A stretch of DNA of 60,867 nucleotides, counting the filler, from Sluysia triapertura (Eukaryota), in NCBI GenBank assembly GCA_046118255.1. It is 5 parts of 5 records of this genome, joined end to end, with 100 filler letters (N's around TTAATTAATTAA, not from the genome) between each part and the next. Parts side by side here need not be neighbours in the genome. Positions count along the whole stretch, not along the records: positions 37,634 to 48,431 come from JBJNIA010193327.1; positions 48,532 to 60,867 come from JBJNIA010118528.1; 3 more parts are not named here. One strand, written 5' to 3'. Numbering within the stretch: the stretch's first letter is position 1; each line of letters opens with the position of its first letter. The position numbers and the translations under genes were made by a program. The notes beneath the pieces were generated by a model. That model saw nothing but the letters and a program-made list of their open reading frames with translations. It was not told the origin of the DNA and did not search any database. Shown in pieces: positions 1-60,867 of this stretch.

Positions 1-180
1 AGTTCTTTCTGTTTCAGAAATACTATGGTGAATGATATACCATAAGCGCTTTTGAGTACTTTCGCGGTAGATATGAGAGCCATATAAATTAATATATTAT
101 TATTATTATTATTAAAATAAATAATTTTAAATTAAAAATGAAAAAAAATTTGAAAAATTAAATAAATGAACATTATGCTA

Positions 181-214
<34 letters not shown>

Positions 215-3200
215 GTATGGAGATTATTATTTAAAGAATTATTACATTATTATAATTAATTTATTATTTTTATAAAACATTTAAAACTAGTTTTCTTTAA
301 AATCTAAAATATTATGTTATACTTAAAATAACGATAGTTTCTGCCTTGAATGAAAATCAATAATTTTAATTATGGTGTAAAAAATAAAATAAAACTTAAA
401 AAATAAGAACAATTTTTAATTTAAAGTAAAGAAATAATAAAATGAACTGTAATAGTCTTAGTACTTCCGAAAGGACAATTTAGAATGCCAAAAAGCATGA
501 AGAAATACCACATAAAAGCATTCAAATATAAAAAATCAAAGAAAATGAAAATAGAATAAGATTGTGAAAGAAAAGTTTAATATTCAACAGAAACATCCAC
601 AAAGGCATGCTAGTAAAATAGAAATGAAAAATGAACAGTAATATACATTAATTAGTGATCAATAAAGGTTAAATGTAAATAAATTACATGACCTTAATAT
701 AATAATAAAGAATGAACTTGGCGAAGTTGTTCAATTAACCATAAAAAATTAACTATAGAAAAGATATTGTAGAATGAAATGCAGAAAATTATTAGCCATC
801 TAATAATATTAAATAGAGGTTTTCAATGATATTGATTAGAATATTTTACACGTGAATTGAATATAAAATATTTACAAATTTATTGATTACAACATGTTTA
901 CAATAAGATAAACACTTTTGTATTTGAACGAACTGTAATATTTCAATGCTGATATAGATTAATTCGTTAATGTGAATATCATGAATAATGTAAATTATTG
1001 TAATAGTAAATATTAACTATTTTAAATATTAATTTATAATGAATATTGTAACCTGTTGTAAAAATAGAATATTTTAACAATTATTTTAAAATTAAATTGT
1101 AAATAGATAATTTTGTTTGAGTAAAATATTTTAAAATTAATTCTTAATAAGCATAAGAAAATTATTGTATTTTTATGCTTTGAAAATAGAAAACATTAAA
1201 AAAGAAAATTATAGTATTTTTATGTTTTGAACACTTTTATTCTCATTTTATTGTTTCTTGCAATTATTTTATTGCTCAATGACGGTAATAAAATTTATAA
1301 ATAAATTAAAAAAGAAAACTGAGTTCAGGCAATAATCCACATCGTATAAATGTCCTTTCAAGAAACCTAACTTGTTCTAGCAGTACTGAACAAATACCAA
1401 TATAAATTGTTATCACTCATTTACAATAATGTGTTTCCAAACGTATTATTTCAATATTCTTCAAGAATTATTCTGTACTAAATCGGTGTAATCATTAAAA
1501 TCCTTGTGTCAAAATTTTTAACTAAATCTAGTTTCAAATATTTGTACTATTTCAGCTGGCGTGTACCGCTTAGGTCATTTAACTATAAAAAATTAATACT
1601 TTAATATGTATTGGCCGTAGGGCCTTATTTCAAATAATTAAAATTATAATAATAATTTTTAAAACAGTAGTAGGCGTATTTGTAGCTATGTGAAGTATAT
1701 GATACGTAATTTACACTGCTAATTCGGATCTAGTTTAAGTGATATTTAGCTATAACTGTAAGTGTCTTAACTTGGCAGTATTCTCGAAATTTATCTGTGT
1801 GAATGTCTCTATATCAAATCTCTAATTTAAAAAATTATTCACAAATCATTTAAATAAAAAACTATACTGAAATGATATTTTTAATACATTAATCAATAAC
1901 AAAACAAAAAGCAAAAAAAGAGAATCAAAATGCAATTAGAAAGGCAGTATAATTAATAAATGTTGACAATATTAAAATACTATAATGATTTTAGAAGGAT
2001 TTTAGTCGTCATAAAATCGGGCGAAATGAGTTATAAAAAATATTTTAATATTGGAACATATTCAAACAAACCATATATAAATGAGCTTTTTTAATTTTGT
2101 GCCTTTTTTTCAACACTGTTTATTCAAAATTACATCTTTCAATGAATTTCAATATCTAAATTTAAATCTCTAAAAATTGTTTCGTTGATAACTCAGAATT
2201 TTATTGCAATGAATAAAATTTTATGATCAGTATATATACTGATTTTTGTGACCATTGGCTTTTTCGTTAGTAATTTTCTAAGACGAAAATTTGTTCTTTT
2301 TCCAAAATATTGTGGTGACTCATTACACTCATTACATTATAATACTTAAATACTTAACAATAACATTTATAACATTGATATTTTATATATTCAAATGATA
2401 CAAATTTTATTTTATGAATTTTATAGTTAATTTTATTGGAATTATAAAAAAATTATTGTAAAGAAATAATTTTATAATGTAAGAATTTTTTTATTGTTAA
2501 TTTTTTATTAATCTATTATAATGTTATTAGAATTGTATTAAGTTATTTTTAAGAAAACAAACGTCACTAATTTAATTTTTAAATTTTGTTTAAGTATTTT
2601 AATTTAATATTTTTGTTTTAGTCGGACTAAAACAAGTATATAAGTAGAATAATTTTTAACGCTAAACTCAAAATTTTTAAATATCGTCAGACAAGAATTT
2701 GTTTGTAAAAATCATAGTACAAGAAAATTTCATTTACGTTCGGTAGTTATAAAGAACTCTGACAATTTTTCTGATAAAGTGACGTTAGTTTGATATTGTT
2801 AAGGTAGGTATACTATATATCATTAGTAAAATCAACTTAAACTTTATTAATAACACTTTAGATCATATAATGATCTTAGGCAAAATCCTTTTATAAAATA
2901 TATTTGATTATAACTAACCAGAAAATAGTTAATCGACGTAAATTTTATTATTACTATTATCAATAATATTTGTTTATTGTATAACCTGTTACGAAATAAA
3001 TGATTTTTGCTTTATAATTTTTTCATTCCTGACTTACATAATTTTAAAATCTATTAAAGTTATACGTTTTAATAGTTTTCAAAAAACTAGAATTTAATTC
3101 TAGTAAGTAAAATCTTATTTACGATTCCGCGTAAAGGAATCTTACGCAAAATCTGCAACTAAATTTGATTTATTTAAATTTTTTTAATTTAAAATTTAAA

Positions 3201-3361
3201 TTATTAAGTTTTTAAAGTAGTATTACCTCCAGACAGTAAAATCTTTTTAACGCATTCTTCCAAATTTATCTTATAAAAAATCAAACGGCTGGCCCTATAG
3301 GTAAGTCCAGTAAGTTGGTGGACTCATCTTTAACTTATTCCATTTGCATACACTTTTCTCA

Positions 3362-3362
<1 letters not shown>

Positions 3363-3424
<62 letters not shown>

Positions 3425-3434
3425 CATTATTATT
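3363..3434. repeat. (ATT)n microsatellite; similar tracts at 4625-4686, 23010-23067, 33947-34013, 35615-35673, 50679-50748 and 51927-51978
   Basis: Trinucleotide runs read directly from the sequence. Confidence 0.95.
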
Positions 3435-3663
3435 AAAAAACAATTAACTACTTACAAATTAAAGTAGGATATTATTATAATCTTTATTATTATTACTATT
3501 ATTTTATGTTGGTTATACTATTATTCTTATTGTTATTAATATTGTTATTTTATTATTATTACTTTCTATTATTATTATTGTAATTATTATTATTGTTTTG
3601 TTAAATTTAATAATTATTAACTAATTAAAAAATCGATAGAGTTTTACTGTTGTTTTGAATTGT

Positions 3664-4305
3664 ATGGAAAGCACTAAAAATGAAACTTCGCCACCTTATA
3701 AGAATGATAGCTGTGAACAGTTATCAAAATTTGAAGTTATTCATGAATTAGTAAAGTTTTAAAGTTTACCAGTACGGTTATCTGATAATTTAAAGAATTT
3801 TACAGATGATTTTTGTTTAATGTACAAAATTATCGTTAAATCTGATCTATAACCAAAAACCATATTATCTATGAATGATTTAACATCATTAGATAAATAT
3901 AAAAGTAATCTTAAAGATGAGATTATCTTTGTTAGATGTCAAATATTGTTATTTATGTTTCAACCTGATATAAAGTTCTATATTGTATTTGCTAAAGGAG
4001 CAGTTGAATCAAATAAAGTTCAATGCACTAACTTTGTTAACTACGAATTGAAGTTAACGAGAAATATCGTAAAAATGAAACGAAAAATCAAATTTTACAA
4101 TAAAATTAAATGTTATTCCTGAACAACAGTTTAAAGATAATTTAATTAATAAAAATTGTCCGAAAAGTGATTCTGAACCGATCGAAAATAACGTTAGATC
4201 AACAATAATCTTATTAATTATATTTTTTGTTAATATAATGTTCATTTTAAATTTAATTGTATTGTTAAAATTAAAGTTTAGGTGTTTTATAAAGGCCAAA
4301 GCCTA
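3664..4305 (+). pseudogene. Disrupted orphan ORF with C-terminal hydrophobic segment, probably inside a CPT1 intron
   Basis: ATG 3664 is in frame with the 3871-4122 ORF through two TAA codons. After a frameshift near 4115 it continues IPEQQFKDNL...RSTIILLIIFFVNIMFILNLIVLLKLKFRCFIKAKA*. Confidence 0.4.
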
Positions 4306-4624
4306 AAAATATTATTCTAAAAGTTATTTTTTTTTAAATTATTTTAAAGAATAAGTAGAATCTTTTTAACTTTAAAGAGAAAATAATATTTTATAACGTT
4401 AATAAAATCCTTGAAAGCATAAAGCCCTCCAGACTCACTATTGCTTATCATCCTATTATGTGGTCAATTTGGTGATATAGTTATCAATTTTTATTATTAT
4501 AATTCACGAACATATTCATATTCATGTAATTATTTCATCGCATTTTTATTTTTATTTTAAGATTACTGAGATGTTTTTAGTTTTACTGTTTTGTAATTTT
4601 ATAACATTATAATTTATAATGTTA

Positions 4625-4672
<48 letters not shown>

Positions 4673-4695
4673 CATTATTATTATTATTTATTCAG

Positions 4696-7600
4696 TTGAA
4701 AGAAAGCATAGGAGACATACTGAAAGACTTCAATATGAACAAGGATGACTTGGATCTGTACATACTAGTATTTGATTCATTTGGTAAAGGTGCCATGAAG
4801 CGTGTCAAGGTATCTCCAGATGGCTTTGTGCAGATGGCATTCCAGTACACGTATTATCGAGTAATGTTTATTTTTAACTTATAAATTTCCACTAAAACAA
4901 CATTGTCAAGGAGCACAATCATGCACACGTCTTGTTTCCAGTTATATAATGCTTGGCCGTGAATGGTATAAGAAGTTTAGACGAAATTAGTAGTTCCATT
5001 AAGTTAATAGTAGAGCTTTCTTCGTTACCTTTTCAATAAATGAAGGACTGGGAATGGAACATGAGAAGAAGGATGTAAGATGAGGAAACATGATTGACAG
5101 TTGGTTGAAATATATCCCACATCGTCGCATCACTAAGTTTTTATCCCCAGAATCGCCGCAATACTTGATTAAATTACTATCGAAAATCAGGATTAATATT
5201 AGAATATGCAGTAGATGAACATGAACTTTGAAAATGTGAACATGAACAATTTTGACTGAAGTAAAACCGCATCTTGACAATGTAAATCTAATAGATGAAA
5301 CAGACACGCAATAATAGGACAAGTAGTTGGTAGAAAGTGAATTTTAGTTAAAACTAATTAACTACATCGATCGCAGATTTATAATCCTTATTTAACACAT
5401 GATAAAACTCTGATTAAAATAACAGAACAGGTTTGCTGTTATACTATGAATTATTCCATATAACTCTTGATGATCGACCCTTCTATTTTAGATGTACAAA
5501 ACTTTCTGTCTGACGTATGAGGCCTGTATGACGCGATTGTTCATAAAAGGACGGACTGAAACCGTTAGAAGCTGTTCAAATGCTTCCAAAGCATTTGTAC
5601 TGGCTGTTATGGATCCCAGTGTTGATGTTAGTGTTTGTACAATATTTAAAGTTATCAAATTTACCATAGAACTGCAAATGGGCATCAATTTATAGAGAAA
5701 AAGGTTGATGTACTTTGTGTATCTTCATGAAATAAGAAATTATACACGATGTTATTCAATGACATCTTCTGTGAGCATGCGGATGGAATTTTTTGAAACT
5801 AGGCAGATACCATCGTTGTGGTTTCCTCTAAACTTACATAACATAAAATAATTTCAAAAATTTAATGAGTTCGCCTGTAGTCCAGGACTTACTCAGCAAG
5901 GGCTTATCTACAATATTTTTGAATAATATAAAATAATAGTTAACGAAGTCACCTAATCAATTTATTACTACTTTCTAACTAGTCGCTTGCTACAGTTATT
6001 AATGCTTATAATTTATTTATAGTTTATTTTAAGTCCTTATTTAAAATAAAACTCGAAAGATATATTTTAGAGGTTTGTTTAAAATAACCTTTTCAAAAAC
6101 GAATATGTAGTACTGATTTTGCTATGTTAAAATAAATCAATAACCAAAAATGAGTAATTACAAGTTTATAGGTGCGTAATAAATAATTTACTAGATTAAA
6201 GTTTCAAAAAACTTAATTGCTAAGTTATTAATTTAAAATTAGTTTAATGACGTGCTTAAAGTACTCATGAAAAGAAGAATTAAAATGTAAATGAATTAAT
6301 TTTTAGAAATTAATGACTTAGAATCATTTGGATTATGAATTGTTCTGAAAATTGTCTCTTCAATTTAAAGACGTGATAGTCAACACGATGCTTGATGGTA
6401 ATGAAGACACTTCCATAGAATACGTACAATTCTTTTCATCTATCCCAATGAAATCTTCAATGTCATTTTCAGCTGGCACATCTTCAGGTAATGTTTCGCA
6501 GCAATACCTCTTGATGAAATAATATTGTCCTCGCATTGAAATTCTAAAAACGGAATCTGTATAAGGTCGTTTGGCATTGTTTTTCGTCGTGTTATATTTG
6601 ACGCTTTGAATTGATCGAGCTAATTTAGCCTCATTTTTCGAAGTAATACAAATAATAACCAATAAATTAATGTGTTCAAGGTCAAAAATTGAAATAAATA
6701 AACTGTGATAAAAAAATAATAAATTTTATTATGATTATCAAAAAATTTAAAATCCACGTTCAAATCGGAGATGCTTTGCTTAATATTTATACAATATGAT
6801 GAAATCCATCATTACAATAATAAAAATTATAATTATACAATAATAATCTATTATAATCTTTATAGAAAGCCTGGTAAGTGATAACATGAAAAAATCGGAA
6901 AGTGCATCCTATAAAGGATTCTCGTTTCAAAAATTAAAATGAATTTTATGAATATGGAAGAACATCAACCGCCAAACGGAACACATCAACAAAAGGAGAT
7001 CTCAAATTCTTCCTTATCTTTATTAAAGTTCTATTTTCAGTGCTACTACTTACCTCGATTCAATTCAAAACAAATTAATTCAGATAATCAATGTCATCCA
7101 AATTTAAATATCGAAATTTCGAAATATTCAAACATTAGGTATTAATGATCCAAAACTTCCGTTCAGTTATCTTAACATATCATAAACGTCTAAACATGAT
7201 CTATGTAAAGAATTTAAAACCAGGAGCAACCAGAATTTCTGCAAGAAATTCTGAAAGAGCTTTTTGAAATACTTGAAATAATCGATATCAACTGGTCGTT
7301 TACAACTGTTTTATATTGCATACCGACAGGAAAATAAGATTGCCTCGTTGGGCTGCCATTACAATCGTCGAGAATCATGTAAAGTACTACCACAATCTTC
7401 TAAAAAAAGAATATTCATTTCTAAAAATAGAAAAGAAGTTTCTAGATTCCTATTGGCTATTACTGCTCTATGAACATGAAAAGCTCAGAAAATGTATTTA
7501 ATAAATTTAAATCAGTATAAACTCTACGTAAACTATTATTTTTAAATTTTCAAAAGACCTTTAAGAACGATAAAATCATTATAAAATCAATTGTAGATAA

Positions 7601-8826
7601 TTTAGAGTTTACATCACTTTAAATTGTAATAATAATATTATTATTATTAATATTAGTATTATTATTATTATTTATCAACTTTTAACATAGTTAAAATTGC
7701 ATTCGTATAATTTGTTTAGTATATATAATACATACTAATTTTATAAATCATTTTAAAGTGACATAAAACCATGTAAAATGATTTTAATACGCGTACCATT
7801 TTTGCATATCCAAAATGTCAAAACTAAATTATGTGTAGTTTTAAATTCGAAAAATAAGTTGTCTTTAAATACGGTGATAAAATAATTGTTTAAATCCTTT
7901 TTAAGTATGATTACAAAATCAACAATAATTAAACCTCAAATATGTACGAGGACAGAAAGTTAACGAGTTTTATTAAACTCAAATCAAACCTAAGATCCAG
8001 TTAAGTTATAAGTGAAACTTAATCACTCGGACTTCAGTTTAAGATAGAGCATCATGATAACAAAGTAATAGTTTTCTTACGCATCAGTTTACTAGCACTT
8101 CCACGACTTTATCTTTAAAATCCTGTGGACGAGCTCTTAAGTTTCGTCCTGGTGGTTGATTCATGGGTAGATTTTCTATGGGATTCATGTATGGAGAGTT
8201 TCCAGGCCATAGAGAAACAAATTTTTCTGTTTTTGTCTAATAATTTGGCCACCACGGTATTTTTAATTTAATTTTTTAAGAACCAAACCAAGGTTAACCT
8301 ATTTCGGAAGGCCGTCAACAATCATCAGAATTTGTACAGAGACGCCATGACCGGCAAGGGTGTCGACAGACACTTGTTCGCTCTTTATGTCTCTTCAATG
8401 ATCCTCGGCTACCAGGATCCGTTTCTGAAATATGTGATTTCACAGCCATGGAGACTGAGCACTTCGCAGACCACCCAAAGTTACAGTGGACTTCTCGATC
8501 TGAAGTAAGACCAATTTTTAATGGAAATTAACTGCAAATGCTTTCAGTAAATATCCCAATTTTCTCTGTTTCGGCGGTGGATTTGGTCCAGTTACAAACG
8601 AAGGTTATGGAATCAGTTATATATTTGCCGGAGAAGATAAAATTTTCTTTCACATTTCTTCCAAATTCAGTTGTTCGACTACTGTTTGTTTAATTTAATT
8701 TAATTTATATTATTTTTGTTTCATATTACTTACTCATTATAATAAGTAATTTAGAGTTCGGAAAAATTCGCTTTTGAACTGAAAAAATCGATGATAAATA
8801 TTTTACATTTATTTAAAGCCATTTGA
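4696..8826 (+). CDS. CPT1: Carnitine O-palmitoyltransferase 1-like, last five exons (4696-4860, 5492-5626, 8281-8504, 8548-8683, 8755-8826); 5' exons not found in window
   Basis: Spliced translation gives choline/carnitine acyltransferase C-terminal motifs [77 protein letters not shown] and FHISSK. All junctions are GT-AG with consistent phase; ends at TGA 8824-8826. Confidence 0.93.
6360..6700 (-). CDS. Hypothetical ~100-115 aa ORF antisense in a CPT1 intron
   Basis: Uninterrupted frame of more than 300 nt with protein-like composition in AT-rich DNA; no recognised motif. Confidence 0.3.
8080..8260 (-). mobile_element. Tc1-like transposase remnant
   Basis: Minus frame [17 protein letters not shown] matches the Tc1 WP.NSPDLNPIENLW motif. 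Confidence 0.7.
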
Positions 8827-9011
8827 CGATGAAAGAAAGTATGACTAAATATTGTTTTGTAATTGGTGATTGTGATGGTGATAACAATAATATTAATTTT
8901 AATGACAATGTTAATGTAAGGTAGGTATGTATCACTTTTTATTTGTTTATTGTTTGTCCAATAAAAGCATGGTATTGGTCTTTTTCTTATTCTTTATATA
9001 ATATTCAAAAA

Positions 9012-9450
9012 CAGGTGATTGAAAAGTAACTCCCCATTTTAAAACATATTTTAAATGTTTAATAAATGAGAAAATAAATATTGCATGGACTTTATTTAAA
9101 ATTCAATATAGGCACATCATTCGCCACCAGTTTCTCAAGTCGACCAAGAATTCCATCAAGTTCTTCCATATTTCTTGGTTTGCTTGAGTAGACTTGCTCA
9201 TGGTGTTAAGTCTGGACTTATGGCTGTCCATTCGTGCGAATAACGATGACCCATCTATCTTTCAGGAAATTTATCATTCAGCCATTCACAAACAGTGATA
9301 GCTAAGTGTGAAGGAGTTCCATCTTGCATGAATATCAAATCTTCACTGATATTTGACTAAACTTCATCTCTTAACATAGTGAGGTACCTTTCGGCATTCA
9401 TAGTATCACGAAGGGTAGCGAGACCCACAATTCCATCCGAAGTCATCGTT
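9012..9450 (-). mobile_element. Tc1/mariner (Tc3/maT-like) transposase remnant with one TIR-like end
   Basis: Minus frames TMNAERYLTMLRDEV, LIFMQDGTPSHLAITVCEWLNDKFPER and HEWTAISPDLTP; caggtgattgaaaagtaac TIR-like end at ~9012. Confidence 0.8.
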
Positions 9451-9764
9451 ACTTTAGGTCGACTCTACATTTTTCACAGGTGGCAGTTTTGACGGTTCAC
9501 AAACCTTACTTGGAATACAGCTTTATTTTGAAATTTCAAACAAATTAATTAAAATAAATTCACAAAAGAAAACGAGAGCATATATTAAATTGTCATACAT
9601 TGTCATTATGGATTAGATGGTTCTGATTAGTTGAATGTTTAGAGTGTTCTGGTTGGTTAGAGAGTATTAATTAATTCCTCCTAATCGCCACTTTTGGGAA
9701 TTGGAAAAATGTGGCATTTAAGAGGAGAAAAATAATAAGGAAGAAAAATCAAATAGGTATTTTA

Positions 9765-10255
9765 TTTTTTGTCATCCAATTGTCTAGTGTGCAAATATTT
9801 TTATTCTTCAAGACTTCTGAGACTTTTGATTCAGTCCTTCAATAGCTTTAAAATCAAACATGTTGGTCTGGCCGAAGTATTTTTTATTAGTTGAATAGTA
9901 TAATAACATCCCTTTCTGGAAACACAACGTTATGAAACGTCCTTATTTGATGATTCTTTTTCATCAACATCTAACTATTTGAACTCCAGTATTTTCTTTA
10001 AGATGTTTACTCTCCAATTCAAATTCTTCTAAAATTACATCGTCTTCTCAGTAAAACCTAAATTCATAAATTCATATTCACCAAGAGGATCAAGTATCCA
10101 GGCCTTAGAAACAAATTCATTGAAATTATCAACAAATTCTATTGGTAAATTCACACAATTTTCCTTATTGGTCCATTTAGCATGACTAAAACAATTCAAA
10201 GTTTGTTGAAGTTGTTATTTCATTCCAAGCAAGTGTTAGAAAAACAATTGCATCC
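9765..10255 (-). mobile_element. pogo/Tigger-type transposase C-terminal remnant
   Basis: Minus frame DAIVFLTLAWNEITTST..NCFSHAKW resembles the Tigger DAI...AW.EV...TI.NCF.KAG motif. It is followed by an acidic stretch and a terminal TLDNWM. Confidence 0.6.
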
Positions 10256-11142
10256 TATAAAGTTAATTTTTAAAAAAATGTGGCGGTTAACAGGACTAGT
10301 AGCTAAGAGGAGTTTTCTATTATAATCTTTAAACCTCCTAAAAATACTAAAAATCAACAGTCAATATCATCTAATATGACCAAATTGGGTTATGCGAGCC
10401 ATTCGTATTGTTGTGTCTTTTATTACTTTTATTTTCCCAGATTATCAAATTAGAACTCAACAACTAAATAAACTAAAAATCTCGATATATTCGTTATATT
10501 ATCACAAAACTACAACTAGAATATATATAAATTATGACAATACAAAATATTCTTTATAAAAAGGTAAAATATTCTTTAAAGACAAATTATATCCAGGGGT
10601 GACACAACTTCTTTAAACTTTAGCACACGTATCAATGCAAAATATAAACCGTAAGAAATACATCACTAACCTTTGTCCTAAAAAGAGAATGGATTATTTT
10701 AATCAATTGCTAAAGAAATAACTTTGGTTTCACCGTTATCCACTGATGAACCAAAGCAGCTTCCNNNNNNNNNNNNNNNNNNNNNNNNNNNNNNNNNNNN
10801 NNNNNNNNTTAATTAATTAANNNNNNNNNNNNNNNNNNNNNNNNNNNNNNNNNNNNNNNNNNNNTGCGTCGTCAAAATCTTGCAAGTAATTGGTCTTTAA
10901 AACCAATGTTTTCATTGAAGTTGTAGTTAAAATTGAATGTGACAATGATTTTTATGGGCAAACCTGTTGGTTTAATTGTTATAATAATCCACGAATAGAT
11001 TCGATCGAGAATTTCTATATATATTCATCATTTTTTATTATATATTTTATCTGAATGAATATTTTAAGAAACTTTTTAAAGCTTGATTTAAGCATTTTTC
11101 GTTTTTATTGCACTGTAATTGAAAAAACTATTTACAAATTAG

Positions 11143-12211
11143 TAAAAATGACTTAGATATACTGTTTAAACCACAAGTTAAAAACGAGTTTTATGATTTA
11201 TTGAATTTATTTCAAGACAGTAAATTTATTTTAAGAAAACATACGAAATCTGTTTGGGATAATTTAAGTTATGCTAATACGCATAAACCGGCTGTGAGGT
11301 ACTTGTTTTACGGTGACAAAGGTTGTGGGAAATCCGTTCAAATGGCTCAATGTTCACTGGTACCATTTAATGAAAAAAATTGGATGATTATATTTATGCC
11401 GTCCTTATATGAAATGTTAAATTTCAGTCCAGAACTGGAAGTTAATCAAACGAATAATCTTTTTGACACACCAACAGTGTCTGTAAATTTCCTTAAAACA
11501 TTTTTATCAATAAATCAGCATTTTATTGAAAAAATGAAGCTTGTAATTCAACAAAAAATAGTCTGGAATGACAAAGAATATTTAAACTCTGGTTCTGATT
11601 TAAAAAGTATGATTGAATTTGGAATAAATCGAAAAGTATATTCATCTATTTGCATTAAATATCTATTAGAAGAAGTAATAACTTTTGTGTAATAATTTAT
11701 CTTGAAGGCAAAAATAAATTCAACTTGCGGAACATACAAAGTTCTGTTTATTGTTAAAGGTTTACAATCCTTGTATATGAAAAGTAGGCGTTATGAATTC
11801 AGAACAAATACTCCATATGATTCTATGAAATTTAGTGTTTTACGTTATTTTTATGACGCTATAACAGATCGTTCATGGATTAATTCTGGTTTTCTTTTAT
11901 CATTAAATCCAGAGTTTAACTTTGAAAAACCTGATTCATTTATTTGTAATCCGAAGTAATACGTTTTTATGAATATATTAAATTATAGAGAAATGTTGGG
12001 AGCTAAAGGTTTCCAAGATTTAACTCCATTTTTACCAATTCACGTTCAACCTTTTGAAGAATCGGAGGTGGATAGTTATCTTAAATTTCTAAGAATAAAT
12101 AAGTGGATGAAGCGTACTGAAAATATTCCAGAAGAAAAAGTATTATGTCAACTGTTTCATTTATCAAGCGGAAATCCTGCAGAATTGTTTGAATTAACTA
12201 AAGAATGGTAG
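11143..12211 (+). CDS. DAP3: Mitochondrial ribosomal protein S29 / death-associated protein 3 (5' end not resolved; introns 11675-11707 and 11956-11988)
   Basis: P-loop RYLFYGDKGCGKS, FDTPTVSVNFLKTF, LG.KGFQDLTPFLPIHV..F...EV and terminal LSSGNP.EL are typical of DAP3. Two 33-nt GT-AG introns join three same-frame ORFs; ends at TAG 12209-12211. Confidence 0.9.
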
Positions 12212-15200
12212 AACTAATATAATATAAAAGTGTCGTTTTCAATTTAAAGGGGGAGTACAAAAGTATAGTTTAACGACGCAAAATAAATTCTATTTTTATT
12301 TCATAAACTACTTAAAATGAATGTAAAAACATTAAAGAGTATTTATGTATGCAAGAAATACATGTACATATAGGCTTCACAGGCGTTACGTATATTTAGA
12401 TCTAATATGAATTGATATCTTTGATAGAAATAGTGTTAAATAAGTTGTCAGGATAAAATGAAAAATCAGTGAACAGGTTATCAAACTATATATCGAGTGT
12501 GTTCGAATCCCACTTATGGTGAAACTTTTAAATTGATACACGTCGGTGTGAATGATGTTAGTGTATCGTTGATTTCTGTCCAAAAAATAAATATAACGGT
12601 ATTGTAATTAATTAAATTATACATTTTGTGCAGTTAGATTATATTTTTGCTTACGGAGAACATTCTATAAAAGTTACTTATAATTTTAACTTACACATGA
12701 AATAAAAGATTTAAATTTTCATTTTTAATGTCGTTTTCAATTTAAGGAAGAAGTGCTTCTTGAAAACATTACTATCTCAAATTATTGATGAATTTATCGT
12801 ATATCTGGAAGTAATAAAAATGTTGAAGATATCCATTATCCATGAGTTAATGATATGATATGGTTTTTACTATTGCTAATTATAATTCATACTTCCTTCT
12901 GATGGTAATTCTTTAGCTGTGTTTAACTTTATCTTAATACAATCTGAAATTTTATTTCTGAAGAACTTTTTCATTAGTTTACTTAGTTGTACTAATTCAA
13001 GCACTAATTTGTCAGTTATATTTCAATCTATTTGTACCTCTCTACTAGATTTTTTATTAATCTCATAAAATTGATTAATTTTTAGTAAAATTAAAATGTT
13101 GATTAAGGCAACTGAAAATTTTTGTTTTGTGTGGTACTACACTATACATTTATTGTAAGAATTTACTCAAAGTAAGTAATAAATAGACAAAAATAAAACA
13201 AATGTTAATAATATTAAGATAATTTAATAATTATGCAAATCAAATTTTATTAATAAGTTAGAAGTAGCTTTAAGGCACCATTGAGAGATTTTGAGTGGAT
13301 TTTATTCTTTGTGTTAAATAACGATAAAATTTAGTAAAATAAACTTATTTCGATCTTCCACTTGGAATCTTGACGCGACTTTTTGGTATCATACCAATAA
13401 GGATAGTGTATGTAATTCAACTTTATTACAATCACACCAACGAAATAAGTTACGATTTAAAAGCTGAGAAAATGATGGTCAAATTGGACACTAATGATAT
13501 TCTTCTTTAGAACTTGTATAATTTAACCAAATGAAAGCACTAAATAAGATTTATCATCAATTTTTGTACAGACATTTTCCTACTTTATTACGATAAAAAA
13601 ATTATAAAAGATGTCGGTTATTTTAAATTAACTTCTGGTCTAACTTGTTAAATTTTTATAGTAATATAACGCATGAATCTTCCTTTAATAAACACTTTAT
13701 ACAATACTTTTCTATAAAATGTGTGACATCTCCAAATATCATCTATTTTATAAAAATATTTCCTGAAAATTAATATGGGTGTTAAGGATCATAACAGATA
13801 CGGTCAAATTAAAACATTCTTACTAACAATGGGTCGTCTTGGCATGCAGTATACATATTTATCGGCAGCAATATTTCATGTGCCGTTAATCTTTCCGAAG
13901 ATGCAGAGTGCCTGTTGAAAAGATAGTCACTTCGGTAGCTTTGGTTATTATCCGCACAATTTAAATCAATAAATAGCTGATTTAAACGGCTCTACTCTTT
14001 TACCTCTAAGCGATTTCACGCGCTATTTAACTCTATCTCAAAGTTCTTTTAAACTTTCTCTCACGATATTTGTTTATTATCGGACTCAGACAAGTATTTA
14101 TTCTTAAATGGAATTTATCATCAAACTTGGACTGCATTTCCAAACAATCCTACTACTTTGGAAAATATCAATGACAATCTCGTTAACTCGCACAGGCCTG
14201 GCACCCAACGTTCCCTCCAACAAAGTACTAACTGTGTTCAAATATTAAACGCAAGGGAAAACATTTGTATCTGTCTGGGCAAATTTTTAAAATTTATAAT
14301 ATTTGTACATTGTAATTTGTTAATCCTGAATTTATTAAATTTAATATAAAATATTTATGTTCATATTAATTTGCAAAACGCTGTAAATTAATTTTTATTT
14401 GTAAAATAATGTGTCTGCTTTAATATACTGCGCTTGCGTGTGCAATCTACTGCGTGTCGCTCAGCTTAGAGAAACATTCCTGGCCCCCTCTAGGGACATA
14501 TGGCATTCGAGCGAATTTCAAGTTAACTTAACTGTCAAAGATATAATCTTATCCACCACAACTCCAAATCCTATCTAAAGGTAAGATTTAGTGTAGGGAT
14601 AATTCCCGGTCGTTCGTCGCTATCGAGGAAATCCTTCTTTGTTTCTTTTACTGCACTTAATGATATGCCTAAATCGAGATCCGGAAATGAGATAGTGAGT
14701 GTGACACATAATGTACACATTGTGAACACTATTGATGATTATGATCATCATTCATTAGTGACGATATCATATATTGTCACAATATATAACAATTTATATA
14801 TATTAATCACTAATAATATTTTAAGTGATTCCAAAAGATGTAATGTCCTTGGACGTTGATGAAATACTTTGCTATACAAATTCTTGTATATTTCAGAAAT
14901 ATTATGAATGATATATTTTAGGCGTTTTTGAGTATTTATTTTATAATATTTATTTGACCTATAGAATTCAATATATAATATATATTACATGTTAAACATT
15001 ATAATAATAATAATTATAAATAATAATCATAAATAATAATAATAATACTTTTCAAAAAATGTAAATGTCGTGGGACTTATTTTATTAAACTATATAAAAA
15101 ATTATTTGTTTGTATGGTTCATAACTTAATTTTTTTATACATAAAATTTGAAATTAATATTTAAATCATATTTAAATTTTGTATAAAATCTTTTAATACA

Positions 15201-15319
15201 ATTTTACATAAAAAACGAAAATAATTTTGTAAATTAATTTTCTTTTTTGATGTTATAAAACATATCATTTTTATTACTTTACATTTTTTTTAATTTGTGA
15301 TATCATTTCCATAGTAAAA

Positions 15320-18300
15320 ATGAATATTGGTGATGGATATACAAAAACATTTAATATACCTATAAATCATTTGGATTTTGAATATATAAGAAATTGTAGT
15401 AATGTTTCAGAATTAGAAAAAATTTATCTCACTTTAAAGTAATAATAATAATCGCATTAAATCATTAGGATTGGGGAAGAAGGTGTGTTTCCAGATTTAC
15501 AGAATTTTTGTGAAGAAAAATTGAAAGCACTTTGTCCACAAAGGTTTTTTTATGTTTTACTTATATAATTAGTCGAGCATTACGAAAAGCTGAAACGGTT
15601 AAGAAAATTAATGAATTAGATGATGAAACAAAAGCTGAAATAACTAATGATGTTAATGAATTTATTCAAGAATGTCAAAAATCATCTGATGTGCCTAAAG
15701 AAATATTTAATTCTAGTGGGGACAAATCAATTGATATTCCAATTCGTGGAAAATCAATACTAAAAGAAAAAGTAGAATTATTTTATGATTTTATAAAATG
15801 TTTAGAAGAACACTGGTACTTTAAAATCTTGTGTACCAAAAGATTATAACCAATGGAATAAGTAATTTTTTGTAATTTTATACTTGTTTTAGGATTGTAG
15901 CAAATTTGGATAAAGAAATTATTGATGAAGATGAGGAAAAGTCTGCTAAATCAAAAAATTCAACAGATAAACAAACGATACCAATTGTAAAAGAAATTTC
16001 ACATAATGTTGATACTAGAGGAATGTCAGATATAGAAAAAGGAAAAAAAGCAATATTAGAAAAAGAAAAGGGAAATGAAGTATTTTAAGTGTAAACATTA
16101 AAATTTTATTTCTTACAGTCATTCAAATCTGGTGATTATAAAGAAGCATTGATATATTACAATCGTTCATTGTCGATTACACCATCATCTTTGGTTTACA
16201 ATAATCGAGGATTTGCATGTTCGTTTAACATTTAATTATAAACGTGATTACGTTATAAAAAATATAGTATAATTTGACACAAGTATATGTAATATCATAT
16301 ACAAATTCTGAGATTAAAACTAATTTTAAATTAAATTTATATTCAAATTCAAAATTTTGCTACTTATACCGTTGTAACCATCATAAAGCGTCTTTGTTAT
16401 AGTGAATTCAGTTTGATAGGACAAAATACTGGCTATACAACCACAATATAAGATCGAAACACATTTAAGTTATTATAGATTAATAATAACTTAAATGTGT
16501 TTCGATCTTATATTGTGGTTGTATAGTCAGCATTTTGTCTATTAGTTATTTGTAGACATCGTTTTGACTATGTATTTTCTCTACATTATAATTCTAACCA
16601 CGTACTTTATTCAAATATGTCCATGTTAATATTCATATTTTCCGTGTTTTATATACTTTTTGGGTACTACTTAAGTGTGATGAATTCTCGTCTTTGTTTC
16701 TTTATTTTTATTTTTATTCTAAATTTCTAATTATTATGTCTTTAATTCATTCTAACTTGTCATGGATTTTCGGAATTATAAAATAAGGAATGGAAAAATC
16801 TATCCTAAATATTAATTAAGTTTTGTCTGCAATGCAAAAAAATTATTTTTAAATTTTATTTACAGTCAAAAATTAAATGTCTCGAAAGCAAATAAAAAAT
16901 ATTATGTAATTAAAATAAAATCATCAATGTGTCGATGATATATATTAGTTAAAATTGGGAAGAAAACGAAATATTTATTAATAAAGCAAATAACAAAGTG
17001 AAAAACGCGAAACATAATGTGCTTATCGCCATATTTGATTAACTGGAGTCGATCAAGTGTTTTCAACACTACTTCAACCATCACAATTAGTTCTTCAAGG
17101 TTGTCTGGGGAATTTTATCGGAGTATATTACTTTTTATGTAGACTGTCGGCAAATTTGAAGCCTGATAATAGTACTGTATAATCTCAGTTTTTGTTTGTC
17201 TCCATTTTACTAAAATGGAAGAGGCAGTAATGATATATATGATTTATGAAAATTATAAGAAACTGATTAATTAACCAATGAAGTGAGAAGGATTATAATT
17301 TATCAGTAATTATAGTATGCACAATAATCAATAAATTATCAAAATAATAAAAGAACGAAATAGTTTAAAATAGGTCAAAAACTATCATAATTTAAATCAG
17401 ATATTAAATCGTAAATGTAAAATTTTTCTTCTACTAAGTCTTTAAATATTTATGCGTTATTTCTTTGGCTTTACTTTATTAAACTTTCGTCAAATTCAAA
17501 TATGCTTAAATACTGTTTTATACTTTATAAGTTTTGCGCGTTGATAATTTGTCTACAATTGAGAATTTTTTAAAACCAGACTGAAATTGGGAAATTAAAT
17601 TCTGATTTATCGTCGATGTGGAATCAATATTTATATTTATTTACGACCAATCAAATTTTAGCAAAGCAAAATTTAAGAAAATTTTATTACTATTGTAATA
17701 AAAGTCTGAGTTATAAAACTCTATCTTTTTTTAATTAAATTCGTTATACATTTGAGTAATAACTTTTACTTACTTTCAAATTATTTGTAGTATAACTTCT
17801 AATTTAAATCTCTTTAAATTATTCGAACTTCATACTTATTGTAATAATCGGAGGCCTACTTGTTTCTGATGCAAGAATTAGAAGTACCAATAAATTATTA
17901 AATTTTCTAAGTCTCAAGAAAAAACTAGCTAAGATTTATAAAGAATAACGACAAAAATGTAATAAATAAGGAAATGCTTTTGTAAAATTTTTACACTATT
18001 TCGAAATTTATATTCCATGTAATCTATAAAAGATGTGTTTATTTTATTTTATTCATCGGAATAAGCTGAGTCCGATGATTAGACTAAATTACTTTAATAA
18101 TTTATTTGAACCAAATACCATGTTATTCCAATAAATGATTCGATTTACGCATGTGTGACTTGGAAAATGAACCTCTTTATAAAGTGTTTTTTTGGTATTT
18201 TATTCTAGCCAAAAATTCATTTAGTGTTCTCTCCAAGATAGTCACTTCTTAATCAATTTATTTCTATAATTAATTACGTTAGTCAATTTTGATTGATAAT

Positions 18301-21300
18301 AAAACACTTTAATCTCATTACGTATGTTTTTGCTCTTGTTTGGTCAATTTCTGCAACATAATAGTCAATCACGATCTATAATTTCTATAAGATATTTACA
18401 TCCACATCGATCTGTAATATAGCTAATATTACACTATAGTTATTTATATCCTCCTTAATTCAATAGTACTCAATAATTTTATACTGTCAATAGTAAGTAT
18501 ACATTTATAATATTTATAGTATTACAATATTGTTATTATTTTCAATTACCATTCGGGTAAAATTGGTGCACCATTCCGTTTTAGTCTAACATGGCATACT
18601 ATTTTATTGACAGTATTAATTTTTTAATGAATATTGTGAATGCTATTATGAATCATTCATGAATATTGTGAATCATTCTTGTGTTATTTTCTACAATAAG
18701 AAAAATTGAATGATTAAATTGAAGAAAAGGAAAGTATATGTGCATTTATAATTACTAAAACAAATATTATTTTCAGATATGAAATTAAATATGTGGAAAG
18801 AAGCCGTCAAGGATTTCAGTTCTACTTTAAAAATGGAACCCGGTAACATTAAAGGTGTAGTTCGTTATTATTTTAAAGTGTCATCAGAAATTAAAGAAAT
18901 TTGTTTATATTTCAATGTAAAATGATTAAAATATTCCATAAAGAGAAATTTGAGTGAGTTCTTTGTGAGTAATTGTGCCACTTAATTTGTTTTTATTAAT
19001 GAATTTATAACATCTTGAAACTATCTTATAATTGTGAAAAATTTAACAATAATAATAATAATAGTTATAGTTTTAGTTACAATTATAATCAGGGCCAGAT
19101 CTAGAGTTATCGAACGACCCGGGCAAAACAAAATTTGGCGCCATTTCAAACAAGAATATACAAATTTACTGCGAATTAAAAAAATAGTAAAAAAGCCAAA
19201 AATTACACAATAAAGAACTGTGCAAAAATTTATTTATTTAAAAAATATTATAATAGTTATTTACATACAAGCGATACAACATATGAAAACATAGCGAGGG
19301 CTTTTGAAGTTTGAGTGACGAAGGGGCGAGAACTTTGAAAAGTAAGTTATGCTATTCCTGTTGCATACGTGTGACAAACAAGATTTTTTGTAATACTATT
19401 TGTCAAAAATTCAATAGCATAGTTAATTAAATTAATTTTTTTGTTGAAAATCAGTTTGCAGTTTACAATATTAAAATAATTAGCGTTGTGACCTTCATTT
19501 GGTATTATTAAAGAAAAAAATTTATTGCTTGCTAAAAAAGGTTGATGTCTCATAAAAATGATCGATTTTAATTTATAAAATCTAAAACAATAATAAATGT
19601 AAAAAATATTTTCTTTATATCGGTAGTCGCCAAGTTTTCCCGCCCCTTTAACAGACGCTGTTTGCATCACACAATACAAAATAACGCAAATCCAATACAA
19701 AACATTTTAATCGAAGAAATATGACAAAGAAGTCAATTCGAGCCTTCTATTCTAACTACAAATTGAAAAATATTAGTGTTAAAATATCAGTGTTAACGTT
19801 CACCCACCTCGGTCTGAAGTACACTTATTGTTAAAAATCTAATAAAACTTTATTAGTAGTTTGAGATGATTCTTTAATAAATTGTCGAATTTTCTGTTAC
19901 AAATACATTTGAAAGAAGAAAATATTTTAATAGTTATAGTTATAATAATAAATTAATTTCTATAACGAAATTTTAAAAAACTGTTGTTTATTAGTATGAT
20001 GATTATTCTTTAAGACTTGTATGAGTTTTAGGTTATTTATTAACTAACCTAACGTTGAAGTTATTCACAAATNNNNNNNNNNNNNNNNNNNNNNNNNNNN
20101 NNNNNNNNNNNNNNNNNNNNNNNNNNNNNNNNNNNNNNNNNNNNNNNNNNNNNNNNNNNNNNNNNNNNNNNNNNNNNNNNNNNNNNNNNNNNNNNNNNNN
20201 NNNNNNNNNNNNNNNNNNNNNNNNNNNNNNNNNNNNNNNNNNNNNNNNNNNNNNNNNNNNNNNNNNNNNNNNNNNNNNNNNNNNNNNNNNNNNNNNNNNN
20301 NNNNNNNNNNNNNNNNNNNNNNNNNNNNNNNNNNNNNNNNNNNNNNNNNNNNNNNNNCCGAAGAGCAAATTGTTATTACGAAATCCACGAATTAAAATCT
20401 TGTATCGTGGATTGCAAAAAGATTCTTTCTCAGGATCCAGACAATAAAATAACCCAAGTTAGTTAAATCGTTTATTTGTTAATTAATCGCCAGTTTTTAA
20501 ACAAATATTAAAATAACAAAATATAATCATTTAACAATTGACCGATACCAAACATTGTACTACTCTTTGTTTATTCCAAGAAGGTTTTTCTAGCATTTTG
20601 GATCGTTTTGAAAGCGAAACCAAACAATTTTTAAATTGTGAATTAACAAAATGATAGTTGTAGGATGTATCTAATATCACTGCTTGTATAAATATCTTAT
20701 GATTGTGTATATGTATGTATAACCGAACCGCAAACTTAAATAAAAATTAGATATCAAAAACGACAAATGTAATTTCTTTTTTATGTCTTTTGTGTTACTT
20801 TCGCTACTATTCATTTCCTCATCTTCTTCATGCCCTAAATGAGGATGACCCGGATAAACGATTAGAATTTGGTGAGAATTTTATACAGTTTTGTGGAGTA
20901 TCACCAGATTTTCCAGACTGCATCTTATGGAGCGATGAAGCTTGCTTCTAACTGAATGTTAACATACACAGTGTGTTTATTGGGACAGTGAGAATCCCCA
21001 TCCTATTATTGAAACGGAAGTCAATGTTCCTGGAGTCACATTCTGAGCTGTAATCGGCATCACTGGCCTAGTTGGTCCATTATTCTTTGAAGGAACTGTT
21101 AATGCTGAACGTTACCTCGATATGTTGAAGACTAAAGTGTTTCCTAATGTTAATGAGTTCCCCCATTTCTGTCATCTTCATTTTCAACAAGATGTTCGAC
21201 AATGGCTTGATGAAACATTTCCTGGACATTGGATTGGACTCAGAGGACCAATCGAATGGCCTGCCATATGCCAGGAGTTTTTCTATGGGGAGTTCTAAAG

Positions 21301-21781
21301 AACGCAGTTTATGCTAAAAAGCGTAGGACAATTCATCAATTAAAACAAAGTATTCAGAACGAATGGAACCAAATTTCAGAGGAAAGTTGCCAGAAAGTAT
21401 GTCGTAGTGTTGTCAAAAAATGTGCTTATATTGACGTTCAAGGTGGACATTTGTAAATCCTAAATATACCTATTAAATTTGTCGTTTTTGATATCTAATT
21501 TTTATTTAAGTTTGCGGTTCGGTTACTTTTGGGATACCCTATATATTTACTTATATATTTATTCTTATACCTTATATATTTATTACTGTTTCAAAAATAT
21601 ATTCAAAATTAATCACTTATTTTATTAGAATTTGTTGACAAAAGCTGAAGAAGAATTACAAAGACGAAACGAACCCCGTTTAAAAGGTGGAAAACGAATG
21701 GTGATTACTGAAGAAGATTCCGAAGAAGGTGATGAAGAAGAAGAAGAAGAAGAAAATGATACTGATCGTGATAAAGTTAAT
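15320..21781 (+). CDS. SPAG1: Sperm-associated antigen 1 (TPR dynein-assembly co-chaperone), 5' part: exons 15320-15438, 15469-15543, 15573-15771, 15806-15860, 15893-16079, 16119-16218, 18778-18854, 21629-~21781
   Basis: N-terminus TKTFNIPINHLDFEYIRNCSNVSELEKI..LKIGEEG.FPDL..FCE, then PKDYNQW, TPR repeats EKEKGNESFKSGDYKEALIYYNRSL and YNNRGFAYMKLNMWKEA, then KGGKRMVITEEDSE; all characteristic of SPAG1. One TPR exon and the 3' part are not visible (gaps). Confidence 0.9.
16420..16539. repeat. Near-perfect 57-bp-arm inverted repeat with 6-nt loop in a SPAG1 intron
   Basis: Arms 16420-16476 and 16483-16539 are reverse complements apart from 2 substitutions. Confidence 0.95.
16990..17150 (-). 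mobile_element. Tc1/mariner transposase C-terminal remnant
   Basis: Minus frame YIKSNI...PDNLEELI...DRLQLIKYGDKHI resembles the mariner-type C-terminus (LK.KVY...P..LEEL...RL......G.H). Confidence 0.5.
19090..19145 (+). mobile_element. hAT-like/MITE terminal fragment
   Basis: cagggccagatctagag...ccgggcaaaac...ggcgcc resembles CAGGGCCGG-type hAT termini. Confidence 0.4.
20720..21541 (+). mobile_element. Internally deleted Tc1/mariner (Tc3/maT-like) element with TIRs
   Basis: ~50-bp TIRs (taaccgaaccgcaaacttaaataaaaattagatatcaaaaacgacaaat and its reverse complement at 21477-21525). Internal frames HALNEDDPDKRLEF, ILWSDEACF, GPLFFEGTVNAERYLDML, FQQD, FPGHWIG.RGPIEWP and FLWGVLKNAVY carry stops and frameshifts. 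Confidence 0.93.
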
Positions 21782-22339
21782 GTACTTTTTAATTACTATA
21801 TTGTTTATTAATATTATATCATATTATTATGATTTCATTTATTTTAATTAAATTATTTATCACAATTATAATTTATAATTATAATTTTGTTGCAAATTAT
21901 TACATTAATGACAATTAGTCATTATATTTACAACCGAATATTAACGATGTTCTACATAGAATGTCACAGCAAAAATCATTTTATGCTTTTTGTATGGAAC
22001 AATAAATGACGTAAATTAAAAGAGAAGGTCCAATAAATAATGTTAATTAATGAGTTATTTTAGCTTATCATAATAAGTGTTATATATGGTTTCAATAGTG
22101 CTACAGCGAGTATTGTACTACTATTGGATTTCCAATTGGTTGGCTCTAGTTTAAGTAACAATCCACTTTATTGTATGGTTGTGAAATACTGGAAGGTGCA
22201 GCAGATCCACATATGAAACATGCAGTACATTTTCATTCAAATTATTTTAATTGGATCATGTAAAAATCCTACGCCTAGGGTAGAATTTGTGAAGTTTATT
22301 TAACAAAATTGAACCTTCTAATTAAAGTCTAATAGAATA

Positions 22340-22618
22340 ATTTTAAAACCTATTATTCAAGATGAATGGAGGGCCTATAATAAACTTGAAGTTTTGAGAT
22401 ATGAACACCAAACAGTTAATAATTCAGTTAACTTTGTGGAACCAGTTGCAGGTGCTCACATTCAAAACATAGAATCTTATTGGGCTAAAAGCAAAAGAAT
22501 GATGGGTATCAAGAAGGAATTTTTACAGGATTATTTAAATGAAATTATGTGGAGAGATAACGTTAGAGGAGAGAGTTTTGAAAAAACTTTAGAATTAATA
22601 AGAGATGTTTATCAATAA
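22340..22618 (+). mobile_element. Merlin/ISXO2-like (IS1595 family) transposase remnant
   Basis: IIQDEWRAYNKL...HQTVNNSVNFVEPVAGAHIQNIESYW...LQDYLNEIMWR matches the ISXO2/Merlin DDE C-terminal motifs. Confidence 0.88.
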
Positions 22619-22994
22619 AAGTAGTTTATTGTTTGAAATTATTTATGTTTAGTTTTTAAAATTATTTTTGTGGGAGGGGGCAGAATTTTTTACAAGATCC
22701 CTTTAATTCATTACATACAATTTTATAAATTTGCTTAGATTTTTAAGGAAGTTACATTTTTAATTTTTCGTGCTGATACTGTATCGGCAGTTTCAACATC
22801 TTCCTTACATAATTATACCATTTCCTTTGCTTCATCATTTGTACAAAGAATCTACTTCCATTGGATAATTTATCACAAATAAAATTTACTAAACAGCAAA
22901 TAAATCGCATTTGTTATTTGTAAAAGTGCTTCTTTTAAAATGAACTTATTTAATAAAATGTTTGTAATCTATCCACAAGATCCCCAACATCGAA

Positions 22995-23067
<73 letters not shown>

Positions 23068-23194
23068 NNNNNNNNNNNNNNNNNNNNNNNNNNNNNNNNN
23101 NNNNNNNNNNNTTAATTAATTAANNNNNNNNNNNNNNNNNNNNNNNNNNNNNNNNNNNNNNNNNNNNTAAAGTTTTAAAGTTATTCACATTTTT

Positions 23195-23243
23195 CTTCCC
23201 ATGGGGGGTAAAATTACCCCCCAGGTTGACTGACAAAGGTTAA
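23195..23243. mobile_element. piggyBac-like terminus
   Basis: Subterminal palindrome gggggtaaaattaccccc followed by ...aaggTTAA. Confidence 0.5.
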
Positions 23244-24726
23244 ACAGAACCTACCGAAAAATATTAATTTTATAAATCAGTTTTATATATCGAAAATAGT
23301 CAATAGTACGGATTTTTAAAATATATTTAAATTATGTAAATTGTAGATATTTTGCTTCTAATCCGATTTAAAAAGGTCAGCGAAAGTTTAGTTTATATAT
23401 TACAGCGTGTTTAATTTAGTTAATTAACAAATAAATGTTTCGACAATTGAAAATACAGTTAGAAGTTTATAATGTGTATTACGAATATGCTGAGATAATA
23501 AGTTTACAATATTTACAAAGTACACTTCAAATAATAGTATCAACCATGTAATAGGTTGATAACTTTATAATATTTATGAAAATTTTTTATAACCAAATTA
23601 CTTTCTGTAGTTTTTTGTTGAAATTATTAATACAAAAATAATAATTAGAAAATATTAAGTTTAAATAGTACTTTTATGCAAAACCGAATTAAATAGTTTT
23701 ATTTTGGAAATAATGATTAAATAAAATATATTAAGTGAATTTTGTTACACGATTAAACCCGTGGATATCTTACAACTAACGATCCGTAAAAAATTAAATG
23801 TAATTTAACAGTAATTAAAGTTGTTGAAGATTAAATTAATTCTTTTAATCTTTACTCCACAAATTTTAATACACCAATTCAACTGACTGTAAATCCAGTT
23901 AATCTATTTATGTGAAAATGTGTTGTGAATGTAATAGTTTAGTATCTGCTATTTATACTACAAAATACTGACCTTAATATTAAAGTTACTAATTATATTT
24001 ATTGAAAATTATGATTTAAAATATTAATATTAAAATTAAATTAAACAATTTAATTTAGACAGATTATATATTTTTTATTGATAAACTTATAAAATTAATT
24101 ATTAATAATGTCATATATAAAATAATACATATGGAAATATAGTATGTAATAATAATAAAATATAAAATACAAAAATAACAAAGTACACAGTAGGGTAGTA
24201 CAATAGACCATGACAATATTATAAACACTAATTTATTTCGATTTTCTCCATAAAAATATAAATTCTTCTATTTATCATATATTAGTAAAAAGTTTGTACC
24301 AGAATATAAATTATAAAAAACAATTTTGACTTGCGAATACCTTTTCTTACTTCAATTCAGTTCTTTCTTTTCGCCATTATAAATACTAAAACAAGTTTTT
24401 TAAACTATCTTTAAATGAAAGTAAAATTTAACTAACCCTTCTAATTTATTATAACAATATCTAAGACTGTGTAGTCTAATAAAATTAAATATATATCATT
24501 TACTTAATCGAGGAGTTTGTTTTACTGAGCTAAAAATACCTCTATCAATAATATGGTTTTTAAAATAATCAAAATAATAGTTTATACTTTAAAGTAATAT
24601 ATTGTATTATGAAGATAATTTCAAATATTGTAACCTGCTAAATATATATATTAAAGATGTATATATATAATTAAAGATGTGAACAACAATCAAATTGTTA
24701 TTTGATAAAGTAACTTGTTTTCTTAC

Positions 24727-27700
24727 CGTATTTCGTTTGTCTTTGAATGATCGCTTTTCAACAATAATGAATTTAATAAGGATCCATAAACTGGGCAATT
24801 TTGTTCTACAGCAACTTCAATAATCTGAATATGAAATAAATGATTAATAGACATTGTAAAATAAAAATATATGAAATTTTAAAAAAAATTGTTTTTCAAT
24901 AATTAATTACGAAATATTTTTAGAGCTTTCTTAACTTAACATTAAATCAAAATAAAGAAACATCGTGGGTTCGATTACAGTAAAAGGCTTAGGCGTACTT
25001 GTAACTACAACACGGGTAATGTAACGTGTGCCTTTCTACAGATCCTATCTTTCTTAACGTCGAATGCATTGCTTAGCTTATAGATTTAGCAAATGAGATG
25101 TAGTATATTATTATCGTAAGGCTGGTTAAACAATTAAATGGAAGATAAAAAATATTCAAAGGATGTTTATGATGTAATTAAAGGTTTATTACCTCTAATT
25201 TCTTCTTTTGCATGAAGTTTAAAACGGATGTTACTCCTCATTAAATGGAACAAAACAATTAAATAAATGATTTTGAGCGTAGTCTAAGATTTATTCTCCA
25301 AGAATAAACCAATCTTAAAAATATTAAATTTATTAATTAAAATTTTAACATGAATCGGAATAATTGCAGTATAATTTTCTGAATGACTACCAAGTTAAAA
25401 TTGTGAATGAAATGAGCAAAAGAATCAATATTTACACTGATTCTTAGCCAGTTAAATTTGGGTATGTAAAAAGTATTTAACTAATTTATTGTACAACACA
25501 TCAAAAAATTAGTATTACTTACTTAATAATTATTCTTATAACAATAATTACTTGTTAAAGTAAGTAGTAAATTTTTAAATTTTATTTAATATTTAAAAAA
25601 ATATTATTCATAATATTTTTATTATATTACTAAAATTATTAATATAAAGTTTTTAATAAAAGTATCCTTTACTTACTTTAATAACAACTTCTTATCATGC
25701 AACTATATTACCAACGACTTTTGAAGTTACTTCAGAAAAAATATGCATTGGTGTAAACTGATCCAAAATTGACTGACCGAGATTCTAATCCCGAACTTTT
25801 GTTATTTTTATTTTTGTTATATTTAACATATACCCTATTACGCGATATTATTTTTATTTTAAAAATATGGATGCAATGTAATGTAATCTTCATTACTCGA
25901 AATCACTTATTTAAATCGTAAATAAACATGTTAAGTTGTTTAAATTTTGTTTTAGTAAGTTATTTAAATTGATAAAATATTTCATTTTTTACAATAATTT
26001 ATTTTACTAATTATATGCCTTATAATGTTAAATCAAAAATAATTATTTGCTTTTTAAAACAAATAATGTTTTAATTTTATCTATATTTAATTAAGAAGTG
26101 ATTTAATATAAATTATATCTTAATATATTTAATAAACACTTAATAATGTCTTTAAATCATTCATTGTATATATAATACACAAAATTTATAATATTAAAAA
26201 ATAGTGCACTTATTTACTAATAAAATCAAAATAATACTTCTGCAAATGAAAATAGAAAACAATTTTCTTTTCTAATTAAATACTTAAATAAGGTAAATTA
26301 TAAAATTTTAAATTAAATTTAATAATTAATGAAAATATGTATTTAATTATTGTATCATTTAAAATGCATTTACATATTAGATATGGCATATCATTAATTG
26401 TTTTATGTAGAAAAAAAGATGTTCGTTAAGTCATAAGTTTTCGTTAATATATATGCTTCAAATGGATCCTCCTAATTTGATATTTTATTCATTATCTGTG
26501 GTTATGAATTCACCAACAAAGCACGATTTATTACGCAACGCTTATGTTAATCAAAACAATCTTTAAAGCGTAGTAAGAATGTTTAAAACTGAAACTATTG
26601 AACACATTTGAAACCTTTATGATTTATGACCTGCTATCGTTAGGATGACCAAACCAAATGAAAAGCCGAGCCACATAAGAAATTGAAACCTGTAAAAATT
26701 GTATATGTAGACCACACGTGGTACTGTTTTTATTTAAATTAGTGCTCCCATTAATATGACAATTAAAATCTGACAATTGTCAGATTTGTTACTGATATTT
26801 TGGAATATTTGACTTTTAATTTTGAAAATTGACCAGAGTTGTCTCATTGTTGCATTCATAATAAATTTAATATACTCGAATATTATATGGAATTGCTAAA
26901 GAAGTAGCAAATTGATTAGTATCCTTGTTAAAATAGTAAACTAATTGTGATAATTTGCATTTAGTTTTGTGATTTTTAAATTTACTGAGATTTCCAAGCT
27001 AAATTGATTGTGGTATTAGGTTAGTGTTAATAATTCAATTAAATACACAATAATTATATTACATTTTTATTATTAATTAATTTAATTCGTTTGACGACAA
27101 ATTAATCAAATTTAGTAATATAAATTGATTCGAAATAATTTTCCAAATAAAAGATTACGTTTAAAATATGTTTACTTCAAAATATATTTTAAATTTAACA
27201 ATTTAATTGTTCTGCTTTCTATCATTCGTTACATTTTTATTGGTTTATTGAATAATTCAACGTCATAATTTTAAATAAAATTTTTATTATTAAATTTGTT
27301 AGACAAACACCAGAACTTTAACATAGAATCTCTTATTGCTCTTATCTTTGAGCTATCCCACCGTCTAATAACTTATTTTCATTATAGTCAATTATACAAT
27401 TTCTTTAATTGGCAATTTTTACACCTCAGTCACAACATAATTTGATCTAAATCATGAAAATATTCATTTATTAATTAGTGTAAATAATTAATTTTTTTCT
27501 GAATTCATTTTCCATTTACTAATTTAGCTGTAAATGGCTTACAAATAGACTACGTATATTTAAAGTAACAAATCATAAACAACTTAAATTTTATGAAAAA
27601 TTCAGTGGTTCAGATTTTAGAAAAATAACTCTACAAATATATTGTTAAGATTATCAAGTATATAAAAAATGAGTAGAAAAAAATGAATAATTGATACAAA

Positions 27701-28853
27701 ATGATGGGCAAAACATTGTTAGAAAAAGAGTGATGAAAATGAAAATATCTAGAGTCATTTGAGACAAAAAGAAAACTTTAGAGATTCAATAGATACCTGT
27801 AAGGTGCTGAGACTCTTGAGAAAACTTTAGATTGGCTTGAAAATACATTGAAGTATTAAAGTACCCTTGAACTTGTGAACTTCGAGACAATTTACTATCT
27901 TATAAACTTTTAGTAACCTCTGAGATGTTGATGAATGTTTAAGTAAACTTGTAATGCATTTAAAACCTTTAAATTATTTGTGAAATGAAATCATATTATT
28001 AATATTAAAGACAAATTTTGTACATTAATTGTTAGCACAGAGAAGTTGATAATGATGAGGGTAAAAACACCTAGAATCCCTGAGTGCCTTATAAAGTACT
28101 AAATAACTTTAGAACTTAAATAAAACCTTAAATAAAATTCTAAAAATAGATTAATTAAAAATAGATTAAGTACTAAACAACTTTAGAACTTAAATAAAAC
28201 CTTAAATAAAATTCTAAAAATAGATTAATTCATTAAAATCTTAGTTTTCCTAATAAAGGAAAAACATGCTTTTATAAATAAAGTTTGAATACGTAATGTT
28301 ATGACGAAGTTGTTTTAGTGCTCTATTAATTTAATTGTTATTATTTGATTATTTTACTTGTAATTTATGATTTGTTGTTTAAATATTTATTTGGAATATT
28401 TAACTTTTATTCGTGTTAATTGATAATAATTTATGTGTTAAAATTACATTTATTATACTCATTGAGATTAATTTGCTAAAGATGCAACTGCATATTCTCC
28501 TGGAAAATTATGTGACATGATATTAATTTCATTTTTGATTAAGATTAAATTCCTTTTTGTGTTTCTCATTAACTGAATTAATTCTGTTTGCTTTTGTTTT
28601 TGTTATGAAGATGAAAACATTGACACATAATAAACAGTATTAAATAAACTAACTTTTTCTTTATTAAGTATTCCATTATGGTGTTTGTCTAAAGATTTTA
28701 GAGTTTCTCGAAAATATTCCAAGTCGAAATTATCTCGAGCATGAATCATCTGAATTTCCGCTCTTTTATACAAATCACTTTCAGTTATTTCAGCTTGTAC
28801 TCGTAAACCTTGATCAATTTCTTCTGCCTCAATAGCCTCTACACTATCACGGC
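24727..28853 (-). CDS. EF-hand-like protein (C1orf87-like), two internal exons 28853-28654 and 24824-24727
   Basis: Phase-compatible GT-AG splice joins ...FRETLKSLDKHHNGILNKEK to IIEVAVEQNCPVYGSLLNSLLLKSDHSKTNEIR, a paired EF-hand-like pattern. The family name comes from recalled similarity only. Confidence 0.65.
28094..28230. repeat. 74-bp tandem duplication
   Basis: aagtactaaa(t/c)aactttagaacttaaataaaaccttaaataaaattctaaaaatagattaatt occurs at 28094 and again at 28168. Confidence 0.9.
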
Positions 28854-29142
28854 CTGTAGAGGTTATTTGTAAAAGGTATTTTAATATTATCAAAATGAAA
28901 TAAAATTTAACTAAGGAATCTTTAAAAATGAGCAGTATTACTTAAATATGATCGTTATCTAGTTAAAGAAATTTTAACATTTTCTGAACTTTATTGCATA
29001 TTTTGCAAAATTATATATATAACAAAACAAAAAGTACTTAAAACCACGTGATTTAGAATAAAACATGATAAACAATTATTTAATTCTTATGACTTATTTT
29101 TATTAAAATAGCATAATAAATATTGAACAATATCTACAAATA

Positions 29143-29293
29143 TTTAACACTAAAGGTACAACGACCAATCAAATGACCGTTTTTAGTTTTATTTTAAAAA
29201 CATACTTCGAAATTGTATTGTTTTTTACTATTTTATAATATGACTTTTAATTTTTCATATAATTTTATATATAGGTACTGGTCAAATGACTAA
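29143..29293 (+). mobile_element. piggyBac-type MITE end, same family as 60175-60299
   Basis: Begins TTAAcactaaag and has a repeated gtcaaatgac motif; aligns in reverse orientation with 60175-60299. Confidence 0.7.
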
Positions 29294-30844
29294 NNNNNNN
29301 NNNNNNNNNNNNNNNNNNNNNNNNNNNNNNNNNNNNNNNNNNNNNNNNNNNNNNNNNNNNNNNNNNNNNNNNNNNNNNNNNNNNNNNNNNNNNNNNNNNN
29401 NNNNNNNNNNNNNNNNNNNNNNNNNNNNNNNNNNNNNNNNNNNNNNAATCATAAATAACTAATAAATGTAATTAGTCATCCTCAACTCATTCAAATAAGG
29501 GATCGTACACAGAATTTAGATGATTAGAAATAAAATTGGACAAAAATATGGAGATGCTACTACCTGTTACTTTATTACTGTGCAACTTTGATTAACTTAT
29601 TATAATTATGATTTTACAATCCTTCATTAAGTAGGTTTTGAAAATAATGATTTTATCGCCGTATTTAAACCGGTGGCAAAAATAGATAAATATCGATGGA
29701 TTTTAGAAAGTGAATTCCCTTAAATTTAAATTCTCTACTAAAAGAGAATCGAAATAAGCGCTGGTAATTTAAAACTTTGGGTGGTGGTAGAAAATATAAT
29801 AATATTATTTCTAAAGATCACTTTAAAATAATTTGCATTAATCAAATATTGAGTTTTATTTGTTCTGTTCATTTATAAAAAATTTTAATTATTTGCTTTA
29901 TTTCAAGAGTTTTATCGGAATAGCCCTCTTATTCATAACTAACAGCGCCATCATGAAGAGCTATTTTAAAGAAACTCGTATAATCAAAGAGGAATATTTA
30001 ATTATATGGTAACAGATACAAAATTTTATTAGAGTCAGTTTGAAAGGACTTATAAAATTATTTTTTCAAGTTCTATTTTAAATAAGGACGTATCATCAAT
30101 TTTGTTCAACCGTTTTATTGCATTAAATGAGACTCTCCTTGGAGATCATCAAACATATTTATTACGACTTTAATAATGTAAAATATTACGTTGGGATTAG
30201 TGAAAGATAAAGGTTGATATAAGGGTCAGGACTCAAGATAGCAGAATAAGTTGAACGTTATTAAAGAATTAAGATAAGATATTATGATGAATTATAATGG
30301 TAAAATAAACAGATAAAATACCAAAACGAAATAATGAGAAATGCGAGTTTTTAATGATGAAGTATTGCGAAGAACGTCAACCTAGATAATGTAAAAATTA
30401 GTCTTTAATTAATTTTTATAATTTAAAGTTAAAGTAAAATATATTAATAAAGTATCTGTCAAATTGATGCTTATAAAGATACTAATTCAAATATGTTATT
30501 GAACTTGACGTGCGACATACGGTTGAGGTTCAACATAATATACAAAATATTCCTATGAGAAATAAATTTATTATTTCATTAATTTTTTTCTTAAATTAAT
30601 TGACAAATTACGTTATTAATATAATAATGATTTTAAATTTTAAATAGATGATATTGAAAAGATAATGAAATTGTCTGCCACAATTAAAAAGATAATTAAA
30701 AAGATAATGACATTGGAAATAGGCGGAACTTGCTGTCGAAATTCAATCAGTAAAATTGGTCGGCTTATGGCCGACTGAAAGAGAATCGACAGTTTTAATT
30801 TCCGTCTTGTTCAATTTCTGATTTTTAATTTCCCTAATTATCAT

Positions 30845-31010
30845 AAAACTGCTATATAAGCAGTTTCATTTCTGCAAAAAATTAGAAGTACAAGCAAGAT
30901 AACAAAACTTTTTAGCTCTAGGGACGCTGCCTCAATTATCAGTGGATAACGGTGAAATTGAAGCTATTTCTTTAGCATTTGGCTATAAAATAGGAATATG
31001 GGTTAGTAAC
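30845..31010 (+). pseudogene. Degenerate OTU-like domain fragment (probably transposon-borne)
   Basis: NC..AVSFL (frameshifted, compare GNCLFRAVS) followed by GEIEAISLAFGYKIGIWV (compare OTU EI.A.S......I.V). Confidence 0.35.
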
Positions 31011-31561
31011 ATGTTTATTATTGATTGTATTTTGTATTAATAAGGGCGCAAAAATTCATCTTAGATAAGTTGTGTTTTATTATAAAGAATAATTTGTATT
31101 GTTATTGTTATGAAGAATATTTGCTGCAATCTTGAGATAATATAAAAAAATGTATATTGATATTTTGAATTTATTTAGTTATTGAGTTTAAATTGATATT
31201 TTAAAAAATAAAAAACAATTCTTCAGATAGCTGTTTCTGTTGAGTCGTAGACTCGCAGAGAGAGATACATTATATAGTAACCTGATTTTATCTAAAAATT
31301 TTGATCATAGCAATATAATATAAGAATGTTATATTTGATACAGTGGTGTAATTATTTATTATATCATTTATTATATTTCTTCAACTGGTGGAAATTTTAG
31401 ATAAAATTAAATTATTAATAATTTTCAATATTGTAAAAGGTTTACTAAAAAATAAAGTTTATTATCGAGTGATATAGAATTATAATTAGTTGTCTAATAC
31501 TTATATTTTATATATATACTTAATCGATTGAATAATAAAATATATCAAATATGCTAATAAC

Positions 31562-31963
31562 ATGGTAAATATAACTCTATTTTCTTTGATTGTTTTGTCA
31601 CGTATTTTTTCTTTGCAACGCATCACTGCAACTTATGAGTGTCCCTATATCGATAATACCGAAGTATTTGTTTTAATAATGGTGAACCTTATTTATTTAG
31701 ATGAACGACAATATTGTAATAGATCCTTTGTCATTTGCGGACGATAAACGATATTCGAAACATTTCGAAGTTTATTTCCATTTTATGGCATCAGTCGAAG
31801 CTGCAGGCAACTTCCAGTTGTTGAAAGTAATTGGCTGTTTAAATTTATCGATTGTATTCAGACTAAAGTAGCAGAAGAGGTTAAACTGAAATTGTCCAGA
31901 GCAGTTTTACCGAAAGAGCCGATAGAAGGAATATTAAGATTTAGAGCGTACGTTCTATGTTGA
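31562..31963 (+). CDS. Small putative secreted protein (~109 aa), exons 31562-31663, 31701-31826, 31862-31963
   Basis: ATG with a hydrophobic signal-like N-terminus (MVNITLFSLIVLSRIFSLQRITA). Two ~35-37-nt GT-AG introns keep the frame: ...DNTE|MNDNIVIDPLSF...QLLK|TKVAEE...RAYVLC*. Confidence 0.65.
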
Positions 31964-32008
31964 ATTTAATATTAATAATCATTTATAAATTGATTTATTT
32001 TGAATTTA

Positions 32009-33846
32009 ACATCCTGTTTCAAAAATTAGCAATACTATGGAATAAATAAAACACGAATAAACTATTATTTATTTATAGTTTCCAATTTTAGTACACTTTT
32101 AATTACTATATTGCATTTAGATAAATAAATTTCATTTCAAAAGTATAATAAGATACAAACTTTTTCTTCAAGAGGCTACTATACAAGTTATTGTACAAAG
32201 TTTGTGTTTTATTTTTGAGACCCAATTGCTATTATTTATTATCTAGTACTACTGAGTGTAAGGCTAATATAATAAGGCGTGATATCAAGGAGTGACACTG
32301 CAAGATACCAACATAATTCATCAAGAATATAAAAAGGTATCATTTATTCTGTAGATCAAACAAGAATTTGCTCCAATTAAATCAAGGAAAATTGCATTTT
32401 CCAACAAGGATGACGAGAAATAATGGTTGGGGAAGAATCAATGTATTATGAATAATGACAATAATGATGATTTCGATGACGAATTTTATGATGATGTTTT
32501 ATCGCTTTCTGATTTCGAAGACGACTTATTTGTTATGCTTTACCGTTTAAGCTTTTAATAATACATTTTTACTAATACTGCAGCTTTTACAGGCGTTTAA
32601 GATGTGCGATTATATATATTATTCTTGAAATGCATTCATAGTTTTAAATTTATAGGTTTTGAGTTGATCCTTCTGGAATCTTTTTGAAAATCCTTGGACG
32701 AGCCATTGAGTTTGTAAGTCTCGGAATACAATCGAATTCCTAATCTGAAATTATTTCTTTATGATTGCGTAGGTTAATACCTAACTAGCAAAGTGGGAAT
32801 TAATAAATAAGTACAAGAATCTTTCTCTTCAAAAAGAACGGATGGACACCTTCATATACTTAATATTTAAGTTATATATATTAATAATTTTCATTTTTAT
32901 TGTTCGTATTTTCATTCTAGCGGATCATATTTATAACAAATTCAATCATAAAGATACTATAAAACAAGTTCGATCGGAAAAATGAAAAAAATACGTAATG
33001 TTTATTTGTTTCTTCTCCAACTAAAATATTTCTTTTGAATCCTTTTGATGATGCCAATAGTATTGATGACAATTAGAACTATCAAAATTAAATTTCTTCT
33101 CATCTTGGTCCAGTCAGTGTGGTTATTAATATGATTTTCGGTAAAGTTAATTCTTGCTATTTTATGAGCATCAGTAAGTGGAGGTTTAGCAAGTATTTTA
33201 ATGAATTCGACCTAAGTAATGATTTCATAAGNNNNNNNNNNNNNNNNNNNNNNNNNNNNNNNNNNNNNNNNNNNNNNNNNNNNNNNNNNNNNNNNNNNNN
33301 NNNNNNNNNNNNNNNNNNNNNNNNNNNNNNNNNNNNNNNNNNNNNNNNNNNNNNNNNNNNNNNNNNNNTGACATTATGCGAGTTGTAGACAATGTTGTAC
33401 TTTTCTCATACATTATTAAACTCCTCTCTGCCCATTTGTTTCCATTGCTTTTTATAACTATTTTATCCAAATAATTGATCTGTTTAACTATTTTGGAAAA
33501 GATTGAAAAAAAAGTGGAAATACATTAATTATTCGATGACAAAAAGGCGTGTAGAGGTATTGAAAAACTCAGGAATATCTATAAAATACTAATTTTGTAT
33601 AAAACGTTGTATAGTCTCTTAAATAAAAAGTTTGTACAATGTGTTCTAAACTTTTGAAACGAAATTTATTTAACTAAATGCAATATCGAGTAATTAAAAA
33701 TGTACTAAAATCGGAAACTATAAATAAGTAATAGTGTTTATTCGTGTTTTATTTATTAAATAGTATTGTTAATTTGTTATAATATAAATTGTGTTTGTAT
33801 ATAAATCAAAAATAGAGGGTGTCCTACACTTTTGAAACAGGGTGTG
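32009..33846. mobile_element. Tc1/mariner-like long inverted termini (~210-270 bp) enclosing ~1.35 kb of non-transposase DNA
   Basis: 32009-32220 is the diverged reverse complement of ~33570-33846. Ends are acatcctgtttcaaaa and ttttgaaacagggtgtg followed by TA. Confidence 0.75.
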
Positions 33847-33961
33847 TATCATCATCTTCATATTCTAAAATGACATTACTTTGCATTTTATACAAAATAA
33901 TATTAGTAAATAATATAGTAGTGACTTAGAAATGTAAACAATTTATTACTATTACTATTAC

Positions 33962-34013
<52 letters not shown>

Positions 34014-35612
34014 TTTATTGAAAGACAATTATTTAATAAATCTAACAACAAACAAGATATTTTCGTTTTATAATGCATGCAAATAATGTCCATACTACTT
34101 ATTAAAATAGCATGTTTATTTATTGATGATTATATTTTAATTTATACTTTTATCGATTTGAATTGAGTGGACTTTGCGAATTTATTTTTCAGTTGTACAA
34201 TGTTGCAGTAAATATAGTTATAAGAAAAAGGAAATTTTTAAAAGTTTACTTCTTTTCTTACATTTCAAAAAAGGTGGGATTGACATACCTGGCAATGGAG
34301 GAGATCGATTGTGGCGGAGATTATATCACCGATTGAGAGACTGAGATATTTGTTTTTTCTAATGATTTAATAAATTCATTTTATCTAGAATTTTTGCATG
34401 GTTTTTATTCTTGATAAAAAACCGCACAAAATATGCACCAATCAAATAACATTTTAATTTGAAATTATTTTCTAAGTTTAACCATTTAGCGATATAATTT
34501 TCGATCAGCTCATCTTAGATCTAAATCGTGTTAGAAATAGTGTTAATCAGTGTTAATTATCAATACTTTTTGAAAGTAGTGTTTATTAGCTTTAGTTTGT
34601 TCTATACAACTTCTTCTACGAGGTTCCAAGATCTTCCAAGAATGGACGTCTTTCGAAGTGTTTCGAAAAAGTTTTAATTTCAATGAATTTTAATTTTTCT
34701 CATTTATTCTTTTATCTTTCTCATCGTTACAATAAATCGATAAGTTTAGGTAGTTTTCTTCGTATTTATTGCCCATTTCATAGGTCTGTAAATAAAACTT
34801 TATAATTGATCTATATCCAACTTTATAAATTTGGATCTATTTCATCTCTGGAACTGCCTACTTAATCGGTATTTGGATCTATTATTATTGGTATCTTATC
34901 CAAATAGCCAATTAAATATTAGATTAAATTATTATTAACCAATCATAATAAAAACAGAAAAGTATACTTTTTTGAAATATATAAAACAGAAATACATTTT
35001 TCAATTTATTTTGTGCTAATACTATTGACAAAATTGATTATTTTTTGTTATTAAACTAAATAAATCAATGTTTCTTGGAAACCAGTGAACCTTCCAAATT
35101 GTGTGTGTATCAAAATTCAAATCAACAAAGTCAATAAAACGTTCCAAAAAAAAATCAAAAAATTTATGATAGAATTATTTACTAACAATAATATTAATTA
35201 CGATTTTATAACTGAGCAAATATAATAGCAAACTTTAAAATAATTCTTTTCTATATTTAGATTCATGTATTATATCAATTATATATCTCTATATGTATAA
35301 ATAGATATCAAAATAAATAGAGAAAGGACAATTTATATAATTATTCTGTAATATGCGGTCTTTTTCTAGAGCTAATCTAGTTGTTACATATTCAAATAAC
35401 TAAAATGTTCTTTCATTGATGTTAATTACAAAACTAATTCAACACTAAGAAATCTTTTGTTACAATTATAATTACATTTATAATTAAGAATTTTTCTTAA
35501 ATATAATTATATTTTGAAGTTACAATTTTCATATTCAATTATTTTCAAAATACAAACTACTCATTTTTAATAGTAATACGTTATTAAATAATATTACAAA
35601 TTGAAAATAAAT

Positions 35613-35675
<63 letters not shown>

Positions 35676-35702
35676 TATTTTTCTTTATTTTATTTATTAT
35701 AG

Positions 35703-35800
35703 GTTATGGATTTATTGATTTTATTACTGAAGAAGATGCAAAGAAAGCCCTAGATCATATTCAAAATCAATTTCCGAATTTAAATGCTAAATATGCGAAG
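35703..35800 (+). CDS. Single RRM exon of an RBMS/Shep-like RNA-binding protein
   Basis: AG|GT-bounded exon GYGFIDFITEEDAKKALDHIQNQFPNLNAKYAK has the RNP1 motif and the A..AK ending of RBMS RRM1 (GYGFVDF...AQMAK). Confidence 0.75.
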
Positions 35801-38800
35801 GTTTAATAATAATAATTATTATTATCATTTTAATTATTAAATTTTAATAATCTCATTGAACATTGTGTAAAATTTGCATAGTTTTGCCGGATTCGAATTT
35901 AGATAACTGATTTAATTAAGAATTACTAAGAAAAAGAACAATATTTGCATTATTCGACAAACATACAATAGATAAGTATGAGTGTGATTATTATGTAAAA
36001 TAATACGATTAAATATTGACAGAAATGTAATCAAGAATATTTAAACAATAAAGAAAACTTTTTATAATAATAATAATAATAATCATAATAATCATAATCA
36101 TAATCATAATATATTAATTTAACACTTTTATATATTTTTTATTGAATAATGTATAAGCATTATATTTGCAATATTCTAATTAATTAACTGCTGCTCTTTG
36201 AAGGATTATTTGTGGGTCTCTCGATAAATGTATCCGAATTCCATATTCATTTTTGTGTCATTATATTTTAAAAAATTATTATCATTCCGTATGTGTTTCA
36301 AAATGTCTTAAATTACTGACAACGACGTTGTACCAAATTTCATTTCCGTCAAAGTTAAGAATGATATTTAATTGCGGCTCGCAAAAAATGGCTCGGACTA
36401 TCAAGTAGCTTGGCCACCCCTGTTACATGACAAAATGCTTAAATTATTTGACAAGAGGATTATATTATATGAAAAAACTTTGTATGTATAGACATTTTAA
36501 CTTCGAGTTGTCATAATTTAATTCTTCAAAAAATTCTATGTTATGCACATTGATTTGACACTTTATGTCTCTCTGAATTAATTCTCTGGGCTTAATTTAC
36601 CCACTAAAGTAAAAAAACGTAACAATAAAAAATGAGATTGTAAAAAAACTATTGTAAGCGCATGATCTGCAATCTTACTCGGTAATGAGTTGATCATTTT
36701 ATGTATCTAAAAAGAATCGGACTGGGAAATTGCAGTTTATTTAAGATATACTTCTAGGATAAGGGTTTCTTTGTCATTTTAAGATTTAGGACGTTAATGT
36801 TAATATTAATGATTGAATGTGTTTGAAATTTCGAACGCACCTATTAAAATGATTATAATGAAGTAATGTGAGAAGTTTTGAAGTTTGTTGTTGAAGAGTT
36901 GAATATTTTGAAAAGGTTGAATGTTTCTGTGTTTAATAATGAGTTTAATTGATTTTTTATTGCTTTTTTGAGGTTATTGAATCGTGAAGATAACAAAAAT
37001 TCAATTTTTACAGAATATGTTGGGATATTGTTGACTATAATAATCTAAAAATTGTTAGGCGGGTCTGATAGCTCAGTGGGTACTTTAATAAGTTTGTTTA
37101 TCCTCTATCTTGGGGGCTTTTAATCTTTAATCTCTTGGTTTTTTGGGAATAATCAATCTATTATACAACAACTGATATTCTCTTTCACATTTTCATTTCC
37201 TTCTTCTTCGTTTCATTTTGCATTCAATGGTTTTTATTTCTTCCTATTCTTCTATTTTAATTATTTTTTCCCTTTATTTATTTTCTTACATTCTCATTTC
37301 TTTATTTCACCCACTTAATTGTATATCTGTAATTTATCATTGGTGTGATTATGATTTAATATCTTTCTTTGTTCTTTCTGACTTATCAGTGGTATGTGTA
37401 GTGGCCAACCCCTTAACTTAAAAAAATAAAATAAAACTCATCACATAAAACAACATGCACAACTATAACACTTTTCCAACTCACACTTCACAAACTACAT
37501 CCAACAATAAATTAATCCATATCTTAACATTCCNNNNNNNNNNNNNNNNNNNNNNNNNNNNNNNNNNNNNNNNNNNNTTAATTAATTAANNNNNNNNNNN
37601 NNNNNNNNNNNNNNNNNNNNNNNNNNNNNNNNNCTAGAATTTCGATTTCTATTTTAGAAAATATTTCCTTTTTTAAAATTTTACGAATTATGATGACAAC
37701 CTAACAGAAAAAGACTTTATTATACTTTCCATGAAAATATTGATAAATTATTTTATTTCTAATTTTTTGTTTTATTAAAAAATATAGTAAAAAATAATTT
37801 TATTTTAAATAATAATAATAATAATTAAATAGTTAAAGTATAATATTAAACTATGATTATACAAAACAATTATGAGATGAATAATTACTAGAGATAATTT
37901 TATAAGAAATCATTTATTATAACTTTATGATTTTGTAATAACATCAATTATTGTTTAACGATGAATATATAATTACAAATATTAATGTAATAGTAGTAGT
38001 AATAATAATAATACATTGTACATAAAAATAACTTAAATAATTCTAAATTAAGCCCTTACTAAAATATTTCGAATGATTTTGATAGAAATAAATAATTGAT
38101 TATATTATTTATTGATTATTTATTGTTTTGACATTTAATAATTAAATAATTTAAAATTGCAATTACAATTATTAAATTAGTTATAATTTGTAATTTATTT
38201 ATAAATTATTTTTTCAAAATAATGTATAAATAAATTAAAAAATAATAAATAATTCAAAATAAATTAAATTAAGTATATTATGGTGTTCGTTTATTTTAAT
38301 TATGATATTAGTAAATATGTCAATAATTAATACAAATAAACAAGTAATATATTTAAGTAAATCTGAAGATGAAAAAATTGAGACTCATTAAGTAGGTTTT
38401 AAGTAATGATCTGTAATCTAAGTATTATAATTAAAATTATAATAACTTAAAAATAAAATTATTATTTTAATATTTTTTAAATAAAATAAGAAAATTAATT
38501 TTTTAACTAAATAAAACAATATTTCACATATTTTTAGCAAAAGATTCAATATAAAAAATCATTTCGTTTCCTTAGGTAGAAGTATTTCGGTTTTTCTTCG
38601 AAATATTTTTTGATAATACGTCCTTCTTGAATGTTCGAACAACAAAAATCATTTGGAATCAAGTCAAGATTGTAGTAAGAAGTGAATCTAACTTTGATTA
38701 TAAGATTACTTTAAATTCATAAAGTATATTGAAACTATGGTTTAGTTTAGAAAATTATTGTTAAATTGAAATGAAAATATCAACTTAAAGTCCTTACTAA

Positions 38801-40172
38801 AAAGTGTTATTATTATAATTTTCAAAAACAATAGTTCTTAGGCTGTAATTTCGGGTTTCCAAATCAAAAATCAAATAATGGTCCTTTAATTTGTTATAAT
38901 CAATATAAAAATTTTCAAATGAGGTAATTTAAGAATAAAAATATTCTAATAATGTAACAAAAATTATTACAGTATTCTCGTTTAACTTAGAAACTTAAAA
39001 ACGCTTGTATCAAAAATTTACAATTAGAAAGGCTTAGAGTAAAATTAAACACGAAATCTTTAATAAACTAAATCTTTATACTAAATCACATACTTTAATA
39101 TTAGTCTGTGTATAAGAATGCAAAATAGTTTCGTTATTACTTTTATTTGTAAAACAAAGTTTATAATATAATTTTTAATGAATCTTCGATGAAACGTTTC
39201 CAAATGTTACTAATTTTCCATTTTCTTATCAATTTTTATTGACTGAAGAAGACCCTTCTTCGTTTAACGTACGTTGATTAATGACTATTATAATTTTAGC
39301 ATGATCATATAGTACCGGTTTAAAATTAATAATTGTATTAATATTTACTTATTTAATAAACACAACAAAAGGTTTAGTGACACTATTTTTCAGAAATATC
39401 GTTTATTGGACCATTTATATTATCAATCTTACTACTTTTTGTTTCTTTTGAAATAACAAAGACTAATTTTAAAATTCCAAATTTTTTTTCATAAGATGTC
39501 AAAGATATTTAAAAATAATTTTGTTACAATTACGTTCTCATTCATTTCATTTTTAATGCTTTGATAGAATAATGATGAAATTCGAATTTCAGAAATTAAA
39601 TCAAATAAGTATCTTTCGCCGTTGATTATTTTCACACATTATTACACATATTATTTACACGTAATATTACAATATGGATTAAATAAAAATTCGAGGTTCA
39701 TAACATGTATTGTGATGTTGTGTTATATATGATTATTTGTGTCGGTTATATATTGTAGATACATAGATACATACACAGGTATTATATTATTGATTTTTAA
39801 TTTTAGTATTTTAGTATTGTTATTATTATTAATTATTTGGATCTAACATTATTGAATTTAATGTAAATATTTTTAGTAAAATCTTCAATTTTTAAGTAAA
39901 ATCTTAAAGTAAAATTTAAATATTTAAACTAAATATTAAAAAGATAAATTTTATTGAAATAAGATTTGTTTATCCAAAATCGTCCAAGGACAATTAAATT
40001 AGTATGAATTAATCACAATTAGACAAAGTTTCACATAATGTTTTTAAGTATCAACTTTCGAGTCATAATCATACAATTTTTGAATATCAGTTTTTGATTA
40101 AGAATTTCACAAAGCACAATTTTTGGACGATAATAAATTGGATCGTATCATTTCTTATTTTACTATTTTTCG

Positions 40173-41789
40173 TTAGTTTATTTTAAATAAGTTACCGGTA
40201 CTTTTAGAAGTGTTGTGGTTTTTTGTGGTATTTATAATGTTTAAAATTATTATCTTATTCACTACAAAATTTACAATAAATATTTTATTTGCAATTTTAG
40301 AAACATTTACTGTGACATAAAAATTCAAATCTTGATTCAAGAATTTTAGATTAAAAATATCTAAATTAAACGTATTAAAAGTTTTATTTAACATAAAATT
40401 TTCTAATTTATAATCATGCAATAAATATCTAATATCTTCTTTATTGTCTGTTATCCTTACTTCTCTACCTAAAATAAAATCAATAGTTAAGTTATTTACG
40501 TTTGTAAAGTAACTAATGTTGGCATTATTCGGCTGAGCAGGAGCGTTGACCAATCGCATTAAACCTGTGAGTCTGGAAAGATGGTTCAAGTTATCTGGAT
40601 GTAAATATAGATCCTCAATTTGACCAATAGTGTGATCATGCCGACACTTGCTTGGATATTTTGCACATGTACCATTGAAGTCGCTTCCATAAGGACATAA
40701 TGCTTTTCCAATACGCCGATTAGAAATTGGTATACGTTTGATTGTACTATGATAAAGGTACATTAAACTAAGAGAATTACCTTCTGGTTTCGCATTATCT
40801 TCGCATGAATTGTAGTCATTACTGTCAGAAAGATTCTCATTATCCATTTTACTCTTTGATAATTCTGTGACATTGACAATGTTTTGTATCGATTATAGAC
40901 TTGAATTCCGAAGTATTATCATTTACATCTGACATAGTGTTGACAAGAATTAGATGTTGAATCTATGTTGGGATAAACTATGCTCATCACCACTAATTAT
41001 AATAGATTTGACATTCTTAGACTCATCATCAATATTAAGAACTTTGAACGAATGAGTGGGGATCTTACTCAAATACAAGTCGACTAAATTTGAAGAATCT
41101 GTTAAAATATTCAATTGTAGCTTACGAAAACATCTATCATCATAAAGAAACACATTTGACTGTGCTTAAATCTCATATCTGTATTTGCAAGAGAATAATG
41201 ACTTATCATAAAATGGGACGTTCGCACCATGGGGATGATAATTATTAGTTTCAACTCCAAATCTAAAAGATTTATGTTCATGAAAATCCATCCATTTTAT
41301 TTCTCGACTAAAACCTAATTTATGTTTGTTTTTACATGAGACTACATATCCAACCTCACAAATGGTTTCTATTCTGTATTCATGGGGTTTAAATGCTATT
41401 ATGAAACCATGAATTCTTTCTACGATTTTGTATTTATATTTACTATTGCTGTACGTTTCGATCGCACTGTTCTGTGTCTCAGTAACATATCTGAAGTCTT
41501 TATTTTTACATCGGTACCTTATTCTTTTACATTCTGTTTCTTTTTTTAGCAATTACATTATCTTGTCGTTTAATACAAGTAGAAATATTGTTATGATCAG
41601 TACTGACATGACGATGATTTTTTTAAATATTTGTAAAGGAAATACAAACTTTAAATTCTTTCTATCAACAGCTTTATGATTAATGACACGATCGTATTCG
41701 GAAAATGAATTTACTAGCTTAACTTCGAATGTATTTATCTCATTATCATTTAAAATCACTATATCTTCACATTGAAAATTTTGAGTCAT
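40173..41789 (-). pseudogene. Cassette A: disrupted ~1.6-kb intronless ORF with CCCH zinc finger (40632-40697)
   Basis: Four track ORFs (41789, 41552, 41153, 40847) share one frame, separated by TAA stops or short compensating frameshifts; contains CPYGSDFNGTCAKYPSKCRHDH. Confidence 0.7.
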
Positions 41790-42000
41790 TACTTTAATTT
41801 TAACTTGAAAATTTTTAGTAATAACTTTTTTGATAATTCTTTTTCTTTTTGTTGTTACATAAAAATTTTTGCGTGTTAAAATAATAATCTTTTTAGTGTA
41901 TCATAATTTTTAGTTTGTCTGGATTGGTTGTATCATAAAAACTTGTGTGTGTGTGTGCTAAAATAAAGATATTTTTTTGTGTATCTGTGTTTGGATTGGT

Positions 42001-42052
42001 TGTCCAACCAGAGATATATAAAAATAATGAGAAAAATCATTCTGGTTGGACA
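42001..42052 (-). promoter_or_regulatory. Conserved hairpin/inverted repeat upstream of cassette A ORF
   Basis: tgtccaaccaga-N28-tctggttggaca; homologous to 47032-47081 and 49103-49159. Confidence 0.7.
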
Positions 42053-42249
42053 GCCAGTAATAATATAGGCTATTTTTATACTTAAAAAAGTAGACACTAA
42101 CCACTGTCAATGGTGACAATGGTTGTAACCCAATGATAGTGGTAGCTACCAAAATGATTAATAAAAATTAAAGTTTGTGCTGACAATAATAATAATAATA
42201 ATAATAGTAATAATAATAATAATAATGAAAATGATAATAATAATACAAT

Positions 42250-42860
42250 GTTATTATTATTATTAAAACTGCATAAATTCTTCCTTTGTCTTGAAAAACA
42301 TGATTTTACTTTTGATTCTTTTCTTTCTCGACATATTAAACTTAAAAACAGATGAGCCTTAAAGAATTGTGAGTTTGCCATGTTACAGCTTAATGCTACA
42401 TATTTTGGATAAGGTTTTAAGGTGTTTGAATATAAATTTAACTGCCGTTTTCTGGTTTCAAGTAAAGATAAATTTAGGTTTTAGTATTTTGAAGTAATAT
42501 AAATGTTTTATGTGGATATTAAAATACACCTTGATGTTTTGAAATGAAATAATGTTTTTGGCTGAAGATGAACTTGAGTATTAAAAGGTAATGAATCAAA
42601 TATCTTGAAATAGTGTAAATGTTTAATATGGATTATAAATGTACATTGGTTTTTGCATGAAAGTAATGTTTAGCTATTTGGAAGTGTGATTTAAAATGCA
42701 TTGGAAAGAGTATAGTTTAGTGAATGAAAAGAAGATAAGTTGTAGTCTAGCTTTTAGTATGTTCAAAAGGTGATTGTGCTGTGTTGAAAATATGATTTAT
42801 TTTCTTGATGTTTTTAAGTAATATTATTGAATGATAACAGATCACGAGATGGTTTAATTT
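42250..42860 (-). repeat. Shared AC-rich leader of cassette A (possibly retroelement-derived)
   Basis: 42710-42860 aligns with 47495-47660, and 42270-42620 aligns inverted with ~48550-48885. Ends in an (AAT)n tract on the minus strand. Confidence 0.65.
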
Positions 42861-45800
42861 TTTAGTTGCAATATATATATATTTCATAATTCATGTTAAA
42901 AATTATTAGTCTATGTTGCCATCCCTGTACTAAATTAGTAAAAAAAGTTCTTCTTAGAATATTCTTAAGGTCATTCATTTCAAATCATATAATTGAAGCC
43001 TTTTTTTAACATCGTCCGCTGGACCAAACCTTTAAGAATGCGTATTCTGAATGTTAAATGGAAAAGAGCAAAATGAGTTTTATATTTTTATTAATTAATG
43101 GAAAAACGATTTTTATCTGATTCGGTAATCTTGATTAAAGATTAAATATGAAATCAATTTAAAATTACATAAATTTGTTATAAAAGTGAATAATTATTTT
43201 AAATTAAGTTTTTAAATTATAAATTATTTTAATAAAAACTTAGAAAAGAATGGTTTCATATATTTATTAAGATAGAAATCAAAACTATTTTTAATTTTTT
43301 ACATAATGTATGTTTCTTTAAATCTATATTTGATTGCAAAATGAAAAATTGCTTTCCTAGAGCTTTTAATATTCATTTAATCAAAACAAAATTTAAATGA
43401 GACTTAATAAAATGAATATATTGAAAGACTTTCTTCATTTATTAATTAATTCTAAAAAAACTAACTTAAATATTTTATTTAGAAAGGAATAATATAATTT
43501 TTTAATTGTATTTTTAATGTGTCACTTTAAAATAATCAAATAAATTTATTGATTATTAATGTGTTTGTATTTCATTTAAAATATTTCTATTTTGATTTAA
43601 GCTTGAAAAATTGGGATTATTTTATTATTTTTTATTTAAAAACCAAACAGAAATATAAACTAGAAACATATTAAACATTGTTTTCAAAAATGATTATAAT
43701 TACATTATATCATTTGGAATAATGGAAATGAAACAAGAAAAATATGGACGAAATCTTTTAAGATTAGCAAGGAAAGGCATTATTTTGCACTAATCATATA
43801 TAGCTAAACATTATCTGCATCATTCCTTAATAAAAACGATCTTACATGATCCATCATATCTCTAGAACAGAAGTCTTTCAGTTATTCTTTAAAATATTTC
43901 TTGACAAATCAAAAGAAATTTCAAATTTCATCCGTCTTCTTTTGGTGTTTAAAATACCCAATGATCGGCGAAAGAAATCAAAACTTTACAGTGAATATTT
44001 TAATTCATTCTTCGATCAATATTTTCTGACTCATTTTTCTTAACATTATCAGTAATTGTTGATATTAGTTTTCTGTTTTTTACATAATAGAAGTTTCTTT
44101 TATCCATCTTCGTTCTAACAAATAAGCTTCTTAATTTTTATTTGCATACAATGCACATTCTTTTTTTACACAAATTCATTAATACTTATAGCATACAAAA
44201 TCGTTATCACTGATCTAGACTGAATTTCATTCATATTATTACGAAATTTTCATACGTAAATTAACATATTATAATCTTTTAAAAGTATCTTAACAGTCTT
44301 AAAATAAAATAAAAATCATACGTCTCAAGAGATTTAAAAGAAACAGCTTTAAAATTCTGAAATCAAGCAAGAATTAACTCAAAATATCCATTATTTTTTG
44401 AAAAACATTAACTAATTTATAAGTTAAATTGGCCATATATTCACGATTATATAAAAAAAATTTAACAATAAATAAAAACACTATAGAAAAAGTGTTGTGG
44501 AATGAAAATGAAAATTTTATTTTTACTAATAAATAATTTATTTAGTGTAATAATGTAATAAAAAATATATAAAAGGCATTATTTCCTTCATAGAAAAATA
44601 GGCGTTTTCACAATAATGCTTCAATTTTAGTTGATAACTTCATCGACAATAAACACAATAAATAATTTCTCGGATAATTGGACATTGAATATTTATTTTC
44701 GTTATTTACATTAACAGTATTTTTTATTCATTATTTAATGATTGTACCACAAATAAAATCAAAATCACCATAGTCACATATTTTAAGCATTTTCTTCTCA
44801 TTTAACACAGTCACATAAAATTTCTATATTTATGTAATAAATTCTTTATTTTAAAACTAACTGCATCAAACTTTGTAAAATTAATTTAGCAAAAAAAAAC
44901 ATAAAATTTGTTTAATAATTAATTAATTATAAATTAATATCTGTAATTTTTTAATTTTATGTGTAGATCAGTTTTTAATTATACAATAAATACTATGTTA
45001 TTGTTGATAGATATCATTAAAATGTAGTTAAATATATTATCAAAATGTAAATAGAAAGTGTAAAATAGAAATTCGAGAAATAAACACAGATAAATTTATG
45101 TTTATTCTTAACAAAGACAACAAATATTAAAATTATATAATATCTTTTATAATCACATACAAAAATCCATAAATAAATGGATAATTTAAATAAATAAATA
45201 AACAAATAAATATATTAGTATGTGAATCTTTTATTATTTAGTGTTATTTGATTGTGTAATTCTCATTATCAATTTCAGTTTTTGAATGAATTCAATTATT
45301 TATTGCAGTTATTATTTGTTGATGACTATAAGAACAATGACATGTCGTTTTCCATCTAAANNNNNNNNNNNNNNNNNNNNNNNNNNNNNNNNNNNNNNNN
45401 NNNNNNNNNNNNNNNNNNNNNNNNNNNNNNNNNNNNNNNNNNNNNNNNNNNNNNNNNNNNNNNNNNNNNNNNNNNNNNNNNNNNNNNNNNNNNNNNNNNN
45501 NNNNNNNNNTAGACTACAAAAAGGAAATTATTTTTTCAAAGCTGTTTGAAACTATTTACTGATTTAGTAGAAAAAAAATAATATACAAATAACAAAGTTA
45601 TTTTTTTGTTATATATTTATGTTGTGAGTCTAAAATATTTTAAAATGTTTTGTTTGTAATATCCTTAATACTCTTGGAAAGTATAAATATTAATACTTTT
45701 AAATTAAATTTAATTAATTAAATAAAATAATTAATGAAACTAATTTAAGTTGATAAGAGATTGAGTAATAAGTTATTGATAAAAATGTGATACGTTGATG

Positions 45801-45978
45801 CTTTTGTGAAGATTTAATGATTTGTATGTTTTTAAGGTTAAGATTGAAATTAAAATTTAATTTATATTTTCTATTACCTTTATAAATTATTCTTTCTTTA
45901 CTAAAAAACAAAAATTACACAAAATTTTATTTAAATTTAAATTCTTGACTCCCACGTATGACTTTTCTTGTATTTGTT

Positions 45979-46960
45979 TCACCTACTAAAAAAATAAGAA
46001 TTGATAATACTAAGAATGTGAATATAAAAATTGTTTACCTTATGGTTATTGATCATTGAAGTCTTGTAAGTGGAATTGGTCGAGGTAATTCCAATACTCT
46101 CGAGTAATTCTGCAATTCTGTGTATATGATGGTTATAATTTGTTTCATCTTCTTTATTAAACTTTAATTCGTAAATGGAATGTGCGTAGCGGCAACATAT
46201 TCTGGGCATTAGACATATCTCATTGTTGTCGGAGGAGAATGGACAAAGAGGAGTCACATTAACATTTTTATAATCGTTGAATTCGTAATGTTTATCTTTA
46301 CCATCGTTAAGTTTGAAATCATTAAGTAAGTAAAGATTATTGTTATCGTCATTAAATTAGTAAACATTAATTTTGTAATCGTTAAGTTCGTAAATATTAT
46401 TTTATTATCGTCGATATACTCGTAAACATTAATTTTATAATCAGCAAGTTCGTGAATATTATTATTATCGTCGTTAAATCCGTTAACCTTAATTTTATAA
46501 TCATTAAATTTGAAAGCATTATTTTTATTGTTGTTAAATTCATAAACTTCAATTTTATAATCATTAATTTCAGAGTTATCTTTATGATTGTGAATTTGGT
46601 CTTTATCATTGTTAACTTCATGATCATCACCTTTATTCTTCATAGCTTGAATAGCATCATCTTTATCATTGTTAACTTCACCATCATCATCTTTGTCATT
46701 ATTAGCTTGATAGTCTTCATCTTTAACATTGTTAACTTCGTTATCATCATCTTCAGCATTGTTAGTTTGAATATCATCGTCTTTATCATTGTTAGTTTCG
46801 TTATCGTAATCTTGATCATTGTTAGCTTGATAATCTTTATCTTTAACATGATTAACTTCTTTATTATCATCTTCATCGTTGTTAACTTTGTGATAATCGT
46901 GTTTATAATCGTTAGATTTAACAGAAAACATGATTTCCACCTCAAAATTCTTTTTTAATA
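45979..46960 (-). pseudogene. Cassette B: Asn/Asp-rich repeat protein with C-terminal CCCH finger (46180-46245), one frameshift and one in-frame stop
   Basis: ~11 copies of a 30-bp unit (NNDKDDDxEV-like), then ~4 copies of a 60-bp unit (DDNNNIHELADYKINVYEY-like). Restoring the frame near 46400 links these repeats to VTPLCPFSSDNNEICLMPRICCRYAHSIYEL. Confidence 0.75.
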
Positions 46961-47031
46961 ATTTAGTGGTAAAAAGTCTAATTCTGTCACCTTTTTTTGA
47001 AAATAAAAACTTGTGATTGAGAAAATTTTTG

Positions 47032-47081
47032 AGCCAGAGATTATTGATTTGCAAGAAAACACAGTGATACTTGCTCTGGCT
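47032..47081 (-). promoter_or_regulatory. Conserved hairpin upstream of cassette B ORF
   Basis: agccagag-N34-ctctggct in the same flanking context as the A and C hairpins. Confidence 0.6.
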
Positions 47082-47299
47082 GGATGGCCAATGAAAATAC
47101 ATGATATCATCTCCAATAATTAATGAAGTTACAGTCAACTTTGATGACAACCATCATCAACGGTGACGTTAAATTATAAAAGTAAGTCAAAATTTCACTG
47201 CTGATGATGGAAGTTACTCAGTTGATTATCCGTTCAGGTTTAATAATACATAATAATAAAAATAAAAATGGTAACAGTAATAATAACAACAAAATGTTA

Positions 47300-48116
47300 T
47301 TATTATTATTATTACTAAACACACAGTCTTTATATTTTGAAAACTTACAAGATCTTTCTTTTGAATCTTAAAAAGATTCTCAACATATTTGAATCTGCTA
47401 AAAAATTAATAACTTTGATGATGTGTGAAGGTCAGAGGTTAAAACTGAAGTAATATTTAGATGTTAGTAAATAGTGGGTTAAATTATGTTATACGGGTGT
47501 AGTTTAGTGTGTAAAAAGTAGATAAGTTACAGTCTCACTTTTGATATGTTCGTAAGGTGCCTCTAGATGTTTAGAATGTGGTTTATTGTCTTAATGTTTT
47601 TAAACAGTGATGTCTTTATGTGCTGTTGAAAATTAAATGATGCAGATCATGGGTTTAGAATGTTTTGTTTGCTTTGAAGATGTCTATTAGTCAGTTTCAA
47701 GTGTGATTGTAATTGAATTGTTGATAAATGAAGAATAAAACATTTTAGATGAATTTTTAATGTAATTTGATGGTTTTCAATGTAATTGTGGTTTAGATGT
47801 TATGAGATTCTGGGTTTAATTGATTTTTACGGATAAAGATGTTTTTAGTGGATGTAAAAGGGATAAATATGAGAGTGTTAAAATGTTTAAGAGTATAGTT
47901 TTATTTACAATGTGTTCATTTAGTTTATTATTGTTTCATGTTGATTTTAGAATGTATAAGGTAGGTTTTGAAAGTGAGTGTTATGTTGGCAAAACTTATG
48001 TAAAAGGAGTGTTTTTAATGAGTGCTTTGGGGAATATAGAATGTTAATTTTTATAAAATTTATTAGGAAAATAGGTTGGCCACTATAGATGTACAGGACA
48101 CTTCTGATACCAACTG
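47300..48116 (-). mobile_element. Cassette B leader: retroelement-like remnant starting at a PBS-like motif
   Basis: Minus strand ...tatCA gt TGGTATCAGAAGTG (48116-48099), followed by AC-rich degenerate sequence ending in (TAA)n; homologous to the cassette A leader. Confidence 0.45.
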
Positions 48117-49102
48117 ATATAAATTGTTGATGGAAATTGAGACCGATTATCTTTTAGTTGTCCGCGGTTATTAAAAGGGTCGAAATGAGAGACTCCGGTA
48201 TGTTATGTGCTATGCAGAACAATATAGTTTGGAGTTTAACGTGATTGGTTGTTTATGAAGATGAATCAAGATTTTGTGAGTGGCTTCGAAAAATACGAAA
48301 TATATGCAAAATACTTTAGTTTAATGTTTGTAGAAATCGACTCAATATCAAGAAAATAATCATGAATTGACTTTAATTTTTAAATTTTTATTCTTTTAAT
48401 TTTGTTATTTACGTTTGTTCGGTTTGTAAAGNNNNNNNNNNNNNNNNNNNNNNNNNNNNNNNNNNNNNNNNNNNNTTAATTAATTAANNNNNNNNNNNNN
48501 NNNNNNNNNNNNNNNNNNNNNNNNNNNNNNNTATTTAAGAACTTATTCTAACATTCTCTATTTCATTTTCGACTCAAATCATTTATTATATCTTCAAAGG
48601 TGAATTATGCCTATCAATTTTTTCGAAACAAATATTACTCGGAAATCTATTCCTAAATACAGCTTTAATTCATTTTAACATCTTAGAAATCAATAAGAAA
48701 TTTAAGAAAAAACCAGTACCGTTTTAAAGAGTTCAATTTTATACAACGAAATAACAACGATAACTCGAGCATATTACAGCCTGTTATCAATTTTTGTTTT
48801 ATTTTATATCTTTCATATATTTAGAAGTCACGATTAACAGAAAGAAAGATTGTGTTACATTCTTTTAAAGAGATTTATGCAAAATTTATTATTTTATTTT
48901 TCTTGTTAATAATAATATTGTTATTGTTATTATGATTATCACGTATTAAAATAATTTTATTAAAATTTCGTAATCAACAAAATTGGTTGCTACCATCACC
49001 AGATGACACTACTCATTACAATTTTCATTAATGTGCCAACAGTGATGATAGCCAATCATCAGTGATCATCATTTTTGCAGCTAAATTTGTGAATGCTGCT
49101 CA

Positions 49103-49159
49103 TCATCCAATCAGGACCGATTTTACTCATTGATCTTTTTTAAAGCCCTGATTGGATGA
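49103..49159 (+). promoter_or_regulatory. Conserved hairpin upstream of cassette C ORF
   Basis: tcatccaatcagg-N31-cctgattggatga, a 13-bp perfect stem containing inverted CCAAT boxes. Confidence 0.7.
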
Positions 49160-49282
49160 CCAACCAAAACTAAAAATTAAATCATTAACAAAAATAGTTA
49201 TATTACGAAATTATTACTATACTAGCAATAATCATTGTGATAGTTTCATTTAATCGATAAAAAATTCTTAAAAACTAATTTT

Positions 49283-50581
49283 ATGATTGTCGATCCTGAT
49301 GGTATAATCAAGCAGACAATAAAATTCTTATTTGACCAATTTCAAGTTGTTATTCATATCACGATTCTCTCTCGTAAAGGTCCTTCGAAAGACAATATAA
49401 CTTTAAAGTTATTAGTAACGTATTATATGAATGAAAATAATGATTTTATGATCCACTCGTCATTCATAAATTATCATTCATAAAATAAAACAATTGAGAA
49501 TTATCTTTCATCATGGTATTGTTAATTCGTTATACTCATTATCAACCACTATACCAAAATCATGCGAAATACCATGTCAGATATCAAAACTTTTAAAAAT
49601 ATCAAGTAAAATTAGTTCAACACCAGATTGCAAATGTATCTAACAATGCATCGTGTACAGCTAAAATGTATCTTTATATTATCTACAGTTTTAAATGAGC
49701 TATGCTTAAAACCAACATTGTTTGTCGTAAACGAAGATCTTGAATTTAATAAATTAAAGTTTATCTTGACCCCAATCAGATTTATGATTCATAAGAGTTC
49801 AATTAGGTCTGGAACAATGATGGAACAAAACAAAGCCACTGATATAATCAATGTTAGAAGTAGTACTCAGAACATTTCGGATATCTTAGTCAACCTCATT
49901 TCAATTTTTTTAGTGGATTTAGATCGTAACGATCTTACGGTCAACGTGATTAGTTTCCGATCAGAAGTTAAAAATCAAGTACATTACTCTGTTCAAGTTA
50001 AACTTGTTCACACACTTATATGTCAAGTCATAATAAGATTGAAAGATACTACACCTATTCAAAATAGAAAATGGCGAGAAAATAATCGTAGTAAATTTTT
50101 ATCTTTTTTGTTTAATTACTAATTCGTATATCTTGTTTTTTTTGATCATGTATCCAACACAAAAGCTCATGAGATGCAGAGAGATGTGGCAACAAAATCG
50201 ACGGATCGGAATCTAATAATTGATAAAAACTAAACAATTAATTGTTCAACATTTAGTTCGAATTGTAAATTAAGAAAATTTTCTTTTTATGTGCCTTGTA
50301 ATTTCTTTCTCAACCATATAAATAAAAGTAACTTTAAGTTTAAAGTAAATTTGTTTGAACTAGAAACAATTCGTATGAATAAGAAGATAATATACAAACA
50401 ATCTATGAACGATAATTTTATTGATCTTAATTTCACCATAATACCATACTACTATACCTTATCGAGCTTTAAACGTATACCGAATAAGTTTACAAACGTC
50501 AACGTAATTCAACTATTTCGTTGTAAAAATATACTCAAAACCTTTTCCGGCCATCAAATCAATAATCTTAAGTTTCAATAA
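49283..50581 (+). pseudogene. Cassette C: ~1.3-kb single-frame ORF interrupted only by nonsense codons
   Basis: Track ORFs at 49283, 49628 and 50291 are in one frame, broken by 5 internal TAA and 1 TAG with no net frameshift. Confidence 0.6.
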
Positions 50582-50677
50582 AATACAAATCTATACCCTA
50601 CCAAAATTATTATTACTTCTAATATTCCATTATTATTTTATTATTACATTATCATTTTCGTTATTGACCATTATTGA

Positions 50678-50735
<58 letters not shown>

Positions 50736-51924
50736 CATCATCATCATCTTTATCATTTTTAATTACCACTGTCATTCTTGACAGTTTTTCATTAATTTAA
50801 CTTTATAGTGCTGTCAATGAATGACAGTTTTGTAATTGCCGTTAAACAAGTCTCTGTTATTGGTCAACTAATTAGACAAGCACCATTTTATTTTAATTCA
50901 TAATCATTTTAGATATCACAATTGTTTTGGAAGTCACAATTATTTTTGTAATGAACATTTAATATTATACAAACTTTATGTTATTAAATATGTTTTTATT
51001 GATAGTATAAATTTTATGTTGAATATATATTCAAGTTTTATTTTCAATCATTTCATTTATAAAGAAATGAGAAAAATTCAATAAACTAAAAGTTCTAATT
51101 GAAATAAATAAAGTTAATTTAATTAATAATCTGAATAATTTAATTAATTCGATAACAAATAAATCTGAAACATTTTATAAGCATCTAAAGAAATTACCAG
51201 AATGAAATGTGTTTGTGATTGTAGTGTGTAGATATGGAGTTCACTACAGTGAAGAACGAATGTATGCTAATTTTATTTTTGTAAATTACTATTAAATATT
51301 AAAATTAAATTTTTTATTATTATATTTATAATTTTATTTCTGAAAGAGGAATGCTATATCATGCATCACTTAGCTTATTATCAGTGAAAATTTTGATAAC
51401 ATTCATTAAATAAATCCATACTATGCAGGTATTCAATGAACAATACTTAAGAGAAAGTAACGTGACAATTAATATTGGATGTGTTACAATACTTTTGGTT
51501 AAATCAATAAAATATATAGATAAATATAAATATAGATAAAGTTTCAGTGCTTTAACGATTTCGTCTTAATATAAATAAGTATAACTTTAAGAATGATTTT
51601 ATACCTTTAACAAAGGAAACCTTACAAAAATAAACTTACAAATTGTATATAATCTTGTTGAAGTATGATCATAATAATTGACGAGAAACCCAATAAAAAG
51701 TAATCTGCAACAAGGTTTAAATTTCTTTTAACTGATCGGCTTAATCCAATTTTCAAACAGACCACAAAATTGTTTGATACTTTCCTACTGTTTAGATCAG
51801 TCGATGTCACGTAAATCCAAATACTTTATTTTATTTCGAAAAATTAATTATTTTGTGTACAAAAATTTATTATTTTATTACATTTTGTTTCAAAATTTGT
51901 TACGCTTTTATTACTGTAATTTTG

Positions 51925-51961
<37 letters not shown>

Positions 51962-53432
51962 GTAGTAGTAGTAGTAGTGTTAGTATTATTACAAAGAGCC
52001 TTATAATTTTCTTTAATATTACTTTAATGTCTCCAACTTTTAAATTTGAAATTTTTGATTTTAATATTTCAAAATTTAAAACATTTTTGTTAAAATTAAA
52101 ATATTATTATTATTATTACGACAGTTTAATAGTTTTATATTTTGTCCTATAAATGTAAAGTTGTATTTCAATTGAAAGTTTAAAATTTATAAGTTTATTT
52201 TGGTCTTATATTTAATATTCTCGATATGAAAATTAATTGAAAATTGAATGTTTAACATAAAATTGGATAATTAAATCAATTTATAAAAATCAATTATTGT
52301 TTTATTTTCTGAATAAGGTAATTAAAATGAGAATGAAGTCACACTATTAAACAAAATACATGCCTCGTGGTAGTAATATTTAAATTGATTAATTATGAAA
52401 GTTTTAAAGATGTTTCTTTTATATTTAATTAATAAGCCAATAATAACCGAAATTTAAAGTTAACTATGTGTGGCTTACTGAAGTTACTTTTTTAGAATTA
52501 ACACTTGATTTTTTTGTCCATAGGCGTATCCTGATTGTGCTCATGGGAGTTTATTTGTTCCTTAAGCAAATTATTAAACGTTCTAGTTTCAGTCATTATG
52601 TACTTAGTTTTTATATACGTAGTCCTTGTGTACTCAGTTTTTGTGGAATAAATTTTTCACTACTTTATTTCTATTTTAAATTTAAATTTTGTATATTAAA
52701 AATAATTGTTAATAATACATATGTTCATTATAATGTAAGGCCCCACGTAGCACTAATCGAAATTTAAAAGTAATAAAATGTATTATAAATTAGTAATTCA
52801 AAAATTAAACTCAACCATAACTTTATTGAATCCTATTAAGAAAATAAATGAGAGATTATAATGGTGACGTTTTAAATAATTCAGCATTAATAAGTACTGC
52901 ATAAATATATAAGTCACACACACTAAGAATTATATAGGTGTACCCAGATTATTAAAAATCTAGACAACTATTTTCTTAATTTTCTTTAAATCGTCTCCAT
53001 TTTAAATATAAATACAGATGGACCCTAAATTTAAGATTATTTGTAAGGAGTTTTCTCAGTTAAAACATCTGCATACTTTTTTTAATACTGATAATAAGGC
53101 ACAGTTCATTTGATGCAATATAAAAATAAAAACATGAAATAACTGAAATAAGAAGTAATGTTTTAAATTTGTTCGGTTTTATTTCAGTTTATTCAATCAA
53201 ATAAAAAATGTAAATGATCAAACTGCATTTAATTATTAACTATCACAATTCAAAATGTATGGAAATTTCGAGTTTCGGTTTTTAATTATTTTAACAATTA
53301 TAATTTTTTAAAAATTTTGAAGTAAATATTAATAAAAATTCATTTTTCATTATGAATAATAAATTTATTGCATTTAAATTTAATAATTATATTTGTCCAA
53401 GGCTTTGTTGAAATAATGTCGTTTTATATAAA

Positions 53433-54410
53433 ATGGCTAAGATCAGTTACAACAAAACTAGATTGTTTTTGAATCAAAAAGGACAACAAATAAAATTAAC
53501 AAGAGTAGCCACAAATATAACTCCACCTGATCAACATTTAGCATTAATTGAATTCAAGAAATTCCAAACATTAATTACAAAAAAGAATCGTAATAATTTT
53601 ACAAAAGATTATTTGTTAACATGTATGTTTAATGAAACAAATGTTGCAATAAAAGCATCAAAAATAAAAAAAAATCAATTAGAATGCAGTATTATTTCGA
53701 CTAGTAAATATGAAAATAACTCCAATTTAAATCCAAAAACAACTCAAATGAAAGTTTATAATGAACATAGATTTTTAGTATTTACAGCTACTGAAGTATC
53801 TAAAATCATTATGAATAATTTTCAATTTAATGGTTTTAAATATCATTTAATAGATTGTCGTTATTCTTACGAATATGATGGTGGACACATTGTTGGATCA
53901 ATTAATATTTGTAATTTTTGGCATTTATTATTATTTATTTTTTATTCTCAAATTTTTTACAGAAATGTAAATAAATTATCAAACAAAGATTTAAAAGTAA
54001 TAAATACAATCAAAAATATATATCGAAATTTTATTTCCTCAGATTCATATACAAAGGAGTCAAGAGAAAAGATGCTCAAAGTAGCACGGAAAAAGTGGAA
54101 AAATGAAAAACTTATATTATATTGTGAATATTCTACATTTCGAGCTCCATATTTGGCCAGATTATTGCGAATGTTTGACAGGGTCATTAATGATTCGTAT
54201 CCGAATTTAATCGTACCGTATGTTTATATATTAAAGAAAGGATATCGTAATTTTTATAATAAATATCCTAATCTTTGTTATCCTTCGCATTATATTGCAA
54301 TGAAAAATGGTTCAAGTGAAAGTAAATTTGATTTCGAATATGTTAATGAAATAAGAGAAAAGGAGTATTCTAATTTTATTAAAACAATATTTAAAGTGGA
54401 TGTACATTAA
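53433..54410 (+). CDS. CDC25: Cdc25-family (rhodanese-fold) M-phase inducer phosphatase, intronless, 325 aa
   Basis: IDCRYSYEYDGGHIVGSINI, catalytic CX5R loop YCEYSTFRAP, DRVIN.SYPNL..PYVYILKKGY.NFY and CYPSHYIAM are diagnostic of Cdc25. Confidence 0.93.
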   Translation: MAKISYNKTRLFLNQKGQQIKLTRVATNITPPDQHLALIEFKKFQTLITKKNRNNFTKDYLLTCMFNETNVAIKASKIKKNQLECSIISTSKYENNSNLNPKTTQMKVYNEHRFLVFTATEVSKIIMNNFQFNGFKYHLIDCRYSYEYDGGHIVGSINICNFWHLLLFIFYSQIFYRNVNKLSNKDLKVINTIKNIYRNFISSDSYTKESREKMLKVARKKWKNEKLILYCEYSTFRAPYLARLLRMFDRVINDSYPNLIVPYVYILKKGYRNFYNKYPNLCYPSHYIAMKNGSSESKFDFEYVNEIREKEYSNFIKTIFKVDVH

Positions 54411-54601
54411 CGAGATTATAAAATTTATATGTTCAAATTGCATTAACAACATATACTTCATCAATAAATGGTAAGTGTTAATTTTAATTAATTAATTAAT
54501 TTAGATACTATTAATTTGTAGAATAAATAAACTGACTTATACAATAAAGTCAAAATTCCGTAAAAAGTAACGCACAGTTTTTATTTTTAATTTTCCATTA
54601 T

Positions 54602-54956
54602 TTAACCCTATCATTACCAAGTATTGACAAAATTGTCGATAGCTATTTTAATTAATAAACATATTGAGCTAAAACTTATTGTAGTTTTTTGAATCATAAA
54701 ACATGAATTTTTACTTTTAATTTTGCGTTAGTTAAAGTTCAAGTAGAAAGAAGAAACATATTTGGATTGCACATTGATATTTTGGGCAGAATCACCATCA
54801 ACATTCCGAAGATGCTTTATTTGTTATAAATATTCTGTCACATGCGAAGAAAAGCAAAAACTAAATGAATGCAGCAATTATGTTTGTCTTTTACATTCAA
54901 AGAAGAAAATAATATATTGTGGACATTTTTGTCCATGTTTGGTATACAAGTTATGA
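54602..54956 (+). mobile_element. piggyBac remnant: TIR plus C-terminal cysteine-rich domain
   Basis: TTAAccct terminus at 54602; frame RRCFICY...ECSNYVCLLHS...YCGHFC resembles the piggyBac cysteine-rich domain. Confidence 0.65.
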
Positions 54957-56163
54957 ATATTATTTCTACGCAGGACAGAATTTAAAAGTTCACTATTCGG
55001 TATGAAACGAGAAACTAGAAGAAAATTAGTTCTTCGTATTCAAGGTGTAGCATCGACAATTAACAATTTGATATTTTATTCTGTTGTGAACTTTCATAAT
55101 ATTTTTGAAATTTAATTTTTTATACCTTTTGTTAAATTTGTGCGTCACTTTTTATATAGTTCCAATATATTTTAGAAATTAATTGTGATTTATACAAAAT
55201 ATAAATAAAGAAATAGTTCAATAATAAATCTAATCATTCACGGAAAAAATATATTTCATAATATGTGTGTAATAGAAAAACTTATTTTCTTATTTTAAAA
55301 ACTTTAGAATGTTGAAGTGATTTGACAATCATAAAAAGTATAAAATTATTGATTTTATGTGAAATAGAAAAATCATTTTAGGTTAACAAAATATGTTTTG
55401 CTTTCGTATTTCATTTAGGAATACGTTGCAATAAAAAGAACATAGTTGAATGCAATCAAAGAGTTTATAATTGCAATGAAGGCAGTATTGAAATTTTAGA
55501 TCAATCAGAACATATGCCCAAATTTATCAGAGAATCACATAACTTATTACAGTTGTGTCCGCTTATAAGTTACTATGATTTATGGCCTGCACCACCCCAC
55601 TTTGATTTTAATAATTTAATAATTTCACTTTTACCCCATTTGAGATAATTTACCCTGCTCCTCTGTAACTAAATTATGAACTACTCCGATTTCTACAGTC
55701 TATAACTGCCTTATACAGTTATACATCATGCAATAAGTTGAATGTTTGGGGATTAAAATTAAAATTATTCAAATTTTTGTTCATCGTCATTAATCCCTGA
55801 CTTGGGCTTCGATTAATTTTTTATTTTTTCAAAGATGTTTTGAAACTTCTACGGAAACGTGTTGAAAATAATGCCAATATATGTGGAATCTTCTTTTGGT
55901 GTTTAATTTCTTGACTTAATGGGTGTAGTATCGCTGTACATTCTATATAAATTGTTATATCTTAAAGACATACATTGTGGTTTCTGGATTTTTTAAACTA
56001 CCTCCACAATCTAATTATTTATAGATTAACATTACGATTTTTACATCGACTCTTACTTTTACTTGTGACCAATATAATTCTTTACTTGAAAATTTATTCT
56101 TGATGAAATGATTAAATACTAAATATAACTTTGTACAATCAACATTATTATTATGATCTATAT

Positions 56164-56230
56164 CAGCGTTTCTCAACCTTTTTGCCCCGCGACCCAATAA
56201 AAATTTTTTCAGATTGTTGTGCAACCCAAT
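56164..56230 (+). mobile_element. hAT (Charlie/Buster-like) terminal fragment
   Basis: cagcgtttctcaacctttttgccccgcgaccc is typical of CAGnGnTTCTCAACC hAT termini. Similar hAT-type ends occur at ~10594 and ~36375-36422. Confidence 0.6.
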
Positions 56231-58228
56231 TTTTTATTACACAAAGGAATGCTAAGAAATAAAAAAGACGTACTATTGGCGCTAATTAGCGTTTTGATTG
56301 TATAAATTAATTTTTTTGTATTTAAATTTATATTATATATTATATTACTTATACTAAGCCATGAGTCCGTGACCTTTCTAAGATTTGATTTTATCTTTAA
56401 TTGGTATATACACTAATAAATTATAAGTTCACTAGATTACAATGATTAAAAATTTTCATCGAAACCAACTTCATTGTTTTATTAATCAAATTTGTGGTTT
56501 CTAATTTTTCTGAAATATATACATTTATGGTAGTTTCATATTTAAATTTAATTTGACTATTTTAAAAGTTTTAAATTACTATTAATAATAAAATGTAAAA
56601 CCAAATAAGCCAAACATAAAACCAAATAAAATTTTAAATTTTTATTACCGGTTTTAATATCCAAATTATTAAATATTGATTTAACAAATTAACTTAGCAC
56701 AAATTTATAAAATTACCAAATATTGTATATCAACTATCAAATAGTATTTATAGATCAAATATAGCAATATCAACGAATATTCTCGAACAAATATTACCAA
56801 ATTGTTATTTCTGTTTTTCGATATTGTTTATTATTGGACTTGAAATTATCAAAAATTAATTGCACATTCGAATAATTATATCCCTATATTATCACAAAAT
56901 TACATTTTACGTTTAATTTATTCTATTTAATTAAATTAATATTTTAGAATTTGTTAATTTTACATATTAAATTGTTACTATTTTATTCAGATATTCTATT
57001 AGCCTTCAGCATTTGCTTTATTCATTCATTTAATGTATCACTCAGCATACTACTATTCATTTATTTGCAGCATTGAAACTAATACTACTAACAGTATTCA
57101 TATTTTTGTAATTAATTTAGTGACTAATCATTGAATTTATTAGAATCGTTTGTTTATGTATTTGGCTTATCATTATTTATTAACGTATTTATTAACTTTT
57201 CATTTACAATTTCGGTTCATCTAACATCTTATATAATTATTATAATTACACGATCAGGTACATACGTGTTTAATATACTTGATGTTATTGAAATTTATTA
57301 ACACATTTTATCTATTTATTCATATTTTAATTGAATTTTAAATGATTATAGAGTTTTTCATTAATCACGTATAGGTTAAACATTTTTAGGTTCAGGAATT
57401 AAACATGTGTCACCATAATGGATTAACAAATCATAATTATGAGTTAATTTTTTCACCTTTAAACTAGTCCTTGAACTAATGGTGTCGATAGTGGTAACAA
57501 CAATAATGATGATACTCGTAAATTTTACAAAGGTTAAATTTAATAGCGATAATAATTGAAAGCAATAGTATAGACTGATAAATGTACTATTATAAAAGTT
57601 AAAGTTTGGTGATGAAGATAAGGGAGTTGATGTAGTGTTATATAATAATATATGTCGGTTATGTTTTAAGTCATTTTACAATTCGCCCATAATTACAAAC
57701 AAATCAACACAAAAACTGCGTGTAAAAGTGGCTAGCACATTTTCCTAAAATAGACACTAAGATATTAGAAAATCTCAAAAATCATACACCAATTGTGACA
57801 TTATGATAAAAATCAAAAATTATAAATACCAATAAAATTAATTTTAATTTATGATTTAAATTATAATTTTATAAAAAATTTAATTATGAAAATTTAATTT
57901 CGAATAGAATTTGAAATTGTGAATTCAATGGATCTAGATTTTTTAGAATCCGGGAAACTTGAGAAACATGAAAAGATAGTGATGAATGAAGACGCACAAT
58001 GATTCGAAGAGGATTTATGCATTATGTTATGCTATTAAAAGACATTATATCGCAACAAGTTATTTTGACTTTCGAATGCACAAACATTTAATCACTAATA
58101 TAAGTAAATATTTTAAATGTTTAAATAAAATAATCAATCCAGAAATTTAGTCAGTATTAAACATTTGTACACTCTAAATTTGTTTAAAATGACTTGTGAT
58201 AATTATTAAAAATGATTACAATACTAAC

Positions 58229-59750
58229 CTAAAAGGATTAGCGTCATTTCCATTGTCACTGATATGTTTAATCATTTTGTAACGACCAATATTATATGGA
58301 TATCTGAATATTTTATACTTTTTGCTCCTTAATCTAGCACTCATATCGTCATCTTCGCCTCCCCAACCAAAATACAAATTTGAAAAACCATTAACTAACT
58401 TAATTTGATTCAGACTGATTGCACTTACACCACCAAAAAGATCTTCATAAGGTAATCTAACAATATTTTATTTATAAAAATTATCATCACATACTTGTAA
58501 TGAAATTTATCTATGTATGCAGATAAATGACGAGGCGATGATCCACATGCATATAAATTAAAATCATTTTCTGGTATTAGGTCGACATCATGAAATATAA
58601 AACAGTCGTATTTGTCCCACTTTAAACTTTCTATTACACCAATATTAAATAATAAAGCTCTATTGAATGTAGATGATGGTAACTGAAAAATTAAATTTGA
58701 ATATAAAATTTAAGTTTATTGTTATTCATTTCAATTATGAAATTAATGCCACTTCAATCTTCCACAAGGTCTCAACACCTCATATAGGTCTTATTATAAA
58801 TATTTTTACTTTCATGATTCTTATTTCCACAATGTTCAATCCATCAATTTGTATAGTTCTATATGCTTCTATCACATCCCCTAATCCACAGTTGAACAAA
58901 TAAAAATTTATTAACTAATCAATTAACAATAAAATTATTATAAAAATGACTTTTATCATATTGTTATTAGCTAATTTCATTTTTTTTCGCCAGTCGTTTT
59001 ACATCAATTGCCTGATAAGGGGGCTCTCTTCAATGTTGCTATAAGCAAATTGAAAAGTAGATTCTCTTATGTGATACACTGTCACATCAGATGAGTATAT
59101 TTTTACGTACTTTACAAACTAATACATATTTGCTGTTTTAAACGATATAGTTTTATCTAAAGATTGGATTCTTTCATGCCATTACACATTATAAGTCATT
59201 CTTGGATAAAAAATTAGTAATGACCCGTGTAAAATGAAAACTTGCTGATAAACAACTGGCGGATATTGCAGCTAGATTATTACATTTCAAGCTTATTATC
59301 ACTATAGCTTATGTATTTATTTTGTTCAATAACAATAAAATTTACTACGGTCAATATCGTGACTTATTTTATGATATCAATTATAATATTATGTAAACAT
59401 GAGCACGTGACTACTAAAAGATCGAAACATGACACAAAAGTCAAATTTTGAAATTAATATGAAACTAAAACTTAGTTTGATTTCATGATTATAAATTAAT
59501 TGTAATAAATTATAAATTACTTGTTCTACAACAAAAATACCATATGATAATAACTGTCTTTGTAACATTATGTGTAAATTATTGAGCAATATTTTAAGAT
59601 GAGATTCTCGATTACGATACGGAATAATTATGGCTACTTTTTGTACTGAATCACAGTGACGTGGAAACCAATGTCCCTGTTCTACATTCGAATATCGAGA
59701 TTTGATCTTACTCCAACTTGGAATAAACATATCTGGCACAAATTTACCAA
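58229..59750 (-). CDS. Beta-1,4-galactosyltransferase/GalNAc-transferase (GT7), exons 59750-59521, 58682-58495, 58456-58229; first and last exons not identified
   Basis: KVAIIIPYRNRESHL, YGIFVVEQ, FNRALLFNIG, CFIFHDVDLIPEND, PRHLS, LPYEDLFGGVSA, VNGFSNLYFGWGGEDDDM and GRYKMIKH, with GT-AG phase-consistent junctions. Confidence 0.95.
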
Positions 59751-60174
59751 CTAAAATTATATTGAAATAAGTATAAATTCTTATTTTTGTAATTTTCTTT
59801 GAAATAATAATTGAATGTAACATTCATAAAATTAAAAATTTGAAAATCTGTTAGTTTGCAATCATTATCCTTATGTTTGGATCAATAATATAATAAATAG
59901 AGGAAGTGAAAGTAGATATAATTGGACAAATGTATGGAGGCTTAATTTAAACCATATTGAAATAATAATGAAGTTGAAGATTTTAGAATTATCAAAACCT
60001 TTAGAGTATTTTAAGATCCTTGAAGAAGCTTGAGATTATATTAAATTTTTTCTTGCAAATTTTAAAGAACTATCGAACATGTAAACTTTAAGACTATTTA
60101 AGAACTTGTCAATCTTTAAGCACTTAAGATTATCTAGAAACTTTGTAAGTGTTTAAGACCATCTGATAAGCAAG

Positions 60175-60299
60175 GTCACCGGTCATTTGACCAATACCTA
60201 TATACAAAATTAGTGTTAAATTATAAAATGGTAAAAAATAATACAATTTCAGAGTATTGTTTAAAATAAAAACTAAAAACAGTCACTTTAGTGTTAAAT
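60175..60299 (-). mobile_element. piggyBac-type MITE end, same family as 29143-29293
   Basis: Reverse-complement match to 29143-29293; ends ...tagtgTTAA. Confidence 0.7.
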
Positions 60300-60643
60300 T
60301 GCTAAAATCCTTGAAATAATTTAGAAAATTAAATTCAATGAATTAATAATTATTGTCAGTTGAAAAAAATAAAGGTGAACACCAAGAAGTATTCTGAGTA
60401 TCCTTATGGGTTCCAAATAAATTTAACTCCTTTGTAAAAGCTTTAAGTGTAAGAAAATTCTAATAGATTAATTAATTAAAATTTTAATTAACTTATTTAA
60501 AAACAAAACATTTGAATAATGAATGCCACGCTAAAATTCTGACCGGAGCTAATTCAATCATAAAATCATAAAACTTTTAATTGAAAAAAACAAATAAAAA
60601 TAACAATCAATATCAAACAAATACGTATTTAATTATTTTGTAG

Positions 60644-60739
60644 GTGTTGGGTAACATGCATGTGATTGGAAATTCACGTCAAAAATCTAAAGGCTGCGAA
60701 TGGATTCCGTGTTCGGATATGGCTGGTGCTAATGAATAA
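60644..60739 (+). CDS. Possible terminal exon of an unknown gene
   Basis: Polypyrimidine-TAG acceptor followed by the GC-richer frame VLGNMHVIGNSRQKSKGCEWIPCSDMAGANE*. Confidence 0.25.
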   Translation: MLGNMHVIGNSRQKSKGCEWIPCSDMAGANE

Positions 60740-60867
60740 AGTGGTTTGTCTAAACCACTTCAAAGTTGAAAATAAGGGATCCCAGAGAACTTTGTCATCT
60801 CCAACAAAATTAAACAAATTCAAATTTCAATATATTTCAACTTAATCACAAAGTAAATAAAGACGGT

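Follow-up and report, generated by a model that had tools for sequence, protein, structure and literature searches.

What is the structure formed by inverted arms whose two sides change together beside several reading frames of Sluysia triapertura, and what keeps it paired? The question was addressed in a window of 60,867 nucleotides, the whole stretch of DNA analysed. The initial annotation had described one such hairpin in each of three cassettes (A, B and C), and the inverted repeats were found where it had placed them. They form part of a larger module composed of hairpin 1, hairpin 2, an AAT microsatellite and, in A–C, a G+T-rich tract, with a damaged fourth copy (D) also present. Both this anatomy and the homology of the copies are directly supported. 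The features are as follows.

40173–41789, minus strand: copy A interrupted frame, 538 codons with 5 in-frame TAA
41995–42058, plus strand: copy A hairpin 1, perfect arms 42001–42012/42041–42052
42096–42147, plus strand: copy A hairpin 2, 9-bp core 42101–42109/42134–42142
42185–42264, plus strand: copy A (AAT)n microsatellite, then a short (TTA)n run
42265–42870, plus strand: copy A G+T-rich non-coding tract, GC skew +0.41
45979–46931, minus strand: copy B frame, tandem repeats followed by a CCCH-like region
47032–47092, plus strand: copy B hairpin 1, 8-bp perfect core 47032–47081, 34-nt loop
47146–47215, plus strand: copy B hairpin 2, perfect 9-bp core 47151–47210, z −5.8
47245–48060, plus strand: copy B repeats (AAT/TTA) together with the G+T-rich tract, GC skew +0.54
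48532–48960, minus strand: copy C mildly G+T-rich tract (skew +0.21) together with degenerate AAT repeats
48988–49056, minus strand: copy C hairpin 2
49103–49165, minus strand: copy C hairpin 1, 13-bp perfect arms 49103–49159, 31-nt loop
49283–50581, plus strand: copy C interrupted frame, 432 codons with 5 TAA and 1 TAG
50629–50875, minus strand: copy D, damaged fourth copy

Hairpin 1 of copy A has 12-bp arms around a 28-nt loop (42001–42052) and stretches to 18 bp if G·T pairs on the plus strand are allowed. The stem of copy C lies where it had been described, although it is one pair longer (49103–49159 rather than 49104–49158). In copy B the right arm and its flank are homologous to those of A, and the outer part of the left arm is gone. 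The loops of 28 (A), 31 (C) and 34 nt (B) agree with the 28–34 nt given previously, and the shared motif GATTTT.CTCATT has exactly two occurrences across the whole window, one in the loop of A and one in that of C. Between the arms of A and C there are eight differences in total, all of which form four compensating pairs as first counted, and the one paired substitution claimed between A and the perfect core of B was likewise recovered. With 8/12 identical positions in either arm (67%) and 21/28 in the loop (75%), the A and C arms diverge at the pace of the loop, but no change is left unpaired, a pattern with P = 6.7e-4.

Chance expectation was estimated from 100 locally dinucleotide-shuffled windows. 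Perfect arms of at least 12 bp with at least 6 G/C and a loop of up to 60 nt were observed three times, in A, in C and in a 44-bp foldback unrelated to them, with none in any of the 100 shuffles, and arms of at least 8 bp with at least 5 G/C five times, against a shuffle mean of 0.36 and a maximum of 3. The hairpins of A and C are beyond chance. Taken alone, hairpin 1 of copy B is not significant at the level of the window; it still counts because it is placed homologously to that of A (A–B alignment across hairpin 1, z 4.6, 0/200 shuffles). A covariance model of hairpin 1 recovered no additional copy, the best outsider being the 44-bp foldback (E = 0.04), with D at only E = 7.8. The earlier proposal of a selected structure or arm-to-arm conversion stands in that pairing is kept beyond chance; the four copies compared, chosen first as palindromes and compared afterwards, cannot separate the two.

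A second covarying hairpin, missed by the initial annotation, is present in every copy, and the paired changes in both hairpins are observed directly. Hairpins 1 and 2 are 55–85 nt each with 40–70 nt between them. In hairpin 2, 34 of 36 cells pair across copies, three neighbouring pairs switch jointly between A/D and B/C, and RNAalifold applied to A, B and C found both sides changed in 5 of 19 pairs. Hairpin 2 of copy D is strong (50768–50828). A covariance model trained on A, B and C placed D as the top outsider, weakly, with E = 0.016 on the opposite strand and 0.14 on the expected strand.

The copies are packed into 9 kb, all of them diverged, and no further module copies were found elsewhere in the window. 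Copy C is inverted relative to A and B, and shares one gap-free contig with D and adjoining host genes. Copy D retains an (ATT)35 microsatellite (50629–50735) and, of hairpin 1, a right-arm remnant alone at about 50860–50871 (B–D hairpin 1, z 4.9), and no ORF follows its module. The A and B tracts are 74% identical across 155 aligned nt (z 15.5), a tract similarity confined to this pair; the A tract contains a degenerate duplication, and the C tract, interrupted by an assembly gap, has no significant alignment to either. Different parts of the module point to different partners: hairpin 1 is closest between A and C (z 10.7; B–C, z 1.1), and hairpin 2 aligns for B–C (z 5.2) and A–B (z 5.0). The copies are thus related as a mosaic. 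Their ORF-side flanks fail to align (z 1.3 or less), and between A and B the non-coding tract (74%) is better conserved than the zinc-finger DNA (50%).

The module has a preferred strand. Hairpin 1 of copy A folds at −33.1 kcal/mol (z −9.2) on the plus strand and −24.0 (z −5.5) on the minus strand, and that of copy C at −30.6 (z −5.6) on the minus strand and −19.2 (z −3.6) on the plus strand. For the core, values on the G+T-rich strand and the other strand are −61.7/−50.9 (A), −51.5/−48.5 (B) and −64.6/−50.1 (C). Copies A, B and C all show stronger folding of both hairpins on the ORF-antisense strand; for D the two strands are equal. Enclosed mismatches are G·T on the antisense strand in seven of eight cases, a borderline excess (G·T:A·C 7:1; two-sided p = 0.07, one-sided 0.035) that strand-biased mutation of a functionless palindrome also predicts. 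The better folding and the G·T mismatches on the strand antisense to the ORF argue against the 5'UTR stem offered by the initial annotation. The codon skew of the cassette frames runs opposite to that of host genes: C:G at third positions is 155:108, whereas seven host exons have 83:116 (p = 2.5e-4, or 0.049 when restricted to fourfold sites).

The stem had been placed some 100–210 nt before an ORF. The distance to the first ATG is indeed 212 (A), 101 (B) and 124 nt (C), but the ORFs are interrupted frames, and their decay is evident. By a strict test of proximity to the module an ORF was found at two of four copies, against a background of 3.6%; C fell short of it. The final 224 codons of the A frame (40847–40173) are intact and include a C-x9-C-x6-C-x3-H motif. 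The B frame carries Asn/Asp-rich tandem repeats of 30/60/120 nt, a frameshift and stop near 46.36–46.40 kb and a CCCH-like region homologous to that of A (0/1000 shuffles), with Cys/His retained at about 30% protein identity; the B stem itself sits within an open frame having upstream ATGs (47102 in frame). No relation was detectable between the C and A frames, the best being at the C-termini (25/1000 shuffles). An alternative genetic code was considered, as 10 of 11 stops are TAA, and dropped as unnecessary because all three of TAA, TAG and TGA serve as host stops and TAA is probably the likeliest nonsense codon at this composition; 0 TGA against 3 TGG in the frames argues against a mitochondrial code. 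Tiny introns hiding the stops were rejected, an in-frame GT–AG being absent at six of 11, poor at four and plausible at one (host introns are 31–43 nt).

The finger motif in A and B resembles CCCH zinc-finger RNA-binding proteins of the tristetraprolin type, from which it differs by non-canonical spacing, no Pfam hit and a best PDB hit of E = 2.7; the CCCH identity is a lead only. The Atlas gave CCCH-type clusters at 0.81–0.84 with low recognition, the top two rows being unnamed viral clusters, and a 128-aa piece gave nothing. The A frame read with X had no phmmer hit at E 0.001 among 1.84 billion proteins, and exact look-up of six proteins found none. A word-indexed search with the A intact ORF, the C middle ORF and a Cdc25-like ORF was blank, a tool that is insensitive for this host since the host's Cdc25-like protein was blank too. 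Pfam gave no match, and the best PHROGs and PDB values were E = 0.034 and 0.17. No Rep, helicase, transposase or RT was found among 66 stop-free frames of at least 48 aa in 36.0–53.4 kb, nor any Rep or helicase among 137 frames scanned in the window. A single-sequence AlphaFold model of the A ORF was unusable (pLDDT 30).

CCAAT/ATTGG pentamers number 10 in 836 nt around the module against 1.5 expected (p = 5e-6, for regions picked afterwards), which makes promoter use plausible. Intact boxes cluster upstream of the start, in both orientations and within about 250 nt of the start codon, as in CCAAT-box (NF-Y) promoters of duplicated genes. The module could therefore be the promoter of a fast-evolving, tandemly duplicated host gene family turned pseudogenes, one member encoding a CCCH RNA-binding protein, with template switching keeping palindromes that have no structural function. 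The fixed position before the ATG, the tandem cluster by host genes, with C and D on the gap-free contig, and the Cys/His residues kept between A and B with their weak CCCH leads all favour this account. Stems can arise and fix in a single template-switching event (bioRxiv 10.1101/2021.04.15.439925). However, both hairpin-1 arms of copy A read CCAAC, so that CCAAT is lost with pairing kept, the arms of B are degenerate for CCAAT too, and the hairpin 2 core is without it. NF-Y strictly requires CCAAT, and the protein-site option of the initial annotation, in its pure CCAAT form, fails to explain these arms. Each copy A hairpin-1 arm overlaps a palindromic TTGG-N4-CCA(A/G) site; exact TTGG-N4-CCAA occurs three times in the window against 0.26 expected, twice within modules. 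The covarying CCAAT-free arms, the second hairpin, the codon skew opposite to host genes, the lack of a detectable relation between the A and C frames, and the survival within stems of G·T pairs, which conversion alone would erase, leave the host promoter a doubtful though serious candidate.

The size and spacing of the two hairpins and their G·U-type pairs on one strand would suit a structured RNA, such as a lineage-specific microRNA-like pair, made from the G+T-rich strand divergent from or antisense to the ORF, and heavy transcription of that strand would fit its skew. This is unlikely given loops of 24–47 nt within conserved cores, the loss of hairpin 1 from D, and arms that both vary, with no invariant seed-length word in the alignments; neither the conserved mature arm and seed nor the short apical loop of a microRNA cluster was found, and Rfam had no match at gathering score (best mir-582, 26.9 of 84 bits). 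Two loose matches to a hammerhead core lacked the required stems, and no tRNA was found. Integrated segments of a multipartite ssDNA virus or satellite, each with a common region (origin plus promoter) and one complementary-strand ORF, would explain a module common to 2–3 kb units with different ORFs, its exchange between them, long frames in which no more than one intron is plausible, and structure and skew on the non-coding strand. CRESS-DNA stem-loops carry a nonanucleotide origin motif, of which no equivalent was present in the loops on either strand. Nanovirus and bipartite begomovirus common regions, shared and exchanged between segments (PMC3187698), likewise combine a stem-loop and promoter; the cassettes differ in being chromosomal and decayed in an animal-like host, with two long-loop hairpins and no Rep or capsid similarity in the window. 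No relative was found in IMG/VR or JGI contigs or in metagenomes: 19 IMG/VR matches to the arm pattern, six with all 10 pairs, are attributable to chance, none having the loop motif or translated similarity, and a metagenome scan requiring the loop motif gave 0. Such viral segments are quite improbable. More of a long shot is that the cassettes are chromosomal fossils of a so far undescribed multi-component ssDNA replicon of an animal, in which 2–3 kb units would share a recombining twin-hairpin origin/promoter, every unit would have an orphan gene of its own on the complementary strand, and the initiator would be no relative of the known Rep or Helitron proteins. A sense strand rich in C and poor in G, and the presence of a zinc finger, are reminiscent of retroelement ORF1s, but a 5' remnant of an LTR or non-LTR element (LTR or 5'UTR plus gag/ORF1) is very improbable: no RT, integrase or recombinase lies in the region, self-BLAST found no second LTR copy, no primer-binding-site-like TGG directly follows hairpin 1 on the ORF strand, and no CCCH was found in the DIRS/Ngaro description compared.

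The reading that we tentatively prefer, at a probability of roughly 0.35, is that the module is the control region of a now-dead family of rolling-circle-type mobile cassettes in this AT-rich (76% AT), animal-like host genome, its hairpins folding on the single-stranded G+T-rich strand; among the earlier options, a replication origin would thus be favoured. The left module of DINE-1 and oyster HINE elements has, as described (PMC2374699; PMC7492417), the same order as here: arm, inverted partner, core, microsatellite and variable tract. Mite HINE subTIRs are themselves palindromic (PMC4067079), as are the arms here, stems of Helentron/HINE families also differ by compensatory changes, and Helitron2-type elements carry ORFs in either orientation (PMC5148889). 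The 12–13-bp arms of A and C correspond to a 5' subTIR of 11–15 bp with a nearby complementary IR, and the microsatellite after the 5' core is present as (AAT)n in A, B and D and degenerate in C, a weak criterion as AAT runs are common across the window. The loops (28–34 nt) exceed the 1–22 nt given for HINEs (PMC4067079; PMC7492417), and the second long hairpin and the four clustered, diverged copies set the module apart from an interspersed Helentron/HINE family. An orphan ORF starting 100–210 nt outside the arm also departs from the HINE pattern; it would be unexpected if the element ended at the arm, which makes the ORF a necessary part of the unit. No 3' subTIR was found by the end of the A tract; behind the B tract, 48240–48252 matches the arm of C at 10/13 and B's own arm more poorly, and the end of the C tract is cut by the gap. 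A 3' palindrome behind the subTIR was absent from the four end regions scanned, which held only A/T stems of 5–7 bp. Each of A, B and C has a run of T before its left arm, uninformative for TT insertion at 76% AT. With no 3' hairpin and no Rep or helicase, the cassettes fail membership of Helentrons/DINE-1, although on this reading the module would act as their left end does. In the literature covered, a partial set of papers, no description of this combination of features was found.

For the rolling-circle cassette family, the G+T-rich strand would be the displaced single strand, which accumulates deamination-type changes. Hairpin 1, with its palindromic TTGG-N4-CCAA sites, may have been bound by an initiator supplied in trans, by analogy with the 5' subTIR plus IR of Helentrons/DINE-1, thought to be bound in this way. 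Pairing could have been maintained by selection, by arm-to-arm template switching on the single strand, or by both, and the CCAAT-rich stretch might also have driven the ORF on the opposite strand. Exchange of modules between cassettes would have produced the mosaic relationships, A and B probably arising by duplication of one cassette before all copies decayed in situ.

Arms that diverge at the pace of the loop yet stay fully paired offer, given more copies, a small natural test of selection against template switching. Were the host promoter account true, the locus would be a modest curiosity. If the mobile cassette reading is true, Helitron2-like anatomy would be extended to cassettes whose terminal hairpin also serves as promoter for a cargo gene, and an animal lineage that has been little studied would provide a route by which orphan genes spread and die.

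Inverted repeats with paired arms, each upstream of an ORF, had been described in the initial annotation at three places. All three were found there (hairpin 1), and the observation was confirmed and extended to four diverged copies of a larger module, which with its reading frame is termed a cassette.

42001-42052: hairpin 1 of copy A, G+T-rich strand +
47032-47081: hairpin 1 of copy B, G+T-rich strand +
49103-49159: hairpin 1 of copy C, G+T-rich strand -
50629-50875: damaged fourth copy, D, read on the - strand

The repeats of A and C lie far beyond chance, with three seen in the window, including an unrelated foldback, against none in each of 100 shuffles; that of B is by itself not above chance and is homologous in position to the other copies. 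An 18-pair helix fitted to the three copies A, B and C was paired in 87% of its cells, against 20-48% for a slid helix. Both-sided pair changes numbered six versus 3.0 ± 1.2 in shuffles (13/500, which by the tool's own warning is not a probability; moreover, palindromy was what the copies had been picked for). Joint change of the arms with pairing kept also held: A and C are identical at 8 of 12 positions in each arm and at 21 of 28 in the loop, and the eight arm differences form four partner pairs (P 6.7e-4). The arms are therefore conserved in pairing only, not in sequence.

Each copy, read on the + strand in A and B and the - strand in C and D, runs from hairpin 1 through a second hairpin that had not been seen initially (hairpin 2) and an (AAT)n run to a G+T-rich non-coding tract. 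All module results come from four copies in one window. Core homology was matched or beaten by 0 of 300 shuffles for A-C, 1 of 300 for A-B and for A-D, and 3 of 300 for B-D; B-C and C-D were not significant (p 0.057 and 0.16), and the window holds no further core. Kinship among the copies varies from segment to segment, and their ORF-side flanks gave no significant alignment (z <= 1.3). With hairpin 2 aligned in register, three neighbouring pairs have one state in A/D and another in B/C, switching jointly. Pairing holds in 34 of 36 cells, a result flattered by the choice of the best-pairing 9-mer as left arm. RNAalifold, as an independent check on A, B and C, returned 19 pairs, five with double changes. 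This hairpin ends in a TG(A/G)..TGG.A motif present at the four copies and one other place in the window; folding of D found it strong (z -5.8 and -7.2) and hairpin 1 absent (z +1.7).

The GC skew of the tract is +0.41 in A, +0.54 in B, where it is the window's most skewed stretch, and +0.21 in C. What seems to be the tract of D probably belongs to the reading frame of C, as its 3' end: read in that frame it holds one stop, whereas the two alternative frames hold 8 and 15. Between A and B the tract is better kept, at 74% identity, than the DNA of their finger motif, at 50%. Two further stretches resembling parts of the copies were also recorded.

41905-41930: the left flank of A occurs here a second time, in direct orientation and 72 nt upstream; GGATTGGTTG recurs in it, and it has a 12-mer in common with the flank of C
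36810-37030 (+): G+T-rich, skew +0.62, aligning to the A tract (z 4.0, 0/200) and not the B tract; it lacks a hairpin core on its upstream side and may be a fifth remnant

The reading frames (- strand in A and B, + in C) are decayed genes, since in-frame tiny introns fail to account for most of their stops. That of A spans 538 codons in a single frame with five internal TAA, that of C 432 codons with five TAA and one TAG, and that of B has tandem repeats rich in Asn/Asp, one frameshift and one stop. A C-x9-C-x6-C-x3-H motif is common to A and B (0/1000 shuffles; 26 pairings tested); the next-best pairing, of the A and C C-termini (25/1000), is a lead only. Protein, profile, viral and metagenome comparisons found no relatives, Atlas and PDB gave only weak hints of a CCCH relationship, and no such finger appears in the excerpted account of DIRS/Ngaro elements (PMC9210276). 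Judged strictly, an ATG-led, stop-poor frame starting <=250 nt away accompanies two of the four copies versus 3.6% of positions, A and B being non-independent cases; C misses through four early stops and D lacks any frame. Third codon positions hold C and G at 155:108 in cassette frames and, in reverse, 83:116 in host exons, so the strand bias runs over the whole cassette.

The window is eukaryotic DNA of 24% G+C with assembly gaps, and its host is animal-like. The standard code reads its ordinary genes (carnitine acyltransferase, DAP3, an RRM exon, a rhodanese/Cdc25-like ORF and a galactosyltransferase), and host introns are 31-43 nt (n = 7, placed by eye). Because the gaps contain the TTAATTAATTAA spacer they are artificial joins, across which part order is not guaranteed.

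10765-10864, 23068-23167, 37534-37633, 48432-48531: N gaps
53433-54410 (+): rhodanese/Cdc25-like ORF, 325 codons, intronless, no match in a word-indexed protein search
22322-22615 (+): ISXO2-like (Merlin-type) transposase remnant, E 1.9e-10
20720-21525: stop-poor frame with no Pfam match, lying between inverted repeats of 54 bp (98% identity); by eye looks like a decayed Tc1/mariner-type element
16433-16526: perfect 44-bp foldback around a loop of 6 nt, either MITE-like or folded back in assembly; a below-threshold match to Rfam MIR1120 was due to the palindrome
37380-37533 (-) and 48074-48120 (+): GGTTGGCCACTA and a second short block in common; borderline alignment (4/200 shuffles), the 37.4-kb piece adjoining a gap
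36421 (-) and 42926 (-): similar AGG..TGGC(C/A)A ends, resembling hAT termini
32023-32212/33581-33775, 29171-29290/60182-60288, 10427-10562/31077-31213: dispersed inverted repeat pairs, 74-83% identity, probably small transposon remnants

The interpretation offered initially is supported in part. In A, B and C the G+T strand gives the better RNA fold, with the clearest difference at hairpin 1 in copies A and C; D shows no strand preference. As the better-folding strand is antisense to the ORFs, a 5'UTR stem is disfavoured. Mismatches enclosed in the stems, read on the G+T strand, comprise seven G·T and one A·C (two-sided p 0.07), with the caution that C-to-T and A-to-G mutation of one strand would itself produce G·T pairs from perfect palindromes that have no function. 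Strand mutation is subject to deamination bias, and 21 of 41 tract differences between A and B are A/G changes. As for the suggested CCAAT-like protein site, ten CCAAT/ATTGG were counted in 836 nt of module versus 1.5 expected. A palindromic TTGG-N4-CCAA overlaps the arms, exact in the left arms of A and C and with one mismatch in the right arms of A, B and D (together 5 of the 18 such sites in the window). NF-Y needs CCAAT; however, both arms of A carry CCAAC and the core of hairpin 2 has no CCAAT, so site conservation fails to account for the covariation. The region likely has a promoter role.

A duplicated host promoter whose palindromes were repaired by template switching, with no mobile element needed, is the nearest rival, somewhat less probable than the reading preferred below. 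It accounts well for CCAAT and for position, and less well for the lasting G·T pairs, for hairpin 2 and for a codon skew opposite to that of host exons. In the excerpted account of bioRxiv 10.1101/2021.04.15.439925, template switching can create and fix stems in one event.

Among known systems, the Helentron/DINE-1/Helitron2 left end comprises a subTIR, nearby IR, core and microsatellite, and the right end a 3' subTIR and palindrome, in the excerpted accounts (PMC4067079, PMC2374699, PMC7492417, PMC5148889). The module fits the former order; of the latter features, no convincing 3' subTIR and no palindrome near the tract ends were found; by analogy it may work like such a left end, and is not classed as a member. 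Origin loops of ssDNA viruses carry a nonanucleotide motif. Common regions of multipartite ssDNA viruses, updated by recombination in the excerpted account (PMC3187698), are likewise a good analogy, although the copies lack Rep, capsid and nonanucleotide.

From this anatomy and these statistics we tentatively infer, step by functional step, the control region of decayed rolling-circle-type cassettes (probability about 0.35). During copying of that type the G+T strand would be exposed single-stranded and hairpin 1 would serve as the initiator site; selection together with template switching would keep the arms paired, and the CCAAT cluster would drive the cargo ORF on the opposite strand.
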